Source of the DNA: an uncultured Gammaproteobacteria bacterium
GTDB lineage: Bacteria; Pseudomonadota; Gammaproteobacteria; UBA9214
Reading direction: 5' to 3'
DNA: 64,000 bases
Assembly: GCA_963824045.1 (NCBI GenBank)
Contig: CAWGNW010000019.1
Location: 73,108 to 137,107, forward strand
Both the position numbers and the translations under genes were made by a program. Of this stretch, positions 1 to 64,000 are shown one piece after another (the stretch's first letter is position 1; the number at the start of each line of letters is the position of its first letter). The notes under the pieces were generated by a model. The model saw only the letters and a program-made list of their open reading frames with translations, made no database searches and had not been told where the DNA came from.

Positions 1-1
1 G

Positions 2-460
2 GTGCTGGCCTACGACGTGACCACCCTGATCGTCGACGACCCGGTCAAGCGCGTGGACAACATGACCATGGCCTGGGGCCTGGAAGCGCGCGTGCCGTTC
101 CTGGACCAGGAACTGGTGGAACTGGCCATCTGCATGCCGCCGGCGCTGAAGCTGAAGGGTGATGGCAAGTACCCGCTGAAAATGCTGGCGCGAGGACTGC
201 TGCCGGACAGCGTGATCGACCGCCCCAAGGGCTATTTCCCGGTGCCGGCCCTGAAGTTCGTACGCGGAGAAACGCTGGCATTTATGCACGACGTGCTGCA
301 TTCGTCCGCCTGCCTGCAGCGCGGCCTGTTTCAGCGCGCCTATGTGGACCGCCTGCTGAAAAATCCGGGACAGGCGCATACCCCGATTCTGGGCAACAAG
401 CTGTGGCATCTCGCCCTGCTGGAGTTCTGGCTGCAGCGCAATATCGATAAACCCCAGTGA
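2..460 (+). CDS. asnB: asparagine synthase (glutamine-hydrolysing), C-terminal fragment; 5' end lies outside the window
   Basis: ORF is open to the left edge. ...VDNMTMAWGLEARVPFLDQELVELA... and RPKGYFPVPAL are typical of the Asn-synthase C-terminal domain. Confidence 0.85.
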   Translation: MLAYDVTTLIVDDPVKRVDNMTMAWGLEARVPFLDQELVELAICMPPALKLKGDGKYPLKMLARGLLPDSVIDRPKGYFPVPALKFVRGETLAFMHDVLHSSACLQRGLFQRAYVDRLLKNPGQAHTPILGNKLWHLALLEFWLQRNIDKPQ

Positions 461-547
461 TTAGTACTTTTCTGGCGCCCGGACGGCGTATTAAACTAGG
501 TCTAAATTCAAACCCGTAGCGTAACCAATTCAATCGAGGGCAGTGCC

Positions 548-868
548 ATGGATGTAATGGAAAGAATCGACAAGGCTGTAAAAGACAATCCGGTGGTGAT
601 CTTCATGAAAGGCTCGCCGCAGATTCCGCAGTGCGGCTATTCCAGCCGCGCCGCGCAGGCACTGGCTGCCTGCGGTCGCGAGTTTGCGCATGTGAACGTG
701 CTGGCCGACCCGGAGATTTTCGAGAACCTGCCGCGCTATGCCAACTGGCCGACCTTCCCGCAGATCTACATCAACGGCGAGCTGATCGGCGGCTGTGATA
801 TCACCCTCGACCTGTACCAGAAGGGTGAGCTGCAGAAGATGGTTGAGGCGGCTGCCTCACCGGGGTAG
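548..868 (+). CDS. grxD: Grx4-type monothiol glutaredoxin
   Basis: 106 aa. VVIFMKGSPQIPQCGYSSRA (CGxS active site) and WPTFPQIYINGELIGGCDI are hallmark monothiol Grx motifs. Confidence 0.9.
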   Translation: MDVMERIDKAVKDNPVVIFMKGSPQIPQCGYSSRAAQALAACGREFAHVNVLADPEIFENLPRYANWPTFPQIYINGELIGGCDITLDLYQKGELQKMVEAAASPG

Positions 869-905
869 CAGATCGACGTAACGACGCCGGTTTACCCGAT
901 GTGCT

Positions 906-940
906 GCGGCCCGCACCCGGTGGTGCGGGCCGCCTGTTTT
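906..940. terminator. hairpin terminator between convergent grxD and 948..1499
   Basis: Perfect 12-bp stem GCGGCCCGCACC/GGTGCGGGCCGC with a 4-nt loop, followed by CTGTTTT. Confidence 0.7.
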
Positions 941-947
941 CGGGGCT

Positions 948-1499
948 TCAGTTTGCCTCGAGTTTCAGCAATTCCTCAATAATGTCCAGCATCAGTTTCT
1001 GGCCCTTGGCACCCATTTTCTCGGTGAGCCTGTCGGCATCCCGCTCTCCTTCCACCAGCGGCCGGATACGCCCGGCGAGAATGCCCATGTCGCCGCCGGC
1101 GGCCAGCATCTGCTTGGCGAGGTTGCCGACGATCTGCAGTGCCTGCAGGTTGCCGCCGCGTGCTGCGTGCACCAGTCCCGCAATACCCGGGGCAGCCATG
1201 CCGGAATCGAAGTCCGCTGACAGGTCGGGCAGGGTGGCGGGGTCCTGCAGACCGCGCAGGATGGCTTCAACGATGACGCGGTCCTCGTCATCCAGTCCCA
1301 GCATGACGGATTCCTCGCGGCTGCCTGCCACGATGCTGCGGATCGCCGTCACCAGTTGCTGCCAGTCATTCTGTTCCGCCTGCTGCAGCACCTGTTCCAG
1401 GTCCGGTACGCTGCCGGGGTTGTTGCAGTGCATGACAACGCGATGAATAAGCCCCGAGTGGGATTGCAGTATTTGTTCTGTCTTGTCTGGTTGTGACAT
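948..1499 (-). CDS. hypothetical protein (183 aa, acidic, helical-looking)
   Basis: Longest ORF at this locus, 8 nt upstream of the rnt stop and co-oriented with it. No family recognised. Confidence 0.55.
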   Translation of the reverse strand: MSQPDKTEQILQSHSGLIHRVVMHCNNPGSVPDLEQVLQQAEQNDWQQLVTAIRSIVAGSREESVMLGLDDEDRVIVEAILRGLQDPATLPDLSADFDSGMAAPGIAGLVHAARGGNLQALQIVGNLAKQMLAAGGDMGILAGRIRPLVEGERDADRLTEKMGAKGQKLMLDIIEELLKLEAN

Positions 1500-1507
1500 T
1501 TCGTGGA

Positions 1508-2170
1508 TTACCTTGTTGTTGCTGTTACGGGTGTGCTGGTTTCAGCCTGCGCGAGGCTGAATTCATTCCAGCGGTTGATGATGGCGCAAAACAGGTCGGC
1601 CGTGCGCTCCGTATCATAAATGGCGGAATGCGCCTTTTCGCTGTTCCATTCGAAACCGGCAGCCTGCACCGCGCGGGCGAGTACGGTCTGACCGTAGGCA
1701 AGACCCGCCAGGGTGACCGTGTCGAAGGTGCTGAACGGATGGAACGGGTTGCGCTTGATGCCGGTGCGGGCCGCTGCGGCATTCAGGAATGACAGGTCGA
1801 AGGCGGCGTTATGACCTACCAGCACGGCGCGCTTGCACCCGCTGTCCTTGATGGCGCGGCGTACCGGCTTGAAAATCAGCTCCAGCGCCTCGTGTTCCGG
1901 CTTGGCCATACGGAACGGGTTGTAGGGGTCTATGCCTGTGAACTCCAGGGATGCCGAATCCATGTTGGCGCCGGGAAACGGCTCCACGTGGCAGGCGAAG
2001 GTCTCCTTGCGGTAGATAAAACCGTCGGTATCCATTTCCAGTGTGACCGCCGCGATTTCCAGCAGGGCATCACGCTTGGCATTGAAACCGGCAGTTTCGA
2101 TATCGATGACGACCGGGAGAAAACCGCGGAAGCGCTGCGCAATCGGCGCCTTGTCCTTGCTGTCTGTCAT
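1508..2170 (-). CDS. rnt: ribonuclease T
   Basis: Internal ATG at 2170 gives [30 protein letters not shown]... DEDDh exonuclease motifs are present (DIETAG, HNAAFD, HSAIYD). ~221 aa, as expected for RNase T. Confidence 0.9.
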
Positions 2171-2300
2171 CCGGCAAGGATACCCAATCCCGGTGGGTTT
2201 GGCGATGCCATGTCCGGCTTGACGGTGCTGGCAGAGTTCGCGGCAGGGGTTAGAATGACACCTGTTGAATGCCGGCGGTACCGGCAGGAGGAGACACCAC

Positions 2301-3197
2301 ATGCACCAGCGGCACTTCGCAATCCGCCCGAGAGAGTCAGGCATCCTGCTGCTGTTGCTGGCATTCCTGCAATCTTCACTGGTACTGGCGGGAGGTGATC
2401 GAGAGCGCGGTCTGCTGTGGGAAATCGGGCGGACAGGCCAGCCTGCAAGCTACCTGTTTGGCACCATTCATTCCGAGGCTCCGGCGGTGCTGGACCTGCC
2501 GGCAGTGGTGCAGCAGGCCTTTGATGCGGCTCACAGGGTGGTACTCGAAACATTGCTGGACCTGGATGCGATGCTGTATTCCAGCCAGGCCATGCTGCTG
2601 GGCGAAGGGCGACTGTTATCGGAAATTGCGGGCAGGAACCTGTTCGAGCAAACCGCCAGGGCAATCCAGACCCGGGGCATACCGGAGATCGTGCTGGATC
2701 GCATGAAGCCCTGGGCGGCGGCAGTCACGCTGTCAATGCCTGCACCTGAAACGGGGGAAGTGCTGGACATGCTGCTGTATCAGCGGGCGCTGCAGGCCGG
2801 CAAACCGGTCTACGGACTTGAAAGCATTCACGAGCAGCTGGCGGTCTTTGATGACATGCCCGAACGGGAACAGCTCGTCCTGCTGCGGGATGCGGTCGAG
2901 AATTTCCCGGAGATCGACGCCATGCACAGGGATCTGCTGGATGCCTGGAAGCAGCGCGACCTGGAAACGCTGATGACAATCAATGCGGCCGCGATGCAGG
3001 CGGGTGACAGGAAACTGGCGGCGGAATTCGAGGACAGGCTGATCACCCGGCGCAACCGCTTGATGGCGGATCGCCTGCAACCCTATCTGCAGGAGGGTGA
3101 TGTGTTTGTTGCCGTCGGTGCCCTGCACTTGCCCGGTGAGACCGGACTGCTGAACCTGCTGGAGCAGCGCGGCTACACGATACGGGTGATTTACTAG
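2301..3197 (+). CDS. TraB/GumN family protein, secreted
   Basis: [25 protein letters not shown]... is the TraB/GumN N-terminal signature. ATG at 2301 follows GGAGGAG and is followed by a signal-peptide-like [16 protein letters not shown]. Confidence 0.8.
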
Positions 3198-3353
3198 GCA
3201 CGGCACCATGGTACGGCCACCGGTCATTGCCGGCTGCGCTGCGTGTTTTCAGGCAGACCGGAAAACTGCATTATCGGCACGAATTGCGTAATTGCTGCCA
3301 GGGTCTTGAAAGATTCATCTCCTGTCACTGCTGCCGGGATGGGTCCATATCAC

Positions 3354-3542
3354 TCAGAGTGCTTCAGAATCATTATTTGGATCCTGCTTTCTCCATTTCT
3401 CGTAACAATCCAGGCCGCAGAAATAGACCACATAGTCGGAAGCCTCACTGCTGCTGGCTTCAGACATGGGTATTTCCGTGAGGCAGACTTTACATGCTAC
3501 AAACACACTTTCTGACAGTTTTATGCCCGCTTGCTTGTCCAT
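3354..3542 (-). CDS. small Cys-rich protein (DUF3330-like, tentative)
   Basis: ATG at 3542 is preceded by GGAGG. 62 aa with CKVC...FCGLDC, a zinc-ribbon-like pattern. The family assignment is from memory only. Confidence 0.45.
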   Translation of the reverse strand: MDKQAGIKLSESVFVACKVCLTEIPMSEASSSEASDYVVYFCGLDCYEKWRKQDPNNDSEAL

Positions 3543-3811
3543 ACCTGAACCTCCTGCCACCCGATCAGGTGCAGCGATTCCCGCTTGTCTGTCGGGGTTC
3601 ACTGCGCGTGCAACGCGGTTGCTACGCAAGCATCGCGCAGGCTGCTTTCTATATAAGTTTAGACGTCCGGGAGAGAAAGCGACATGGTCCATGAGGGTAA
3701 CTCACCAGTCCGACAACGTTCATATGGCAGAAACTGTGTGGGATTCCTGTTTTCTCTCCTCATGTTGTCCGGGGCTGAAATCAGCCGGATAAGTAGTTTA
3801 ATTATTGAATA

Positions 3812-3838
3812 TTCCGTGTCTTTCCGTGTTCTTCCGTG
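3812..3838. promoter_or_regulatory. three direct TTCCGTG repeats at exact 10-bp spacing in a divergent, AT-rich intergenic region
   Basis: TTCCGTG occurs at 3812, 3822 and 3832, between the 3542(-) and 4031(+) gene starts. Confidence 0.35.
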
Positions 3839-4030
3839 GCTGATGATTCATTAACAAAAATGATATCCCTTAAGTAAGCTCCATTCGAATCTGACCCCTC
3901 TTGTTTTCAGGAATGTTTCAGGATTGCGTCATGCAGGTCCGGAGATGGCACAAGCGAAGGCGGTACTCTGCGGTGGCATGCCGCACGATCAACTACACTC
4001 AGAACAGCAGGGCTGTACCAGGAGCGTCGC

Positions 4031-5434
4031 ATGTTAAAGGCTGCCGCCCACAACTTGCCCGGCAGGAGCGAACCCGCTCAAGACAGGAGTGCTGTGGTTG
4101 TGAATCACTGCTTGCCTGTCCTGAGGCTGCCTCAATATCAGGGCCGGGAATGGATAAGGGCAAATTTGCCAAGTGGTTGCGAATCCTGGCCGGTTGAGAC
4201 CGGGCGGACACATGCCGGTCGCGCGAACAAACCGGAAACATCCAGCCCCTGGCATTGGCCTTCCGAGCCGGTGTTTTTCTTCGGAGATCCGCATGCCGAT
4301 GCGGAGGCGCTCATGGCGTCACTGGTGGCGTCCGGCGGCATAGAGAAAACCGGCCATGAAGATCATGCATTCAGGCTTACCACAGCCGGTCGAAATGCGT
4401 TGTTCATTCTGGCCGGGGACTGTTTTGACAAGGGTCCCGGGAATCTGCGCCTGATACGCACCTTGCGGCTACTGCTGAAGCGGGGAGCACGCATGCACAT
4501 CCTGGCCGGCAATCACGACGTGCGTGTATTGCTGGGAATGCGCAGCGTGAACTCGTTTCGGCTCACGCGCAACGAGCATTTTTTCATCCGCATGGGGGCC
4601 AAGGCGGTACCCCTGCTGGTGGAAATCCACAGGCAATACCTGGCCGGGCGCAATGCCCTGCGGAATGTTCCGGGAACAGATGAGTGCCGGCGTCGCCTGT
4701 ACCCGTCAGATACGTGGTATGAAATATTTCCCGAGCTGGCGCGCAAAACAATGCCGGCACAGACAGTGGATCGTGAACTTGTCCGGCTGCACAGGAAACT
4801 TGATAGCTTCGAGGACGTTTGCAACGCTGCCGGGTTGACGCTGCGCGATGTCTATGCGGCCACCCTGAAATGGCAGTCTCTGTTTCTCAGGCCGGAAGGG
4901 GAGTTCTACTGGTTTTTCAGGACAATTCAGCTGGCCAGTCAGAATGGCTCGTTTCTTTTTATTCATGCGGGTCTGGATGACAGGATTGCAGAAGTTGTCG
5001 ACAGATACGGCATCCGGTATCTCAATCGCCAGTTCCGCAAACAACTGGAAGGTGATGCCTTCGGTTTGTACTATGGCCCGATAGGCAACTGCTTCCGAAC
5101 AAAATACCGGGAAGTGGACATGCCCTTTACCGGAAAGGGTGCGGAATCCGCGCGCCATGCAGGCATCCATGCCGTTGTACACGGCCATCGCAATGTATTA
5201 CACGGACAGCGCATCGTACGCCGACACGACATGATCAATTTCGAGTGCGACACCACCATGGATTGCAACTCGCGTAAAAAGGAAGGCCTGGAAGGTCCGG
5301 GCGCAGGCGTCACCATTATCAAACCGGAAGGCGTGGTGATGGGGATCAGTAGCGACTACCCGAGAATCAAGCTGTACTCACAGGACGGCAATATGCCTGC
5401 TTTCAGACATTCAACGGCTGGTCGACAAGGCTGA
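4031..5434 (+). CDS. metallophosphoesterase (calcineurin-like) family protein; start codon uncertain
   Basis: Motifs FFFGDPHAD, LAGDCFDKGPG, LAGNHD and VVHGHRN appear in the canonical order. Confidence 0.75.
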   Translation: MLKAAAHNLPGRSEPAQDRSAVVVNHCLPVLRLPQYQGREWIRANLPSGCESWPVETGRTHAGRANKPETSSPWHWPSEPVFFFGDPHADAEALMASLVASGGIEKTGHEDHAFRLTTAGRNALFILAGDCFDKGPGNLRLIRTLRLLLKRGARMHILAGNHDVRVLLGMRSVNSFRLTRNEHFFIRMGAKAVPLLVEIHRQYLAGRNALRNVPGTDECRRRLYPSDTWYEIFPELARKTMPAQTVDRELVRLHRKLDSFEDVCNAAGLTLRDVYAATLKWQSLFLRPEGEFYWFFRTIQLASQNGSFLFIHAGLDDRIAEVVDRYGIRYLNRQFRKQLEGDAFGLYYGPIGNCFRTKYREVDMPFTGKGAESARHAGIHAVVHGHRNVLHGQRIVRRHDMINFECDTTMDCNSRKKEGLEGPGAGVTIIKPEGVVMGISSDYPRIKLYSQDGNMPAFRHSTAGRQG

Positions 5435-5499
5435 TTGACTGTCGGGCGCAGGGCCGGTACCAGTGGCCCACCGGGAGGGTGGATACAATTCACGAAAAG

Positions 5500-5775
5500 A
5501 TAAACCCGGGGTGTAATCCGGTTTCGAAAGTTTATTGACAGGACGAGATTCATCCCGGTGTAGTGATTCCGGGATTCACCGGTAGTGCGGTCCTGGACCT
5601 GTACTGCAGGAGCACCCCAATGGGCATAGATACCCCGGTGGGTACAAGTACCCCGATGGGCACAAGTACCCCGGTGGGCACAAGTACCCCGGTGGGCACA
5701 AGTACCCCAGTACCCGGAAAACGGGCATAAAGAGGCCGCTCCTGCAGCAGGCTTTATGCAATGATTGGGTAAATC
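5500..5775 (-). repeat. copy A of a ~200-276 bp dispersed repeat; inverted relative to copy B at 24388..24592
   Basis: Hand alignment of the reverse complement of 5500-5775 with 24388-24592 gives long near-identical blocks, e.g. CCGGAATCACTACACCGGGATGAATCTCGTCCTG and CGAAACCGGATTACACCCCGG. Confidence 0.8.
5615..5717. repeat. 18-bp tandem repeat, ~5.5 copies (CCCCGGTGGGCACAAGTA)
   Basis: Units start at 5615, 5633, 5651, 5669 and 5687, with a partial unit at 5705. The last two full units are identical. Confidence 0.9.
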
Positions 5776-5907
5776 CACCCGGCCCCTTGTCGTTGTCGTC
5801 AGGGTAACCCGGTGCAGTACGGGTGGCAGGTTGATGCCCTGTCCGGTCCTGTTGCCTCTCGCCAGGGTGGCAAAGGCATCTGAAAACAGCCGGGTGAAAA
5901 GGAGGGT

Positions 5908-6939
5908 TCAGTCCCGCAGGCGCCAGTGCAGCGTCTCCCCGGCATGCAGGGGTACCAGCGTTGATTCACCAAGAGGATAGCTGGCAGGCACCTGCCACTC
6001 GGTTTTTTCCAGCGTGATCGTGGCGGTGTTGCGGGGCAGGCCGTAAAAGTCGGGCCCGAAGTGGCTGGCAAAGGCCTCCAGCCGGTGCAGCGCGCCGGCG
6101 TCCTCGAAAGCCTGTGCATAGAGTTCCAGCGCGGCATGTGCCGTGTAGATGCCGGCGCAGCCACAGGAGGTTTCCTTGCGCTCGCGCGCATGCGGTGCGC
6201 TGTCGGTGCCGAGGAAGAACTTGCGGTTGCCGCCGGTGGCGGCTTCCAGCAGGGCCTCGCGGTGGGTCTCGCGCTTCAGCACCGGCAGGCAGTAGGCATG
6301 CGGTTGCAGGCCGCCGCGGAACATGGCGTTGCGGTTCAGCAGCAGGTGGTGTGCGGTGATAGTGGCCGCGACCGTGTCCGGGGCCGACTCGACGAAATAG
6401 ATGCCCTCGCGGGTGGTGACATGCTCCAGCACGATCTTGAGGCCGGGGTAGCGGACCGTCAACGGTTCCAGCACGCGGTTGATGAAGACCCGCTCGCGAT
6501 CGAATACGTCCACCTCCGGGTCGGTGACCTCCGCGTGCACCAGCAGCGGCATGCCGTGCTTCTGCATCGCCTCCAGCGCCGGGCAGGTGTTACGTATGTC
6601 CGTGACGCCGGCGTCGGAATGGGTGGTCGCGCCGGCCGGGTACAGTTTGACGGCCTGCACCAGTCCGCTGGCTGCGGCTTCACTAATGTCTGCAGCCGCT
6701 GTCCTGTCGGTCAGGTACAGCGTCATTAATGGCTGGAAGCTGCTGCCGGCGGGCAGCACGGCCAGGATGCGTTCGCGGTAAGCCAGCGCCTGCGCGGTCG
6801 TCGTGACCGGCGGCTGCAGGTTCGGCATGATGATGGCACGGGCGAACTGCCGCGCCGTATGCGCCATCACGTCGCGCATGGCCGCAGCGTCCCGCACGTG
6901 CAGGTGCCAGTCGTCGGGACGGGTCAGGGTCAGTTCCAC
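5908..6939 (-). CDS. pyrC: dihydroorotase, homodimeric (class II) type
   Basis: [15 protein letters not shown]... matches the E. coli PyrC N-terminus. The probable GTG start at 6939 overlaps the upstream gene's stop (CAGTGGAACTGA). ~344 aa. Confidence 0.9.
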
Positions 6940-8447
6940 TGCTTGTCCAGGACGGATTGCTGCAGCAGCAGGTTCAGGGTGTAGCGGACACCGAAGCCGG
7001 TGGTGTCCGTCGGGATGTGGCCGAGCCCGCCCTTGTGGCTGCTGGCGGCCAGGTCCACGTGGATCCAGTTGATTTGCTTGTCGACGAAGCGGTTCAGGAA
7101 GCGGGCGGCGAGAATATGGTCGGCCTCGCCTTCCAGGGTGCACTGCAGGGTGTCGGCAATATCTGACTTCAGCGCTTCGTCAAAGTCCTTGTCCAGCGGA
7201 AACGGCCAGACGCGTTCGCCGCTGTCGCGTCCTGCCGTCGTCAGACAGGCGTGGAGTGAATCGTGGTTGCTGAATACGCCGCTGTAGCGTGAAGACAATG
7301 CGTAGATGCAGGCCCCGGTCAGGGTGGCGTAGTCAATCATGACATGCGGCTTTTCCCTGCTTGCCAGCGCCAGGGTGTCGGCCAGCACCATGCGTCCCTC
7401 GGCATCCGTGTGCTTGACCTCGATGGTCGTGCCGTTGCAGGCGGTAACGACATCGTTGGGCTTGTAGGCGCGGCTGCCGACGTGGTTCTGCGCCAGCGCC
7501 AGCCAGCAGTCGACCGGAAACCTTGCCTTGAGGCGCGACAGGGCCAGCAGCGTTCCCAGCGCAACGGCGCTGCCCTGCATGTCCTCGTGCATGCCGTTCA
7601 TGAATTTCGCCGGTTTCACATTGACGCCGCCGGTGTCGAAACAGATGCCCTTGCCGACCAGCGCGAGCTTCCTGCCGCCGGCCATTGCCGGCCGGTAGCG
7701 CAGCTGGACGATGCCGGCATCATCGTTCGGGCTGCCCTGGGCGACGGCCAGGAAGGCGCCCGCCTGCCTGCGTGCCAGGGAGCGGGTGTTGAGGAACGAC
7801 ATTTCCCAGCCCTCCGCCTTCGCGAGACTGGTGACGAATTTGCGGTAATGCTCCGGGGTGAGCTCGTTGCCGGGCAGCGCGGACAACCAGCGCGCCAGGT
7901 GATTGCCGACGGTTTCGGCCTGCACCTGTGACAGGTCGATGCGCGCCTGCAGGCCATGGATGTCAATGCGCTTCAGGGCCGCCGGCTTGTCCGGTTCAGA
8001 CTTGAAGCTCGGCATGGGGCAGGCTGCCGCCAGCAGGGCCGCGACCGGGATCCCGGCAAGCCGCGCCGTTGTTTCCGGGTCAAACCCCGCGAACTGCAGT
8101 AAGACAGTCGCGGGGTCGCGGGCGCGCACCACGGCGGCGAGTTCGCGCCCCCGGGTGAGCAGATCAAAGGTGGAGGCCGCGGGATCCAGCGTTTGCACGA
8201 TGGCATGGGTGGCGGTCTTGTTGGGCAGGTCGGTAGCCAGGCGGTTGGCGTGCCTGTCGCGGCGCCGCAGCTGCTGGAACCGTGGTCTCAGGATGTCGGC
8301 GTAGGGAAGCTGCGCCCAGTCCGCCATGCCGGGTTTTTCCGGCAGGATGCACACCGCAACGGGGAAGGTGTCGAGCCTGGCGCTGGACGGGGTCTTTGTG
8401 TCTTGATTTATCTTGATTTTTTCAGAGTGCCGATAGGGGATTTGCAT
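6930..8447 (-). CDS. M17 leucyl aminopeptidase family protein; start uncertain (ATG 8447 chosen)
   Basis: [16 protein letters not shown] and [14 protein letters not shown] are the M17 catalytic signatures. Confidence 0.8.
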
Positions 8448-8639
8448 GCTTTTTGCCTTGACCTGTTGCTGCAAAAAACAGATCATAACGCGCTTGTCAT
8501 GTTTCGGATACCGCTGTTTCCCAGTCAATTCAGGGAGATGGCGTGTCCCGGCGGCATTCAGGCCCGGTCCCGGGCGCTGCCGGGTAATTCCGTTGAGATC
8601 AACTGTCTATGCCCGGCATAGCCAACGACCTGGAACCTT

Positions 8640-9635
8640 ATGAAAGACGCCGATAAGAAACGCCTGTTGCGCGAGATGCTGTTTGCGCGCCGCTTTGAAG
8701 AGCGCTGCTACGAGGCTTACGTGGAGCGCAATATAGGCGGATTCCTGCACCTCTACCCTGGTGAGGAAGCCTGTGCCTTCGGCGTGCTGGAGGCCGCGCG
8801 GGTGGGGCACGATTACGTGATCACCAGTTACCGCGACCACGTGCACGCGATCAAGTCCGGTTCCGACCCGAAGGAAGTCATGGCGGAACTGTTCGCCAAG
8901 GAGACCGGTGTCAGCAAGGGCCGCGGCGGGTCCATGCACATCTTCGACGTGAAACACCGCTTCATGGGTGGCTACGCACTGGTCGGCGGGCCGTTCCCGC
9001 TGGCAGCCGGCATCGCCAAGGGCATCCAGATGCAGGGCGGCGACGAGATCTGCATCTGTTTCCTGGGAGACGCCGCAAACAACCAGGGCACCTTCCACGA
9101 GTCGCTCAACATGGCCAAGCTCTGGAACCTGCCGGTGCTGTATGTCTGCGAGAACAATCTCTACGGCATCGGTACGCGCATCGATCGCTCCACCGCCGTG
9201 GTCGACCAGTACCAGCGGGTTTCCGGCTATAACATCCCGTCGGCACAGGAAGACGGCCAGGACGTGGAACTGGTCTACAAGGCGGCAACCAGGGCAGTCA
9301 AGCACGTGCGCTCCGGCAAGGGGCCGTACTTCCTGGAACTGATGACCTATCGCTACCGCGGGCATTCCATGTCCGACTCGAATGCCTATCGCGCCAAGAA
9401 GGAAGAACGCATGTGGAGCGGCCGCGATCCGGTCATCATGCTGCGCGACCGCCTCATCAAGGACGGCAAGCTGACGCTGAAGGAATACCAGGAAATGGAT
9501 ACCCAGGTGCTGGACGAAATCGAGGGCGAAGTGATCCGCTTCGCGACGGAATCGCCGGAGCCGGATATCGCGGAAGTGGGGAAATACGTGCTGGCCGAGA
9601 ATGATCCCTGGGTCAGGGGCGGGGTGTCGTCATGA
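8640..9635 (+). CDS. pdhA: 2-oxoacid (pyruvate/acetoin-type) dehydrogenase E1 alpha subunit
   Basis: 331 aa with a TPP-binding E1 alpha pattern (FLHLYPGEEA, GGSMHIF, YRYRGHSMSD). It overlaps the E1 beta start by 4 nt. Confidence 0.9.
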   Translation: MKDADKKRLLREMLFARRFEERCYEAYVERNIGGFLHLYPGEEACAFGVLEAARVGHDYVITSYRDHVHAIKSGSDPKEVMAELFAKETGVSKGRGGSMHIFDVKHRFMGGYALVGGPFPLAAGIAKGIQMQGGDEICICFLGDAANNQGTFHESLNMAKLWNLPVLYVCENNLYGIGTRIDRSTAVVDQYQRVSGYNIPSAQEDGQDVELVYKAATRAVKHVRSGKGPYFLELMTYRYRGHSMSDSNAYRAKKEERMWSGRDPVIMLRDRLIKDGKLTLKEYQEMDTQVLDEIEGEVIRFATESPEPDIAEVGKYVLAENDPWVRGGVSS

Positions 9636-10611
9636 GCGAGATGCAGTACTGGGAGGCCCTGCGCCGCGCCCACGATGAAGAACTCGCCAACGATCCGATG
9701 GTCATCGTCATGGGCGAGGACATCGGTGTTGTCGGCGGCACCTACAAGGCGACCTCCGGCCTGTATGAGAAGTACGGCGAGGCGCGGGTCATCGATACAC
9801 CCATCTCCGAGAACGGCTATACCGGGCTCGGCATCGGCGCCTCGTTCCTGGGGGTGCGGCCAATCATCGAGATCATGTCGGTGAACTTTGCCTGGCTGGC
9901 GATGGACCAGATATTCAACACCGCGGCCAAGGTCCGCTACATGTCCGGCGGACAGCTGCAGGCGCCTGTGGTGATTCGTTCACCCGGCGGCACCGCGCAC
10001 CAGCTGGGATCGCAGCACTCGGCGCGCATGGAGAAGGTATTCATGGGAATCGCCGGCCTGCGCGTGGTGACGCCATCGAATCCGCGACAGGCCTACGGGA
10101 TGCTGAAGTCGGCGGTGCGCTGCAACGACCCGGTGTTCATCAACGAACATGAACTGATGTACAACATGAAGGGCGAGGTGCCCGGATCAGGAATATTTCC
10201 ACCCGCTGGAAGGCTCCGAGGTGGTGCGCGCCGGGACGCGATGTCACCCTGTTCGGCTACAACATCTCCGTGCACTGGTGCCTGCAGGCGGCCGGGGAAC
10301 TGGCACAGCATGGCATCGAGGCCGAGGTGATCGACCTGTTCGCGCTCAGCCCGCTGGACCGCGCCGGCATCCGCGACTCGGTCAGCCGGACCCACCGCGC
10401 CGTGATCGTCGAGGAGGCGGAGCCCGCCGTCGGCGTGGGCGCGGAAGTCATGGCGATCATCAACGAGGAATGTTTCTTCGAACTGGATGCCGCGCCGGTC
10501 CGGGTGTCGGCGCTGAATGTGCCGATTCCCTATAACCACGGCCTTGAAAAGGCGGCCCTGCCAAGCCCGCAGGACGTCGTCGCGGTCGTGCGCAAGATGT
10601 TCGGCGTATAG
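9632..10611 (+). pseudogene. pdhB: E1 beta subunit, interrupted as sequenced by two +1 frameshifts (~10184 and ~10239)
   Basis: Frame 2 reads the E1 beta N-terminus to ...MYNMKGEVP. Frame 0 continues DQEYFHPLEGSEVVRAGT. Frame 1 continues DVTLFGYNISVHW...VVRKMFGV to the stop at 10611. Confidence 0.85.
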
Positions 10612-10698
10612 CCCTGTGCCGCGGGCATCCCGTCTGTTGCCGGCATGCCGGCAAGCGTGTCCCCCATGCGGCGATAAATCTCTATCACCTGGATAACT

Positions 10699-11860
10699 AT
10701 GTCTGAACCCTACGTAATCAAGATGCCCCAGCTCTCCGACACCATGACCGAAGGGGTCCTGGTCAGCTGGGAAAAGAAAATCGGCGACAAGGTCTCGCGC
10801 GGCGATATCGTCGCCACCGTGGAGACCGACAAGGCCGTCATGGACGTGGAAGTCTTCCGTGAGGGTTACCTGTCCGGACCGATCGCGCCGGTCGATGCCG
10901 TCGTCCCCGTTACGCATGCCATCGGCTACCTGGTCGACAGCCAGGACGAGGTCAATGACAGTGAGGCCGGCGCGTCTGCGCCGCCGTCCGCTGCCGCACG
11001 CGCCCCGGCACACGCTGCTCAAGCCGCACCAGCCGTCGCCGTGGCAGCGCCCGCGAAGCCGGTCATTGCACCCGGTGCGGCGCCGGCCCCGCGCCCGCAG
11101 GCAGGCAAGGCCTCGCCGCTGGCGCGCAGGCTGGCGGCGCAGCAGGGTACCGATCTGGACCGTATCAGCGGCTCCGGACCGGGCGGCGTGGTGACGGCTG
11201 CCGATATCCAGCGTGCACCGGCGCCCTTCGAGGTGTCGGTCCCGGGCAACGGCCGTCCCATGAAGTCCATGGAAAAGGCCATCGCACGCGCCATGGCTTC
11301 CTCGATCTCCATGCCGACCTTCCGGGTGACTTCGCACATGCACCTGGAAACCCTGATGCGTGCCGCGAAGTCGGCCGGCGTTTCGGTGACCGTGGCCATT
11401 GCCAGGGCCTGTGGCCTGGCGATGCGCGAGCATCCGAAGATGAACTGGTGCTACCAGCCGGACGACAAGCTCATCGAACGCGACCAGGCCGATATCGGCA
11501 TGGCGGTGGCCGCGGATGACGGCGGGCTGGTGGTGCCGATCCTGCGCGGCTGCGAGTCCCGGGAACTGGCCGAGCTGAACAACGACTGGAAGGACCTGGT
11601 GGCGCGCGCCCGCACCCGCCATCTGCAGCCGGAGGAATTCACCGGCGCCACCTTCCAGATCTCCAACATGGGCATGTTCGACGTCAGCTATTTCGACGCC
11701 ATCGCCACACCCGGGACTGGCAGCGATTCTCGCCATTTCCTCGAATACCGAACAGGGCAGCGCCTTTACCATTACCGCGGATCACCGCGTCGTCAACGGG
11801 GCGGACGTGGCGAAGTTCCTGTATTCCCTGAAGGGTCTGATCGAGCAGCCATTCGACTGG
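10699..11860 (+). pseudogene. dihydrolipoamide acyltransferase E2 (lipoyl domain plus catalytic domain), +1 frameshift near 11716; no in-frame stop before the E3 region
   Basis: Lipoyl motif VETDKAVMDVEV. The catalytic tail ...AAILAISSNTEQGSAFTITADHRVVNGADVAKFLYSLKGLIEQP continues in the next frame. Confidence 0.8.
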
Positions 11861-13370
11861 ATGGGGCCGGGTGGCCCGGCCATTCCGGAAGGTGACTGGG
11901 ATTACGACGTGGTCGTCATCGGCGGCGGCCCCGGCGGCGAGGACTGCGCCCGCGACCTGGTGGCGCACAAGCTGAAGGTGGCGCTGATCAACGATTCACC
12001 CTTCCCCGGCGGCGAGTGCCTGTGGCGCGGTTGCATCCCGTCCAAGGCGTGGCGTGCGGCAGCGGATCGCATGCGCGACCGCGCCGGGGATGCGCTGCTG
12101 GGTGTCACCGGCACCAGCAAGGCCAGCCTGGTATGGAAGGACCTGGAGGCGCATCGCCGCCAGGTGCTGGAAGCGCGCGGCGAAATGGCGCTGAAGACCG
12201 ACAAGGGCGTGCGCATCGACTACCTCCAGGGCTTCGGCAGCTTCGTCGACGCGCATACGGTGGCTATCCATACCGCCACCAACCAGAAGGACCCGCATAT
12301 CCGCGCGGCGACAGCCGGCGGGCAAGGCGGCGAAGACCATGAGCTTCGGCTGTGCCGTCATCGCGACCGGCGCACCGCCCTTCGTGCCGCCGATCCCGGG
12401 TGCGCAGGAAGGCCTTGCCAGCGGCGGGGTGCTGACCTCGGATACCGTGTGGGGGCTGGCTGCGCCGCCGAAGAAGCTGGCCGTGGTCGGCGCCGGCGCC
12501 ATCGGCGTGGAGATGGCGCAGATCTTCCAGGACTTCGGTGCGCGCGTGACCCTGCTGGAAGCGCAGGAGCGCATCCTGGCCGAGGTCGAGCCGGAGATCG
12601 CCACGTACCCTGTCCGGCATCCTGGATGACGAGCCGCGCCTCGAGGTGCATACCTCGGCAGCGGTCACCGCCATCAGCGGCGAGCCGGGGGCCATGAAGG
12701 TCGCCTGGACGCGACGCCGCAGGCAAGAAACACAACCTGAGCGGTGGACTATGTCATCATGGCGACCGGCAAGCGCCCGGTGCTGGACGGGCTCGGGCTG
12801 GAAAGCGCCGGTGTTGCCAGCGAGCGCAGCATCGTCAAGGTCGACAGCCGCTGCCGCACCAGCGTGCCGCACATCTTCGCGGTCGGCGATGTCATCGGCG
12901 GGCTGATGCTGGCGCACACCGCCGCGCAGCAGGGCCGGGTCGGTGCCGCCACCATCCTGGGCGAGAACCTGCGCTACGATCAGGACAGGGATTGCGGCGT
13001 GATCTTCTCGCGCCCGCAGGCGGCCTTCGTCGGCCTGTCGGTGGAGCAGGCAAAGGCGGCGGCATCGACGCGGTCGAGGTCAAGGTGCCGATGAACATCG
13101 ATGCCAAGGCGATGATCAACAACGAGACCCATGGCATGATCAAGATCGTGGCCGACAAGGCCAGCCATCGCATCGTCGGCGTGCATTTCCTCGCCGACCA
13201 CGCCGACACCCTGATCGGCGAGGCCGTGATGATGGTATCCGGCAACATGACCCTGGAGCAGGTGGGCGAGGCCATACACCCGCACCCGACCCAGACCGAA
13301 CTGTTCGGCGATATGGCGAGGCGACTGCTGTCGCGTCTGCGTCGCAGCCGGAAAGACCACAAAGGCATAA
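11861..13370 (+). pseudogene. lpdA: dihydrolipoyl dehydrogenase-like E3 (pyridine nucleotide-disulfide oxidoreductase), at least 5 frameshifts as sequenced
   Basis: DYDVVVIGGGPGG, the redox centre GGECLWRGCIPSK, VVGAGAIGVEMAQ, FAVGDV and HPHPTQTE follow in order. They lie in alternating frames, with switches near 12315, 12603, 12712, 12743 and 13060. Confidence 0.8.
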
Positions 13371-13372
13371 AC

Positions 13373-14603
13373 ATGTCCGATATCAAGAAAGTCGTACTGG
13401 CGTATTCCGGCGGTCTCGATACCTCCGTCATTCTCAAGTGGCTGGAGGAGGTCTACGATTGCGAGGTGGTGACCTTCACCGCCGACATCGGCCAGGGCGG
13501 GGAGATCGAGCCGGCGCGCGCCAAGGCGCAGGCCATGGGCGTCAAGGAAATCTACATCGAAACCCTGAAGGAGGAATTCGCGCGCGACTTCGTGTTCCCC
13601 ATGTTCCGCGCCAACACCATCTACGAGGGCGAGTACCTGCTTGGCACCTCGATCGCGCGGCCGCTGATCGCCAAGCGGCTGGTGGAGATCGCGCGGGAGA
13701 CCGACGCCGATGCCATCGCCCACGGCGCGACCGGCAAGGGCAACGACCAGGTACGCTTCGAACTGGGCGCCTATGCACTGAACCCGGACATCCGGATCAT
13801 TGCCCCGTGGCGCGAATGGGACCTGACCTCGCGCGAGACCCTGATGGCCTACGCGGAAAAGCACGGCATCCCGGTGGAGCAGAAGCAGGGCAAGAAGTCG
13901 CCGTACTCCATGGATGCCAACTCCCTGCACATCTCCTACGAGGGCGGCATCCTGGAAGATCCCTGGGCCGAGCCGGAAGAGGATATGTGGCTGTGGACGG
14001 TGTCGCCCGAGAAGGCACCGGACGCGCCGACCTACGTCGAGATCACCTTCGAACGGGGCGATGCCGTGGCCATCAACGGCAAGTCGACCAGCCCCGGCAT
14101 GATCATGGAAACGCTGAACAGGCTGGGTGGTGACAATGGCATCGGCCGCACCGACATCGTCGAGAACCGTTACGTCGGCATGAAGTCGCGCGGCTGCTAT
14201 GAAACGCCCGCCGGCACCATCCTGCTGAAGGCGCATCGCGCCATCGAGTCGCTCACGCTGGACCGGGAAGCGGCCCACCTGAAAGACGAACTCATGCCGC
14301 GCTATGCCTCGATGATCTACAACGGCTACTGGTGGAGTCCCGGAGCGGCGCCTGCTGCAGGAACTGATCGATGCCTCGCAGGAGCACGTCAACGGTACGG
14401 TGCGCGTGAAGCTCTACAAGGGCAATGTCATCATGGCCGGCCGGCGTTCCGAGAGCGACAGCCTGTTCGACGAGCGCATCGCGACCTTCGAGGACGATGC
14501 CGGTGCCTACAACCAGAAGGATGCCGAGGGTTTTATCCGGCTGAACGCACTGCGCATGCGGATTGCCGCGCGCCAGAAAAATCTCGACCGGCGCAGGAAA
14601 TGA
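13373..14603 (+). pseudogene. argG: argininosuccinate synthase, one +1 frameshift near 14342 as sequenced
   Basis: [19 protein letters not shown]... runs to ...IYNGYWWSP. The next frame then continues [29 protein letters not shown]... Confidence 0.9.
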
Positions 14604-14703
14604 ATGCCTGCGCCGTCGCAGCGGCGCGGCCGGAACAGCGGGAGGCAACAGGGTGCCGGCAAGCGGCCGGCTCTGCAGGGAAACACAGCACAGGGGGGCG
14701 TGC

Positions 14704-15072
14704 ATGATCAGATTGATTACCTGCCTGAAACGGCGTGATGATGTGTCGCCGGAGGAATTCCGCCGTTACTGGCAGGATGCGGCATTCGATGAGCTGATTG
14801 CGGACATTGTGAAACTGAGCGGCGCGGAACGCTGTGCAAAGAACCTGACGCTTGGCGTCGAGGCCAACACCCTGCTGATGCAGGAGCGCGGCCTGGCCGA
14901 ACCGTTCGACGGCATCATCGAATACTGGTGGCATGATGCCGCGAATTTCGAGGCCCTGTACAGCAGCGAGGCACGCAAGGCCCTGATGCAGGAGATGCAG
15001 GACTACCAGGGCCGGTTCGCCGACCTGGCGGCCTCAACCTCCTTCTTCACGGAGAGCCGCGAAACCTGCTGA
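14704..15072 (+). CDS. EthD domain-containing protein
   Basis: 122 aa. [25 protein letters not shown]... resembles the EthD family N-terminus. Confidence 0.65.
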
Positions 15073-15139
15073 GCGAAATAACCACGCCCGGCTGCAGCCG
15101 GTGCGTCAACCAACCTGGATGCCTGGAGTGGCGAAGACC

Positions 15140-15526
15140 ATGAGATTACTTCATACCATGCTGCGGGTCGGCAACCTGCAACGCTCCATCGATTTCTATA
15201 CCGGTGTTCTCGGCATGCGCCTGCTGCGCCAGAAGGACTACCCGGACGGCAAGTTCACCCTGGCCTTTGTCGGCTACGGCGACGAGACCGACAACACCGT
15301 CATCGAACTCACCTGCAACTGGGATACCGATCACTACGACCCGGGCACGGGTTACGGTCACATCGCGATCGAGGTGGATGACGTCTACGAGGCGGTGGAG
15401 GAACTGCGCAGCCGCGGCGGCAAGGTCATTCGCGATGCCGGTCCCATGAACGCCGGCACCACCATCATCGCCTTCATCGAGGACCCGGACGGCTACCCGA
15501 TCGAACTGATTGGCCGGAAGCAGTAA
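15140..15526 (+). CDS. gloA: lactoylglutathione lyase (glyoxalase I)
   Basis: [21 protein letters not shown]...[11 protein letters not shown]...[15 protein letters not shown] is near-canonical GloA. Confidence 0.92.
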
Positions 15527-15653
15527 TTCGAAGCATGCCATACCTGCCTCTCCACTCATGTCATGAAGTCGCTGCCGTCAATCGTGCAGCGCGCTCCCCG
15601 TCGCCTGCTGCCGGTTTCCGGCACCGGGGCAGCACATCCTGGAGGATGCGCCG

Positions 15654-16601
15654 ATGTTAACGGCCTATGCCATCGATAACGGGCGTCTCGTTCAGCTGCA
15701 TCCCGAGGATGGCGCAGACTGGCTGCGCCGGTCCCGCTGGCTCGACCTGGTCGATCCGAACGATGAGGAACGTGCTGCGGTGGCCTCCGTTTTCGAACTT
15801 CCCCTGCTCGACATCGAAGACGTCGATGAACTGGAGGCCAGCGCACATCACGTCAGCTATGCGAGCGGCGTCCAGGTCAACAGCCTGTTCTTCCACCAGC
15901 TGGAGGACGAGCCGCGCAACACCAATGTGTCTTTCGTCTACGACGGGGAAAGGCTGGTCTCGCTGAGTTCCAGGGAGATCCCCCACGCCCGCCTGCTGCG
16001 CATGAGGAACCAGCGCGGCTCCCTTGACCTGGAGGACGCGTTTGCCTTGCTGCTGTCGCTGCTGGAGATCAAGGTGGATGCGCTCGCTGACGAAATGGAG
16101 CAGGCCTACCGGACGCTGGAGGATATCAGCCGTCTGGTGCTGGGGCGCGACGCGGATGATCTGGAAGATGCTATCGATGGCCTGGCCGAGCAGGAAGATC
16201 TCGTCGGCAAGGTCAGGCTATGTCTGATGGACGGTCAGCGCGACCTCAAGTTTCTCTACCGGCAGCGCGACTTGCAGCCGGAGCAGCGCGAGTGGATCAC
16301 CGAGATGCTGAGCGACATCGAAACCCTGCTGCCCCACAATACCTTCCTCTCGGAGAAGGCAGATTTCCTGCTCAACACTGCCCAGGGTTTTCTCAACATC
16401 GAGCAGAGCCAGATCATGAAGATTTTCTCGATTGTCGCGCTGGTGTTTCTGCCACCCACCCTGATCGCCGCCATCTACGGAATGAATTTCAGGCTCATGC
16501 CGGAACTCAACTGGCCATGGGGCTATCCCATCGCCCTCGGGCTCATGGTTGTCGCGGGGATCAGTCCGTATCTTTATTTCAAGCACAAGGGCTGGTTCTA
16601 G
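15654..16601 (+). CDS. corA: CorA family magnesium/cobalt transporter
   Basis: 315 aa with a C-terminal YGMNF motif and two TM helices. ATG follows GGAGGA. Confidence 0.88.
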   Translation: MLTAYAIDNGRLVQLHPEDGADWLRRSRWLDLVDPNDEERAAVASVFELPLLDIEDVDELEASAHHVSYASGVQVNSLFFHQLEDEPRNTNVSFVYDGERLVSLSSREIPHARLLRMRNQRGSLDLEDAFALLLSLLEIKVDALADEMEQAYRTLEDISRLVLGRDADDLEDAIDGLAEQEDLVGKVRLCLMDGQRDLKFLYRQRDLQPEQREWITEMLSDIETLLPHNTFLSEKADFLLNTAQGFLNIEQSQIMKIFSIVALVFLPPTLIAAIYGMNFRLMPELNWPWGYPIALGLMVVAGISPYLYFKHKGWF

Positions 16602-16811
16602 ACGCCGCGTTTCCCTGTGCAATGCGGCCGGGTCTGCAAGTCCCGGTCTCTGACAGCCTGCCACGATGCATCCGGAAACCGTGGTCTGTCCTGTATTGTC
16701 CGAAGGGAATGCTCTACAGGTTGTGAGGCCAGGGGAACGACGTAAGGGATTCCGCGTATATCCGAGCTGCCAATCAAATCTACTCACTGTTAGCATCACC
16801 GGAGATTATTA

Positions 16812-17269
16812 ATGAAGAATATTTTAATAGGGACGCTGCTTGTGTTTAGTACAGCTTTTATAGCCGAAGGCTATAAGGTTATCGGTTTTGCGGATTCCAG
16901 TAAGGCGAAGTCCAATGATTGGTTTCTTCTTACCGTTAGTATGTCACAAGGACATACTGCAGCTTCCGTGCTATTTGCGGGAAGCTTAATGTAAAAGAAT
17001 TATGGGATGGTGTTGGTGAGCCTGGGTCATCAATTGGTGATGCAATAACTGCAGCAAAGTGGTTCTACAGAGAGCAAGGAGAGCTCAGACCGAGTGGTGT
17101 GAATCTCAATTCGGCTTTTGGCTGTGATACCAGTGTCTGGTTCTATCTTGTTGAATTAAAAAAATCTAACGCACCTAAGGAGAATACGGTAACGCATGAG
17201 GACGTTCTGAGAGTTGTTATCCTAACTAGCGGAGAAATTATTGCCCCATACAGTCCTGCAAATAAGTGA
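16812..17269 (+). pseudogene. cassette 1: secreted hypothetical protein, apparent frameshift near 16975-16990
   Basis: The signal peptide MKNILIGTLLVFSTAFIA is in frame 0, which stops at 16994. The ATG-less frame 2 continues ...KELWDGVGEPGSS...APYSPANK to a stop at 17269, immediately before attC. Confidence 0.45.
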
Positions 17270-17330
17270 TGCTAACAACCGCCTCCAAATCGACGCGGCT
17301 ACGCCGCGCGCTTGAGGCGAGCTGTTATGT
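17270..17330 (+). repeat. attC-like site 1
   Basis: TGCTAAC...GTTATGT. The arms AACAACCGCCTCCAAATCGACGCGGC and GCCGCGCGCTTGAGGCGAGCTGTT form an imperfect inverted repeat. Confidence 0.7.
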
Positions 17331-17346
17331 GCAATAAGGTGAGAAG

Positions 17347-17712
17347 ATGATCTCCAAGAGAATACTTTTCTCTTTGATCCTGGCCATAGTTTCGTTGCCT
17401 GCTTGCACGGATCCATTTGATGAAGAGAAAAAGAATTATGAGCCGTGGTATTTTGAGGCGGGGCCAGACAAGCTTTATGTATTGAAAGACCTAACAAACA
17501 AAATACATTACGATAAAGTAGAACAGGTTCTCGAGTATTATTGTGTTGACTATCACCGCGTTGGCCCAACACAAATTGAATTCACAAAATCCGAAACTAT
17601 CGACATGATTATGAATTACCGATCGAAGGCTGAAGACCAAACGTGGTGGGCACAGCATATAGAAGGACAACATCGTGAATGTCATGACAAAAATAAGCAA
17701 CAAGGCACATAA
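17347..17712 (+). CDS. cassette 2: hypothetical lipoprotein
   Basis: 121 aa. Lipobox-like LPAC follows a hydrophobic signal sequence. The stop TAA lies inside the attC inverse core. Confidence 0.6.
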   Translation: MISKRILFSLILAIVSLPACTDPFDEEKKNYEPWYFEAGPDKLYVLKDLTNKIHYDKVEQVLEYYCVDYHRVGPTQIEFTKSETIDMIMNYRSKAEDQTWWAQHIEGQHRECHDKNKQQGT

Positions 17713-17796
17713 CAAGTTGTCCGAGCCGACGCGGGAAAGTTCTGCGGCGCTTCCTTGCGGGCTTCTAGTGCGCGCGGTTCGACTCAAACGTTGCAT
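17707..17796 (+). repeat. attC-like site 2
   Basis: ACATAAC...GTTGCAT. The arms AACAAGTTGTCCGAGCCGACGCG and CGCGCGGTTCGACTCAAACGTT are imperfectly complementary. Confidence 0.7.
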
Positions 17797-17815
17797 TTAT
17801 GAGGTGGAGCAGAAA

Positions 17816-18367
17816 ATGGCGCAGGAAAACACAAGGTCTCTATTCAACGCACGACTACTTCGCCCCGAAAAAACGCACAACGGCAACTCATGGGCTTTCG
17901 TGATTCTGCCCAAAAAAGCAAGTGCAAAGCTGCCGAGGCGTGGTCGAACAACGGTAACAGGAACCATGAACGGCCAAGGTTTCAAGGCTTTACTTGAGCC
18001 GGATGGTCAGAAAAGTCACTGGCTGAGAATCGACCGGAAGCTGCTCAAGGATTCAGGCGCAGATTTTGGTGACGTTGCTAAATTTGAAATCATGGCTGTC
18101 GAGCAGGAGCCTGAACCTGAAGTCCCCTCTGACCTAGTTAAAGCCTTACAGGTCTCCCATGAAGCCCGGGCCACTTGGGAGAACACGACAACAATCGCAC
18201 GCCTCGACTGGATTCATTGGATTACATCAGCCAAACAGGCGAAGACGCGCACGAAGCGGATTAACGATGCATGTGAAATGCTCGCCTCTGGAAAGAAAAG
18301 AGTGTGTTGTTTTGACCCTTCGGGCTACTACAGCAAGGCGTTCAGTCCACCGCAAGCCGCAGATTAG
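17816..18367 (+). CDS. cassette 3: DUF1905 plus YdeI/OmpD-associated family protein
   Basis: ATG at 17816 follows GAGGTGGAG. The DUF1905-like N-terminus is SWAFVILPKKASAKLPRRGRTTVTGTMNG. The YdeI-like C-terminus is LDWIHWITSAKQAKTRTKRI. Confidence 0.7.
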   Translation: MAQENTRSLFNARLLRPEKTHNGNSWAFVILPKKASAKLPRRGRTTVTGTMNGQGFKALLEPDGQKSHWLRIDRKLLKDSGADFGDVAKFEIMAVEQEPEPEVPSDLVKALQVSHEARATWENTTTIARLDWIHWITSAKQAKTRTKRINDACEMLASGKKRVCCFDPSGYYSKAFSPPQAAD

Positions 18368-18393
18368 ATAATGGCAATTGCACTGCCAGATGT

Positions 18394-18492
18394 GCCTGTC
18401 AAATCGTTGCAGCGGGCATTTGACCCGCCACCCGTTTTTGCTGTCTCAAAAACGGGCGTCGCCTCAAATGCCGCTGCACTCAGGCGTTAGGC
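18394..18492 (+). repeat. attC-like site 3
   Basis: GCCTGTC...GTTAGGC. The outer arms TGCCTGTCAAATCGTTGCAGCGGGCATTTGA and TCAAATGCCGCTGCACTCAGGCGTTAGGCA pair. The central perfect hairpin is CCCGTTTTTG/CAAAAACGGG. Confidence 0.8.
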
Positions 18493-18516
18493 ATCAATTT
18501 AAATAGAGAATTGAAA

Positions 18517-19179
18517 ATGACACAAGTTCGAGTTGAAAGCTTTACTGTTTCGATTGACGGATATGGGGCGGGTCCAAATCAAGACATCAACAATCCGCTT
18601 GGCGTTGGCGGGGCAGATTTGCACCAGTGGCTGTTCCCGACGTTGACCTTCCAACAGGCCCTGTTTGGAAAGAATGAGGGCACAACGGGAATTGACAATG
18701 ATTTTGCTGCACGCGGGTTTCAGAATGTTGGGGCTTGGATTCTCGGACGGAACATGTTCGGGCCAATTCGTGGAGCCTGGCCGGACATGGAGTGGAAAGG
18801 ATGGTGGGGAGATAACCCACCATATCACGCTCCCGTCTTCATCTTGACGCATCATGAGCGTCCGTCTATCGAGATGAAGGGAGGTACGACCTTTCACTTT
18901 ATAACAGGCGGCATTGGCGAGGCGCTTGACAGTGCACGTGAGGCAGCTGAAGGAAAGGACGTGAGAATTGTTGGTGGGGTTAACACGATACAACAATATC
19001 TTCGTGAAGGTCTCGTTGATGAGATGCACATTGCTATATCTCCGGTTCTACTCGGCGGCGGAGAGTGGCTATTCGAAGGAGTGGACTTGCGGACTTTGGG
19101 ATACGAATGTATAGAATATGTGGCATCAGAAAAGGCCACGCATGTAGTTCTACGGCACCAATCACACAAGAATGCCTGA
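18517..19179 (+). CDS. cassette 4: dihydrofolate reductase family protein (RibD C-terminal domain type)
   Basis: MTQVRVESFTVSIDGYGAGPNQ...WLLGRNMF-like and ...VDEMHIAISPVLLGGGE are typical of the RibD_C family. Confidence 0.7.
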   Translation: MTQVRVESFTVSIDGYGAGPNQDINNPLGVGGADLHQWLFPTLTFQQALFGKNEGTTGIDNDFAARGFQNVGAWILGRNMFGPIRGAWPDMEWKGWWGDNPPYHAPVFILTHHERPSIEMKGGTTFHFITGGIGEALDSAREAAEGKDVRIVGGVNTIQQYLREGLVDEMHIAISPVLLGGGEWLFEGVDLRTLGYECIEYVASEKATHVVLRHQSHKNA

Positions 19180-19275
19180 CAATGTGCTGCACCCGAATTA
19201 TTTTCCGTTGCTCCTTTTGTGCTTATCAGCACAAAAGCATCCACTCCAAAAAATCGGGTGAGCATAACGTTATTC
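19174..19275 (+). repeat. attC-like site 4
   Basis: GCCTGAC (contains the ORF stop)...GTTATTC. The outer arms pair. The central perfect hairpin is CTTTTGTGCT/AGCACAAAAG. Confidence 0.75.
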
Positions 19276-19285
19276 CTGCTAAGAA

Positions 19286-19879
19286 ATGAGCGATATAGGT
19301 AAAAGAATCGACGCGATAATCAAGGAAGGCCTGGCGCCTTTGTTGAAAAAGGAAGGCTTTAGAAGGAAAGCCAGGAATTTCTATCGTGAGTATCAAGATC
19401 GAATTGAAGTAATTAACGTTCAAGCCGGCAAATGGAATGAAGGGGTAGAAGGGCAATTTACTATAAACGCAGGAGTTTATTACCCGGAGATTGCAGAAAT
19501 AACGGAAGCGATTCCGATCAAGGGGATGCCGAAAGAATATGATTGTACTATCAGAGAGCGAATTGGTCTTTTGACGCCCGAAAAGAAAGATGAATGGTGG
19601 AAAATAGACAGTTCAACTAATGATTCAGAGGTTTCGGAGCGTGTTGCAAAACAAGTCGAAGTTCTTTGTCTTCCGTGGATTGCGCAAATGTCTACTCTAA
19701 ATGATGTAAAAACCGCTGTCGCTAAAAACAATAGAGCGTTTGTAGCTGCTGGAATAGCCTTGTATCAGGGTAATCTTGAAGAGGCTTCGGAATATATAGA
19801 ACAGGCTCTTAAGCAGCAACCATTAGCAAAATCAAAAATAAATACTTGGGCTAAGAAGCATGGCCTGGTTCAGGCATAA
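19286..19879 (+). CDS. cassette 5: hypothetical protein (DUF4304-like, tentative)
   Basis: 197 aa, starting 17 nt after the GTT core. Its stop lies in GCATAAT. The family assignment is from memory only. Confidence 0.55.
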   Translation: MSDIGKRIDAIIKEGLAPLLKKEGFRRKARNFYREYQDRIEVINVQAGKWNEGVEGQFTINAGVYYPEIAEITEAIPIKGMPKEYDCTIRERIGLLTPEKKDEWWKIDSSTNDSEVSERVAKQVEVLCLPWIAQMSTLNDVKTAVAKNNRAFVAAGIALYQGNLEEASEYIEQALKQQPLAKSKINTWAKKHGLVQA

Positions 19880-19942
19880 TAATGCGCTCGCAGGGATGCT
19901 TCATCGCTGTGCGGCTTGCGCCCCACAGATTTAACGTTGATA
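19874..19942 (+). repeat. attC-like site 5 (weakest pairing of the set)
   Basis: GCATAAT...GTTGATA, with only partial arm complementarity. Confidence 0.5.
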
Positions 19943-19967
19943 TGAATTAATTCTGGACACCTGAATA

Positions 19968-20606
19968 GTGAAAACTATTCTTTGCTACGGCGACTCAATA
20001 ACATGGGGTTATATCCCAGGAAATTCAGGCCGGTATCCATTGAGTCAGCGCTGGCCTTCGGTGCTTCAGAATGAGCTTGGCAGGGAATATCATGTTGTTG
20101 CTGAAGGCCTGACAGGACGCTACACGGTTCACGAGGACGCGTTTCGCGTTGGACGAAATGGTGCTGCTTTGCTCCAACCTATTTTGGAGACTCATTCTCC
20201 GATAGACCTTCTCATCATCTTTCTTGGTACAAATGACGTATTGCACCATGCTGAATTATCTGCACTAGATGCAGCTCGTGGTGTTGAAATCCTGGGCAAG
20301 ATTGCACTGGCAAGTGAAATGGGTCCATCAGGTGAAGCCCCAGGAATAATGATCATATCACCTCCACGAATTCGAGCACTTTCTGAGGAACTTTCACTAT
20401 TATGTCGTGGGGATCCTTCCAAATCTGAAGAATTTTCGACATATTTCAAAGAGATTGCAGTTAAGCGCAATTTATTCTTTTTGGATGCGGCTGAAATCGT
20501 TGAGCCAAGCACAGTAGATGGTGTGCACCTTGATGAAAAGGCTCATGCGCTCTTGGGAAAAGCAGTTGCAATAGAAGTAATCAGTATTTTTAAAGCGGAA
20601 ACATAA
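19968..20606 (+). CDS. cassette 6: SGNH/GDSL hydrolase (arylesterase-like)
   Basis: GTG start. MKTILCYGDSITWGY (block I GDS), a GxND block (FLGTNDV) and a C-terminal DGVHL (DxxH) are present. Confidence 0.8.
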   Translation: MKTILCYGDSITWGYIPGNSGRYPLSQRWPSVLQNELGREYHVVAEGLTGRYTVHEDAFRVGRNGAALLQPILETHSPIDLLIIFLGTNDVLHHAELSALDAARGVEILGKIALASEMGPSGEAPGIMIISPPRIRALSEELSLLCRGDPSKSEEFSTYFKEIAVKRNLFFLDAAEIVEPSTVDGVHLDEKAHALLGKAVAIEVISIFKAET

Positions 20607-20661
20607 CTGTCGGCTGCATTTAATGCCCGCTTCGCAGACGTAAATGAGCCATCTGTTATAT
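20601..20661 (+). repeat. attC-like site 6
   Basis: ACATAAC (contains the stop)...GTTATAT. The arms CATAACTGTCGGCTGCATTTA and TAAATGAGCCATCTGTTATATG pair. Confidence 0.75.
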
Positions 20662-20862
20662 GCATAAAGGAGGAAAAAAGTGTCGGTGACAATCAGGAAT
20701 GATACAGATTTGTCACCGACCCCTTTTAATGGGTTGTTGTTTCGAAAGTGCTGATTTCCCGCAGCACTGATTGTGGCCTCCCGGAACGTCTCCACCCGGA
20801 AAAGCACCATTTCTATCAGAGCCGCATTATTGACTTTCAGGTTGAACTGCCAAAGTATTCGC

Positions 20863-20958
20863 AGCTAACCTGTGGCCCGATGCGTCAGTCGCATTGAATC
20901 TCCGGCAACTCATTCAGGCTGACCCGCATCGTGGATCGGCCTGGTTCAGGTGTTAGAT
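20863..20958 (+). repeat. attC-like site 7
   Basis: AGCTAAC...GTTAGAT. The arms CTAACCTGTGGCCCGATGCG and CGCATCGTGGATCGGCCTGGTTCAGGTGTTAG pair. Confidence 0.65.
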
Positions 20959-20987
20959 ATCACAAGGCAATGAAAGGGGTAATGATC

Positions 20988-21434
20988 ATGACCACAAATA
21001 CCATCCGGCTTCACCGCGTACTGCGTGCAACACCTGAAAGAATCTATCGGGCGTTCCTGGATGCCGATGCCCTGGCTAAATGGATTCCGCCGAACGGCTT
21101 CACCGGCAAGGTTCACCATATGGATGCCAGAATCGGTGGCACTTTCAAGATGTCGTTTACCAACTTCACCACAGGTCACAGCCACTCTTTTGGCGGAGAG
21201 TATCTTGATCTTGTGCCATACGAACGCCTTCGCTACACAGACAAGTTCGACGACCCGAACTTGCCCGGAGAAATGCAGACGACGGTATCCCTGAAGCAGG
21301 TGTCCTGCGGAACCGAGATAAACATAGTTCAGGAAGGAATACCCGAAGCCATTCCGCCCGAGGCCTGCTATCTCGGCTGGCAGGAGTCGCTCACGCTGCT
21401 TGCGAAACTCGTCGAGGCAGAGATTCCAGAATAA
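20988..21434 (+). CDS. cassette 8: SRPBCC/AHSA1-family protein
   Basis: TIRLHRVLRATPERIYRAFLDADALAKWIPP...GGTFKMSF...GEYLDLVPYERLRY is typical of the Aha1/SRPBCC family. Alternative ATG at 20970. Confidence 0.75.
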   Translation: MTTNTIRLHRVLRATPERIYRAFLDADALAKWIPPNGFTGKVHHMDARIGGTFKMSFTNFTTGHSHSFGGEYLDLVPYERLRYTDKFDDPNLPGEMQTTVSLKQVSCGTEINIVQEGIPEAIPPEACYLGWQESLTLLAKLVEAEIPE

Positions 21435-21517
21435 ACCGTGCAATGTCTGATAATACCATCCCTCTGACAGCAAAAAGCGGGGCGCGAAGACGCGCTGCTT
21501 TTTACTGCGGGTTATGG
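21430..21517 (+). repeat. attC-like site 8
   Basis: AATAAAC (contains the stop)...GTTATGG. The inner arms CAGCAAAAAGCGGGGCGCG and CGCGCTGCTTTTTACTG pair. Confidence 0.6.
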
Positions 21518-21550
21518 CGAACATAAGGTGATCGAAAGCTGGTACAGGCA

Positions 21551-22183
21551 ATGGGTGTCAGTCGACGGGAATTCCTGAAAATGGCTGCAGCAGCAGCGGC
21601 CTCTGCTGCAGTCAGTCCACTCCAGGCAGTCATCATCGATGACGACCTGTACATCAACCAGAGACTGGGTCTTTCTTTCAGGAAGCCCCGGGGCTGGCAT
21701 TACGTCTCTGTAAAAACATTCAAGGCCTTGCGCGACGAATACTCCCTGGCAAGCCACAATGAAGTCCTCAATGAGGAAATGCGTGACTGGGCCTTGCCGA
21801 TCGTTTCAATCACAAAATACCTGCTTAATGACAGACCGGGGCCGTCCATCGTGGTTTACGTTGAAAGGAACGAGCTGCAGGCAGGTGAATCATTGCTGTC
21901 TGTGATGCCGATGATTCAGGACTATCAGTCCGGCCTGTTCCCGGATTACGAACGTGAAGGTAATTACCGTGCCGGCAGGATTTCGGGGTGCGAGTCAGTC
22001 GAGTATTTCTCCCGTTTTGTTTACGAGAGCACAATGCGAACTGCTGTGCCTGTGAGAAACAGAAGCCTGTGCTCTGTACGCGATCCGGTGATGTATACAA
22101 TGCAAATGATGGATATACCGGACAGGAATATTACTGCACAAGGTGAGTTTGATGAATTTGTCAGATCAATCATTTACATTTAA
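21551..22183 (+). CDS. cassette 9: Tat-signal hypothetical exported protein
   Basis: MGVSRREFLKMAAAAAASAAV carries a perfect twin-arginine S-R-R-x-F-L-K motif. 210 aa. Confidence 0.65.
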   Translation: MGVSRREFLKMAAAAAASAAVSPLQAVIIDDDLYINQRLGLSFRKPRGWHYVSVKTFKALRDEYSLASHNEVLNEEMRDWALPIVSITKYLLNDRPGPSIVVYVERNELQAGESLLSVMPMIQDYQSGLFPDYEREGNYRAGRISGCESVEYFSRFVYESTMRTAVPVRNRSLCSVRDPVMYTMQMMDIPDRNITAQGEFDEFVRSIIYI

Positions 22184-22906
22184 ACAAAACCCGCAGCATA
22201 AAAGGGTCCGGTAACAACCAATAACCATTACCATCTCATTCCATGTTCGCGATCCTGCCCCGGTAGAAGTCGCGCACCGCAAAACGGTCACCATCGGTAA
22301 GGACAGCAACAGTGTAGCGATATCCTCCTTGCCTGCCTGGTGAGGAACAGGTTGAACGCTGGAGGGTGTGTCATCCTGGGTACATATTTCCCGGTTATAC
22401 TGCTTCTAAACAGAGGTAATATCGCTTTCGGTGTTGCGTCATAAACCTGACAGGTTTTTGCAGGCGTACAGGGTTGCCGGTTTATGTATTAGCTGCGTAA
22501 CTTCGGTATGGAGTTTTTGATTTACAAAAGAAAACCTGTGTCCAGCCGGTTTTGCTTGCGACCGCAGTGTGGCAGGAGGGCATTCGTTCATGGCGGCACC
22601 AGCAGAGAAACACCTGTAACTGGATGGTTTATTGGCCAATAATTTTGCTGTAATTGGTGAACTGCATACTATACAAATCATGGAATAGGCTGTATTCATA
22701 AGTAGCCTGAGTTCGTATCACAGAACACATCAGGCAGTCGATCATGCAGCGCCGACCCGGGGGGGTGTCAAGGCGATGATTGCATGAGATATACGGACAG
22801 AAACCGCGGCGTGCGGGTTTTATTCGCACAAATCGGCACCCGATTTCAGGGTTCATAACAACGGCCTGCAGCGGCAATGAATTTGTAACACCACACTTGG
22901 GAATCA

Positions 22907-23221
22907 ATGGAGGAAGTCAACGTGATGGTATCAAGCAGTTTACAAGCGATCGCGAACAACGGGGCACTGACAATCAGGATCAAAGGTCCGATGGACCTTC
23001 TGCTGACCTCGGCACTTCGGGATTTTTGCCACGGAACCGGCGCCGTCTACCGGCGCTACATCGTCGACTTGCGGGACGTGAGTATCGTACGTGATTCCGG
23101 GCTTGCGTTGTTGCTCATGCTGAAGCGCCTGGCAAGCAGGACGGGTGCGACGTTACACGTAATCAACGGCAGCACCGACCTGATGCATCGCTGTCTCAAG
23201 CTGGGGATCAGTCCGTACTGA
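22907..23221 (+). CDS. STAS-domain protein (anti-sigma-factor-antagonist-like); start may be GTG 22922 or ATG 22925
   Basis: ~100 aa with the pattern LTIRIKGPMD...YIVDLRDVSIVRDSGLALLLMLKR...LHVIN typical of SpoIIAA/STAS folds. GGAGGA lies at 22909-22914. Confidence 0.6.
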   Translation: MEEVNVMVSSSLQAIANNGALTIRIKGPMDLLLTSALRDFCHGTGAVYRRYIVDLRDVSIVRDSGLALLLMLKRLASRTGATLHVINGSTDLMHRCLKLGISPY

Positions 23222-23512
23222 TGATGCCCGGGACCGTGCAGACCGCACCCGGCCACGCTGTAGTTGCCGGGTGCGGACCGCTAGGATGATGGTGTCGGAG
23301 GGTTGTTACCAGTATCAGGGGAACCTGTGCACCGACACGAATGCCCCTCTTGCCTGGCTTGATGCAGGCGGAAATATCGAAACTACCGCGAACGCGTGAA
23401 TCCGGAATGTGCGCTATGTATGCGTACCGGATTCCGGATCTGCACCTCGCTACGCCGGGAATGACGGAGATCTGTCTTAGGCAAGTGCCATTCTGCGCTG
23501 GCGCCTATGCGG

Positions 23513-24043
23513 TTATTCGTCGAACTTCAAGGCAGCGATAATCGCATTCAGTCTGGCCTGTTCCCCTGCTGCTGCGACCAGGGAGGCGTTTTTTGCAGCC
23601 GCGTCCACTTCTTTCTGCCTGATGTTATCGATGTACTGCTCGTTACAGGCGCTGATCTTTTCCTTGATCTTTTCCAGATGGCCGGGGATCTGGTTCATGT
23701 CCCTGACATAGGCGTTGATGTACAGGCCCTCGGTCTTGTCGATCTTGACCTGCGGAACCATGTCCTTGATCAGCTTGTTGAATTCCTCGCACCAGTCCTG
23801 CGGGGCCTTGTGGGAAAGCCTGAAGAAGAGGTCGATATAGGGTTCCTTGCGGATCAGGGGAGGGCGGTTTTTGTCGATGCCAACGATCCTGATGTCACTG
23901 ATGCCTTCCAAACGGGGTGCTCCTGGTCGTGCGTGCGGGGTTGCGGGGTGTACGTCAAGCGTACTCCCGGGGGGCGGTGAATGCACGCGGAAATCCCGCG
24001 TACGCCTGATCATCATGGCGCAACTCCGGAAATTCGCGGGCAT
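23513..24043 (-). CDS. hypothetical protein; N-terminus uncertain
   Basis: Only long ORF here. The C-terminal two thirds have normal composition (…EPYIDLFFRLSHKAPQDWCEEFNKLIKDMVPQVK…). No family recognised. Confidence 0.5.
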   Translation of the reverse strand: MPANFRSCAMMIRRTRDFRVHSPPPGSTLDVHPATPHARPGAPRLEGISDIRIVGIDKNRPPLIRKEPYIDLFFRLSHKAPQDWCEEFNKLIKDMVPQVKIDKTEGLYINAYVRDMNQIPGHLEKIKEKISACNEQYIDNIRQKEVDAAAKNASLVAAAGEQARLNAIIAALKFDE

Positions 24044-24077
24044 ACGGCAGCCCGGAAAATCCCATCGGCCGGGACTG

Positions 24078-24398
24078 TCATCTCGCAGGGTTACGGCGTG
24101 CCGCCAGTCGTCGCACCAGGGCCTTGTGCAGTTCCATAAAGACCAGAACGGTCAGTGACAGGCAAGGCAATACCAGCCAGTGCTGCGGGCTGATCGGCTG
24201 GATCTGCAGCACATCGCTGATCCACTGGGTATAACCGGCACCGACATGTATCAGCTGTGCCGCCAGTATCCCGAAAGCAGTAGCGGGTTGCGCGGAATTA
24301 TTGTTGCATGCTGGACGCTGATTGCGTCGGATGTGTGCCCTGTCCCGGTAACGGGTGCTGCCTGCGGGCCCGCAGAATCTGCATAAGGGTCTACCCGA
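24078..24398 (-). pseudogene. C-terminal remnant of a cation-transporting P-type ATPase (no start codon, ~70-100 codons)
   Basis: Manual translation gives ...FGILAAQLIHVGAGYTQWISDVLQIQPISPQHWLVLPCLSLTVLVFMELHKALVRRLAARRNPAR*. This fits the last TM helices and tail of Ca/Mg P-type ATPases (N..L..Q..Y.P....F...P.S...W.....VL..EL.K..RR). Confidence 0.5.
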
Positions 24399-24592
24399 TC
24401 ACTGCATAAATTCTGCTGTTGGAGCGGCCTTTTTATGCCTGTTGTCCGGGTACTGGCCGCGATCGCGTCGAAGAACGAAGCTCCTACAGTACGATCCAGG
24501 ACCGCACAACCGGTGAATTCCGGAATCACTACACCGGGATGAATCTCGTCCTGTAAATCAGCTGTCGAAACCGGATTACACCCCGGCTTTAC
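24388..24592 (+). repeat. copy B of the dispersed repeat (partner of 5500..5775, inverted)
   Basis: See copy A. Copy B has CCGCGATCGCGTCGAAGAACGAA where copy A carries the 18-bp tandem array. Confidence 0.8.
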
Positions 24593-24786
24593 GCAACTAT
24601 CGGGTTAATGCTTCGCTTTCTGCTATTGCCTCCGGTATAGTGGCCGCCAGGTCCGGTGCACTTCGGTCTGCACCCGAGTCCTCGCGGTAACCCCTTCCGG
24701 AAAACCTCGAACACCAACAACCGTATTCCGCCTAGACCGTCCCGCGACCTGTGTTGCCGGTAGGCCGATGCAGGAGCAATTTATAC

Positions 24787-26124
24787 ATGTCATTTGATAC
24801 CCTCGGCCTGTCGGCCGAACTCCTTCGTGCTGTCGCTGATCAGGGCTACAGCGAGCCCACCCCGGTGCAGAGTCAGGCGATTCCTGTCATTCTCCAGGGG
24901 CGGGACATGCTGGCCGGTGCGCAAACCGGTACCGGCAAGACCGCCGGCTTCACCCTGCCGTTGCTGCAGCGCCTGAGTGCGAATCCGCAGCAAGGCCGGG
25001 GTAAACGCCCGGTCCGCGCCCTGATCCTGACGCCTACGCGCGAACTGGCGGCACAGGTGGCCGAGAGCGTGGAAACCTACGGCAGGTATTTGCCGCTGTC
25101 ATCGATGGTGATTTTCGGCGGCGTCAAGATCAATCCCCAGATCCAGAAGCTGCAGCGTGGCGTGGATATCCTGGTGGCGACACCGGGGCGGTTGCTCGAC
25201 CACGTCTCGCAGAAAACCCTGGACCTTTCCAGTGTCGAAATCCTGGTGCTGGACGAAGCCGACCGCATGCTGGACATGGGGTTTATACGCGACATCCGCA
25301 AGATACTCGCCCTGCTGCCAAAGCAGCGCCAGAACCTGCTGTTCTCGGCTACCTATACCAATGAAATCAGGACACTCGCGGACACGCTGCTGGATGCGCC
25401 TGCGTTCATCGAAGTGGCACGCCGCAACACGCCCACAGAGCTGGTCTCGCAGGTGGTACACCCGGTGGACCGGGAGCGCAAGCGCGAGCTGTTGTCGTTC
25501 ATGGTCGGTTCGCGGAACTGGCGCCAGGTGCTGGTGTTCACCCGTACCAAGCACGGAGCCAACCGCCTGTCGCAGCAACTGGAAAAGGATGGCATCAGCA
25601 GCGCGGCGATTCACGGCAACAAAAGCCAGGGTGCCCGCACCCGTGCACTGGCCGATTTCAAGCGCGGCGAAGTGCGGGTGCTGGTCGCCACCGACATCGC
25701 TGCGCGCGGCCTGGACATCGACCAGTTACCGCATGTCGTGAACTATGAACTGCCCAACGTGCCGGAAGACTACGTACATCGCATCGGCCGCACCGGTCGT
25801 GCCGGTAACGAGGGGCAGGCGGTATCGCTGGTGTGCGTGGACGAGCACAAGCTGCTCGGTGATATCGAGCGCCTCCTGAAACGAGACCTTTCCAGAATCG
25901 TCATCCCGGGCTATGAACCGGATCCCGCCATCCGCGCCGAGCCGATCCTGAACGGGCGCAGCGCAGGCGGAAATCCCGGGTCCCGCAACGGCTCCGGGCC
26001 GCAGCGCGGCAAGAGGCCAGGTGGCGGTGCATCGGATAAGGTGCGTGCAGGTGCGCCTGCCGGTCGCGGCCGGGCATTTTCCGGAAAACCGCGGCGTCGT
26101 TCGGCACCTTCAGGTATGGCGTAA
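24787..26124 (+). CDS. rhlE: ATP-dependent DEAD-box RNA helicase
   Basis: Q-motif [33 protein letters not shown] and [10 protein letters not shown] are present, with a basic Gly/Arg-rich tail. Confidence 0.92.
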
Positions 26125-26237
26125 GAGCCGCAATGCGGCCGGCTGCATTGCGCCCTGTCTGAGGGCGCATGCGCGGGCCGGCCTGCCGGCAAAATTGTGA
26201 TTGCCCGGTTGGTTCCGGGCGGGTGCTTGAATTGCAG

Positions 26238-26513
26238 CTAGCGACGTTTGCGACCACCGCGCATGGCGCGTGGGTCTTCGAAGCGGACCCGCAGGGAGCG
26301 TTCGCCGCTGCCGACCAGGTTTCCATCCAGCGCGGCCTGTGCTGCCCGGGCCTCGTGGCCTTCCATTTCCACGCTGCCAAAGCCCCTGCATTTGCCGGTG
26401 AAGATATCGGATGCCACGCTGATGGAGCGCACGGTGCCGAAGGCGGAAAACATCTCGCGTACTGACTCTTCGCTGGCCTCCGGTGGCAAGTTGCCGATAT
26501 ACATCTTTTTCAT
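26238..26513 (-). CDS. RRM-type RNA-binding protein
   Basis: 91 aa. RNP2 KMYIGNL and RNP1-like CRGFGSVEM, with an Arg-rich tail. Confidence 0.85.
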   Translation of the reverse strand: MKKMYIGNLPPEASEESVREMFSAFGTVRSISVASDIFTGKCRGFGSVEMEGHEARAAQAALDGNLVGSGERSLRVRFEDPRAMRGGRKRR

Positions 26514-26557
26514 GTGTGATACCTCTCTGGTGCCCGGCTGCTGCTGCCGGCTGCGGG

Positions 26558-26585
26558 AAAAAAAGAACCCCGCCGTGCGGGGTTC
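26558..26585 (-). terminator. rho-independent terminator downstream of the cold-shock gene
   Basis: The minus strand reads GAACCCCGCACGGCGGGGTTC followed by TTTTTTT. Confidence 0.85.
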
Positions 26586-26612
26586 CTTTGCCGATTCTGG
26601 CCTGGCGGCCTG

Positions 26613-26819
26613 TTAACCGGCCGCCGTGACGTTGGTGGCCTGCAGGCCCTTGGGGCCCTTTTCCACGTCGAAGTTCACGGACTGTCCTTCCGCCAGGGTT
26701 TTGAAGCCGCCGCCCTGAATCGCGGAGAAGTGCACGAACACATCGGCGCTGCCATCAGCGGGAGAGATGAAACCAAACCCCTTGGATTCGTTGAACCACT
26801 TAACGGTACCTGTTGTCAT
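26613..26819 (-). CDS. CspA-family cold-shock protein
   Basis: [20 protein letters not shown]...DVFVHFSAI carries the canonical RNP1/RNP2 cold-shock-domain motifs. Confidence 0.95.
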
Positions 26820-27082
26820 GTGAATTACCTTTGAAAAATGGACACCTGATCAATCGCGGACCCCGGTAAAGGTAAATTGCAGGAGATACCAGTGGCAGTG
26901 CTTCTGAGTAGACCTAAAGGAGGTGCAATCAATCTGTAACTCGGGCGGTGCTTGGCAACACGCTGTTGTTTTAAGGGCTTGCCGTCCGATGTCGCCAAGA
27001 GTATCCGTCACGCTGGTGAATGGCAAGCTGTTTCTGGCCGTATCTGCGGGCTTGCCGGTGGTCTGGACAGGGCAACCGTCAC

Positions 27083-28054
27083 CTACAGCCAGTGCTTTTT
27101 CCTGAACACCAGCAGCAGGATTACCGCAATGCCCAGCATGACCCCCAGTAAAATGAAATAGCCCGAGGCGGTGTGCAATTCCGGCATGTACTCGAAGTTC
27201 ATGCCGTAGATACCTGCCAGGAAACCCAGCGGCACGAAGATGGCCGTAATGATCGTCAATATCTTCATGATCTGGTTCAGATGATGCGAGGCGATCGATA
27301 TGTAGCTGTCAATCAGGTCCGAGGCAAGCTCGTAATAAAGGTCGGTCAGGCTGCCGGCACGTTCCTGCTGTTCATAGACATCGTTCAGTTCATGCGCTAT
27401 CTGTTCGCCGAAGCCGGGAAAGGTATAGGCTCTGAGACTGGCAAACACCTGCTGGTGATAGACAAACACACGTCGCAGCTTCTTGAGGTCCGTCTTGTAA
27501 CCACTGAGTTCTCCGAGAATCTCGTCACGCGGCCGCGCCAGGATTTCCTCTTCCAGTTCCTCCAGCCGCGGTTCCAGCCCGAGAATAAGATGCAGGTAGT
27601 TTCCAACCATGATGCGGGTCAGCTGCAATGCCAGTACCGCCGGCCCGTTCGCCATACGGGTAGCGTTCTGCCGGATTTCCTCCCAAAGCTTGTTGACGCT
27701 TCTGGACTCAGCCGAACGCCTTGTAACCAGCAGACGCTCGCCGACAAACAGGGCCAGCTGCAGCGTGGTGAAGTCGAGCGTTTCGCTGATGCTGGAGAGC
27801 CCCTTGAACAGCAGGAACGTGTAATTGCCGAAATCCTCGACTTTCGGCGGGTGCCGGTCGCGCAGGGCATCCTGTACCGCCAGCGGGTGGAGGTCGAGGT
27901 CGCCGCACAACAGCCGTGTTGCAACATTCTCCGGTTCATCGTCCAGGTCGAGCCAGAGCAGTTTGTTTGCATCCTGCTTCCAGTCTCCGACTAGTTCCTG
28001 CCTGCCCTCCTCAAGATGGCCGCTGACCGTGTCATACATGAGTGTGCGGATCAT
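27083..28054 (-). CDS. CorA-like divalent metal transporter (second paralog)
   Basis: Internal ATG at 28054 gives MIRTLMYD... C-terminal GIYGMNFEYMPEL plus two TM helices. Confidence 0.85.
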   Translation of the reverse strand: MIRTLMYDTVSGHLEEGRQELVGDWKQDANKLLWLDLDDEPENVATRLLCGDLDLHPLAVQDALRDRHPPKVEDFGNYTFLLFKGLSSISETLDFTTLQLALFVGERLLVTRRSAESRSVNKLWEEIRQNATRMANGPAVLALQLTRIMVGNYLHLILGLEPRLEELEEEILARPRDEILGELSGYKTDLKKLRRVFVYHQQVFASLRAYTFPGFGEQIAHELNDVYEQQERAGSLTDLYYELASDLIDSYISIASHHLNQIMKILTIITAIFVPLGFLAGIYGMNFEYMPELHTASGYFILLGVMLGIAVILLLVFRKKHWL

Positions 28055-28388
28055 GATGCCCCCCGGGGGATTTTTGCCTGCATGGCTGCAGCAGCTTGCT
28101 GCAGGTGATCGTAGTCGATTGCCGGTCACAGTACCACAGGCTGCAGCATGTCATGAAGCGTGCGGCATGCAGCTGCTGATGTGCGCTGTTTTCCGGTGTC
28201 AGCAAAGGCGGGATGCTGCTGCGGGTGCAGTCGTTGTGCTATCCGGACTGCTCCCCGGATCCCTGCAGCAGGAGCTGCGTCCCGTTGCCCTGATTGCCGA
28301 TGGCGATCACGAAATGCGATGAGCGTGATCAGCAAGCGGAGCCGGATGTCAGCAGAACTCCGGGACGGGCCTTCGAACAATGTCGGCG

Positions 28389-29099
28389 CTATTCCTTCAG
28401 CACCATGATGATGTTGCCGTCCTGAATGCGGATGTTATCCACCCCGTCGGCAAAGGCCTTCCAGAAGCCGGCTTCGTGCCCATAGTATTCCACCAGGTCG
28501 ATGTTTTTCATGCCGCCCAGCCAGGCGTTGGGGACCGGCACCCCCATAATGCTGATGCCTTTCAGAACCACGATGGGACGTTTGTCGCGGTAGGCAAGTT
28601 CCAGTCCTGCGCGGACCTTCAGGATTTGGCCGCCGAGGATCGGGAAGTCCTCGTCAACCGGCACCAGCAGTTTGGCGCTCAGCAGGTTTTCCGACAGGTC
28701 GATGGCGAGTTTACGGGCGAGGTCGGTATTCTTTGCCAGCAGGCCGTTCAGCTCACGCTCGGACAGGGTGATGCTGCGATTCGCACCAGCCTCGCTGTAG
28801 GCCTCCGGTTCCAGGAACTCCGGAGCGGGGGCATTCGCAGCATTCTTGCCGGTGTTTCTGGCCGCACCGCGGGTACGGCGTGTCTGCAGCGTATCCAGCC
28901 GTTCCAGCTTGGCATTCAGCACCTGTTCCTCTTTCGCGGACAATTCCACCGGTTTGAATTCCGCGGGGAAGATATAGGTGCGTAGCACCCAGTAGGTCGC
29001 ACCCACGGTCACGACAATCGTGGCGAGGACAATCAGGAAGATTTGCAAACCGCTGAGATGATGCCTTTCCGGCGTACCGGCCGTGGTTTCCGTATTCAT
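28389..29099 (-). CDS. hypothetical membrane-anchored protein
   Basis: 236 aa with a single N-terminal TM (LQIFLIVLATIVVTVGATYWVL). No family recognised. Confidence 0.6.
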   Translation of the reverse strand: MNTETTAGTPERHHLSGLQIFLIVLATIVVTVGATYWVLRTYIFPAEFKPVELSAKEEQVLNAKLERLDTLQTRRTRGAARNTGKNAANAPAPEFLEPEAYSEAGANRSITLSERELNGLLAKNTDLARKLAIDLSENLLSAKLLVPVDEDFPILGGQILKVRAGLELAYRDKRPIVVLKGISIMGVPVPNAWLGGMKNIDLVEYYGHEAGFWKAFADGVDNIRIQDGNIIMVLKE

Positions 29100-29217
29100 C
29101 GGGCAATATTGACTGAAAAGCCGGGGGCAGTAAACACGGGAACTGCCGCGGGCCGGGGTTCGGGCAGGCGGCCTTAATTGTTCTATAATCCGTCCTCGGA
29201 GCTACCGGGGATTGATC

Positions 29218-30066
29218 ATGCGCTGGAAGACGGGACGCAGAAGTTCGAATATCGAGGACCGGCGTGGCCGGCGGATAGCCGGCGGAGCCGTATTCAAGGG
29301 CGGCGTGGGAACCATTGTGCTGACCCTGGCGCTGGCCTATTTCCTCGGCATCGACCCGCAGTTACTGCTGCAGCTGCAGCAGGGAGGCGTGCAGCCTGAG
29401 GCCGTGGAAGACTATCAACCCACGCCGCAGGAAGCACAGCTGGCGGATTTCGTCTCCGTGGTGCTGGCGGACACGGAAGATACCTGGCGGGCGATTTTCC
29501 GGCAGTCCGGGCGCACCTATGAAGAACCGACACTGGTGCTGTTTTCCGCTGCCGTCGAGTCTGCCTGCGGGATGTCCAGTGCCGCGACCGGCCCTTTTTA
29601 CTGCGCGGCCGACCGCAGGATATACATCGATCTGGCCTTCTTCGAAGACCTCCGGCAGCGCTACGGCGCGCCGGGCGATTTCGCCCAGGCCTACGTGATT
29701 GCGCACGAGGTCGGCCACCATGTGCAGACCCTGCTCGGTATCAGCGATCAGGTCAGGTCCGCGCAGCAGGGGCTTGGCAAGGCGGGAGCCAATGCACTGT
29801 CCGTGCAACAGGAGCTGCAGGCGGACTGCTTTGCCGGACTGTGGGGCAACCATGCCGAGCGCAGCCGCCAGGTGCTCGAGCAGGGTGACATCGAAGAGGC
29901 CCTGAACGCCGCCACAGCCATCGGTGATGACCGGCTGCAAAAGCAGGCGCAGGGCTACGTGGTCCCCGAGTCGTTTACCCACGGCACCTCCAGGCAGCGG
30001 GTCGAATGGTTTAAGCGCGGTATTGAAAGCGGCGACTTCGAGCGTTGTAATACCTTCGGCACATAG
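29218..30066 (+). CDS. ypfJ: YpfJ-family neutral zinc metallopeptidase
   Basis: MRWKTGRRSSNIEDRRG..., one TM helix and the HEVGHHVQ zinc motif. Confidence 0.85.
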   Translation: MRWKTGRRSSNIEDRRGRRIAGGAVFKGGVGTIVLTLALAYFLGIDPQLLLQLQQGGVQPEAVEDYQPTPQEAQLADFVSVVLADTEDTWRAIFRQSGRTYEEPTLVLFSAAVESACGMSSAATGPFYCAADRRIYIDLAFFEDLRQRYGAPGDFAQAYVIAHEVGHHVQTLLGISDQVRSAQQGLGKAGANALSVQQELQADCFAGLWGNHAERSRQVLEQGDIEEALNAATAIGDDRLQKQAQGYVVPESFTHGTSRQRVEWFKRGIESGDFERCNTFGT

Positions 30067-30161
30067 CTGCCGCCACGCAGGCCAGGGCAGGCGGATGCCC
30101 TGTTGCCGTCATGTCCGCCGCCGGCGGTCCCGCAGGATGAACATTTCCCGGAAACGAGAAG

Positions 30162-31052
30162 ATGAAATTTTTAACACTGGAAAACGGGCAACTGGGAGTG
30201 TTGCTCGGTGCAACCGTCGTCGACGTTGGAGCGGCAGCGGCAGCGCTGTCCGCGGTTTCTCCCGCTACGACGCTGCAGGCGCTGATCGAGGCCGGCGATG
30301 AGGCCGCCATGCGCGCCCAGGAGCTGGCGCTGCGGGCAAAGGCCGCGGGTGTTGCATGTCGCGCGTATGCGGAGACACGGCCACGGGCTCCCATACCGAC
30401 GCCGCGGCGAAATATCCTGTGCGTCGGCAAGAACTATCTCGAACACGCACAGGAAATGGCCGCGAAGATGCAGGTATCGGGTGAACCTCCCGAGAAGGCG
30501 ATCTTCTTTACCAAGGCGAATACGGCCGTGATCGGTCCGGGCGACAACATTCCCGCCTGGCAGGACCTGACACAAAAGCTGGACTACGAGGCGGAACTGG
30601 CACTGATCATCGGCAGGGGCGGGATCCATATCGCGGCGGAGGATGCCTGGACGCACGTGTTCGGTTATACCGCGATCAACGATATCTCGGCGCGTGACCT
30701 GCAGAAGGACCACATGCAGTGGTTCCGCGCGAAGAGTCTTGACGGCTTCGCGCCCATGGGGCCTTGCGTGGTCCACCGCAGCGCCATGCCTGCCCCGGTC
30801 GACATCGAGGTGAAATGTTTCGTCAATGGTGAACAACGTCAGGGCGCGACCTTTGACAAGCTGATCTTCGCTGTGCCGGAGATCATTGCGGTGCTATCCT
30901 CCGGGATGAGCCTGCTGCCGGGTGATATCATCGCAACCGGTACGCCGGCCGGCGTCGGCATGGGATTCCGGCCGCCAAGGTACCTGCAACCCGGGGACGA
31001 GGTGGTCGTTGATATTACCGGTGTAGGTGAACTGCGCAACACGGTTGCATGA
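30162..31052 (+). CDS. fumarylacetoacetate hydrolase (FAH) family protein
   Basis: ...DYEAELALIIG...FGYTAINDISARDLQ...GDIIATGTPAGVG are FAH-family motifs. Confidence 0.85.
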   Translation: MKFLTLENGQLGVLLGATVVDVGAAAAALSAVSPATTLQALIEAGDEAAMRAQELALRAKAAGVACRAYAETRPRAPIPTPRRNILCVGKNYLEHAQEMAAKMQVSGEPPEKAIFFTKANTAVIGPGDNIPAWQDLTQKLDYEAELALIIGRGGIHIAAEDAWTHVFGYTAINDISARDLQKDHMQWFRAKSLDGFAPMGPCVVHRSAMPAPVDIEVKCFVNGEQRQGATFDKLIFAVPEIIAVLSSGMSLLPGDIIATGTPAGVGMGFRPPRYLQPGDEVVVDITGVGELRNTVA

Positions 31053-31110
31053 ACTGGCAGTGCCGGCGACTGGCAACTTGAAATTGTGTCACCATGGCCT
31101 GGACTTCGGG

Positions 31111-31641
31111 ATGGAAAACGACTGTATGTGGACAGTGACGGGCAATGCGCGCCGGCTGTTGCGGATGCTTGTGACGGCTTCACTGACAGCGGTGCCGCTG
31201 GCCGCGCAGACGGCGGATGCCACCGGCAGCAAGGCGTTGCCGGAACCCTACTACAACTGGCAGGTGCAGGATTACGAAATCAGGGAGCCACTGGGTGGTC
31301 TGGCTGGTGTACCGGAGCGGGGTGCGCGCATTGCCAGCGACCAGCACGCAGGCAACTGTTACGCCTGCCACGTGCTGCCGCTGGATCCCGATGAATTCTA
31401 CGGGAACCTGGGGCCGCCACTGGCCGGTATCGCATCGCGCCAGTCGGTGGGCATGATTCGGCTGCACGTGGTGGACCAGACGCGTTTCAATCCGGAAACC
31501 GTCATGCCCGGGTATTACCGTCGCTTCGAGCAACTCAACCGGGTCGCGGAAAAATACCGCGGGCGCACCTACCTGACCGCGCAGCAGGTCGAGGATGTGG
31601 TTGCCTGGCTGGCAACCCTGTATGCGGAGCCGGCGCCATGA
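31111..31641 (+). CDS. soxX: sulfur-oxidation c-type cytochrome SoxX; start 31111 or 31126
   Basis: Signal peptide, single heme motif CYACH, the ...GPPL...MPGYYR pattern, and a 4-nt overlap with soxA. Confidence 0.75.
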   Translation: MENDCMWTVTGNARRLLRMLVTASLTAVPLAAQTADATGSKALPEPYYNWQVQDYEIREPLGGLAGVPERGARIASDQHAGNCYACHVLPLDPDEFYGNLGPPLAGIASRQSVGMIRLHVVDQTRFNPETVMPGYYRRFEQLNRVAEKYRGRTYLTAQQVEDVVAWLATLYAEPAP

Positions 31642-32402
31642 GGTCGGGTATCCCAGGGCTGCTGTTTTCCGTGCTTGCACTTGGCTGCACCGCTGGCCTT
31701 GCTGAAACGCTCTCCGGCTATGCCTACCTGACGCCGGAAATGCAGGCGCTGCAGGATGACGAGTTCGGCAATCCGGGCCAGTTGACGGTCGACCAGGGGC
31801 GTATCCTGTTTGCAGCAGCCGGTGCCGGGGGAAAGTCCTGCAGCAGTTGCCACGGTGATGATGGCAACGACCTGGACGGCAAGCAGATCGCACGTTACCC
31901 GGTTTACGATCCGCGCCATGACAGACCGCTGACGCTGCGAGGCCAGGTGCTGCAGTGCTGGGCGGAGCGTCTGGGCAATCCCCCGCTGGCATATGCCGAT
32001 GAACGTGCCCTGAAACTGGAGACCTTTGTGCGTTATCGCGCGCGGGGAGAAACGGTCGCTGTCGAGATCGATGAAAACCTGCAGCCGTACTACGATGCGG
32101 GCGAGAAACTGTACCGCACACGCTGGGGACAGGTCGATATTGCCTGCCACCAGTGCCACGAATACCATGCCGGGGGCACTTTCCGCGGTCAGGTCATGAC
32201 CCAGGGGCAGTCCAACGGGTTCCCGGCGTACCGCTTTACCACGGGACAGACCGTCGGTCTGCAGGAGCGGATTACGGAATGCCTGAAGAGCCTGCGCGCG
32301 GAACCGTATCCCGCGGGATCAGAGGAGTACCTGGGCCTTGAGGTTTACATGAGTGCGCGCAGCAACGGCCTGAAGATCGAGACGCCTGCGATACGCTACT
32401 GA
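31638..32402 (+). CDS. soxA: diheme cytochrome c SoxA
   Basis: Two heme motifs (CSSCH, CHQCH) and a C-terminus ...GFPAYRF...LQERITEC...GLEVYMSARSNGL typical of SoxA. Confidence 0.8.
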   Translation: MRSGIPGLLFSVLALGCTAGLAETLSGYAYLTPEMQALQDDEFGNPGQLTVDQGRILFAAAGAGGKSCSSCHGDDGNDLDGKQIARYPVYDPRHDRPLTLRGQVLQCWAERLGNPPLAYADERALKLETFVRYRARGETVAVEIDENLQPYYDAGEKLYRTRWGQVDIACHQCHEYHAGGTFRGQVMTQGQSNGFPAYRFTTGQTVGLQERITECLKSLRAEPYPAGSEEYLGLEVYMSARSNGLKIETPAIRY

Positions 32403-32443
32403 GCCGCAACCACCGGTCGCGGGCCGCAATCCACAGACAAAAC

Positions 32444-32483
32444 CGCCGGCATGCAGACCCGTTAACGGGTCTGCATGCCGGCG
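32444..32483. terminator. long perfect palindrome between convergent soxA and 32527..33972
   Basis: CGCCGGCATGCAGACCCG-TTAA-CGGGTCTGCATGCCGGCG (18-bp stem). AAAA lies on the left flank, giving a T-run for the minus-strand gene. Confidence 0.75.
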
Positions 32484-32526
32484 CTGTACCTTGTGTTCCG
32501 GACCCTGGCAGCGCAGCAGGCCAGGC

Positions 32527-33972
32527 CTAGCGTGCCGGGTATTGCTGCTGATATGCGGGCTGGTAGTAGGGTTGTTGCTGCCAGTTGGGTTGCTGGGGAT
32601 AGTAACCGTATCCGGGTGCGCCGTAGCGTGGCTGCGGCTGGGCCGGACGGGCCGGTGGCGCTGCAACCGCTGTGGCTTGCGGCTGCTGCGGCTCGCTGGC
32701 AGTTATCTCCCCGGCCTGTGGCGGCTGACTGGCCGTTATCTTTGCGGATTGCGGCGCTTCCATTTCTGCCTGCGCTGGCGGAGATGGCGCAGTGTCAACA
32801 GCCGGTTGTACGGCCATGCTGCCGGTATCCATGGTCGCTGCGGAAGCGGGAGGCTCCGCAACCGGGCTGTCGGCAAACCCGTAACCGGCGGGGTTCTCTG
32901 GCTGCGTTGCATCTTCGGCCGGCCTGGCGGATTCAGTGGCGGCAGTCGCCGGCTGTTCCTCCCTGGTCGCACCGACAACGGCGATGGCTGACTTTTGCGG
33001 AATGTCACCCCAGTCAGCTTCCCGCGCGCTGCCATTGTAGCTGCCTGCAACAGGCGGTGGTGCAGCCACGCCTGAATCGCGGTTCTCCTGCCAGTAGTGG
33101 TAGCCGCTGAACGCCAGCATAACCAGAAACACCGCCACCACGATCGGTCGCACCGGCAATTCGCGCCGCTGTGCCTGTGCCGCAATGATGGCCTCCGTGC
33201 TTGCTGTTGCCGTGGACTCGCCGCTCTCGCTGGCAGCCGTTGCTGTGGGTTCACTCGTGTTCGCTGCAGCTTCCACTGCTGTGGTTTCCTGTGCGCCTGG
33301 TTTTTCCTGCATAACGGTCCCTTCCTTCTGGATTGTTCGTGTATCTCCAGCGGCTGCCGGTGGAGTTGTCGTGGTTTCCTGCGGTGCGGTGCTATCCGGA
33401 GCCGCCGGTGTGGCAGCCTCCATCCCGGGGAACTCCTCGAGCAGGTCTTCGATGGTTTGCTCGGGGAGTTCGGTGATACCGGGCCTTCCCGGAACGGGTT
33501 TTTCCACCCGCGCCAGGAGCGACTCCGCCTTTCTGGCCTGGCTGGCCTTGACGGCATTCAGCGCGCTGACGGCTTGCGCGGACATCCAGGATATGGAGCG
33601 CGAGTCCTTATCCGCAGGGCTCGCGGGGTTCTCGGTCATGGCTGCGGCTGCCGTGGTTGCGTCTGCTGTCTCCGGCCCCCCGGTTTGTGGTGCAATCATA
33701 TCGGGTCGGCCTGTTTCCCGGGTTGCAGACCGGTTCTTTCTGCGGGACTTACCCGCGGTCTGCTTGCCGGCTGGCGCTGCTTTTTTCCGGGGCTTTTCAG
33801 TGATGCCCGCGTCCGCCTTCCTGTTCCGGGACACAGGCTGTTTGCCGGCCGCCTTCCCCCCCGGGGGAGATTTCCGGGCAACATCCTGCTTCACTGCCGC
33901 GGTCTTGTCACTGTCGTTCTTGTCATTGCCGGCCGTCTTGGCCGGCGCATCGGTTGCCGCAGTACTACCCAT
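32527..33972 (-). CDS. low-complexity membrane-anchored protein (basic disordered N-terminus, one TM, Pro/Ala/Gln/Tyr-rich C-terminus)
   Basis: Longest ORF at the locus. TM helix VRPIVVAVFLVMLAFSGYHYW. The tail is ...YGAPGYGYYPQQPNWQQQPYYQPAYQQQYPAR. Opposite-strand ORFs have aberrant Cys/Arg-rich composition. Confidence 0.6.
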   Translation of the reverse strand: MGSTAATDAPAKTAGNDKNDSDKTAAVKQDVARKSPPGGKAAGKQPVSRNRKADAGITEKPRKKAAPAGKQTAGKSRRKNRSATRETGRPDMIAPQTGGPETADATTAAAAMTENPASPADKDSRSISWMSAQAVSALNAVKASQARKAESLLARVEKPVPGRPGITELPEQTIEDLLEEFPGMEAATPAAPDSTAPQETTTTPPAAAGDTRTIQKEGTVMQEKPGAQETTAVEAAANTSEPTATAASESGESTATASTEAIIAAQAQRRELPVRPIVVAVFLVMLAFSGYHYWQENRDSGVAAPPPVAGSYNGSAREADWGDIPQKSAIAVVGATREEQPATAATESARPAEDATQPENPAGYGFADSPVAEPPASAATMDTGSMAVQPAVDTAPSPPAQAEMEAPQSAKITASQPPQAGEITASEPQQPQATAVAAPPARPAQPQPRYGAPGYGYYPQQPNWQQQPYYQPAYQQQYPAR

Positions 33973-34272
33973 AACCGCCTCTGGAAGTAAGCTGGTGACT
34001 GTAAATTCACGCCATCATTCCCAAAATCGGCGGCTGTTTCAACCAGCGTAACAACGTGGCAGTTACATCTGCCCGGCTGCGCCAGGATTCTGGCGCCCCG
34101 GTGCAAGGCCTTCCTGTTGATATCTATAGCGAAAAACGTCGTTCCCTTGCGCTGCGGGCCGCGCATGGCGGCCAATCGGCCGGTTTTGCTGATCCGGTTG
34201 ATCACCGCAGGACACGTTCCGTCCGGCTGCATGCGGCTGCCTGCGGAAATGAGGCAACCGCACACGATGAAC

Positions 34273-35178
34273 CTATTCCGGCGTGATCATGGCAAGCAGG
34301 CGTCCCAGCCAGCCGTTCATGCCCTGGCCGTATTCAAACAGCAGCAGGCCGGAAAGAATTGCCGCAGTGCCGACCCAGGCCTCTGCCTGCAGCGGCTCTC
34401 CGTTCAGGCCGTGCCCCAGCAACAGCGCGATGACCGGCGTGACCAGGGTGATCAGGGCGACCCGGGTCGCCTCCACGTGCCGCAGTACGTAGTAGTACAG
34501 TGCAAAACCGAGCACTGACCCTACGATACCCAGATAAATGATCGACACTGCAGCGCGGGCCGGGATTGCCCGCGGCAGGGGCTCGCCCGTGAAATAGTAA
34601 ACGGCCAGCAGCAGTGGCGCCGTCACTGCCAGTCCGCCGACGGTCGTGGCGAGCGCAGGTATGTCTGCGCCAATCCGCTTGATGGCGACGGCGCTGGCTG
34701 AATAGGCCGTGACCGAGAACACCATGCCGGCGATACCGAGCGGGGCTGCCTTGCCCAGGGATTGCGCCCCCAGCAACATGACGGCAAGCCCGGCGACACC
34801 CAGCAGCATACCCGCGACGCGCGTGGGTATCAGCGCCTGCTCGTTCAGCCAGATACTGGCCATGATGCCGGTCACGATGGGGGCCATGCCGAACAGCACC
34901 GATATCCACCCTGAAGGGATGTATTGTGAAGCCCAGTACACGGACAGCATTGCAAAAAACAGCCCGAGGCCAGCGGCAAGGTAGGTGCGGCGTGCAGCGG
35001 CATGCCAGGGAAGCCTTGTCCCCATGACCAGCGCGGCCACCATCCCTGCCATGACACCGAGCAGCATGCGGCTGGTAATGCCGAACAGGAAACCAACTTC
35101 CTGGCCGCTCCACTGAATGGCGAGCGGTGTCGTTGACCAGATCAGGATCACGGCCACATAGGCTAACGGGATCGACAT
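34273..35178 (-). CDS. EamA/DMT-family transporter
   Basis: ATG at 35178 follows GGAGG. ~10 TM segments and two EamA-like halves. A terminator lies inside the longer upstream ORF extension. Confidence 0.8.
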   Translation of the reverse strand: MSIPLAYVAVILIWSTTPLAIQWSGQEVGFLFGITSRMLLGVMAGMVAALVMGTRLPWHAAARRTYLAAGLGLFFAMLSVYWASQYIPSGWISVLFGMAPIVTGIMASIWLNEQALIPTRVAGMLLGVAGLAVMLLGAQSLGKAAPLGIAGMVFSVTAYSASAVAIKRIGADIPALATTVGGLAVTAPLLLAVYYFTGEPLPRAIPARAAVSIIYLGIVGSVLGFALYYYVLRHVEATRVALITLVTPVIALLLGHGLNGEPLQAEAWVGTAAILSGLLLFEYGQGMNGWLGRLLAMITPE

Positions 35179-35337
35179 GCCATCACCTCCGTTTGTTAAT
35201 CCGGATTTCTCGCCGGGACAGACAGCCCCGGGAAATACCCTGTTTTCTGCTTGCTCGCCATTAACCCGGACACCCTCAACAGGATGTGACATCCCGGCAC
35301 CGCCCGGTGAGAAATCCGGGTTAATGGTGTGCGACAA

Positions 35338-35373
35338 CGAAAAAGGCCGCAGATTTTGCAAGCTGCGGCCTTT
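35338..35373 (-). terminator. rho-independent terminator after 35562..36347
   Basis: The minus strand reads AAAGGCCGCAG-cttgcaaaat-CTGCGGCCTTT followed by TTTCG (11-bp stem). Confidence 0.8.
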
Positions 35374-35561
35374 GGAAAATATCTGTTGTCAGGGATTAAC
35401 GAACTAGCGGATTTTCCTTCCGGCCACAGGCGCGAACGGCTGCGCCCATCCGCGCAGTCGACGCACGCTAACCATGATGTGAAGTCCGGAAAAGCGGTTC
35501 ATGCGGCGAGTGTTTCAGATGCGCCCTGGACAAGTCAAGCCCCGGGTGCCTGCAGTCAGGT

Positions 35562-36347
35562 TCAGTAAGGCTGCCGTGTGAGCACGCGGAGCCGTTCAAT
35601 ATCCCTGGTATTGTAACTGAACGAATATGTGCCGGAACTGTTGCGCTGTGCAAACTGGAGCCTGTTCCCTGCTGCACCGGTAAGCCGGTACTCCTTTTCC
35701 TGCACACCCTTGCGGATGACCTTGACGGTGTAGCCGACATAGTTCTTGGCGTCGGTTACCGGAATGGTCTGGTACTCCAGCCGGTAGTGTTCCTGCTCAG
35801 GCAGTGCCTTTTTGCTGATCGAGGCAAGCGACAATGCTTCCCTGGCGGAGTTTGCAGCTGCTGCCTCCTCTGCCGCTTTCTGCGCGGCTGCAGCCTGTTC
35901 AGCTGCAATCTGTTCCGCCTCTTCCAGTTGAGCGAGTTGCTTGCGCACGGCGATGAATTGTCGCTGCTCTTCCGCGGGCAATCCTGATCGCTCGCTGAAG
36001 TTCAGGCTGGTGTGAATGAATGCCGTGGCATCTTCCCGGGTCAGGTTCCGGGTCTGCATCCCTTGCTGAACGCGGGAGTAGGCCTGCAACATTTCCCAGC
36101 CACCCCAGCTGCTGAACAGGCAGGCGGCGAGTGCCAGGCTAATTGTGAAGGAGGTGATATAGGCAAGAAACGGTTTTTTTTCGCTGGCCCAGTGCCTGAT
36201 GCCGAAGATGGAGGCACCGATGGGGGAGAGAAGCAGGACCAGGAATCCCCAGATGGCGTGTTTCCTGAATGCATGGACACTGAGCCAGAGCAGCGCCAGC
36301 AGTGTCATGACGCCGGACAGTTGGGTCAGCAGGGGCAATTTGTCCAT
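35562..36347 (-). CDS. hypothetical membrane protein with a coiled-coil segment
   Basis: 261 aa. ~3 N-terminal TM helices, then an Ala/Glu/Gln-rich helix (LAQLEEAEQIAAEQAAAAQKAAEEAAAA). Confidence 0.6.
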   Translation of the reverse strand: MDKLPLLTQLSGVMTLLALLWLSVHAFRKHAIWGFLVLLLSPIGASIFGIRHWASEKKPFLAYITSFTISLALAACLFSSWGGWEMLQAYSRVQQGMQTRNLTREDATAFIHTSLNFSERSGLPAEEQRQFIAVRKQLAQLEEAEQIAAEQAAAAQKAAEEAAAANSAREALSLASISKKALPEQEHYRLEYQTIPVTDAKNYVGYTVKVIRKGVQEKEYRLTGAAGNRLQFAQRNSSGTYSFSYNTRDIERLRVLTRQPY

Positions 36348-36547
36348 CGGTACCTTCCGGATTTATTAGCACTCGGGTTCCGGCATGATTCCCGCCGGGC
36401 ATGGTTCAAACAGCCTATCGGCGCATTTCAGCGGTCACTTGAGAGGGGGGTGGCAGTCTGGCACCACTTCCGCGGCTGACCTGTAACCGTGTCACACTTT
36501 TACACAGGCGGCGGGCTCCGTGGCGGCAGTCGCGGGCCTGCCGGAGT

Positions 36548-36766
36548 TCAGTAGTGAGGTGGTGGTCCGTCCTCGCCGGGCGGGGTGATATTCGTGGTGA
36601 CCAGGGATCGCAAATGTGCTTCGAGCCGTTCGATGCTCATTGCCTGCCTGTTGACGCGTTGTTCCTGCAGCAGCAGGCTGCGGGTTAACTCGTCTATGGC
36701 CGCATCCTGGTGCATCAGGCGGGCTTCCAGTGCTTCAATCCGTGCATCCAGGTCTGCGTTGTTCAT
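36548..36766 (-). CDS. slyX: SlyX family protein
   Basis: 72 aa. ...RIEALEARLMHQDAAIDELTRSLLLQEQRV... is the SlyX coiled-coil signature. Confidence 0.85.
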   Translation of the reverse strand: MNNADLDARIEALEARLMHQDAAIDELTRSLLLQEQRVNRQAMSIERLEAHLRSLVTTNITPPGEDGPPPHY

Positions 36767-36787
36767 GGGTATCGACTCCTGCCGGGT

Positions 36788-37969
36788 TCACGGTTTGATG
36801 GAAACTGCAGCTGCCGCCCGTTCAGCCTTGTGCAGCGCGGTCTCTATGGTTGCTCCCCGGGCGAGTGCAACTCCCATGCGCCGCTGGCCGGCAACTTCGG
36901 GCTTGCCGAACAGACGCAGTTGCGTGTCAGGCTCCTGCAGCGCGAGCTCCAGATTCCCGAAGCTCACCTGCGTGGACCTGGCGTTGACCAGAATCACGCT
37001 GGATGCCGCCGGGCCATGCTGCCGGATGTTGGGTATCGGCAAGCCGAGAATCGCCCGCGCATGCAGCGCGAATTGCGACAGGTCCTGGGAAATCATGGTC
37101 ACCATACCGGTGTCGTGCGGACGCGGTGAGACCTCGCTGAAGATCACTGTGTCACCCTTGATGAACAGTTCCACGCCAAAAATGCCGCGTCCGCCCAGGG
37201 CCATGGTGATGCCTGTGGCGATATCCCGTGCAGCGCGCAGTGCGGTCTCGCGCATGGGCTGCGGTTGCCAGGACTGGCGGTAATCACCATCGACCTGCAC
37301 ATGCCCGATCGGTTCGCAGAACCCGGTGCCACCGGCATGGCGGACGGTCAGCAGTGTAATTTCATAGTCGAAATCCACGAAACCCTCGACGATCACCTTG
37401 CCGGCGCCGCCACGGCCGCCCGCCTGCGCATAAGTCCAGGCAGGTTCAATATCGGCCGGCTGCCTGACGGTGCTCTGTCCCTTGCCGGATGAACTCATAA
37501 TGGGTTTAACCACGCAGGGGAGGCCGATCTCCGTGATGGCCAGGTCAAATTCCGCGCGGCTGGCGGCGAAGCGGTAGGGTGAAGTCGGAATGCCCAGCTC
37601 TTCAGCGGCCAGGCGCCGGATGCCTTCCCGGTTCATGGTCAGGCGCGCAGCCCGCGCGGTCGGTATGACGTGGTAACCTTCAGCTTCCAGTTCAACCAGG
37701 GTGTCGGTTGCGATGGCCTCGATTTCCGGCACGATATAATGCGGCCTTTCCTGTTCGATCACGCGGCGCAGCGCTGCCCCGTCCAGCATGGAGAGCGTGT
37801 GGCTGCGGTGTGCAAGCTGCATGGCGGGGGCGTTGTCATAGCGGTCGACTACAATGACTTCCACGCCCAGTCGCTGCAGCTCGATCACCACTTCCTTGCC
37901 GAGTTCGCCGCCGCCGCAAAACAGTACCCGCGTCGCAGACGGGGACAGGGGAGTGCCGATTGTCGTCAT
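36788..37969 (-). CDS. purT: formate-dependent phosphoribosylglycinamide formyltransferase
   Basis: ATG at 37969 gives [27 protein letters not shown]..., an ATP-grasp protein with strong PurT resemblance throughout. Confidence 0.9.
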
Positions 37970-38085
37970 CTTGTGCGGTTCCATCTGGCTGGACTGAAGG
38001 GGAATGGCGAAGCATATAATGACATACATCTCTACTGTCAATTCGGCTGCCGTGTTGCAGGAGACAATGGCGCCGGGGAGGTATC

Positions 38086-38988
38086 GTGAAGTATCAGCAT
38101 GTTGTGTATCTGTTTCTGGCGCTGCTGGGGCTTGCCTGCGGCAGGCCGCTGTACGCTGACTATCCCATCGAGGTCATCGAGCTCAAGTCCCGCACCCTGG
38201 AGGAGGTCATTCCGGTGATCCGGCCCCTGCTCGGTACGAACGACAGTGTGACAGGCATGGGAAACAACCTGGTCCTGAAGGCGCCGCCAGACCGTGTTCA
38301 GCAGATCCGCAGGCTGCTGGTGGAACTCGACCGGCCGCCGCAGCGTCTGCTGATCACGGTGGGCAACCAGGGAGATGTCACGCGCAGTTCGCGCGGTTAC
38401 AGTGCCAGCGCGGACATCCGGGCCGGGGATGGCCAGATCAGCATCAATTCACCGGGGAAACCCGTCGACGAAACCAGCGCGCGGGTCCGCCTGCAGGACC
38501 GTGCGACGCAGCGTTCCAGTACCTCCGGCTATCAGGTGCAGGCGCTGGAAGGCCGGCCGGCCTGGATCAACAGCGGCATGCGGGTGCCGGTGTCCAGGGT
38601 GGAGCGCTACTACCAAAACGGTGTTCCCTATGAGAGGCGGACCACGCAACTGCAGGATGTCAGCGGTGGTTTCTACGTCGTCCCGCGACTGCAGGGAGAC
38701 AGTGTCACACTGGAGATCCTGCAGCATGATGACCGGGCTGCGGCCCGGGGGCGGGGGGTGGTGAGCACGCAAAGCACCGGGACAGTGGTGCGCGGCAGGC
38801 TGGGAGAGTGGCTGAATCTGGGAGGGATCGATACGCGCTCCGACAACCACGAGGGCGGGCTGGGCCGCAGCCTGTCTACGCAGGAAAGCGAAATTCGCCA
38901 GATCAGCGTCAAGGTGGATTGTCTCGATTGCGGCATGGCGGAACCGGGAAGCACCCCGGGGCCTGCATTCCGGTTTCAGCAGAAATGA
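38086..38988 (+). CDS. secreted protein with secretin-N-like domain and a short secretin-like C-terminal region
   Basis: GTG start after GGGGAG and a signal peptide. [23 protein letters not shown]...[23 protein letters not shown] resembles secretin N-domains. Confidence 0.6.
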
Positions 38989-39124
38989 GTCCCTTGCACA
39001 TCCGCGGTGTCGTGGCCGTTACGCAGCGCCTGAATCCCGATTGCCGGGCGCGGGGAGGCTGCGCGTGCAGCCTGCTGCCGGCTGTCGTGGCTGGCGGATG
39101 CCGACGACCGGGAGACCGCAGGCG

Positions 39125-39721
39125 ATGCTGAACCTCACTGAAATGTGCAAGCTGCTGCTGCCGGTGATCATGCCGGGCGTGCTGTTTGCTGCGGAAGTCG
39201 AGCGCAGCGCAGACGCGGAGACCGGGCTGCGCAAGTGGCACCTTGTGGAGGGTAAGCTGGAGGTTGAACTGGTGCAGCGTCTGCCTGACCAGACAAGGGG
39301 TTTCTTCATGGCGCGCGGGTTTCCCGCTGCTGTTGCCGAAGAGATCGCCGCCAGCTGCATCTTTCAGACGGTCATCCGCAACATCGGCAGTCAGGCTGAT
39401 GGCGTCACGGTCAGCGTCGATCTGGCGCAGTGGCGCGTCCTCCACGCAGGCGGGGAACAGGGTGTCAGGCTCAAGGAGCCATGGATTGCATCCTGGCCGG
39501 AGAGCGCGGTCGGTGAGGCATCCCGCCTGGCGTTTCAATGGGCGCTGTTTCCGACGCGGCAGGAGTTCCTGGCTGATGACTATAACTGGGGCATGACCGC
39601 TTTCGGTTTGCCGCCGGGAGCGGTTTTCGATCTTGATCTCGCCTGGCAGGAGGACGGGAAGGCGAACACCGCACGAATAACCGCAATTGAATGTACACCG
39701 GACGTGGAGCGTCTGCAGTGA
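39125..39721 (+). CDS. hypothetical exported protein
   Basis: ATG at 39125 with a hydrophobic N-terminus. Its stop overlaps the next start (GTGATGA). Confidence 0.55.
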   Translation: MLNLTEMCKLLLPVIMPGVLFAAEVERSADAETGLRKWHLVEGKLEVELVQRLPDQTRGFFMARGFPAAVAEEIAASCIFQTVIRNIGSQADGVTVSVDLAQWRVLHAGGEQGVRLKEPWIASWPESAVGEASRLAFQWALFPTRQEFLADDYNWGMTAFGLPPGAVFDLDLAWQEDGKANTARITAIECTPDVERLQ

Positions 39722-40239
39722 TGAAACTGGCTGCGCGATTGCTGCTGTGCTGCCTGTTGCTGCCGGTCGCCGGCAGCCTGACGCAGGCGGGTCAGAGCCT
39801 GACGCCGCTCCCGGGTGCCGTGCCGGCACCTGACTTTGCGCTGCCGGATACGGAAGGCCGGCTGCACCGCCTGTCGGATTATCGTGGCAAGACGGTCATT
39901 GTCAACTTCTGGGCTACCTGGTGCCCGCCCTGCCGGGAAGAGATCCCGTCCATGAACCGCGCCTGGCAACAGCTGCGGCAGGAAGATGTGGTTATGCTGG
40001 CGATCAACATGGGCGAGGACGAGGACACGATCTTCGTGTTCACTGCGGATTACCCGGCGGAGTTTCCGCTGCTGCTGGATCGCGATGGCGCGGTGACTGC
40101 CCAATGGCCGGTGAAGGGACTGCCAACGACCTACGTTGTCGCCCCGGACGGCAGTATTGCGTATCGCGCCATCGGTGGTCGTGCCTGGGATGACAGTGAA
40201 ATCCTTGATACCCTGCGGGCGCTGCAGAGACAGCGCTAG
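39721..40239 (+). CDS. TlpA-family periplasmic thiol:disulfide oxidoreductase
   Basis: Signal peptide plus the thioredoxin motif NFWATWCPPCREEIP. Confidence 0.85.
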   Translation: MKLAARLLLCCLLLPVAGSLTQAGQSLTPLPGAVPAPDFALPDTEGRLHRLSDYRGKTVIVNFWATWCPPCREEIPSMNRAWQQLRQEDVVMLAINMGEDEDTIFVFTADYPAEFPLLLDRDGAVTAQWPVKGLPTTYVVAPDGSIAYRAIGGRAWDDSEILDTLRALQRQR

Positions 40240-40390
40240 GAGGCCGGATGTATTGTGTCACTGTGTCAGGGGTGTGTGCAATGTGTGACATGGCAGCCCG
40301 GCCTCCCGCGCTGTCGAGACCAGTATCACCCTGCATGTCAAATCAATCCGGGAACCCTGTCACGCTTCCGGGGATCGTGGTAATCAACCG

Positions 40391-41890
40391 CTAGCGCGGC
40401 AGCAGATTCTCCACCCAGCTCTCGCTGGCGAGACGGGTCAGTTCCAGCACGCCGTTCGGGAACAGTCCGCCCGCCAGTATCAGTGTTCCCAGCACCAGCA
40501 TGATCGCGAGTTCGCGCCTGCGCAGGTCGACGGCCTCGATCACGGCCGTGTTATGCATGGGCCCGAGGAAGGCGCGGCGAAACATGCCAAGGAACCAGGC
40601 GGCGCCCAGAATTATGCCGGCCAGGGCCGCAAGCCCCGCGCCGGTGTGGGTGTCCAGCGCGCTCAGGATCAGCAGAAACTCGGCCGGAAAACCGCTGGTC
40701 CCCGGGACCCCCATGCCGGCGAGCCCGAACAGGAAAAAGCCGGCGGAGAGCAGTGGCATCCGCTGCGCCACACCGCCGAGACTGACGACGTCTGTCGAGC
40801 CCACGCGGTGATGCAGGAAACCGGACAGCAGGAAAATTCCGCCGGCCACGATGGTGAAATTCAGCAGCTGGAACAACGCCCCCTGGATACCCTGCAGGGT
40901 GAAGGCGGAGATACCCAGCAGCACCAGCCCGACATGGCTCAGACTCGAAAAGGCCAGCATGCGGCGCAGGTTGGTCTGGCTGAGCGCCATCAGGGCGCCA
41001 TAGAGGATACCGACAACGCCCAGGCCGGCAAGCAGCCAGTGGAATTCCTGCGCCGCGGCGGGCGCCAGCGGCACCGTGAAACGGATCAGGCCGTACGCGC
41101 CCAGCTTCAGGCCGGTCATGATGGCCGCGATGGCAGCGGGTCCCTCCATCGCGACCGTCGGCAGCCAGGTATGCAACGGGAATACCGGGGCCTTGACGGC
41201 AAAGCCGAGCAGCAGGAGGAAAAAAACGGCAGTCTGCAGTTCCGCGGGCAGGGGGGCGGCAAGCAGTTCCGGATAGGAGAATACCAGCGTGTCTGTCATG
41301 GCCCCGCCGCTTGTGCCGGCGTGGTTGAAGCCCAGCAGCAGGAAGCCAAACAGCAGCGGCACGCCGCCGGTCAGCATCATCAGGGTGTACTTGACCGCGG
41401 CATAGCGGCGGTGCGGTCCGATTCCCCAGAGGCTGATCAGGAAAAAGGTCGGGACCAGCGTCAGCTCCCAGAACAGGAAGAACAGGATGGTGTCCAGCGC
41501 ACAGAAGATGCCCAGCGTTGCGCTTTCCAGAATCAGCAGCAGGCTGAAGTAGAGCCGCGGCAGGGAGCGCACGCTGGTCCACGAGGCGAGGATGACACCG
41601 ATGAACAGCAGCACGGTCAGCGGCAGAAACAGCACGGACATGCCGTCCACGCCGATCAGGTACTTGATGTTCAGGGAGGGAATCCAGGTATGCTGCTCGA
41701 CAAACTGGAAGTCGCCGGATGCATGGTCGAAGCGGACCACGATCAGCAGCGTGAATGCCAGGTCGAGCAGCGCCGTCAGCAGGGCAATCCAGCGAGCCCG
41801 GGCCGGATTCGGCGCCAGCCAGATCAGCCCGGCCCCGAGCGGCAGGGTCATGATCACCAGGCTCAGCAGCGGATATCCGGGTTCAGGCAT
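40391..41890 (-). CDS. complex I subunit M/MrpD-like antiporter-type membrane protein (fifth gene of the DAB-like operon)
   Basis: 499 aa, polytopic, with a PF00361-type pattern (...FFLFWELTLVPTFFLI..., ...VKAPVFPLHTWLP...). Confidence 0.8.
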   Translation of the reverse strand: MPEPGYPLLSLVIMTLPLGAGLIWLAPNPARARWIALLTALLDLAFTLLIVVRFDHASGDFQFVEQHTWIPSLNIKYLIGVDGMSVLFLPLTVLLFIGVILASWTSVRSLPRLYFSLLLILESATLGIFCALDTILFFLFWELTLVPTFFLISLWGIGPHRRYAAVKYTLMMLTGGVPLLFGFLLLGFNHAGTSGGAMTDTLVFSYPELLAAPLPAELQTAVFFLLLLGFAVKAPVFPLHTWLPTVAMEGPAAIAAIMTGLKLGAYGLIRFTVPLAPAAAQEFHWLLAGLGVVGILYGALMALSQTNLRRMLAFSSLSHVGLVLLGISAFTLQGIQGALFQLLNFTIVAGGIFLLSGFLHHRVGSTDVVSLGGVAQRMPLLSAGFFLFGLAGMGVPGTSGFPAEFLLILSALDTHTGAGLAALAGIILGAAWFLGMFRRAFLGPMHNTAVIEAVDLRRRELAIMLVLGTLILAGGLFPNGVLELTRLASESWVENLLPR

Positions 41891-41911
41891 AAGCCGTTTC
41901 CATTCCTGTCA

Positions 41912-43459
41912 TCATTGCGCGGCAGCGGGTATGCCGCCGTTATGCAGCGTGCCGGCGTACAACTCCGCCAGCCCGTCAAAGGAATGCCCCAGCAGGGCAA
42001 GCCAGGGCTGTGAGTAGAAGCCTGTTCCCAGCAGGACCAGTATGATCAGCCCCGCGATGACGCGTTCCCTGCGCGTCGGTGGTTCGATTTCAATAGCGGA
42101 CTCGCTCTCCGGTCGTGGCGCCAGGAAAGCCCGCTGGAAGGCCCGCAGCAGGAAGGCGGCTGCAGCGACGTTGCCGAGGGCCGCGGCAATGGTGACCATG
42201 GCGCCGAATTCCTGGATTGCGGCTTCCAGCACCAGGTGCACGGCGTCGAAGCCGGGCGTACCCGGCATGCCGATGATGGACAGTCCCGCCACCAGAAACG
42301 CGGTTCCGATGACAGGAAGATGCCCAAACAGCCCGCCGAGGCGCGGCATGATGAGGGTGCGTGTGCGACGGTATACGAAGCCCGACATGAACAGCAGCCC
42401 CGCAGTGGCGGTGCCGAAGCTGGTGGACAGCAGGATGCTGCCCTGCAGCGCGGTCTGGCTGAGGCTGAACAGGCCGATCACCAGCAGGCTGGTATGGCTG
42501 ATGACGGCAAAGGCCAGCAGCCGCCGCAGGTTGTCCTGCATCAGCGCCAGTGTCGCCGCATAAAAAATTCCGGCAAGGGCAAAGGCCGCTACCCAGACAT
42601 GCCAGCGCAAGATCGCCTCCGGCAGCAGCGGAAACACGAAGCGTACCAGCGCATACACGCCGGTCTTCAGCCCCAGCAGAAAGACGCCGGCCACGGCTAC
42701 GGTCCCGTGCTCAGCAACCAGGGGCAGCCAGCCGTGCAGGGGAAACAGCGGAATGCGAATCCCCAGACCGTAGAACAGCAGGAAAAAGATCACGCTCTGG
42801 ATTTCCAGCGGCACGGCCTGCTGCGTCAGCTCATGCAGGTCAAAACTCCATTGCCCGCCGCTGGCATTGGCGTAGTTCCAGCCCAGCATGAAGGTGCCGG
42901 CCAGCAGCAGCAACAGGCCGATGCCCATGAACTGCAGGTAGCGCCGCATGGCTGATTCATCCTGCGGGGCCTTGGCCAGGCGCAGCAACAGGTAGGCGAT
43001 CAGGCCGAGTTCCACGGCAGACAGCAGGGTAAACCACAGCAGGTCCCGGGTCACGAACATGCCCTGCAGCGTGGCCTGGATGGCGAATGCCGGGGCCAGG
43101 AAGGCGCGGGAATTCTCCAGCCGCTTCACCTTTGCGTACAGTACAACCAGCAGCGATATTATCGCCGTCAACAGTATGAACAGCACGCTCATGCCGTCCA
43201 CGGCGGCGTGGTAATCCGGAAAGAACAGCAGCGGCAGGCGTTCGGCGAGCTGCAGGGAACTGCTCGTGGCATCGAACAACCGGAACAGGTCGCCGGCAAG
43301 CAGGAGTTCCAGCAGCGCCATCCCGACGGCAGCAGGATATAGCAGTCGCCTGCCACGCAACAGCAGCAGCACGACGACCGCCGCCAGCGGCAGCAGCTGC
43401 AGGGTGGCCAGTACCGGGTAGGCTGACTGTACCGTCCAGTGAATCTCGTTCATGCCCAT
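41912..43459 (-). CDS. complex I subunit M/N-like antiporter-type membrane protein (fourth gene)
   Basis: 515 aa, polytopic. ...GIRIPLFPLHGWLP... 1-nt gap to the upstream gene. Confidence 0.8.
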   Translation of the reverse strand: MGMNEIHWTVQSAYPVLATLQLLPLAAVVVLLLLRGRRLLYPAAVGMALLELLLAGDLFRLFDATSSSLQLAERLPLLFFPDYHAAVDGMSVLFILLTAIISLLVVLYAKVKRLENSRAFLAPAFAIQATLQGMFVTRDLLWFTLLSAVELGLIAYLLLRLAKAPQDESAMRRYLQFMGIGLLLLLAGTFMLGWNYANASGGQWSFDLHELTQQAVPLEIQSVIFFLLFYGLGIRIPLFPLHGWLPLVAEHGTVAVAGVFLLGLKTGVYALVRFVFPLLPEAILRWHVWVAAFALAGIFYAATLALMQDNLRRLLAFAVISHTSLLVIGLFSLSQTALQGSILLSTSFGTATAGLLFMSGFVYRRTRTLIMPRLGGLFGHLPVIGTAFLVAGLSIIGMPGTPGFDAVHLVLEAAIQEFGAMVTIAAALGNVAAAAFLLRAFQRAFLAPRPESESAIEIEPPTRRERVIAGLIILVLLGTGFYSQPWLALLGHSFDGLAELYAGTLHNGGIPAAAQ

Positions 43460-43460
43460 G

Positions 43461-45032
43461 TCACAGGATCACGATAAAGGTGATGACGATGAGCAGGATC
43501 AGGTAGCGGGGCTCGCTCAGCAGCACATCGATCCTGGCCAGAACCGCGCCGAGCCGTTGCACCAGGGTGAAAATCCCGACATCGCCGCCTTGCAGCACCA
43601 GGTGTTCCTCGAACCAGTGCAGCAGGGCGGCGACCGTTTCCAGCAGGTGGCCGATGGCCCCGCGGCCATGGCCGATATCGCCGCTGTCGCCGACCACCCG
43701 GCCGGTCCGCCCGTGGTGGAAGGCTTCCCACTGTGCCAGCGAGGATACCGCGCTGGCCGAGCCCGGCAGGCCTACCAGCCGGTTCACCACCTGCTGATCA
43801 AATGCCTCTATGTCCTGCGCCAGCTGACGGGTCGGCCGGACCAGCAGCCAGTCCGCCAGGTTGTCCAGCCAGAAGCGTTGCAGTGCCGCGGTATACAGCC
43901 ACTTGCGGTGTTGCAGCCAGCCGGGTACAGGACGTGACGGACTGCCTTCCGTCAGATGCATCAGCGCGGGGGCGCTGAGAAACTGGTAGGCGCGCCATGC
44001 GGCGTGTGCCGCCAGGTGCCAGGCCGCGAATGTGAACCAGCCCAGACCGCAGGCCAGGAACATCAGGCCGGTTTGACCGATGGTTGCGAATATCAGGGCG
44101 CTCTTGACGTCCGTCTGCACCAGGCCGGCAAGAAATCCGTACAGTGCCGTGGCACCGCCAAGCAGCACCAGGGTCAGCATCAGCACCGGGATCTGCTGCA
44201 GCAGCGGTTCCAGTCTTATGACCAGGTAGACCCCGGCATGCACCATGAGGGCGCCGTAGAACACCGCACTGGAAGGGGTCGGTCCCTCCAGTGCCCGGGT
44301 TATCCACGGGGTGAAGGGAAGCTGCGCCGATTTGACCAGTGCCGCGAGCAGGAAGCTCGCCGCGATCAGTCCGACCTGCAGCATTTCCAGGTCATTGCCG
44401 CGGGCGAGGATGTCCGGCCATTCCACGCTGTGTATCCAGAACAGGGACAGCGACAGCGCGGTGATGAAGCCCGCGTCACCGATACGGTTGGTGACGAAGG
44501 CGCGGCCGGCATTCACGCCTGCCACCGGGCGATCCAGTGCAAACGCGATCAGCAGGCAGGAACTGACACCGGCCAGTTCCCAGCCAATGAAGGTAAGCAT
44601 GGCATTGCCGGCCAGCACGATCAGCAGCATGGCGGACATGAACAGGCACAGCAGCATGAAGAACCGCTGGAAGCCGGCTTCGCGATGCAGGTAATTGACC
44701 GAAAATCGCAGTGTCAGCAGGGAAATCAGCGCCACCAGCGTGGCAAGCGACAGCCCCAGTGCATCCAGGTTGAACGACAGCCGTATGACATAGTCACCGC
44801 TGTGCAGCCAGATGCCATGGCTGACCTGGCCGGGTACCCCCTGCTGCAGGGCGAGTACGTCGATCGCCAGCAGCAACAGCAGCGCCAGTGCCGCGGCGCT
44901 ACTGGCAAGTCCGGCGGTGAAACCTTCCCCGGACTCACCCCGGTTCCGGCCGGAAATGTACCCGAGGCCGATGCCGGCAGCCGCCAGCAGCGGCAGCGCG
45001 GGGATCAGCCAGGCGAGGCTAGTCATGGTCAC
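43461..45032 (-). CDS. dabB: NuoL/MrpA-like membrane subunit, DabB-type partner of DabA
   Basis: 523 aa. The NuoL-type N-terminus is ...LTFIGWELAGVSSCLLIAF...AFVTNRIGDAGF... Its start overlaps the DabA stop by 14 nt. Confidence 0.8.
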   Translation of the reverse strand: MTMTSLAWLIPALPLLAAAGIGLGYISGRNRGESGEGFTAGLASSAAALALLLLLAIDVLALQQGVPGQVSHGIWLHSGDYVIRLSFNLDALGLSLATLVALISLLTLRFSVNYLHREAGFQRFFMLLCLFMSAMLLIVLAGNAMLTFIGWELAGVSSCLLIAFALDRPVAGVNAGRAFVTNRIGDAGFITALSLSLFWIHSVEWPDILARGNDLEMLQVGLIAASFLLAALVKSAQLPFTPWITRALEGPTPSSAVFYGALMVHAGVYLVIRLEPLLQQIPVLMLTLVLLGGATALYGFLAGLVQTDVKSALIFATIGQTGLMFLACGLGWFTFAAWHLAAHAAWRAYQFLSAPALMHLTEGSPSRPVPGWLQHRKWLYTAALQRFWLDNLADWLLVRPTRQLAQDIEAFDQQVVNRLVGLPGSASAVSSLAQWEAFHHGRTGRVVGDSGDIGHGRGAIGHLLETVAALLHWFEEHLVLQGGDVGIFTLVQRLGAVLARIDVLLSEPRYLILLIVITFIVIL

Positions 45033-48000
45033 CCCCGGTTTCGATCAGGGCAGGCGACAACGGCCCCGTGTGTCCCCGGTACCAGTCGGATGAGCGGTTC
45101 ACCACGGGCAGCGCGGAGAGCTCGCCCTGCCAGGGGATGAAACCGCTGCCCGGCCTGAAGACATGAATGGCCGCACTGCGCGGGTCCCTGGCTGCCAGCA
45201 GCACCCAGCCGTTACCGATGAGTTCCTGCAGCGGCGGCTGACGTTCGTAGATCCGGGTGAGGACCCCGGTGCTGGCTTCGACCACGAGCTGCAGGCGCAT
45301 CGCCTCGTGGATCTCGATCATCTGCTTCGGCAGTCCCGTGCGCAGATCGGAGCCGGTGCCTTCCATGACGCCGAACAGACCCGTGACATTGTGGGTGATC
45401 TTGGTGCCGCAGCCATACTGCTCGTTGTTAACCGTGGAAAAGTAGTACTCCAGGCTGATGCCGGCACCGACCGGGCCGACGGCCAGCAGGATCTGCTCCA
45501 GGACTTCACCTTCCGGGTCCTCGGCAGGGTCGTAGGAAATCAGGAACATGCGGCGGTCGAGGAAAGCGCCCCGGGTTACGGAGCGCCGGCCGATGAGGGC
45601 GGCGGCATTGTTGGCATGACCCAGCTCCGGGCGTGCCTGGCTGAAGTCGAAGGCGCGGCCGATGATGTGGCGCAGGGCGCGTTGTGGTGTCGGGTTTGCG
45701 GGCGCGGACGCCAGCCGCCGCGCGCGCTCCTGTGCCGAGCCGGACATGGCGCTATCGAGATCCCGGCGTAGCTGCGCCAGGGCAGGTGCCTGCGACTGCG
45801 GCAGGGCTGCCGCGTCGTACCAGGTGATGGCTTCGTCGCAGGTATTGTGTTCCGCGCCAAGGAACCAGGTGTCGGACGGGATCTCGCAGCCGCGCGCCTT
45901 CAGCGCGGCGCGGACTTCCGGCCGGTTGGCCATGGCGGCGAAAACCCGCGCGTTCGGTCCGCCGTGGCGGCCGCTGCAGGCGCCGCAGTCATAGGCCGCC
46001 AGGTGCGGGTTGTTCTGGCTGCGGGAACCATGCCCCATGATCACCACCAGTGGCGCGAAGCCGGACAGCAGGCCAATGCTGCGCAGGAAACCGTGCACCT
46101 GCTCGACCTGTTCGGCCCCGGTGAAGCCGAGGCGGGGATGTTCCGGCGTGGCCGGGGTGTCGTCCTTGCTGGTAAGTGTCAGGCAGGTCGGGATTTCGGT
46201 TTCATAGCTGCGGCGCAGCCTTTCCGCCAGCCGACCCATTTGCAGGGGCGCCAGCACCTTCGCAACCAGTACCGCCAGTGTTGCCGGTGCCGCCAGCAGG
46301 ATCAGCAGGCCGGAGGCCAGCAGGTTGCGCCGGGTTTCCTGGTGCAGCAGGCCTTTCACGGCGAGGCGCCTGCGGCGCCGCGCGCTGTGCCGTGTGGCAG
46401 GCGCCGTCTGCCCGGGAGCGGCCTGCTCGCGGATTTCGTGGGACGGGGTCACCACGACCGGGCACAGCGGAGTCACCTCGCGGTCGTCCAGGCCGCGCCA
46501 GAAGATCGGTACCCCGAAGAAGCCGGCGGCGCCCAGGGTTTCGATCCGCGGATTGTGTTCTTCCAGGTGCCGGCGAAAGGCTTCCTCTCGGTCATCCATG
46601 CAGAACACCACCTGGGTCTCCGGGCGGCTGCTGCGGGTCTCCCAGCGCCCGCGCCCCTGGTTATTTACCAGGGCATTGAACAGCTGGTCGCGATAGTGGT
46701 TTTCATAGGCCTGCAGCCAGAGGAAACCCGATCGCTCCGCGTCAAGCTGGTCGAGACAGGCGAATACCCGGTGCTGGGTGGCACGATCCTGGCCGCGCAG
46801 GTCTGCACCGCACAGGCCCAGGTGCTGCGCCAGGCGAAACAGTCGCCAGCCGTGGTCATAGACGCTGAAGCCGCCGGGGCCGTGGCTGGTGACGCTGTGG
46901 TGCCAGGTGATGATCATGTGGGCGAGGTGCAGCCATTGCGCCGGGTCACTGCCGCACAGGCTGGAACAGTTGAGCAGGCGCTGGGCGAGGGTCACCAGGT
47001 ACTCCGGCAGGTGCCGGTTGTACACCATGTAGCGCACCAGGAACTCGGCGTGGTTGTGACGAAAGAACCAGCGTATGACGTCAAGGCTTGCCTCGATCAT
47101 CCACAGGCGGCGGCACAGGCGCTGCGCGAACAGGTGTTCCAGCACCAGGCGTACCGCCAGGTAGTCCGCCATGTCGACCCGTATCCGGTCGAGCCCGGCA
47201 TAGCCCGGGTGCCGTTGCCGCCACAGGAACATTCCCGACCAGCCGGGCAGTTCCAGCGCCAGGCGTTCCAGGTAGGCTTCCCATTGTTCCGCGGGCAGGC
47301 CCAGCCACTGGAGCTCGATGACGATGGTGTCCAGCGGGTCGTCCGGCAGGGCGCCGATGTCGTCCTGCCAGTCGGGTAAATCGTCGAACACCCAGGCCAG
47401 GTCCTGCATGGCGCTCTCTCGCCAGACGCTGTAAAAGCCGCGCTGCCGCTGCGGTGAAGTCCAGGCCGCAACCCCCTGGTCCAGGAAGGCACCGACATGG
47501 CGGATGAGCAGCGGTCGCATCGCGTCCATCAGGTCTTCGCCGGTCACCACCCGGAGCAGACCGGCCAGGGTCAGTTGTCCCCCGGTCTGCGTGAACAATT
47601 CATCCAGCAGGGTCCCCGCCTCGCGGTCGACCAGACGGTCCATCAGCAGCTGGCCGGTCCCGCTGTCTTCTTTTTCCGCAATGACCTGTGACAACAGCGC
47701 TTCGGCCTTTTCCGGAGGCAGGTCCAGCATTTCCTCCGGATGCAGCAGGTAGTGATCCAGTCCCAGCGCCTGCAGGCAGGCGGTCCACAGGTCGTTGATT
47801 GCGCCCGGCTCGTCGGGCTGTCCCTGTTGCCGTGCGGACTGCAGCAGCCGGGCACGACTGGCCGCGTCCACGTCCGGCTGGAACGCAGTCAGGGCAGCGC
47901 CTTCCTCGATCTGCCAGTTCAGCTGGCAGCCGGTTACCGTTCCGATCGGGTGCAGCAGCGCGGTCAGCTGGACATTGCGCCGCGTTATGGCCGTGCCGGC

Positions 48001-48318
48001 CGCGGTGGTGAACAGGACTTCCCCGGCCTGCAGGGCAGGGTCGGCGTCGAGGACCTGTTCGAGATCCGCCTGCGTAACACGTCCGTTGCGGTAGCAGTCG
48101 CGGAATTCTTCCGCCGGCAGGTAGCCGTAGGCACCGGTCACCCGGTGTGCCTGCGCGACGGCCTCGGGAAACGGCAGGTGCTGGAATCCGTGCAGGGTGT
48201 TGTGGTGTACGAAATCGCGGATAGCGGCCTGCCCGGGCAGGACGTGCTCAAAGTGTGCGATCGCCGCCCGCAGGCGCGCGTGCCTGTCCGGTAACGCTGA
48301 CTGCTGTGTGTCCGCCAT
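45019..48318 (-). CDS. dabA: DUF2309/DabA-family inorganic carbon transporter subunit (beta-carbonic-anhydrase-like)
   Basis: 1099 aa. The N-terminal ...IRDFVHHNTLHGFQHLPF... is family-typical. Putative Zn ligands lie in VVFCMDDREE and MGHGSRSQNNPHLAAYDCGACSG. Confidence 0.85.
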   Translation of the reverse strand: MADTQQSALPDRHARLRAAIAHFEHVLPGQAAIRDFVHHNTLHGFQHLPFPEAVAQAHRVTGAYGYLPAEEFRDCYRNGRVTQADLEQVLDADPALQAGEVLFTTAAGTAITRRNVQLTALLHPIGTVTGCQLNWQIEEGAALTAFQPDVDAASRARLLQSARQQGQPDEPGAINDLWTACLQALGLDHYLLHPEEMLDLPPEKAEALLSQVIAEKEDSGTGQLLMDRLVDREAGTLLDELFTQTGGQLTLAGLLRVVTGEDLMDAMRPLLIRHVGAFLDQGVAAWTSPQRQRGFYSVWRESAMQDLAWVFDDLPDWQDDIGALPDDPLDTIVIELQWLGLPAEQWEAYLERLALELPGWSGMFLWRQRHPGYAGLDRIRVDMADYLAVRLVLEHLFAQRLCRRLWMIEASLDVIRWFFRHNHAEFLVRYMVYNRHLPEYLVTLAQRLLNCSSLCGSDPAQWLHLAHMIITWHHSVTSHGPGGFSVYDHGWRLFRLAQHLGLCGADLRGQDRATQHRVFACLDQLDAERSGFLWLQAYENHYRDQLFNALVNNQGRGRWETRSSRPETQVVFCMDDREEAFRRHLEEHNPRIETLGAAGFFGVPIFWRGLDDREVTPLCPVVVTPSHEIREQAAPGQTAPATRHSARRRRRLAVKGLLHQETRRNLLASGLLILLAAPATLAVLVAKVLAPLQMGRLAERLRRSYETEIPTCLTLTSKDDTPATPEHPRLGFTGAEQVEQVHGFLRSIGLLSGFAPLVVIMGHGSRSQNNPHLAAYDCGACSGRHGGPNARVFAAMANRPEVRAALKARGCEIPSDTWFLGAEHNTCDEAITWYDAAALPQSQAPALAQLRRDLDSAMSGSAQERARRLASAPANPTPQRALRHIIGRAFDFSQARPELGHANNAAALIGRRSVTRGAFLDRRMFLISYDPAEDPEGEVLEQILLAVGPVGAGISLEYYFSTVNNEQYGCGTKITHNVTGLFGVMEGTGSDLRTGLPKQMIEIHEAMRLQLVVEASTGVLTRIYERQPPLQELIGNGWVLLAARDPRSAAIHVFRPGSGFIPWQGELSALPVVNRSSDWYRGHTGPLSPALIETGGDHD

Positions 48319-48323
48319 GCAGG

Positions 48324-49796
48324 TCAGCTCCCGGGGATGCCGCCGAGGGCGGTGCTCAACCGCGTGATGGAAACCGCCATCAGGTCAAGCACCGGCCGCG
48401 GAATGATACCCAGCAGCACGATCCCGGCGGCGAGCACGCCCGCTGCCGTCAGTTCCAGCGGCTGCAGATCCTGGATATCGCGCATGCGGCTGTGCACCGG
48501 ACCGGTAAACAGCCGGCCGATGGTGCGCACCGAGTAGGCTGCCGTAATCAGCATGCCGATGCTCACCAGCAGGATAAGCCAGCCCCAGACCTCGTAGGTG
48601 CCGATGATCGTATGCAGTTCCGCGATGAAGCCTGCCGTACCCGGAATGGCCATACCCGCAAGCAGCGCCAGCGAAGTGAAGAAGGCGAAGCGCGGCGTGA
48701 CCTGCATCAGCGAACTGTAGTCATTCACGTCGCGCGTATGGGTGCGTTCGTAAAGCAGTCCGATCAGCAGGAACAGGGCGCCTGCAACCAGACCATGCGC
48801 CAGCATTTGCATCAGTGCCCCGGTGAGACCGGCGATGTTGAGCGTTGCGATTCCCAGCAACACGATCCCCATGTGGCTGATCGAGGAATACGCGATCATT
48901 GCCTTCAGATCGGTCTGGCGCCAGGCCAGCATACCGCCGTAGATCAGGCTGAACAGGGCCAGTCCGGCAAGCAGCGGCTGCAGCGCCTGGATGGCCTCCG
49001 GCAGCAGGGTGGAGGCACGAATCAGCCCGTAGCAACCCATTTTCAGCAGGATGCCGGAGAGCAGTATGGAGATCGGGCTGGGTGCCTCGACATGCGCCAG
49101 TGGCAGCCAGCCATGCAGCGGGAAAACGGGCATCTTCACGCCGAAACCCAGCAGAAAACCGAGAAACAGCATCACCTGGGTTTGTGCCGGCAGTGACCGG
49201 GCGCCGCTCGCCATGGAGGCCATGGCGAAGGAGTGTCCGGGCGTGAGATCAAAAAGCACCAGCAGGCTGATCAGCATGAATACCGAACCGCCCATCGTGT
49301 AGAGCACGAAATTCAGCGCTGCCTGGTGGCGCCGCCGTCCGCCCCAGCCGCCGATGAGAAAGAACAGTGGTATCAGGGTCAGTTCCCAGAGCAGGTAGAA
49401 CAGGGTCCAGTCCTGGGCCATGAACACGCCGAGCATGGCGGTTTCCAGCAGCAGTACCAGGGTGAAATACCATTTGACGCGGTCGCGCATGCCGGCCGAG
49501 GCAAGAATCGCGATGAAGCACAACAGGGTAGCCAGCAGGACCAGCGGAAAGGAAATACCGTCGATGCCGAGGGAGAAGGATGTACCCAGGTGGGGATTCC
49601 ACGGGGTCTCCTCGACGAATTGCAATGCCGCGGTGCCAGTGTCAAAGAGGGTCAGCAATCCCCACGAATAGCACAGGGCTGCCGCGGCGGCGCACAGGGC
49701 GATCGTGCGTATGGCGCGCGTGAGATGTGCAGGCAGCAGCGCGATCACGAGGGCGCCGACCGCAGGCAGCAGCAATAGCGATGTCAGCAGGTGCAT
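48324..49796 (-). CDS. complex I subunit M/MrpD-like antiporter-type membrane protein (first gene of the DAB-like operon)
   Basis: 490 aa, polytopic. ...LFYLLWELTLIPLFFLI..., ...VKMPVFPLHGWLP... 5-nt gap to dabA. Confidence 0.8.
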   Translation of the reverse strand: MHLLTSLLLLPAVGALVIALLPAHLTRAIRTIALCAAAAALCYSWGLLTLFDTGTAALQFVEETPWNPHLGTSFSLGIDGISFPLVLLATLLCFIAILASAGMRDRVKWYFTLVLLLETAMLGVFMAQDWTLFYLLWELTLIPLFFLIGGWGGRRRHQAALNFVLYTMGGSVFMLISLLVLFDLTPGHSFAMASMASGARSLPAQTQVMLFLGFLLGFGVKMPVFPLHGWLPLAHVEAPSPISILLSGILLKMGCYGLIRASTLLPEAIQALQPLLAGLALFSLIYGGMLAWRQTDLKAMIAYSSISHMGIVLLGIATLNIAGLTGALMQMLAHGLVAGALFLLIGLLYERTHTRDVNDYSSLMQVTPRFAFFTSLALLAGMAIPGTAGFIAELHTIIGTYEVWGWLILLVSIGMLITAAYSVRTIGRLFTGPVHSRMRDIQDLQPLELTAAGVLAAGIVLLGIIPRPVLDLMAVSITRLSTALGGIPGS

Positions 49797-49976
49797 GGCA
49801 TGCCTTCATTACCACCCGGGTAAGGAAACGGGTACTACCCGGGCTGGAGGGGCGCTGCGGATACAGCCAGGCCGCCCGGCAGGGGGTCACGATTCAAACG
49901 GGAAAAATAGCATAGCTGTGGCGGAGAGTCATCCGCAGTACGGATTCGCTGCACGGCACCCGCGGCCGGGACTTCC

Positions 49977-52900
49977 CTATGGCGACAGCAGCATCCGGAT
50001 GAGCAGGGTGATGTCCCGGGCATCGATGATGCCGTCAGGCGTGCCGAGGTCGCAGTGCGCCAGTTCCAGCGCCCGCGTGGATTCCAGTCCGAGTGCCAGG
50101 CGTATCGCGACCGTCAGGTCGCCCGCGTTGAGCTGGCCATCCGGAGTGCCGTAGGGTGCCACGTCGCCGTCTGCCAGGTTCGGCCAGCTGGCCGGGTCTT
50201 TGGGGTCGGAACCGTTTGCCACTTCCAGTCCGTCCGGCAGCAGGTCGCCGTCGCTGTCGCTCTGCGTCGGGTCGGTCGCGTAGGTGTTCACCTCCTCACC
50301 GTCATCCAGACCGTCGCCGTCGGTGTCGCTCACCCCGGGGTTGGTCCCCGTGTGTGTCGGGTCGAGGAAAATGCCCGTGTTGGTTTCCACACCGTTCGGC
50401 AGTCCGTCGTTGTCGGTGTCGGCGCAATCGGGGTCGTTGCTGTCGATCAGGGTGTCGCAGTCGTTGTCAATGTTGTCAGCGCAGGACAGTTCCGGGGTTT
50501 CGCCCGGCACGCAGACCTGGCAGTCGGGATCGGCTGCATCGGGGAGTCCGTCGCAGTCGTTGTCCTGGCCATCGCTGCAGCTGACTTCCGCAGCCGGCTC
50601 GGTCGGTGTGCAGACGGTCGGGTCACAATCGTTTGCACAACTGGTGATGGTTTCCGCACCCTCGCAGAGCTTGTCTCCGCAGCAGGCCGACATCCGCGGG
50701 GAATCGGACTTCCGGCAGAACCGGGCGGCACTGGAGTCGATACAGCGGTTGTCGCTCACGTCGATGCCGCAGTCGATGTTGTTGGTGCCGCCGGGCGCGC
50801 CGCAGCAGAACATCTTGGCTGCCGCACCGCTCTGCTTGCCGGCGCAGTCTGCCGGACAGGTCAGGCAGTTCTCGCCGTCACCGCCTTCACACAGGCCGTT
50901 GCCGCACGCCGCGCCGCTGACCTGGGCGCAATCGGACGGGCAGCTCTTGCAGTCCTCGCCCGGATCGCAGGTGTGATTGCCGTCATCACACGTAGATACC
51001 GGGGGGTTGACTGTCTGGAACTGCCGCATCATTTCGTGATCCTCGTGGTCGAGGAGGTGGCAATGCTGCGGGAAACGGCCGAGGTAGTCCTCGAAGTCCA
51101 TGATGATGCGGGCCTTCGTGTTGGCCGGGATGCGCACGATGTCCTTCCAGGTATCCGCTTCCCACGGTTCCAGCGGGATCGGCTGGCCCGTGGTCATATC
51201 GGTCTTGCCGAGGATCTGGAAGCGCACCAGGTGCACGTGCATCGGATGCATGGAGTTGGTCGGGTTCTCGAACTCCCAGATCTCGCGGGTGCCGAGGACC
51301 GGGAACTCGTACAGGTCGTCCCAGTGTTCCGCCATCACCTGGCCACCCGGACCAGTGAGTGACTGGACCAACCACTCGTTGACGGTGCGGCCCGGGTCGT
51401 TGGAGCAGGGTGCAGTCACCTTGGCCAGGCGGAAGTAGCGGGTGCCGTCCGCCGAGCTTTCCGGCATGGCGGGTACGTCGCGCAGCGTTGGCGACAGGTT
51501 CCCGGTGTAACCGGTCTGGCCGGTTACGATGAACTTCATGATGCTGGGCAGCAGCGGCGGGGTCTGCTCGTCGTTGCGCAGGATGATCTCGGTGCCTGCC
51601 GGAAAACCGGAAAAATCTATCACGACATCCATGCGCTCGGCCGGCGCCTGCAGGCCACCGAATGCCTTGCCCAGGTTAATCGGTGCGCCGAGCAGTCCAA
51701 GGTCGGTGCCGACCAGGATGAAGTCCGGGTCGTTACCCGGGTCGGTGATGTTCTCCAGCCGCAGCTTGTACTGGCGCGACTGCGAGCCGTTCAGCAGGCG
51801 GAAGCGGTACTTGCCCTGGTCGACATTGAGGTACGGCGATATTTTGCCGTTGACGACCGCGTAGTCACCCTTGAAGGCATCCTCCAGCTGGGCGTTGTAG
51901 AACAGCGAGCCGTCCGCGTTGAAGGAACGGTCCTGGATTGCCATGCCGATCTCGTACTGGCCGCTGGGCAGGCCGAAGGCATTGCCCGGACCCAGTGTGT
52001 CCTCGCTGTCGGCGATCAGGTAGAAGCCGGCCATGCCGCCGTAGACGTTAAGGCGGGTAATACCCAGCGCGTGGTCGTGGTACCAGAGCGTGGCGGCATC
52101 CTGATTGTTGGGATATTCGTAGACGTCGGTCTCGCCCGGCAGTATGTGGTACTCGGGCTGGCCGTCGACCCGGGACGGCACGTGGCCGCCGTGCAGGTGG
52201 GTCACGATGCGCTTGGACTTGCCCCAGTTGTTGGGTCCGTGTGAGCAGGTATCCACCTCCAGGAGGTTACTGCCGCGGCTGCCGCCACCGGTAGGGAGAT
52301 TATTGACGTAGGTGACCTCGATCGGCTGCCCCTTGACGGCGACGAAGGTCGATGCCGGCCAGGCGCCGTTGTAGGTCCAGACCGTGGTATCCGGCAGGCC
52401 CGGGTGGACGCTCTGGGTGGTTTGCTGGACCGAGACCGTGTACTGCGGCACACCGTCGGCACGGGTACCGGTCGGCTGCAGGATGGCCGGTATCGGCAGC
52501 GGCTCCACGAACGGTGCCAGGCCGCAGTCGGCCTGGTTGCAGTTGCCGCCGACAAAGGTGCCGCCGGCCCCTTCACAGACCAGCTTGTCGATACTGCCGG
52601 AACAGCTGTTGTCGGCATTGCAGCAGGCGCCGGACGGCTGCGGACACTGGTTCGGATCGCAGGTGCTGACACCGGTCAGGGTGGTGCCACCGCAGGTGCC
52701 CGAGCCCACCACGGTCAGCGAGCAGTCGCCGCTGGATTCACAGCAGGCCTCAACGGCGCCGGTCGGGGTGAAATCGACAAGCAGGGATGGGGGACTGCCG
52801 CCCTCGCGGCTGTCGAAGCGGCGGGTCGAGGTCGGGATAGTCTCGTCACCGATCAGGATCCAGCCGTTGTTGGTGGCGGGGTTGTCCAGCCAGCCCTGCA

Positions 52901-53420
52901 CGTCACCGGCCATGCTTGCCGAGCTCCAGCCAGGTGATGTGTTGTTGATCAGCGTGCTGCCGCTGGCCGCGCCGAAGCCGGGCATGGTGTTCCAGGTGGT
53001 GCCGCCGCCGGCTGTAGGCGCACCCTGGCCGCCGCCGCGTGTGCCACAGCCGGCCGTCCCTTCGACCCAGGCGGAGGTAACGGGGTGCAGGGTGAAGATC
53101 GAATCCACATGATTGCTGCCGCGGGTCACGGTCATGCTGAGCGTGACGCTGTTGATGACCGAGCCGGGCGGGATGGTGGACAGGTCGAATCGCATCAGGG
53201 CACGTCTGGCAGAACCGACGCCGTTATCGGTGTTGCCGGCAAAGAGCGAGTCGCAGGCGCCGGAACTGTTGTCCGGGAAATCCTGGGCCAGGGTTGTGTC
53301 GGCGGCGGGTGTGATGGTTGCTGTTGCCGACCAGCCTGTTGTGGCGGTAAAGGCCAGCAGCATGGCGGCCACGAAGCCGCCTAGCTGCGACGGGTGTTTA
53401 GCCGTCTTCTGCTGTGGCAT
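49977..53420 (-). CDS. secreted multidomain multicopper oxidase (CotA/bilirubin-oxidase-like core with N- and C-terminal extensions)
   Basis: Signal peptide. Copper motifs HLHGGH, WYHDHA, HPMHVHLV and HCHLLDHEDHEMM are present. Also Cys-rich linkers, Asp-rich thrombospondin-type-3-like repeats (DTDNDGLPNG, SDTDGDGLDDGEE, SDSDGDLLPDG) and a dockerin-like tail. Confidence 0.85.
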   Translation of the reverse strand: MPQQKTAKHPSQLGGFVAAMLLAFTATTGWSATATITPAADTTLAQDFPDNSSGACDSLFAGNTDNGVGSARRALMRFDLSTIPPGSVINSVTLSMTVTRGSNHVDSIFTLHPVTSAWVEGTAGCGTRGGGQGAPTAGGGTTWNTMPGFGAASGSTLINNTSPGWSSASMAGDVQGWLDNPATNNGWILIGDETIPTSTRRFDSREGGSPPSLLVDFTPTGAVEACCESSGDCSLTVVGSGTCGGTTLTGVSTCDPNQCPQPSGACCNADNSCSGSIDKLVCEGAGGTFVGGNCNQADCGLAPFVEPLPIPAILQPTGTRADGVPQYTVSVQQTTQSVHPGLPDTTVWTYNGAWPASTFVAVKGQPIEVTYVNNLPTGGGSRGSNLLEVDTCSHGPNNWGKSKRIVTHLHGGHVPSRVDGQPEYHILPGETDVYEYPNNQDAATLWYHDHALGITRLNVYGGMAGFYLIADSEDTLGPGNAFGLPSGQYEIGMAIQDRSFNADGSLFYNAQLEDAFKGDYAVVNGKISPYLNVDQGKYRFRLLNGSQSRQYKLRLENITDPGNDPDFILVGTDLGLLGAPINLGKAFGGLQAPAERMDVVIDFSGFPAGTEIILRNDEQTPPLLPSIMKFIVTGQTGYTGNLSPTLRDVPAMPESSADGTRYFRLAKVTAPCSNDPGRTVNEWLVQSLTGPGGQVMAEHWDDLYEFPVLGTREIWEFENPTNSMHPMHVHLVRFQILGKTDMTTGQPIPLEPWEADTWKDIVRIPANTKARIIMDFEDYLGRFPQHCHLLDHEDHEMMRQFQTVNPPVSTCDDGNHTCDPGEDCKSCPSDCAQVSGAACGNGLCEGGDGENCLTCPADCAGKQSGAAAKMFCCGAPGGTNNIDCGIDVSDNRCIDSSAARFCRKSDSPRMSACCGDKLCEGAETITSCANDCDPTVCTPTEPAAEVSCSDGQDNDCDGLPDAADPDCQVCVPGETPELSCADNIDNDCDTLIDSNDPDCADTDNDGLPNGVETNTGIFLDPTHTGTNPGVSDTDGDGLDDGEEVNTYATDPTQSDSDGDLLPDGLEVANGSDPKDPASWPNLADGDVAPYGTPDGQLNAGDLTVAIRLALGLESTRALELAHCDLGTPDGIIDARDITLLIRMLLSP

Positions 53421-53738
53421 GATTTCACATCCCCGATGTCGTTATTGTTCACCGGAACGCGTTCTGCCCGGTTCATTGTGTGTTCTTTGGGAACCAGTCT
53501 TGACCACGATTTAGACTTTGTCAAGATTCCGGCCGGTGCGGGCAGGCGCAGGGGCATGTGGTTTGTATGGGCTGCGCTGGCCGGATAGCCTCCGCCTGGC
53601 AGCGTGTCCCGTTATTGCGGGTGTCGCGGCTGGCATGGAGAAGATCAGACCGCAAGGCGGTCGAGAGACTGGCCTGGGCCACGCCGGGAGCGATTGCGAA
53701 GTAATCTTTCTTGGGTGACCGGCAGGCCGATGGTAGCG

Positions 53739-54506
53739 TTATACCCGCAACGTGCCGCTAAGTATTTGCTTCTGCAGCAGGCCGCTCAGGATTTCAGTGC
53801 CGCCCTTGAGGACGACGTCCGGTTGCGGGTGTGACATCTCGGTCGCAATGCATGTCAGCAGTTCGATTCCGGTCAGCTTCGCGCCGGTATCGATGAGTTC
53901 CAGCAGTCGCCTGGTCACGCTGTTGATCTCGAGGAAACCCAGTTCATCTTCCCGGTCGCGATACACGACCAGGCAGGTCGGCATGTCGCCCGGCTGTGTC
54001 GGCCGGTAGTCCGGCCCGATCCTGTGAACCGGGTAGCGGTAGGCCAGGTGCCAGGCCAGTGGAGACAGTACGGGGATGCCGTTTAGCAGGTCGCCGTGAG
54101 GGTCCACGGCCCTCGGGTCGGCAGGAGACTCGGCAATCGCCAGCGCCAGTTCGACCCATTCGTAGTGGGCCAGTTCAAACAGGAATGGCGGGTCAGCAGG
54201 ATTGCCGGCGTACTCGCTTTCCAGCCAGCTGAGGAATTCCCGGGGGATTTCGTGGAACAGCGGTGTCCGGGATCTGTGCCGGGAAAAATACTCGCGCACC
54301 AGGGTATGCCATGCCGTGTCATTATAGATCTGCCGCAGCACAGGAAAGGCCCCGCTGATAAAGCCTTCAACGTTGTTGTAGAACAACTCCCGGTAGATCT
54401 GCATGCGCCGGTCTTCGATGTCCTCCGGTGCGGGATTGTTTTCCGGGTCGCGTATATTCGCCGCAAAGGCGTGCTGCCTGCGGGTGAATTCAGGCATGGA
54501 TGCCAT
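53739..54506 (-). CDS. hvfC: DUF2063-family partner protein of the MNIO enzyme (HvfC-like)
   Basis: [21 protein letters not shown]...[25 protein letters not shown]... is typical of DUF2063. It overlaps the hvfB stop (alternative ATG at 54497). Confidence 0.8.
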
Positions 54507-55365
54507 GTGCGATGTCCTCTCTGTCCTGCGGGCCGCGCCACTTCGCCTGCAGTGCGGCAATCTGTCCGACTTCCGCCAGCAGTTCCGGCAGCGGCGGGAT
54601 GTTGAAGTCGCGCTCCAGCAGCGTCGGGACCACGCCGAAATGCGCATAGGCCGTTTCCAGCAGCGACCACACCGGATCGATGACCGGCGCGCCGTGTGTG
54701 TCGATCTTCAGGTCTTCGGCTTCGTCATAATGGCCGGCGATGTGGAAGTAGACGACGCGTTCAGCCGGCAGTGCCTTGAGGAAGGCATCTGCATCGTAAC
54801 GGTGATTGATGCTGTTCACGTAGATATTGTTGACATCCAGCAGCAGGTCGCAGTCGCCCTCGGTGAGCACCGCGTTGATGAAGTCGATCTCTTCCAGTTC
54901 CTTGCCCGGTGCCGCGTAGTAGGAAACATTCTCCATCGCGATGCGCCGTTCCAGTATATCCTGCACGCGGCGGATGCGGCCGGCGACATAATGCACCGCC
55001 TCTTCGGTGAACGGTATCGGCATCAGGTCATACAGGTGGCCGTCGTCGCTGCAGTAGCTGAGGTGTTCGGTGTAGCAGCGAAACTGGTGTTCATCAAGCA
55101 GGCGCTTGAGTCGGTACAGAAAGGTTTCATCCAGCGGCGCGGGGCTGCCGATCGAAAGTGACAGGCCGTGGGCTGCAAAGGGATAACGTTCGGTGAAATG
55201 GCGCAACTGCCTGGCGAGGCTGCCGCCGATGCCGATCCAGTTTTCCGGGGCAAGCTCGAAAAAATCGACAGTCTCCGGCGGGTTGTCCCGCAGCGGACCC
55301 ATCAGGGTCCGCCGCAGTCCAAGCCCTGTGCCTGACAACGGATAATTGCTGGCGGACAGGGACAT
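54490..55365 (-). CDS. hvfB: DUF692/MNIO (multinuclear non-heme iron) family RiPP-modifying enzyme (HvfB/MbnB-like)
   Basis: GLGLRR...FFELAPENW...HGLSLSIGS...TEHLSY...MENVSYY...[12 protein letters not shown]...FHIAGH are DUF692 hallmarks. Confidence 0.88.
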
Positions 55366-55377
55366 GCCGTGCGCCTG

Positions 55378-55854
55378 TTATTTACTCGCGCCGCACTTGC
55401 CTTCGCCGCACTTGCCTTCCTTCATCATCTTCATGCGGGCGCTCTGCTCATCGGCATCAATCACACCATCGCCATTGGTGTCCATCTTGCCGAACATGGT
55501 GTCATGTCCCTGCATGAATTCTTCCTTGCTGATGCTGCCATCGCCATTTGCGTCCAGCATTTTCATGCCGCATTTGCCTTCACCACACTTGCCTTCATTC
55601 TGCATTGTCTTGCCGTTGCCGCACTTGACTTCCTGCGGTGTCATTTTTCCGGTGCCATTGTTGCCTTCCTTGTCCGTCTTCATCCCGGCGCCGCACTTGC
55701 CTTCGCCCATTTCCGCTACCATGTAACCGCCGGAAAGCGTGGACATGGCAAACGGGTTTTCCGCTGCATTGGCCGGTGTGGTTGCGGCCAGCGAAGTTGC
55801 GAGGGCGGCACCGACTGCAATAGCGAGGGGCTTCAGGGTGGTTTTCTGTGACAT
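55378..55854 (-). CDS. hvfA: HvfA-like EGKCG-repeat RiPP precursor/metallophore with an embedded EF-hand pair
   Basis: ATG at 55854 follows GGAG, then a signal peptide ...TPANA/AE. Six xKCG motifs (EGKCG x5, EVKCG x1). Two EF-hand loops, DANGDGSISKEE and DTNGDGVIDADE. Met-rich. Confidence 0.8.
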   Translation of the reverse strand: MSQKTTLKPLAIAVGAALATSLAATTPANAAENPFAMSTLSGGYMVAEMGEGKCGAGMKTDKEGNNGTGKMTPQEVKCGNGKTMQNEGKCGEGKCGMKMLDANGDGSISKEEFMQGHDTMFGKMDTNGDGVIDADEQSARMKMMKEGKCGEGKCGASK

Positions 55855-56072
55855 TGTTATCTCCATCGAAGGTTGTTTGTGTTGATCGGGTATTCTGCTT
55901 GCCTGGCGATCGTTTGCCACGACCTGACTAATGTTAACCATTCCGACCCTGCCACATTCAGAAAGTTTCTGATAAGCGTTCGCATTAAGGTGGCAAACGG
56001 CGCCTGCGCAGCGGAGAGTCCCCGGTTATGGTACTGGCAGCGAACGCGTTGAAAGCAGGCAACAGTCTGTAT

Positions 56073-56708
56073 CTAATCGGTATTCTTGTCCCTGTATTCG
56101 CACAGGTCGGAGATGATGCAGGACTGGCAGCGGGGCCTGCGGGCGATACAGGTGTAGCGCCCGTGCAGGATCAGCCAGTGGTGTGCATCCTGTTTGAATT
56201 CGTCGGGCACCAGTCGCAGCAGGCGTTGCTCCACCTCGTTCACGGTCTTGCCGGGTGCGATGCCGGTACGGTTCGCGACGCGGAAGATATGCGTGTCGAC
56301 CGCGATAGCGGGATGGCCGAAGGCGGTGTTCAATACCACGCTGGCGGTTTTGCGGCCGACCCCCGGCAGTGCTTCCAGGGCGGCGCGGTCTTCGGGTACC
56401 TCGCCGTGATGCTGCTCCTCCAGGATGCTGCAGGTCTTGATGATATTGCTCGCCTTGGTGTTGTACAGCCCGATGGTCTTGATGTGTTCCTTCAGAGCGG
56501 CCTCGCCAAGCTGCAGCAGGGCGCGCGGGGTCTGTACCTTTCTGAACAGCGTGCGCGTTGCCTTGTTGACCCCGACATCGGTGGACTGCGCCGAGAGCAT
56601 GACCGCGATAAGCAGCTGGAACGGGTTGCCATAGTGGAGTTCAGTCGCGGGATGCGGATCATTGGCACGCAGCCGCTCGAAGATTTCCTGGCGCTTGACG
56701 CGGTTCAC
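56073..56708 (-). CDS. nth: endonuclease III
   Basis: HhH-GPD motifs (LPGVGRKTASVVL) and a C-terminal 4Fe-4S cluster, CIARRPRCQSCIISDLC. Confidence 0.93.
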   Translation of the reverse strand: MNRVKRQEIFERLRANDPHPATELHYGNPFQLLIAVMLSAQSTDVGVNKATRTLFRKVQTPRALLQLGEAALKEHIKTIGLYNTKASNIIKTCSILEEQHHGEVPEDRAALEALPGVGRKTASVVLNTAFGHPAIAVDTHIFRVANRTGIAPGKTVNEVEQRLLRLVPDEFKQDAHHWLILHGRYTCIARRPRCQSCIISDLCEYRDKNTD

Positions 56709-56724
56709 CGCCGGTCCGCGGGCG

Positions 56725-57417
56725 TCAGGCTTCGCTGGCCTGGATCGCGACGGGTATTACGCGCGACGCAACACGCAGCTCGCGACGCGCGTTGATGACA
56801 TTCATGCCGGCTATCAGGAAACCCAGCCCCATGAAGGCGCCCGGGGGCAGAATGGCCAGCAGAAAGCCGCGATAGTTGGCGATCACTGTCAGGGTCAGGT
56901 GGCGTCCGATTTCACCAAACATCAGGTGGGCCTGTGACAGCAGGGTGCCCTGGCCGACTAGTTCGCGCAGCCCGCCCAGGGTGGCCAGTACCAGGGTAAA
57001 GCCTATACCCATCGCCAGGCCGTCCAGCAGCGCACGGTCTGCGGTGTGGCGCGAGGCGAACGACTCTGCCCTGCCGATAATGGAGCAGTTGGTGACAATC
57101 AGCGGGATGAAAATGCCGAGTACCTTGTGCAGTTCGTGCAGCCAGGCGTTCATTGCCAGTTCGATCACGGTGACGACGGACGCAATCACCAGCACGAAGA
57201 CGGGGATGCGGACTTCAGGCCGTACCAGCTTGCGGATCAGGGAAACGATCAGGTTGGATGTTACCAGCGTCAGGGTGGTGGCAAGCCCCAGTCCGAGACC
57301 GTTGGTCATCGTGGTGGTGACCGCCAGCAGCGGGCACAGCCCGAGCAGTTGCACCGTGCCGGGATTGTTCAGCCAGAGGCCGTCGGCGATGATTCTGCGG
57401 TAAGTCGGTTCACTCAT
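56725..57417 (-). CDS. rnfE: electron transport complex subunit RnfE/RsxE
   Basis: ...DGLWLNNPGTVQLLGLCPLLAVTTT... Position after rnfG. Confidence 0.9.
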   Translation of the reverse strand: MSEPTYRRIIADGLWLNNPGTVQLLGLCPLLAVTTTMTNGLGLGLATTLTLVTSNLIVSLIRKLVRPEVRIPVFVLVIASVVTVIELAMNAWLHELHKVLGIFIPLIVTNCSIIGRAESFASRHTADRALLDGLAMGIGFTLVLATLGGLRELVGQGTLLSQAHLMFGEIGRHLTLTVIANYRGFLLAILPPGAFMGLGFLIAGMNVINARRELRVASRVIPVAIQASEA

Positions 57418-58049
57418 GGCTGGCTTGTCGTTTCGCCCGGGGCAAACAGGGCGTCCTGATGATCATGGTAGTATAACAGGGCCTGGCGCACGGCCTTCAC
57501 CACGGCCCGCGGGGTAATGGTCGCGCCGGTCAACTGGTCAAATGCGCCGCCGTCCTTTTTCACCGCCCACAGCTGCAATCCGGGATTCTGCAGTGATTTG
57601 CCGGTAAAGCCAAGAATCCAGTCGGAGCGTTCCTCCTCGATGCCGTCACCGAGCCCGGGGGTTTCCCGATGCGCGACCACGCGTACGCCGCTCAGGCTGC
57701 CATCGAAATTGATGCCTACCAGTAAACGGATCGTGCCGCTGTAACCGTCGGGTGCCACCGCCGCGATGACCAGTGCAACCGGATTGCCGTGCATCCGCGC
57801 GCGGTAGACCGTCACCGGCTCGCTGGTTCCCAGCAGGGTCTCGTTTTGCACCTGCAGGGTGTCCTGCAGCAGCGCGTTGTCATAACTCTCCGGCGGTATC
57901 AGTCGGTGCAGCTTGCGCAGCAGTGTGGCGCGTTCGTTCGCGGCGATCCGCTCCCGGGTGCTGTCGTAGGTATAGGCCACCATGGCCGTGCCGAGGAGGG
58001 CAAACAGCAGCAGGACAGCGGCGGTAATCAGGCTCTGGCGGTAGTTCAT
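57414..58049 (-). CDS. rnfG: electron transport complex subunit RnfG
   Basis: N-terminal TM helix and an FMN-binding region (...HRETPGLGD...LTGATITPRAV). Confidence 0.88.
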   Translation of the reverse strand: MNYRQSLITAAVLLLFALLGTAMVAYTYDSTRERIAANERATLLRKLHRLIPPESYDNALLQDTLQVQNETLLGTSEPVTVYRARMHGNPVALVIAAVAPDGYSGTIRLLVGINFDGSLSGVRVVAHRETPGLGDGIEEERSDWILGFTGKSLQNPGLQLWAVKKDGGAFDQLTGATITPRAVVKAVRQALLYYHDHQDALFAPGETTSQP

Positions 58050-59072
58050 TCAGCGGTTGTCATGGCCGAAGACGCGCGGCCGGGAGTAATAGTCGATGGT
58101 CGGCGCCGCCATGTTCATCAGCAGTACGGCGAAGGCGACGCCGTCCGGATAGCCGCCCCAGGTGCGAATCACGTAGGTCAGGATACCGATGCCGAGGCCG
58201 TAGTACAGTCCCCCGCGCGGAGTGGTACTGGCGGAAACCGGGTCGGTGGCGATAAAAAAGGCCCCCAGCATGGCGGCGCCGCTGAAGGCGTGGAACAGCG
58301 GCGAGGCGTAAATGTCGGGATTCCAGGCATAGAACAGCAGCGCCGTCAGGGACAGTCCAGCCAGCATGCCTGCCGGAATCTGCCACTTGATGATCTTCTG
58401 CTGCAGGAGCCACAGACCGCCGAGCAGGTACCACAGGTTGAGCCATTCCCAGCCGGCGCCGGCAAAGCTGCCGAATACCGCACTGCCCTGTATTTCCGTG
58501 AGGGTTTCGCTGAGACCGAGTCGTGTCCTGACGATGTCCAGGGGCGTTGCCATGGTAATGGCATCGAGTGTCAGCGTGTCCGGCAGGCTGCCGGAAAATA
58601 CCAGCAGCAGGGTATCGTGCAGGTCCAGGACCCGGCCTGCCGCGGGCCACAGGCTGAGTTCCCGCGGGAAGGAGATCAGCAGCACCACATAGCCCGCCAT
58701 GGCCGGGTTGAAGGGGTTGTAGCCGAGGCCGCCGTAGAGTTGTTTCGCGATGACAATCGCAAACAGGCTGCCGATGACCGGGATCCACCAGGGCGCCAGC
58801 GGTGGCAGCGCCAGTGCCAGCAGCACCCCGGTCAGCAGGGCGCTGCCGTCCAGCAGCGCGGGCGGCACCGGCCGCCGGCGCGCCGCGAGCATGGCCGCTT
58901 CAGCTGCGATTGCCGCCAGGCCGGCCAGCAGGATGTTGAGCGGTACGCCCCAGCCAAACAGCCAGGTGGCGCACAGGCTGCCCGGCAGCAGGGCCAGCAG
59001 GACGAAGCCCATCATGCGGGATACGCTGCCGGTGGCCGGCAGGTGCGGTGAGCTGTAGGTCCTGAATTCCAT
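58050..59072 (-). CDS. rnfD: electron transport complex subunit RnfD
   Basis: 340 aa, polytopic, NqrB/RnfD-like (...FFIATDPVSASTTP...). Confidence 0.9.
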   Translation of the reverse strand: MEFRTYSSPHLPATGSVSRMMGFVLLALLPGSLCATWLFGWGVPLNILLAGLAAIAAEAAMLAARRRPVPPALLDGSALLTGVLLALALPPLAPWWIPVIGSLFAIVIAKQLYGGLGYNPFNPAMAGYVVLLISFPRELSLWPAAGRVLDLHDTLLLVFSGSLPDTLTLDAITMATPLDIVRTRLGLSETLTEIQGSAVFGSFAGAGWEWLNLWYLLGGLWLLQQKIIKWQIPAGMLAGLSLTALLFYAWNPDIYASPLFHAFSGAAMLGAFFIATDPVSASTTPRGGLYYGLGIGILTYVIRTWGGYPDGVAFAVLLMNMAAPTIDYYSRPRVFGHDNR

Positions 59073-60748
59073 TAATCAGTTTGCCTGTCGCCGTTATTCT
59101 GCGCCGCGCGTCGCTGGTCCGCGGCGGCGATCTGCTGCCGCTGCTCGGGCGTCAGGTTGTCAGTATTCCCGGGGCTGACCCCGGCCTCTTCCTTCTTGCG
59201 CTTCACGCGTTCCAGCGCCGCCTGGATTGCAGCCTGCTTCGGGTCCGGACCGCCGGCATCCTGCGACAGTGCCTGCTTCTTACTGGCCATTTTTTCCGCC
59301 CGTTCCTGCTTGACGCGCTCCAGGCGCGCCAGGCGCGCCTCGTGCCGCTGGCGTGCGAGGTCGGACTTCCTGCGCTGTTTTTCCTGCGCCCAGATTTCCG
59401 TCTTGGCATGGCGGTAGTGCTGCACCAGCGGAATGTGGCTCGGGCAGACATAGGCGCAGCAGCCGCATTCGATGCAGTCGAACAGGTCGTAGTCCTGCGC
59501 GGCATCGTAGTTGCCGCTGCTCGCGTACCAGTACAACTGCTGCGGCAGCAGGTCGGCGGGGCAGACCTCGGTGCACTTGCCGCAGCGGATGCAGGGCTGT
59601 GCCGGCGGCGGTGCCGGCATTTCCTCCCGGGTGACGGCGAGTATGCAATTGGTGGTCTTGATGACAGGCACGGCATCGCTGTTGACCGCGTAGCCCATCA
59701 TCGGGCCACCGATCAGCAGCCGCTCGACGTCATGCGTGTAGCCGCCGCAGGCGCTGATCAGATGGCTGAGCGGGGTGCCGATGCGCACCTCGAGATTGCG
59801 CGGCGAGAGGACGCCGCTGCCGGTCACGGTCACGATGCGCGACAGCAGGGGCGTCCCCTTGCAGACAGCCCGGTAGACGGCCGCGGCCGTGCCGACGTTC
59901 TGGCAGATGATGCCGATGTCGGCCGGCAGTCCCTGGCTGGGCACCTCGCTGCCGGTGAGCACCTTGATGAGCTGGCGTTCGCCGCCGGCAGGGTAGATGG
60001 TGGGTATGCGCGTCACGCTGATGCCGGTTTCCTGCAGTGCTTCCAGGGCATCCCGCAGGGCGGTCTCGGCTGCCGGCATGCTGTCCTCAATCGCGACGGT
60101 ACAGGCTTCCGGCTGCACGATGTACTGCAGTATCCTGACGCCCTCGATGATTTCTGTCGCACGCTCCAGCATCAGGCGCTGGTCGCAGGTGATGTAGGGT
60201 TCGCACTCGGCCCCGTTGATGATCAGCGTGTCGATTGCCCGCTTGCCGGAAGCCAGTTTCACCCGGGTGGGGAAGCCGGCGCCGCCGAGGCCGACGATGC
60301 CCGCCTCGCGAATCCTTTCCAGCAGCGTCTGCGGGTCTGTGCTGCGGTAATCGGGCAGGCCGCCTGCCGGTTCCAGCCACTGGTCCCTGCCGTCGGTCTC
60401 GATGACAATGCAGTCCGCAGGCAGGGCGGAGGGATGCGGCACGGGGCGCGGTTCGACAGCCACCACGGTGCCGGAACCGGAGGCGTGCACCGGCGCGCTG
60501 ACCGTGCCGACCGGGCGGGCGATCATTTCACCGGTCCGCACGCTGTCGCCCGGCTTCACCAGCGCTTCCGCCGGTTCGCCGATGTGCTGCAACAGCGGCA
60601 GCACCAGCAGGGGCGGGATGTCGGCCGGGGTTATGGGCGCCGTCACCGTGAGTTCGCGGTGACCTGCCAGAACCAGACCGCCGTGGAACCGGTAGAGGCG
60701 GTCAAACGCCTGTTGTGCGGGACCTCGCAGCCTGGCTCGTTCAGCCAT
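59072..60748 (-). CDS. rnfC: electron transport complex subunit RnfC (with basic C-terminal extension)
   Basis: ...FHGGL..., NADH/FMN site GLGGAGFPT, and two 4Fe-4S motifs ([24 protein letters not shown]). Confidence 0.9.
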
Positions 60749-61301
60749 GGTTTGCCACCCGGGTGCTGCTGTCAGCGGGCTTGGGCCAGGTCCAGGTCAG
60801 GATATTTGCCCTGACCGGGACGATGTGGATGCATTCCACCGGGCAGGGCGTGATGCACAGGTTGCAGCCGGTGCACTCGCTGGCAATCACCGTGTGCATC
60901 TGCTTGGCGGCGCCGACGATGGCGTCCACCGGGCAGGCCTGGATGCACAGGGTGCAGCCGATGCAGGCCTGCTCGTCGATGACTACCACGGTCTTTTCGG
61001 TATGCATCCCGTGTTCAGGATTCAGCGGCTTGGGGTCCTGGCCGAGCAGGTCGGCCAGTGCCTGGATGGTGGCCGCGCCGCCCGGGGGGCACTGGTTGAT
61101 TTCCGCCTCGCCGGCGGCGATGGCCTCGGCGTAGGGACGGCAGCCTGCATAGGTGCATTGCCCGCACTGGGTCTGCGGCAGCAGGGCATCGATCTGGTCC
61201 ACGATCGGGTCGCTCTCCACCCTGAAACGGATGGCGGCATAGCCGAGCACCAGCCCGATAACCGCGGCGAGTGTTCCCAGTGCAAGCAGTGCCGTCAGCA
61301 T
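60741..61301 (-). CDS. rnfB: electron transport complex subunit RnfB
   Basis: N-terminal TM helix, CGQCTYAGC...C, and two ferredoxin motifs ([24 protein letters not shown]). Confidence 0.9.
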
Positions 61302-61335
61302 GATAGGGGCCCGGTGTGGTGCGCGCGCTCGCCGC

Positions 61336-61917
61336 CTAGCCCCTGATCAGCCCGGAAAAGCCCATGAAGGCAAGCGACATGAGCCCCGCGGTGACCAGCG
61401 CGATGGCGGAGCCGCGAAACGGCACGGGCACATCGGCGGCCGCCACCCGTTCCCGGATAGCGGAGAACAGGATGAGCACCATGGAGAAGCCGAGCGCCGC
61501 GCCAAAGCCGTAGACAGCCGACTCGATGAAGTTGAAGTGCTGCTGCACGTTCAGCAGCGCCACGCCCAGCACGGCGCAGTTGGTCGTAATCAGGGGCAGG
61601 AAGATCCCCAGCACCTTGTACAGCAGCGGGCTGGTCTTGTGGACGACCATCTCGGTGAACTGCACCACGGCGGCGATCACCAGGATAAAGGTGATGGTGC
61701 GCAGGTATTCCAGCTGCAGCGGCACCAGCAGGTACTCGTTGGCAAGGTAGCTGCAGATGGAGGACAGGGTCAGCACGAAAGTGGTGGCCAGCGCCATTCC
61801 CGTCGCGGTGTCGACATTGCGCGATACGCCCATGAACGGGCACAGGCCAAGGAATTTCACCAGCACGAAGTTGTTCACCAGCACGGTGCTGACGAGGATG
61901 ATGGCCAGTTCTGTCAT
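61336..61917 (-). CDS. rnfA: electron transport complex subunit RnfA
   Basis: [32 protein letters not shown]... is canonical RnfA/NqrE-like. Confidence 0.92.
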
Positions 61918-62033
61918 GGTTCGGTGTGCCTGTTAAAAAATCACAAGGGTGAGAGGTAAAAAGTAAAAAGTGAGAAGTAAATAAAGTAAGGGTTCGGGGT
62001 TGACTCGTTGCTGGAACCGGCCATCATCCTGAT

Positions 62034-62165
62034 CACTTCTCACTCTCACTTCATCACTTCTCACTTCTCACTTCTCACTTCTCACTTCTCACTTCTCACT
62101 TCTCACTTCTCACTTCTCACTTCTCACTTCTCACTTCTCACTTCTCACTTCTCACTTCTCACTTC
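62034..62165. repeat. heptanucleotide microsatellite (TCACTTC)n: 16 perfect plus ~3 degenerate units
   Basis: Perfect units run from 62054 to 62165, with degenerate units at 62034-62053. The last unit supplies the metG stop codon (minus strand GTG AAG TGA). Confidence 0.95.
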
Positions 62166-64000
62166 ACCCGCATCCCCGGCTGTGCGCCGCTGTCCGGATG
62201 CAGGATGAACAGGTCCCTGCCGCCGGGGCCGGCAGCCAGCACCATGCCCTCGGAGACGCCGAAGCGCATCTTGCGCGGCGCCAGGTTGGCGACCATGACC
62301 GTGAGTTTACCTTCCAGGTCTGCCGGGTCATAGGCGGACTTGATGCCCGCAAAAACGTTGCGGGTTTCGCCGCCGAGGTCGAGCGTCAGGGCAAGCAGCT
62401 TGTCGGCGCCCTCGACGTGTTCCGCCCTGGCTATGCGGGCGATGCGCAGATCGATTTTCGCGAAGTCCGCGAAGTCGATGCTGGCTGCGATCGGGTCTGT
62501 TGTCAGCGGCCCGCTGGCTGCGGGTGCGGCGGCCGGCTGGCTGCCGAGGCTGTCTTTCGAATCGTTCAGCATGGCGTCGATATTCTCCTGCTCCACCCGG
62601 GTCATCAGCGGCTGGAAGGGGTTGATGGTATGGCCGGTCAGCGGCGTGGCGATGGCATCCCACGACAGCGGCTCGATATTGAGGAAATCTTCCGCAGCAA
62701 TTGCCATGGCCGGCAGCACCGGCTGCAGGTAGGTGAGCAGCACCCGGAACAGGTTGAGACCGACGCTGCAGACGTCCTGCACGGCCTGTTCCTGGTGTTC
62801 CTGTTTGGCGAGTACCCAGGGCTTGTTGGCATCGATGTACTGGTTGGCGCGGTCGGCCAGCGCCATGATCTTGCGCACCGCCTGGCTGAACTCGCGCTGC
62901 TCGTAGTCCGTCGCAATGGCGTCGCCCGCGGCCACGAAATCGGCGTACAGCCCGGGTTCGCAGCAACTGTCGGCGAGCCGGCCGGCGAAACGCTTGTTGA
63001 TGAAGCCGGCGCAGCGGCTGGCGATGTTGACCACCTTGCCCACCAGGTCGCTGTTGACGCGCGCCGCGAAGTCCTCCGAGGTTGAGATCGATGTCGTCCA
63101 CCCCGCTGCCGAGCTTGGCGGCGAAGTAGTAGCGCAGGTATTCCGGGTTCAGGTGGTCCAGGTAGGTGCGCGCCTTGATGAAGGTGCCGCGCGACTTGGA
63201 CATCTTCTGGCCGTCCACGGTGAGGAAGCCGTGCGCGAAGATTGCGGTCGGCGTGCGCATGCCGGCGCCTGCCAGCATGGCCGGCCAGAACAGCGCATGG
63301 AAATAGATGATGTCCTTGCCGATGAAATGGTACAGCTCGGCGCGGCTGTTCTTGCCCCAGTAGGCGTCGAAGTCGCAGCCGCTGCGCTCGCACAGGTTGC
63401 GAAAGCTGGCCATGTAGCCGATGGGCGCATCCAGCCAGACATAGAAGTACTTGTCGTCGCTGTCCGGGATCCCGAAGCCGAAGTAGGGTGCGTCGCGGGA
63501 GATATCCCATTCGCGCAGGCCCTCCTCGAACCATTCGTTGAGCTTGTTGCTGACTTCCGGCTGCAGGTGGCCCGCCGTGGTCCAGGCGCGCAGCATGGGT
63601 TCAAAGTCGGCCAGCCGGAAGAAGTAGTGCAGGGATTCCTTTTCCACCGGCGTGGCGCCGGACACGGCGGAGACCGGATTCTTCAGCTCCGTCGGCGAGT
63701 AGGTGGCGCCGCAGACCTCGCAGTTGTCGCCGTACTGGTCGGCGGCACCGCAGCGCGGGCACTCTCCCTTGATGAAGCGGTCCGGCAGGAACATCTGCTT
63801 TTCCGGGTCATAGGCCTGGGTGATGGTGCGCGTGCTGATATGGCCGGCTGCCTGGTGTGCGCCGGTAGATCAGCTCCGCCAGTTCCCGGTTTTCCGCCGA
63901 GTGGGTGCTGTGGTAGTTGTCGAAGCCGACGTGGAAACCGGCAAAGTCCGCGCGGTGTTCGTGTCCGACGGTCTCGATGAGCTGTTCCGGCGTGATGCCT
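62159..64000 (-). pseudogene. metG: methionine--tRNA ligase, 5' end outside the window; two +1 frameshifts as sequenced (~63077, ~63861)
   Basis: Three frames together read ...[25 protein letters not shown] / [35 protein letters not shown]...DDIDLNL / [21 protein letters not shown]... The C-terminal tRNA-binding domain is ...[26 protein letters not shown]. Confidence 0.9.

Follow-up and report, generated by a model that had tools for sequence, protein, structure and literature searches.

The five genes at positions 40391-49796 of the window, which is the whole 64,000-nucleotide stretch of DNA that was analysed, probably encode a single redox-independent assembly resembling the membrane arm of complex I, in which ion influx through several channels would drive one-way hydration of CO2 (rough probability 0.6). 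All five ORFs lie on the minus strand as one tight operon and follow each other in the order M1-DabA-DabB-M2-M3. The ORF list agreed exactly with the coordinates and junction sizes that the first-pass annotation had given for these co-directional genes, the junctions being, in gene order, a gap of 5 nt, an overlap of 14 nt, and then gaps of 1 nt and 21 nt. The genes and the region upstream of them are the following.

48324..49796, minus strand: M1, gene 1, 490 aa, antiporter-like subunit of the NuoM/ND4 class
45019..48318, minus strand: DabA, gene 2, 1099 aa (long form), beta-carbonic-anhydrase-like cytoplasmic subunit
43461..45032, minus strand: DabB, gene 3, NuoL/NdhF class, TM1-11 only, 523 aa from a GTG start
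41912..43459, minus strand: M2, gene 4, 515 aa, remodelled NuoM-class subunit
40391..41890, minus strand: M3, gene 5 (last), 499 aa, NuoM-class subunit, canonical as judged by its residues
49797..49976, minus strand: upstream intergenic region, 180 nt, presumed promoter and leader with an assumed regulatory role

Pfam analysis revealed PF10070 in DabA, PF00662 and PF00361 in DabB, and PF00361 in M1, M2, and M3. Taking the ATG at 45026 as the DabB start would shorten the overlap with DabA to 8 nt; a database protein with 99% identity is 521 aa long, and this ATG (521 aa) appears more likely as the start than the GTG (523 aa). The gene downstream of M3 is a convergent plus-strand redoxin gene (39691-40239), so the operon ends at M3. 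The 180-nt upstream region is the one non-coding interval of appreciable length on the strand of the operon; no sigma-70-like site could be found in it (counts across the whole region were not above chance), its RNA fold was ordinary (z = 0.86), and it had no Rfam match. The flanking ORFs scanned beside the operon were unrelated, and no NuoA/H/J/K-like, MrpB/C/E/F/G-like, Q-module or N-type (NuoN/NdhB) gene was present among them.

The identification of gene 2 as a DUF2309/DabA protein was borne out by a PF10070 match of 836.7 bits against a gathering cut-off of 25, covering the full model (positions 1-747). The motifs quoted for it could be located as IRDFVHHNTLHGFQ at residue 33, FCMDDRE at 572, GHGS at 762, and DCGACSG at 777. 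The sole PDB sequence match was DabA2 of H. neapolitanus (9rd0_A, E 1.3e-72), and residues C573, D575, H763, and C778 aligned with DabA2 C351, D353, H524, and C539. The Cys/Asp/His/Cys zinc ligands proposed earlier therefore coincide with the four of DabA2, and together with R577 they were unchanged across 18 DabA homologues (54-87% identity; alignment A1), all of which are about 1090-1140 aa long. Alanine mutants of the four DabA2 residues no longer rescue carbonic-anhydrase-free E. coli (10.1101/476713). Two stretches of DabA bear on its function.

45985..46602, minus strand: active-site codons from the DabA2 alignment, C573 at 46600-46602, D575 at 46594-46596, H763 at 46030-46032, and C778 at 45985-45987
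46201..46407, minus strand: helical hairpin, residues 638-706, counterpart of the membrane-inserting 'elbow/finger' motif

The AlphaFold model of DabA contained helices at 638-664, 666-689, and 691-706, and residues 664-695 were strongly hydrophobic (Kyte-Doolittle 2.45), while the corresponding regions of one DAB1-type and one two-gene-type DabA were weakly hydrophobic. The elbow/finger motif of DabA has been described in 10.64898/2026.05.01.722082 and 10.64898/2026.03.13.711513. A hairpin of this kind, as is found in the DAB/DAC/MpsAB family, is present in the DabA model, and it would insert into DabB. The DabA model was mediocre (pLDDT 70), and a fold search with it gave no match.

DabB carries PF00662 and PF00361, in agreement with its earlier designation as the NuoL-like partner of DabA; the PF00361 match spans model positions 1-224 of 294 only. 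Its PDB sequence scores were 195 bits for NdhF1, about 150 for NuoL, 118 for DabB2, and 92 for NdhF3, and in the tree it grouped with other DabB proteins and NuoL (92% bootstrap). Superposition of the DabB model (pLDDT 81, pTM 0.75) on NuoL/ND5/NdhF covered about 360 columns at about 2 A. Residues E152, D186, K234, D308, H339, H343, and R347 correspond to NuoL E144, D178, K229, D303, H334, H338, and K342; among 71 DabB orthologues, H339 was conserved in 61, E152 in 70, and each of the other five in all 71. DabB corresponds to TM1-11 of a NuoL-type module; its TM5/TM7 charge pair is intact, it has a TM11 His/His/Arg motif, and the TM12 Lys region is missing from it. Its C-terminal part is built differently.

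43467..43937, minus strand: C-terminal module of DabB, residues 366-522, with a lateral-helix-like segment, a Gly-rich linker, more helices, and one TM anchor, replacing TM12-15

The anchor lies at residues 504-522 and no hydrophobic segment occurs from about 341 to about 487; the median length of this hydrophobic-free gap in the 71 orthologues was 182 residues. TM12-15 cores are retained in DabB1 of N. hamburgensis and in one two-gene DabB, and the C-terminal TM helices that DAB2-type DabB proteins retain were absent from DabB and its 71 orthologues. Without TM12-15, DabB looks incomplete by itself. Helices were modelled in the C-terminal module at 371-384, 387-420, 459-480, 483-505, and 508-522. 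A profile of this region had one match in the whole PDB, the lateral-helix region 559-622 of NdhF1, at a marginal E value of 0.0019, and in E. coli NuoL the corresponding FDxLY motif (541-545) is located between TM15 and TM16. The second half of the lateral-helix-like region was modelled at pLDDT 40-69, and the amphipathicity of the region was about 1 SD above shuffles.

The three additional PF00361 proteins were correct in number and size in the first-pass annotation, but its description of them as partly NuoN/MrpD-like was wrong, since all belong to the NuoM class. Bit scores against TIGR01972 NDH_I_M (cut-off 263.8) were 492.5 for M1, 447.8 for M3, and 282.6 for M2, the last barely above the cut-off. 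In the tree, M1, M2, and M3 clustered with E. coli NuoM (96% bootstrap) and not with NuoN, and M1, M2, M3, and DabB were each monophyletic by operon position at 99-100% (M1 100%, M3 99%). M1 matched PF00361 at 235 bits; its best PDB sequence matches were plant ND4 (322 bits), P. denitrificans NuoM (309), and NdhD1 (295), with 273 bits for NdhD3, about 106 for Mrp subunits, and 78-88 for NuoN. Residues E138, K221, K252, H308, H334, and E393 of M1 correspond to E144, K234, K265, H322, H348, and E407 of E. coli NuoM, and these six channel residues were unchanged in 77 orthologues. M3 retains E142, K233, K262, H319, and E404, unchanged in 59 orthologues, with Phe in place of NuoM H348. Judged by these channel residues, M1 and M3 can be classed as canonical NuoM-class subunits. 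M2 was placed as the sister of M3 (87% bootstrap) on a long, fast-evolving branch. The canonical TM5 Glu of M2 is replaced by A/T/V/L, with E/Q/H two residues on (E150); the TM7 Lys is replaced by Arg (R235, 68 of 68 orthologues); the central Lys and His (K265 and H322) are retained; and the TM12 Glu is replaced by A/V, with an Asp-His-Glu ladder (D405, H408, E412) kept in 64-67 of 68 orthologues. By this pattern, M2 is a remodelled NuoM-class subunit with rearranged charged residues. The operon does encode four antiporter-like PF00361 proteins, as had been claimed; however, the four are not equivalent, M1 and M3 being canonical in type, M2 remodelled, and DabB without TM12-15.

The close resemblance of M1 to genuine NuoM/ND4/NdhD1, the scores of DabB for NdhF1 and NuoL above DabB2, and the lateral-helix-like segment kept in DabB would also fit docking on the host complex I. 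DabB and the M proteins would then replace NuoL/M(/N) on a core of NuoA/H/J/K and the Q-module, with DabA acting like CupA and electron transfer as the driving force. Cyanobacterial NDH-1MS (6tjv) is reported to operate in this way: in NDH-1MS/NDH-1MS' (NdhF3/NdhD3/CupA/CupS), a Zn-dependent CO2-hydrating subunit sits on a pair of L-type and M-type subunits, and the concept of vectorial carbonic anhydrase activity is the same. The parallel with NdhD3/NdhF3/CupA drawn earlier holds as a concept only; no redox module is encoded here. NDH-1MS is driven by electron transfer via a full NDH-1 core, whereas the operon encodes no core subunits; CupA is unrelated to DabA by Pfam, and NdhF3 scored 92 bits against DabB and NdhD3 273 bits against M1. 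Docking is further contradicted by the lack of a NuoN/NdhB-class subunit, the three extras all being M-class, by the absence of TM12-15 from DabB, and by DAB1 and DAB2, which are self-sufficient and need no dedicated redox partner to function in E. coli. No nuo genes were conserved beside the operon in the flanks of 66 related loci. The absence of small Nuo and Mrp subunits reported earlier was upheld for the adjacent ORFs and, as conserved neighbours, around these 66 loci. Neither the adjacent ORFs nor these flanks nor the tree thus gave the hallmarks of a respiratory complex I/NDH-1, and docking on the host enzyme is very unlikely.

A self-contained assembly, as preferred here, shares with the complex I arm (NuoL-NuoM-NuoN) and with Mrp the chain of homologous subunits with TM5 Glu, TM7 Lys, TM8 Lys, and TM12 Glu/Lys, and with the L-type subunit of complex I a lateral-helix-like segment and an anchor at the C-terminus. 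It differs from both in having one truncated L and three M subunits, no N-type subunit, no NuoA/H/J/K or MrpB/C/E/F/G, and no redox/Q module, and its output would be carbonic anhydrase activity. The PF00361 family does include Mrp antiporters, and the Asp-His-Glu ladder of M2 could bind a different ion. The operon might on that basis be an Mrp-like Na+/H+ antiporter or membrane-potential generator regulated or fuelled by CO2/bicarbonate, with ion homeostasis as its main output and DabA as a sensor or local proton source. MpsAB of S. aureus was reportedly first described as a membrane-potential-generating, Na+-linked system, which counts in favour of this reading. PMC6689103 and PMC8552792 echo that view. 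However, MrpB/C/E/F/G genes and the C-terminal extension of MrpA, which mark Mrp (Mnh/Pha) systems, are absent from the operon and the ORFs scanned beside it; Mrp models and structures score far below NuoL/NuoM for the PF00361 proteins of the operon; DabA retains the complete active site of proven inorganic carbon (Ci) pumps; and the recurrent neighbours are Ci-related. Ion homeostasis as the main output is therefore quite unlikely.

Comparison of 83 related loci revealed the order M1-DabA-DabB-M2-M3 as complete and canonical in 59 and as consistent in a further 17 that were cut by contig ends; the remainder comprised four loci with split ORFs, one 7-gene variant, and two exceptions, namely an orphan DabA (L083) and M1-DabA without DabB in the next 2 kb (L042). 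Loci L001-L004 show the five-gene synteny, and the flanking genes vary among lineages. The five-gene order is a fixed module and not a local oddity. The hosts belong to Gammaproteobacteria, Betaproteobacteria, and Magnetococcales, and dozens of bacteria that oxidise sulfur, ammonia, or methane carry the set. The earlier suggestion that the architecture is out of the ordinary was not sustained: it is common, and NuoM neighbours had already been reported in 2017 (PMC5700660). The suggestion that the three extra genes belong with DabA and DabB gained weight from the order kept in 59 plus 17 of the 83 loci, the varied contexts, and the orthologous groups found at each position. No conserved small ORF or other conserved partner gene flanked the operon in 66 related loci. 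Recurrent Ci-related neighbours were SulP/STAS (12 loci) and a protein resembling LCIB/CsoSCA (9 loci), and phosphoribulokinase adjoins the operon in one (L004). No published experimental test of any five-gene member was found in the literature searched.

In principle, the shared operon could hold two separate, co-regulated systems, an ordinary DAB formed by DabA and DabB and a cation/proton transporter formed by M1, M2, and M3 (e.g., for the pH/Na+ balance of hydration protons). Two-subunit DABs suffice elsewhere, M1 lies across DabA from M2 and M3, and isolated antiporter-like subunits can conduct ions, as stated in PMC3464577 and PMC11496545. This arrangement is nevertheless unlikely. DabB without TM12-15 is not ordinary, the genes of the strictly conserved set overlap or lie very close together, and an in-frame DabB-M2 fusion exists (L024). 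Moreover, M2 is highly conserved despite its lost channel residues, as expected for an interface or relay subunit, and the NuoM position beside DabB holds an essential partner in DAB1.

The operon shares with DAB/DAC/MpsAB systems PF10070, the four active-site residues, and an adjacent co-oriented NuoL-like partner. It departs from the two-subunit (DAB2/MpsAB) and three-subunit (DAB1) compositions, having five conserved genes with three extra full-length NuoM-class proteins. DAB2 of H. neapolitanus (9rd0/9rd8/9rd9) likewise combines a PF10070 DabA bearing the same four residues with an adjacent PF00361/NuoL-like DabB, and its CO2 hydration is proposed to be coupled to motive force or membrane potential with no redox partner (10.64898/2026.03.13.711513). 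However, DAB2 is a heterodimer without NuoM-like partners; DabA2 has 827 aa against 1099 aa here, with only residues 529-1043 aligning well; and DabB2 is reported to have 15 TM helices along with a short axial helix, whereas DabB here has TM1-11 and a long non-TM region. DabB2 is also reported to lack key ion-pair motifs (10.64898/2026.03.13.711513), while E152, D186, and K234 are retained here. DabA was no closer to DabA1 (241 bits) than to a two-gene-type DabA (374 bits).

DAB1 (DabA1-DabB1-DabC; T. albus, H. neapolitanus, N. hamburgensis) is similar in its long DabA (1037-1046 aa) and in the membrane protein gene directly after dabB, which is DabC there and here M2, a protein that has lost canonical NuoM residues. 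Cryo-EM of T. albus DAB1 places DabC at the NuoM position beside DabB, where it is required for function (10.64898/2026.05.01.722082). The differences lie in gene order (B-C-A-PII in the N. hamburgensis plasmid operon L086), in a single DabC compared to three full-length NuoM-class proteins, two of them canonical, and in DabB1, which keeps TM12-15 and has TM5 Glu replaced by F and TM7 Lys by R, the opposite of DabB here. No small DabC-type ORF (~250 aa, no Pfam match), as in the DAB1 subtype, was present in the window; DabC of L086 had no Pfam match, and DabC scored at most 17.8 bits against the M families, with hhalign probabilities of 13-35%.

Operons of this kind were touched upon by Klimchuk et al. 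2017 (COGNAT, PMC5700660), in whose 'clade C' ybcC/COG3002 lies upstream of a nuoL homologue, often with COG1008 (NuoM) and COG0659 (SulP) genes; these operons almost certainly represent the cluster type seen here. Where an operon has more than one membrane subunit, it was proposed there to move several ions, with an exergonic reaction pumping ions out, which is opposite to the inward flow considered here. This short comment from comparative genomics predates the recognition of YbcC as a carbonic anhydrase, and it includes neither the order of the five genes nor the three classes of paralogue, an analysis of residues, or the truncation of DabB.

In the proposed machine, DabA would be the cytoplasmic beta-carbonic-anhydrase-like catalytic subunit of a hetero-oligomer whose membrane arm, resembling that of complex I, is formed by DabB, M1, M2, and M3. 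The DabA hairpin would insert into DabB, as in the solved DAB1 and DAB2, and the C-terminal helices and anchor of DabB may strap the adjacent M subunits like helix HL of NuoL. H+ (or Na+) would flow inwards down the motive force via two or three working channels (DabB/DabA, M1, M3), with M2 as an electrostatic relay or altered channel. The influx would be passed on through the central axis of charged residues and so gate the buried Zn site, where CO2 would be hydrated to bicarbonate in one direction only. Overall, the machine would amount to the membrane arm of complex I run inwards, with carbonic anhydrase replacing the quinone module. If several ions are used per CO2, simple thermodynamics (free energy = n x F x motive force) would make bicarbonate accumulation possible at low CO2 or low motive force, and such use would fit hosts living on low-energy substrates.

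The one-machine reading is favoured by selection on channel residues (invariant in M1 and M3; R235, D405, H408, and E412 kept in M2), by the conserved gene set with its tight or overlapping junctions and the DabB-M2 fusion, by the lack of another conserved partner gene together with the Ci-related neighbours, and by the precedents of DabC in DAB1 and of redox-independent DAB2. The marginal lateral-helix homology, the mediocre DabA model, and the two exceptional loci (L083, L042) count against it, as does the use of several ions per CO2, which looks wasteful beside two-gene DABs that already function. Many hosts, such as type I methanotrophs, Nitrosospira, and Magnetococcales, are not known to have carboxysomes; this makes the use of accumulated bicarbonate harder to explain and is also counted against the one-machine reading.

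A more specific version, possible but tentative, is a natural, free-standing 'complex I membrane arm without complex I', in which a truncated NuoL (DabB), completed by DabA helices and bearing an extended lateral strap, would stand in a row with two canonical NuoM-type channels and a third, remodelled NuoM paralogue acting as a relay. About 3-4 ions moving inwards would gate the carbonic anhydrase site via long-range electrostatic coupling of the complex I type, and DabC of DAB1 as well as the two-subunit DABs would have descended from such an arm by reduction or be simpler relatives of it.

ORF calling in the window recovered five minus-strand ORFs, and their coordinates gave the tight packing that the first-pass annotation had described (a 5-nt gap, a 14-nt overlap, a 1-nt gap and a 21-nt gap). 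The proposed gene contents were confirmed by Pfam and NCBIfam profile searches of all five proteins.

Genes of the operon and their profile matches
48324-49796 (-), gene 1, M1, 490 aa: PF00361; TIGR01972 NuoM, 492 bits
45019-48318 (-), gene 2, DabA, 1099 aa: PF10070 DabA, 837 bits
43461-45032 (-), gene 3, DabB, 523 aa: PF00662 and a truncated PF00361 match; best-scoring models NuoL
41912-43459 (-), gene 4, M2, 515 aa: PF00361; NuoM, 283 bits
40391-41890 (-), gene 5, M3, 499 aa: PF00361; NuoM, 448 bits

The longest DabB ORF begins with GTG at 45032, and an ATG is present two codons downstream at 45026. The closest database homologues of DabB, one of them 99% identical, are 521 aa long, which fits the ATG start; the dabA/dabB overlap is therefore probably 8 nt, not 14. 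Scanning of the ORFs beside the operon revealed no Nuo or Mrp small subunits, as had been claimed, and no further conserved ORF, large or small, was found beside the operon across related loci. An Mrp-like antiporter is a less likely reading of the operon.

A convergent redoxin gene adjoins the operon downstream, while a 180-nt gap upstream is followed by a large multicopper-oxidase gene. A promoter and terminator scan of the operon region gave counts not above chance, the leader RNA as a whole was not unusually structured (z = 0.86), and the Rfam search returned nothing near the operon. A small GC-rich hairpin with a T-rich run after it could be seen at 49829-49841 (-), some 35 nt before the start codon of M1, terminator-like sites overall being not above chance. 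The region directly upstream, at 49977-55365 (-), encodes the 1147-aa multicopper oxidase, whose N-terminus has a CBM96/DNRLRE domain and whose C-terminus has TSP3 and acidic-disulfide repeats; beyond this gene, an HvfC-family RiPP maturation protein (DUF2063) is encoded. The matching stretch of L001, the locus of an 87% relative, additionally carries MbnB/TglH-like and DoxX genes. These genes form a copper- or RiPP-related cluster that has no link with the DAB module in other genomes. The region 16001-24000 has a low GC content (0.47-0.53 vs ~0.62 elsewhere), encodes a second CorA-like transporter, a DUF1905/OmdA protein, a RibD_C protein, a GDSL lipase and a TAT-signal protein, and looks like a horizontally acquired island. 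The sole Rfam match in the window was a full-length cspA thermoregulator RNA (RF01766) at 26559-26950 (-), which scored 102.8 bits where the gathering score is 78.

PDB sequence search revealed DabA2 of H. neapolitanus (9rd0) as the sole solved relative of DabA by sequence, with an E value of 1.3e-72. The DabA motifs quoted earlier are present at residues 33, 572, 762 and 777. The candidate zinc ligands C573, D575, H763 and C778 aligned with DabA2 C351, D353, H524 and C539, respectively, the residues at which alanine substitution abolishes function (10.1101/476713). Together with R577, they were invariant in 18 homologues of 54-87% identity, and these catalytic residues are under purifying selection. 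The window DabA belongs to a large clade of ~1090-1140-aa proteins. Placement of the five-gene clade as a DAB1 branch was rejected, as the window DabA matched a two-gene-type DabA better, at 374 bits, than it did DabA1, at 241 bits. A strongly hydrophobic hairpin (model helices 638-706, hydrophobic core 664-695) exceeds that of a DAB1-type and a two-gene-type DabA in hydrophobicity. It is the counterpart of the 'elbow/finger' motif, the part of DabA seen inserted into DabB by cryo-EM of DAB1 and DAB2 (10.64898/2026.05.01.722082, 10.64898/2026.03.13.711513). Foldseek comparison of the DabA model with the PDB gave no match at E <= 0.001; the model had a pLDDT of 70, with active-site regions below 50, and 9rd0 was perhaps absent from the library copy.

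DabB retains the NuoL-type TM1-11 with E152, D186, K234, D308, H339, H343 and R347, and its model (pLDDT 81) superposed on NuoL, ND5 and NdhF over ~360 residues at ~2 A. Beyond TM11 its architecture is altered: no hydrophobic segment follows for ~140-180 residues, after which there is a single C-terminal anchor, and 71 orthologues share this layout. TM12-15 are kept, by contrast, in N. hamburgensis DabB1 and in a two-gene-type DabB. When a profile of the C-terminal region was searched against the PDB, only one stretch of a membrane protein matched, the NdhF1 lateral-helix region (E 0.0019). In E. coli NuoL, the corresponding FDxLY motif sits between TM15 and TM16. The lateral-helix-like segment was similar in amphipathicity to NuoL HL, but only ~1 SD above shuffles. 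The model predicts ~100 helical residues in this region, which could in principle span two or three neighbouring subunits. At L024:5378-8461, in a Candidatus Sedimenticola endophacoides MAG, DabB (residues 1-369 align) and M2 (523-1027) are fused in frame within one 1027-aa ORF. This may be either a natural gene fusion, which would favour contact between DabB and M2, or a MAG assembly error. All other oversized ORFs considered as fusions proved to be artefacts of start-codon over-extension.

A neighbour-joining tree of PF00361 proteins (52 taxa, 482 columns, 100 bootstraps) recovered M1, M2, M3 and five-gene-type DabB each as monophyletic (99-100%). The extra subunits had been called NuoM/NuoN/MrpD-like; the NuoM part of this stood and the NuoN part did not, all three M groups clustering with E. 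coli NuoM (96%), apart from NuoN and NuoL. M2 and M3 were sisters (87%), with a long branch for M2, and PDB sequence scores agreed with these class assignments. Channel residues were mapped to E. coli numbering, which was checked first against the actual E. coli sequences. M1 has the complete NuoM set (E138, K221, K252, H308, H334 and E393), invariant in 77 orthologues, and M3 has E142, K233, K262, H319 and E404, invariant in 59. In M2, K265 and H322 are retained, the TM5 Glu and TM12 Glu are replaced, and the TM7 Lys has become Arg. Gap-free local alignment showed that E, Q or H at +2 (E150) substitutes for the TM5 Glu, that R235 is present in 68/68 orthologues, and that D405, H408 and E412, spaced i, i+3, i+7 on TM12, occur in 64-67 of the 68. 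These conserved substitutes indicate that M2 is remodelled, not inert, and the idea of M2 as a 'dead' scaffold was dropped. The channel residues, too, are under purifying selection. Overall, the first-pass interpretation is partly supported: all four antiporter-like modules are encoded but are not equivalent, given the remodelled M2 and a DabB without TM12-15.

DabC was compared using the N. hamburgensis plasmid operon, the T. albus supplement sequence (OCR'd DNA with visible errors) having been set aside. M2 as an ancestor or homologue of DabC was unsupported by sequence, as family HMMs gave <=17.8 bits, the best being to the C-terminal part of M3 and not to M2, and hhalign gave probabilities of 13-35%. 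What is retained is an analogy in position and function alone: in DAB1, the NuoM position beside DabB is occupied by the essential partner DabC (10.64898/2026.05.01.722082).

The order M1-DabA-DabB-M2-M3 was kept at 87%, 58% and 56% DabA identity, with unrelated flanks. A scan of one genome per species found at least 592 DabA-bearing stretches, the best 80 of which all carried long-form DabA. The hosts are gammaproteobacterial sulfur oxidisers and symbionts (Thiodiazotropha, Sedimenticola, a Solemya symbiont, Thiothrix, Thiohalophilus), methanotrophs (Methylobacter, Methylomicrobium lacus, Crenothrix), Betaproteobacteria (Nitrosospira sp. NpAV, NZ_JXQM01000001; Nitrosomonas, Thiobacillus, Sulfuricella) and Magnetococcales. 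The proposed synteny recurred: 59 of the 83 loci were complete and canonical and 17 were consistent but ended by a contig edge, while four had split ORFs, one was a seven-gene variant with duplicated DabA-DabB (L031) and two were exceptions (L083, L042). The five-gene set is thus a fixed module, not an accident. Two separate systems sharing one operon, a DabA-DabB pair and the M subunits, would be a less likely account of a gene set kept in this order, even though DAB2 consists of such a pair. In the plasmid collection, 126 plasmids carried a DabA homologue, none covering >=80% of the long form, and the five-gene type was not found there.

Several individual loci stand out. At L031:8481-23165 (Thiothrix sp. 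MAG, NZ_JAQTLS010000002), the order is M1-DabA-DabB-DabA'-DabB'-M2-M3; DabA' has ~42-44% identity to the first DabA of that locus and to the window DabA, and the two DabB copies are 65% identical. The variant may form a complex with two catalytic heads or provide alternative isoforms. At L069:3271-7790 (Methylomicrobium lacus chromosome NZ_CP169217), the five-gene operon is directly preceded, in the opposite orientation, by a divergent two-gene DAB consisting of an 871-aa DabA and a longer DabB in which the C-terminal TM helices are retained; a single organism thus carries both DAB forms side by side. L083:7998-11231 encodes a long-form DabA, and the 8-10 kb to each side of it contain no antiporter-like gene; L042:8517-15176 encodes M1-DabA followed by 2 kb without DabB; these may be real degenerate loci or misassemblies. 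In L022 (JAIVTC010000400), labelled a Candidatus Bathyarchaeota MAG, M1-DabA-DabB have 54-64% identity to proteobacterial proteins, and the contig is probably bacterial and mis-binned, not a case of the module in archaea.

Recurrent but non-universal neighbours were a SulP/STAS transporter (12 loci), an LCIB/CsoSCA-like protein (9 loci) and a CitMHS-family transporter (7 loci). The SulP/STAS family includes BicA-type bicarbonate transporters. Its gene, found for instance at L047:6223-8412 and L004:4935-6731, was directly upstream and co-directional in 10/12 loci and on the opposite strand in L004, a locus with a phosphoribulokinase gene just downstream. The LCIB/CsoSCA-like protein, ~375 aa long with a CMDGR...H..GC motif, adjoined the operon at loci including L009:5783-7090, L044:17898-19190 and L002:18056-19201 and was absent from the window. 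It is divergent, with weak LCIB_C_CA and CsoSCA_cat Pfam matches (24-25 bits), and may be an undescribed beta-CA-like partner.

The five-gene system has the defining sequence features of the DAB family but not its two- or three-subunit composition. It has no DabC as in DAB1, and its DabB does not have the DabB2-type architecture of DAB2. In line with the first-pass annotation, the openly accessible functional and structural DAB papers searched treat DABs as heterodimers or heterotrimers, and the five-gene form is characterised in none of them. Klimchuk et al. 2017 (PMC5700660) reported ybcC upstream of a nuoL homologue, often with COG1008 (NuoM) and COG0659 (SulP) neighbours, so the type was already on record; they also speculated that more membrane subunits would move more ions. 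The five-gene form is widespread, uncharacterised and mechanistically informative, not categorically new.

A single-complex, multi-channel DAB is the best-supported reading, with a probability of about 0.6. The five subunits would assemble as a single DAB-type complex, in a subunit order that we infer. A complex-I-like arm of DabB, M1, M2 and M3 would power one-way CO2 hydration at DabA by ion influx, DabA would donate helices to DabB, and the DabB C-terminus may act as a strap along neighbouring subunits, a role with modest statistical support. The ions involved are likewise putative in number and kind; were several spent on each CO2, accumulation would be possible at lower CO2 or lower motive force. 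Docking on the host complex I is a less likely arrangement; for DAB2, the energy comes from a cation gradient or the membrane potential, and no redox partner is needed (10.64898/2026.03.13.711513).

The main open question for complex I is how antiporter-like subunits transfer energy sideways over long distances, and that for bacterial CO2 pumps is how DABs force carbonic anhydrase into one direction. A redox-free five-protein assembly combining one L-type and three M-type subunits with a simple reaction would be tractable for both. The effect of channel mutations in each subunit could be followed through Ci uptake or the growth of CA-free E. coli, with two-gene DABs as the reference for the ion-to-CO2 ratio. 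The module could also be a candidate part for CO2-uptake engineering. Its hosts comprise sulfur-oxidising symbionts, ammonia oxidisers, methanotrophs and Magnetococcales, and many of them are not known to have carboxysomes. Given this and the range of hosts, the module may be an unrecognised part of Ci acquisition in globally important chemolithotrophs and methanotrophs.

Follow-up and report, generated by a model that had tools for sequence, protein, structure and literature searches.

A compact hvfABC-type operon without doxX and its probable captophorin precursor with an inserted EF-hand pair in a gammaproteobacterium

Captophorins (oxazolins, bufferins) form a very large and recently recognised class of copper-binding RiPPs, whose chemistry remained unsettled until 2025-2026. 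The systems closest to the locus described here are HvfA/oxazolin of nontypeable Haemophilus influenzae (HvfB/HvfC/HvfX), fontiphorin (FonABC) and gonophorin. For HvfA and fontiphorin, 5-thiooxazole formation, signal cleavage and Cu(I) binding are established (PMC13097082, bioRxiv 10.64898/2026.06.05.730506, PMC11252979). Cleavage of the HvfA signal sequence was seen experimentally, and the HvfA N-region was reported to be optimal for modification (PMC11252979). Two groups identified the HvfA/oxazolin modification as 5-thiooxazole (PMC13097082; bioRxiv 10.64898/2026.06.05.730506); this reassignment of 2026 replaces the oxazolone/thioamide product that a sequence-only reading of the present locus had assumed. 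Those members of the family that have been characterised function in copper tolerance (PMC12452194 among other sources). The canonical hvf operon includes a DoxX gene (HvfX); DoxX is variable and probably not biosynthetic (literature including PMC12452194 and PMC11252979).

Precursors that combine an EGKCG region with two EF-hands (Buf_EGKCG|EF-hand_5|EF-hand_5 chimaeras), a second type of Buf_EGKCG/oxazolin precursor, were described bioinformatically in Microb Genom in 2025, with WP_187711723.1 as an example (PMC12452194). In that study the chimaera MNIOs are coloured in similarity networks, the chimaeras are predicted to start with a transmembrane helix in place of a cleaved signal, and a function in calcium homeostasis or signalling is speculated, with EfhP as an analogy. 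Buf_EGKCG loci as a whole number roughly 2,000. The chimaeras constitute a sizeable subfamily, documented in the literature searched from genome surveys alone; a full-text search found no experimental study of them. Since the subfamily was described in 2025, this type of EF-hand fusion is not new, and the earlier suggestion of an undescribed fusion falls under a condition that the sequence-only reading had itself named as refuting it. The locus presented here belongs to this known subfamily, is ordinary for the field and leaves the current understanding of the captophorin class unchanged.

In the window (the whole stretch of 64,000 nucleotides that was analysed), three minus-strand genes form a tightly packed operon: a precursor gene of the hvfA type (55378..55854, 158 aa), hvfB for an MNIO (DUF692) iron enzyme (54490..55365, 291 aa), and hvfC for a partner protein of the DUF2063 + RRE type (53739..54506, 255 aa). 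The precursor gene and hvfB are separated by 12 nt, and hvfB and hvfC overlap by 17 nt. All three open reading frames are present in contiguous A-B-C order, as had been read from the sequence. A Shine-Dalgarno sequence GGAG (55861..55864, minus strand) lies 6 nt upstream of the precursor ATG at 55854, and the precursor gene call in a syntenic, 89%-identical relative (L001) likewise gives 158 aa. A scan of positions 53300-56200 found no promoter or terminator consensus sites, and no second precursor copy is present elsewhere in the window.

The proposed correspondence to the HvfA/HvfB/HvfC arrangement holds for gene order, enzyme pair and precursor type, but not for the canonical DoxX (HvfX) gene, which a tblastn search with the L001 DoxX did not find anywhere in the window. 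The blastn comparison with L001 shows a synteny break downstream of hvfC, where a non-homologous spacer of ~186 bp (53526..53712, no strand assigned) stands in place of ~880 bp that include doxX (hvfX) in L001. The next gene, 318 bp downstream of hvfC on the same strand, encodes a multicopper oxidase of 1147 aa (49977..53420, minus strand) with Cu-oxidase_2, Cu-oxidase_3, CBM96/DNRLRE, TSP3 and dockerin-like domains. This adjacency is kept in L001 only, with doxX and ~300 bp between hvfC and the oxidase gene, and a search of up to 8 kb on either side of the 27 other hvfB loci revealed no multicopper oxidase gene. It was rejected as a family trait, being shared only with the near-identical L001 among the hvfB loci examined. 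A functional link with the oxidase is possible.

The enzyme and its partner are assigned to the Hvf type by curated models. The hvfB product matches PF05114 (E 2.6e-105) and PDB 3BWW (E 3e-71), and scores 442 bits with the HvfB equivalog model NF003818 (cut-off 360); its second-best NCBIfam match, BufB, reaches 272 bits, below the cut-off of 310. Bufferins Buf1 (DUF2282) and Buf2, encoded with BufB/BufC, are also Sec-exported, MNIO-modified, thiooxazole-containing and copper-binding and have the same kind of partner, but the fold and motifs of their precursors differ from those of the precursor here, and the enzyme here falls below the BufB and above the HvfB cut-off. The hvfC product contains PF09836 and PF22106, scores 319 bits with the HvfC equivalog model NF050145 (cut-off 142) and corresponds to PME-type 1. 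With the precursor matches given below, the family and EF-hand profile searches that had been suggested as a check place the products of all three genes above curated cut-offs.

Among 26 HvfB sequences, residues R18, R19, H66, H101, E145, D177, N179/N180, H208, H212, D222, H224, E251 and D253 are invariant, and F254 is kept in 25. The ligand positions of iron sites 1 and 2 are putative, and we take them from the MbnB ligand pattern. Residues with a function established by mutagenesis are R15, R16, D249 and F250 of FonB, and N175, D242 and H244 of HvfB. These were mapped by position and through the alignment to 3BWW instead of by aligning FonB itself. On this mapping the enzyme appears to keep both dyads (RR and Asp-Phe) and the N/D/H residues of site 3, with Asp253 as the putative catalytic residue and R18/R19/F254 as putative substrate-gating residues. 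It would then retain the residues that gate Glu-x-Lys-Cys-Gly substrates.

The precursor starts with a predicted Sec-type signal peptide in place of a classical leader, residues 1-30 (MSQKTTLKPLAIAVGAALATSLAATTPANA; 55765..55854, minus strand), with an AxA site followed by AENPF. On inspection it has a basic n-region (K4/K8), a hydrophobic core and A-N-A at positions -3 to -1; these features are conserved across the family, so the earlier prediction of a signal peptide is backed by both inspection and conservation. The signal is followed by a conserved N-region, residues 31-48 (AENPFAMSTLSGGYMVAE; 55711..55764, minus strand), for which the family alignment shows complete or almost complete conservation of N33, P34, F35, G43 and Y44. 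The N-region motif and the signal are both shared by plain EGKCG precursors that lack EF-hands and are encoded beside the same enzymes. We suggest the N-region as a candidate HvfC recognition region.

The six Cys residues of the precursor (54, 78, 90, 95, 149 and 154) all lie in xKCG motifs, which the translation shows as GEGKCGAG, EVKCGNG and two copies of EGKCGEGKCG, in agreement with the sequence-only reading. Four of these target residues (54, 78, 90, 95) are in an N-terminal arm, residues 51-96 (55567..55704, minus strand), that is predicted to be disordered; the remaining two (149, 154) are in a C-terminal arm, residues 147-155 (GKCGEGKCG; 55390..55416, minus strand). One motif, that of C78, is EVKCG and not EGKCG; FonBC tolerates some motif variants poorly. 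The precursor scores 55.4 bits in three stretches with NF050137 (KCGExKCG_twice, HvfA-family domain; cut-off 19.5) and 48.2 bits with the HvfA equivalog model NF050188, below its cut-off of 95; judged by these scores it is a member of the HvfA family (Buf_EGKCG, the Lys-Cys group of captophorins) and not an HvfA equivalog. The Met richness noted earlier is well beyond chance, as the mature precursor contains 14 Met in 128 residues (10.9%) versus 2.16% in 15 neighbouring proteins, a five-fold enrichment (binomial P ~8e-7). Shared with the captophorins are the enzyme pair, the EGKCG(EGKCG) target, the A-B-C order, the Sec signal followed by the N-region, and the predicted catalytic and gating residues. 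In contrast to HvfA, whose 95 aa include three AEGKCGEGKCG repeats but no EF-hand, the precursor here has an inserted EF pair and the five-fold Met content, and its operon has no DoxX gene. The product is probably an exported, Cys-modified, copper-binding peptide with an EF-hand module inside.

The EF-hand module, defined from Pfam matches and AF2 models, spans residues 97-146 (55417..55566, minus strand) and consists of loop 1 (DANGDGSISKEE, residues 101-112, 55519..55554), a linker helix, loop 2 (DTNGDGVIDADE, residues 125-136, 55447..55482) and an exit helix. The two loops sit between the fourth and fifth Cys. EF-hand_5, EF-hand_1, EF-hand_6 and EF-hand_7 exceed their Pfam gathering scores on the precursor (E 5e-13 to 1e-7), with PF13202 (EF-hand_5) matching two stretches at E 5e-13. 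Both loops fit the canonical 12-residue pattern with D1, D/N3, D5, G6, a hydrophobic residue at position 8 and E12, and can be called textbook EF-hand loops. The earlier picture of a canonical pair with flanking helices is right for the loops and only in part for the rest, since the pair is compact and almost no entering helix precedes loop 1. The inter-loop linker is only 12 residues long and includes M114, H117 and M120. In AF2 models of the precursor the EF module has pLDDT ~80-89, with helices at 110-124 and 134-146, and the KCG arms have pLDDT < 50; the module is the sole part modelled as ordered.

A calmodulin-like four-helix pair was considered and rejected: the short linker forms a single inter-loop helix, and alignments to calmodulin-type chains require gaps. 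Among solved structures the nearest relative of the module is lanmodulin (PDB 6MI5, 8FNS), which aligns without gaps over loop, 12-residue linker and loop (E 4e-7 by sequence and 1e-11 by profile) and likewise forms a compact pair in which one helix connects the loops. Lanmodulin, however, has four EF-hands, Pro at position 2 of the aligned loops (DPDKDG, DPDNDG), and neither Cys nor KCG arms. Membership in its family was rejected for the precursor, which has no Pro2, two loops instead of four, and a score of 23.4 bits with the LanM model NF053806, far below the cut-off of 135. Fold searches of the AF2 models against PDB gave nothing significant (best E 0.31 for the full-length and 0.15 for the trimmed model). 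Their lists contain mostly EF-hand proteins, with a few dockerins for the trimmed model and rmsd to classical pairs of 8-10 A, and thus add nothing to the sequence profiles. A weak dockerin match to the precursor (E 0.012, below cut-off) was dismissed as a generic likeness between Ca-binding loops.

The family of EF-type precursors is large. The EF pair is present, in the same architecture, in 119 of the best 120 homologues of the precursor, and in each of the 119 it is flanked by KCG arms on both sides, with Cys after the pair, none inside it and a linker of exactly 12 residues. Loop positions 1, 5, 6 and 12 are conserved at 98-100%, position 2 is Ala in 92% of the family (Ala or Thr here), and position 9 of loop 2 is Asp in 97%. 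Cys95, Gly96 and Met97, directly before loop 1, are conserved at 96-99%, and linker residues M14, H17 and M20 at 89%, 98% and 96%; the last three reach 7%, 19% and 33% in control short-linker EF pairs without CG just upstream of loop 1, a set chosen by similarity to the query. Like the published chimaeras (PMC12452194), the precursor begins with a hydrophobic signal and has two EF-hand_5 domains as well as a short EGKCG region, which is not of the 17-mer type and is predicted to be unstructured. Its gene precedes those of an MNIO and of a DUF2063-RRE partner (PME-type 1), and the setting is again Pseudomonadota. In the published description, the EF-hands are at the C-terminus of the EGKCG domain, which is preceded by a transmembrane helix, whereas here, as in the 119 homologues, the EF pair has a further KCG module after it. 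The precursor also differs in its canonical AxA cleavage site, and the locus in lacking DoxX.

Among 15 EF-type precursors in the genome sample, hvfBC is immediately downstream of nine and ~6 kb away from one; four have no hvfBC in their flanks, and for one the contig is too short. The order precursor, MNIO, DUF2063-RRE is also found at loci L001-L005, L009, L014, L021 and L025. The orphan precursors L008, L010 and L019 lack hvfBC in the flanks (2.9-8 kb downstream) and lie in housekeeping contexts.

We consider it likely that the locus is an hvfABC-type captophorin (oxazolin-family) RiPP operon that has no doxX, has a substrate of the chimaera subfamily, and makes a copper buffer in three steps. 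In the cytoplasm, by analogy with HvfBC and FonBC, the diiron enzyme HvfB and the DUF2063-RRE protein HvfC would oxidise the six xKCG cysteines to 5-thiooxazoles with a loss of 4 Da each. The unfolded protein would then be exported by Sec and cut after Ala30, as suggested by its sequence and by HvfA. In the Ca-rich periplasm, the EF pair may bind Ca2+ and fold, so that a small structured core would carry two flexible thiooxazole arms, rich in Met, for the binding of Cu(I). Such a protein would buffer or detoxify copper, perhaps in concert with the multicopper oxidase encoded nearby. Against this assignment are the precursor score below the HvfA equivalog cut-off, the EVKCG variant and the missing doxX, as well as the transmembrane helix, not a cleaved signal, predicted for chimaeras in PMC12452194, the EF-type orphans without hvfBC nearby, the confinement of the oxidase adjacency to one lineage, and the lack of promoter or terminator consensus sites in the scanned region.

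The EF module could be more than a passively fused domain. Its folding might gather the arms, the Cys-Gly-Met motif and Met114/His117/Met120 into a Ca-gated Cu(I) site or cluster, a reading that we regard as speculative and rather unlikely. In its favour are the KCG cysteines on both sides of the EF pair and never inside it, the conserved Cys-Gly-Met, the invariant linker length, and the Met/His/Met residues that are far less conserved in the control pairs. On the other hand, M20 and F21 resemble ordinary core residues of this EF type, and some EF proteins without Cys contain His17 as well. The control pairs, moreover, were chosen for their likeness to the query, and AF2 shows no confident contacts between arms and core. 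With similar reserve we propose that the pair might act as a Ca2+-operated clamp, unfolded in the low-Ca cytoplasm, where HvfBC would reach all six cysteines and Sec would export the chain, and folded in the periplasm, where a Ca-dependent Cu(I) site would arise. If so, this would be a dual-metal RiPP protein with copper affinity tuned by calcium. Such dual Ca/Cu binding is a hypothesis here, and one raised earlier in PMC12452194. The module might also bind another metal, such as lanthanides in the manner of lanmodulin, or zinc or copper through His and Met, and serve the homeostasis of that metal. The gapless loops and equal linker shared with lanmodulin, the Asp at position 9 of loop 2, as in lanmodulin loops, and the weak NF053806 match fit this proposal. 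We nevertheless hold it to be very improbable, given the absence of Pro2, the two loops and the LanM score of 23 versus 135 bits; in addition, many unrelated bacterial proteins contain short-linker EF pairs, and the neighbouring genes examined included none related to lanthanides.

Two further explanations concern the partner of the protein rather than its metal. Instead of being a general buffer, the modified protein might deliver copper to the giant multicopper oxidase encoded next to it, as a chaperone or shuttle; the same-strand oxidase gene and its retention in L001 speak for this. This is improbable in our view: the 27 other hvfB-carrying loci have no oxidase in their flanks, doxX and ~300 bp intervene between hvfC and the oxidase gene in L001, and characterised members act in copper tolerance. 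The least probable of the readings weighed is a periplasmic protein mainly for Ca2+ binding or signalling, with KCG cysteines unmodified or in disulfides and an incidental link to hvfBC. Its model would be EfhP (PA4107) of Pseudomonas aeruginosa, which together with generic exported EF-hand_5 proteins shares export and a short-linker EF pair with the precursor but has no KCG or MNIO association and much less conserved linker Met14/His17. The orphan EF-type KCG proteins speak for it, as do Nitrosospira-type relatives with two Cys only. It is hard to reconcile with the spacing of the three genes in the canonical A-B-C order, with the KCG motifs that pass the HvfA-family model, with the gating residues that HvfB appears to keep, or with hvfBC directly after 9 of the 15 EF-type precursors.

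For the favoured captophorin reading, the locus offers a clean and compact representative for testing whether calcium binding affects maturation, export or copper binding: it has the A-B-C genes and no doxX, and its one precursor carries six target cysteines. The flanking KCG arms, the 12-residue linker, Cys-Gly-Met and Met/His/Met are concrete targets for mutagenesis. In the literature covered, we found no description of these four features, of the doxX loss or of the adjoining oxidase.

In a neighbour-joining tree of HvfB, built without bootstrap, EF-type loci fall into at least two clades and plain loci are interleaved with them. A single origin of the EF insertion was rejected on this tree, which is suggestive only. 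Around the orphan EF-type precursors L010, L019 and L020 lie genes for housekeeping or signalling, which offer no hint of function. Similar EF pairs free of Cys are widespread among bacterial proteins.

The minus-strand locus at 53739..55854 comprises three tightly coupled ORFs. The precursor gene hvfA (55378..55854, 158 aa) starts with an ATG that has GGAG 6 bases upstream. The hvfB gene (54490..55365, 291 aa) begins 12 nt after hvfA, and hvfC (53739..54506, 255 aa) overlaps hvfB by 17 nt. The sequence-only reading had placed all three ORFs correctly, and its HvfA/HvfB/HvfC-type assignment holds. The hvfB product matches the Pfam family MbnB_TglH_ChrH (E 2.6e-105) and scores above the cut-off of the NCBIfam HvfB equivalog (442 vs 360 bits); it misses the NCBIfam BufB cut-off. 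The hvfC product combines a DUF2063 domain with an NGO1945 C-domain and reaches 319 bits with the HvfC equivalog (cut-off 142). The precursor, present in one copy in the window, passes the NCBIfam HvfA-family KCG domain model (55.4 bits vs a cut-off of 19.5) and misses the cut-off of the full-length HvfA equivalog (48 vs 95 bits).

The hvfA product has MSQKTTLKPLAIAVGAALATSLAATTPANA / AENPFAMSTLSGGYMVAE at its N-terminus and then four xKCG motifs (Cys 54, 78, 90 and 95). The signal and N-region are common to plain EGKCG precursors, which carry no EF-hands. Next come EF loop 1 (DANGDGSISKEE, residues 101-112), a 12-residue linker (FMQGHDTMFGKM) and EF loop 2 (DTNGDGVIDADE, residues 125-136). 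The C-terminal part consists of a helix and EGKCGEGKCG (Cys 149 and 154). The mature precursor contains 10.9% Met, compared with 2.16% in 15 neighbouring proteins (P about 8e-7); this five-fold enrichment bears out the unusual Met richness noted earlier. Four Pfam EF-hand models score above their gathering scores on the precursor, so the EF-hands pass the profile check proposed with the sequence-only reading. That reading had called the pair canonical, which is right for the loops and not for the pair as a whole, since the latter is not calmodulin-like. Among solved structures, lanmodulin comes closest (E 4e-7 by sequence, 1e-11 by family profile). It aligns with the EF module without gaps from loop 1 through the linker to loop 2; calmodulin-type chains require gaps. 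The module is not a lanmodulin itself: it has two loops, lacks Pro at position 2 and scores 23 bits versus 135 with the LanM model.

In AF2 models the confident region is limited to about residues 96-146 (pLDDT about 80-89), with a very short helix ahead of loop 1, one inter-loop helix and one exit helix. The two KCG arms come out disordered, so that the predicted protein is an ordered EF core between disordered arms. Foldseek found no significant PDB fold match to the models (best E 0.31 and 0.15); its lists contain mostly EF-hand proteins.

The precursor has 2,689 matches at E <= 1e-3 among 90%-identity clusters, and two EF loops are found in 119 of the best 120. In these 119 best homologues, Cys residues occur both before (median 3) and after (median 2) the EF pair and never within it (119/119), and the two loops are always separated by exactly 12 residues (119/119). 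Loop positions 1, 5, 6 and 12 are 98-100% conserved, as is, at 96-99%, a Cys-Gly-Met triplet ending three residues ahead of loop 1. The linker has Phe13 (99%), Met14 (89%), His17 (98%), Met20 (96%) and Phe21 (100%). For comparison we used 51 short-linker EF pairs from the fetched loci that have no CG directly upstream of loop 1. The frequencies of Met14, His17 and Met20 in these pairs are 7%, 19% and 33%, a contrast weakened by the choice of the pairs by similarity to the query. By this comparison, Met14 and His17 appear particular to the family, and Met20 and Phe21 resemble generic core residues.

The fusion of EF-hands to a KCG precursor, taken as novel in the sequence-only reading, had already been described, an outcome that this reading had itself listed as refuting its claim. 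A 2025 survey of MNIO systems (PMC12452194) gathers about 2,000 proteins with a Buf_EGKCG/oxazolin profile and distinguishes two precursor types. The second type, named Buf_EGKC(G)|EF-hand_5 chimaeras (e.g. WP_187711723.1), combines a short unstructured EGKCG domain with two fused EF-hand_5 domains; a role in Ca homeostasis or signalling besides copper was proposed. The locus therefore belongs to a known, bioinformatically described subfamily. Unlike the published chimaeras, in which the EF-hands are placed at the C-terminus, the window precursor and its 119 homologues have KCG cysteines after the EF pair as well. No description of a C-terminal KCG arm, a fixed linker or conserved CGM and linker residues was found in the MNIO literature consulted, and full-text searches turned up no laboratory studies of the chimaeras. 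The oxazolone/thioamide product assumed earlier follows the initial HvfA/oxazolin assignment (PMC11252979), which has been superseded: two groups reassigned the modification to 5-thiooxazole (PMC13097082; bioRxiv 10.64898/2026.06.05.730506), and a preprint of July 2026 presents HvfB as a mixed-valent diiron enzyme forming thiooxazole. The observation is confirmed and its interpretation is partly supported. The operon offers a compact test case for the chimaera subfamily, and the family-wide regularities (KCG arms, 12-residue linker, conserved residues) suggest specific experiments.

The closest solved relative of the hvfB product is the DUF692 protein of Histophilus somni (3BWW, E 3e-71), regarded in the literature as a close HvfB homologue. 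An alignment of the window's HvfB with 25 HvfB sequences of related loci shows no variation at the putative iron-site residues, at Asp253 or in the Arg18-Arg19 dyad; Phe254 is shared by 25 of the 26 sequences. These positions correspond to residues that matter in mutagenesis of FonB (R15, R16, D249, F250) and HvfB (N175, D242, H244). The alignment shows conservation of the predicted catalytic and substrate-gating residues.

In the cytoplasm, by analogy with characterised homologues, HvfB and HvfC would convert each KCG Cys to 5-thiooxazole (-4 Da). The Sec signal of the precursor would be cut off, as observed for HvfA (PMC11252979), and the modified product would bind several Cu(I) ions and protect against copper. 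The Met enrichment, the conserved Cys-Gly-Met and the Met/His/Met of the linker would fit a Cu(I)-handling role. We propose that at cytoplasmic Ca levels the EF pair is metal-free and unfolded, which would suit enzyme access and Sec export, and that it folds upon Ca2+ binding in the periplasm. That Ca binding also shapes the copper site of the precursor seems unlikely.

A scan of 185,579 species-representative genomes found EF-type precursors, i.e. those with an EF-hand pair, in uncultured Gammaproteobacteria (labels include Ectothiorhodospiraceae and Thiogranum), in Betaproteobacteria (Thiobacillus, Thiobacillaceae, Nitrosospira) and in Lysobacterales. Linkage to hvfBC was considered for a sample of 15 of them outside the window. 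The hvfBC genes lie directly downstream in nine loci (L001-L005, L009, L014, L021, L025) and about 6 kb away in L007. They are absent from the full 8 kb flanks on each side in L010, L012, L019 and L020, and from the 2.9 kb downstream in L008; L006 offers about 1 kb of downstream sequence before its contig stops, too little to judge. The genes around the precursors of L010, L019 and L020 are housekeeping or signalling. In an HvfB neighbour-joining tree (no bootstrap), EF-type loci form at least two clades, and plain-EGKCG loci are interspersed among them, a hint that the EF module was gained or lost repeatedly.

Several variants were observed. The plain EGKCG precursor of L057 (4172..4529), whose HvfB lies inside an EF-type clade, ends with ...CGGNKKMMDEDAAGKEGN, possibly what is left of CGMKMMDADGDG and hence of a lost EF module. 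The Lysobacterales precursors L021 and L025 (match at 8001..8400), adjacent to hvfBC, have the order KCG / EF / EF / KCG with 15 residues between the loops; their N-region also differs, and they constitute a second architectural variant of the chimaera. EF-pair proteins of L012 (8001..8444) and L020 (8001..8507, Nitrosospira sp. Nsp1) share the signal and NPF N-region of EF-type precursors and have only two Cys, in GRCGM ahead of loop 1 and after the linker His. They may be an offshoot, present in a cultured organism, that has degenerated or functions independently. The HvfA-type precursor of L027 (8001..8480), adjoining hvfBC, contains instead of EF-hands an insert of about 50 residues, nearly all Met, Glu and Asp (MMMMMGMDEMENMEMGESEMAKMEDMMDEMDMMEEMDGMMMM). 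The plain EGKCG precursor of L013 (8001..9186) has ten Cys and is followed by doxX, with neither hvfB nor hvfC within 8 kb. The L005 and L026 MAGs are labelled 'uncultured Halobacteria archaeon', yet carry proteobacterial-type hvfABC-doxX loci with HvfB 77-84% identical to that of the window; the label is probably a binning or labelling error.

The locus on the syntenic metagenomic contig L001 (precursor 89% identical) has the order rnf operon, nth, hvfA, hvfB, hvfC, doxX, multicopper oxidase and an inorganic-carbon uptake cluster (DabA and a Proton_antipo_M subunit). The window keeps this order except for doxX (hvfX), which is encoded nowhere in it: the stretch that in L001 spans about 880 bp and includes doxX is here about 186 bp of unrelated sequence (53526..53712). 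The multicopper oxidase (49977..53420, minus strand, 1147 aa) lies 318 bp downstream of hvfC, an arrangement conserved in L001. Its domain build is unusual, with a CBM96/DNRLRE N-domain, a PhsA/CueO-like core, acidic double-disulfide repeats, TSP3 repeats and a dockerin-like C-terminus. No multicopper oxidase was found in the flanks (up to 8 kb per side) of the 27 other hvfB-carrying loci; its putative link to hvf is therefore specific to the window/L001 lineage.

A 1099-aa DabA and several Proton_antipo_M subunits (40391..49796, minus strand; DAB-type inorganic carbon uptake or Mrp-like) are adjoined by the rnf operon and nth, which suggests a chemolithoautotrophic gammaproteobacterial host. 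The window contains no tRNA genes. A low-GC island at about 16000..24000 (47-53% vs about 62% elsewhere), with a CorA gene (15654..16601) spanning its low-coordinate edge, may have been horizontally acquired; it encodes OmdA/DUF1905, DUF4304 and GDSL-lipase proteins.
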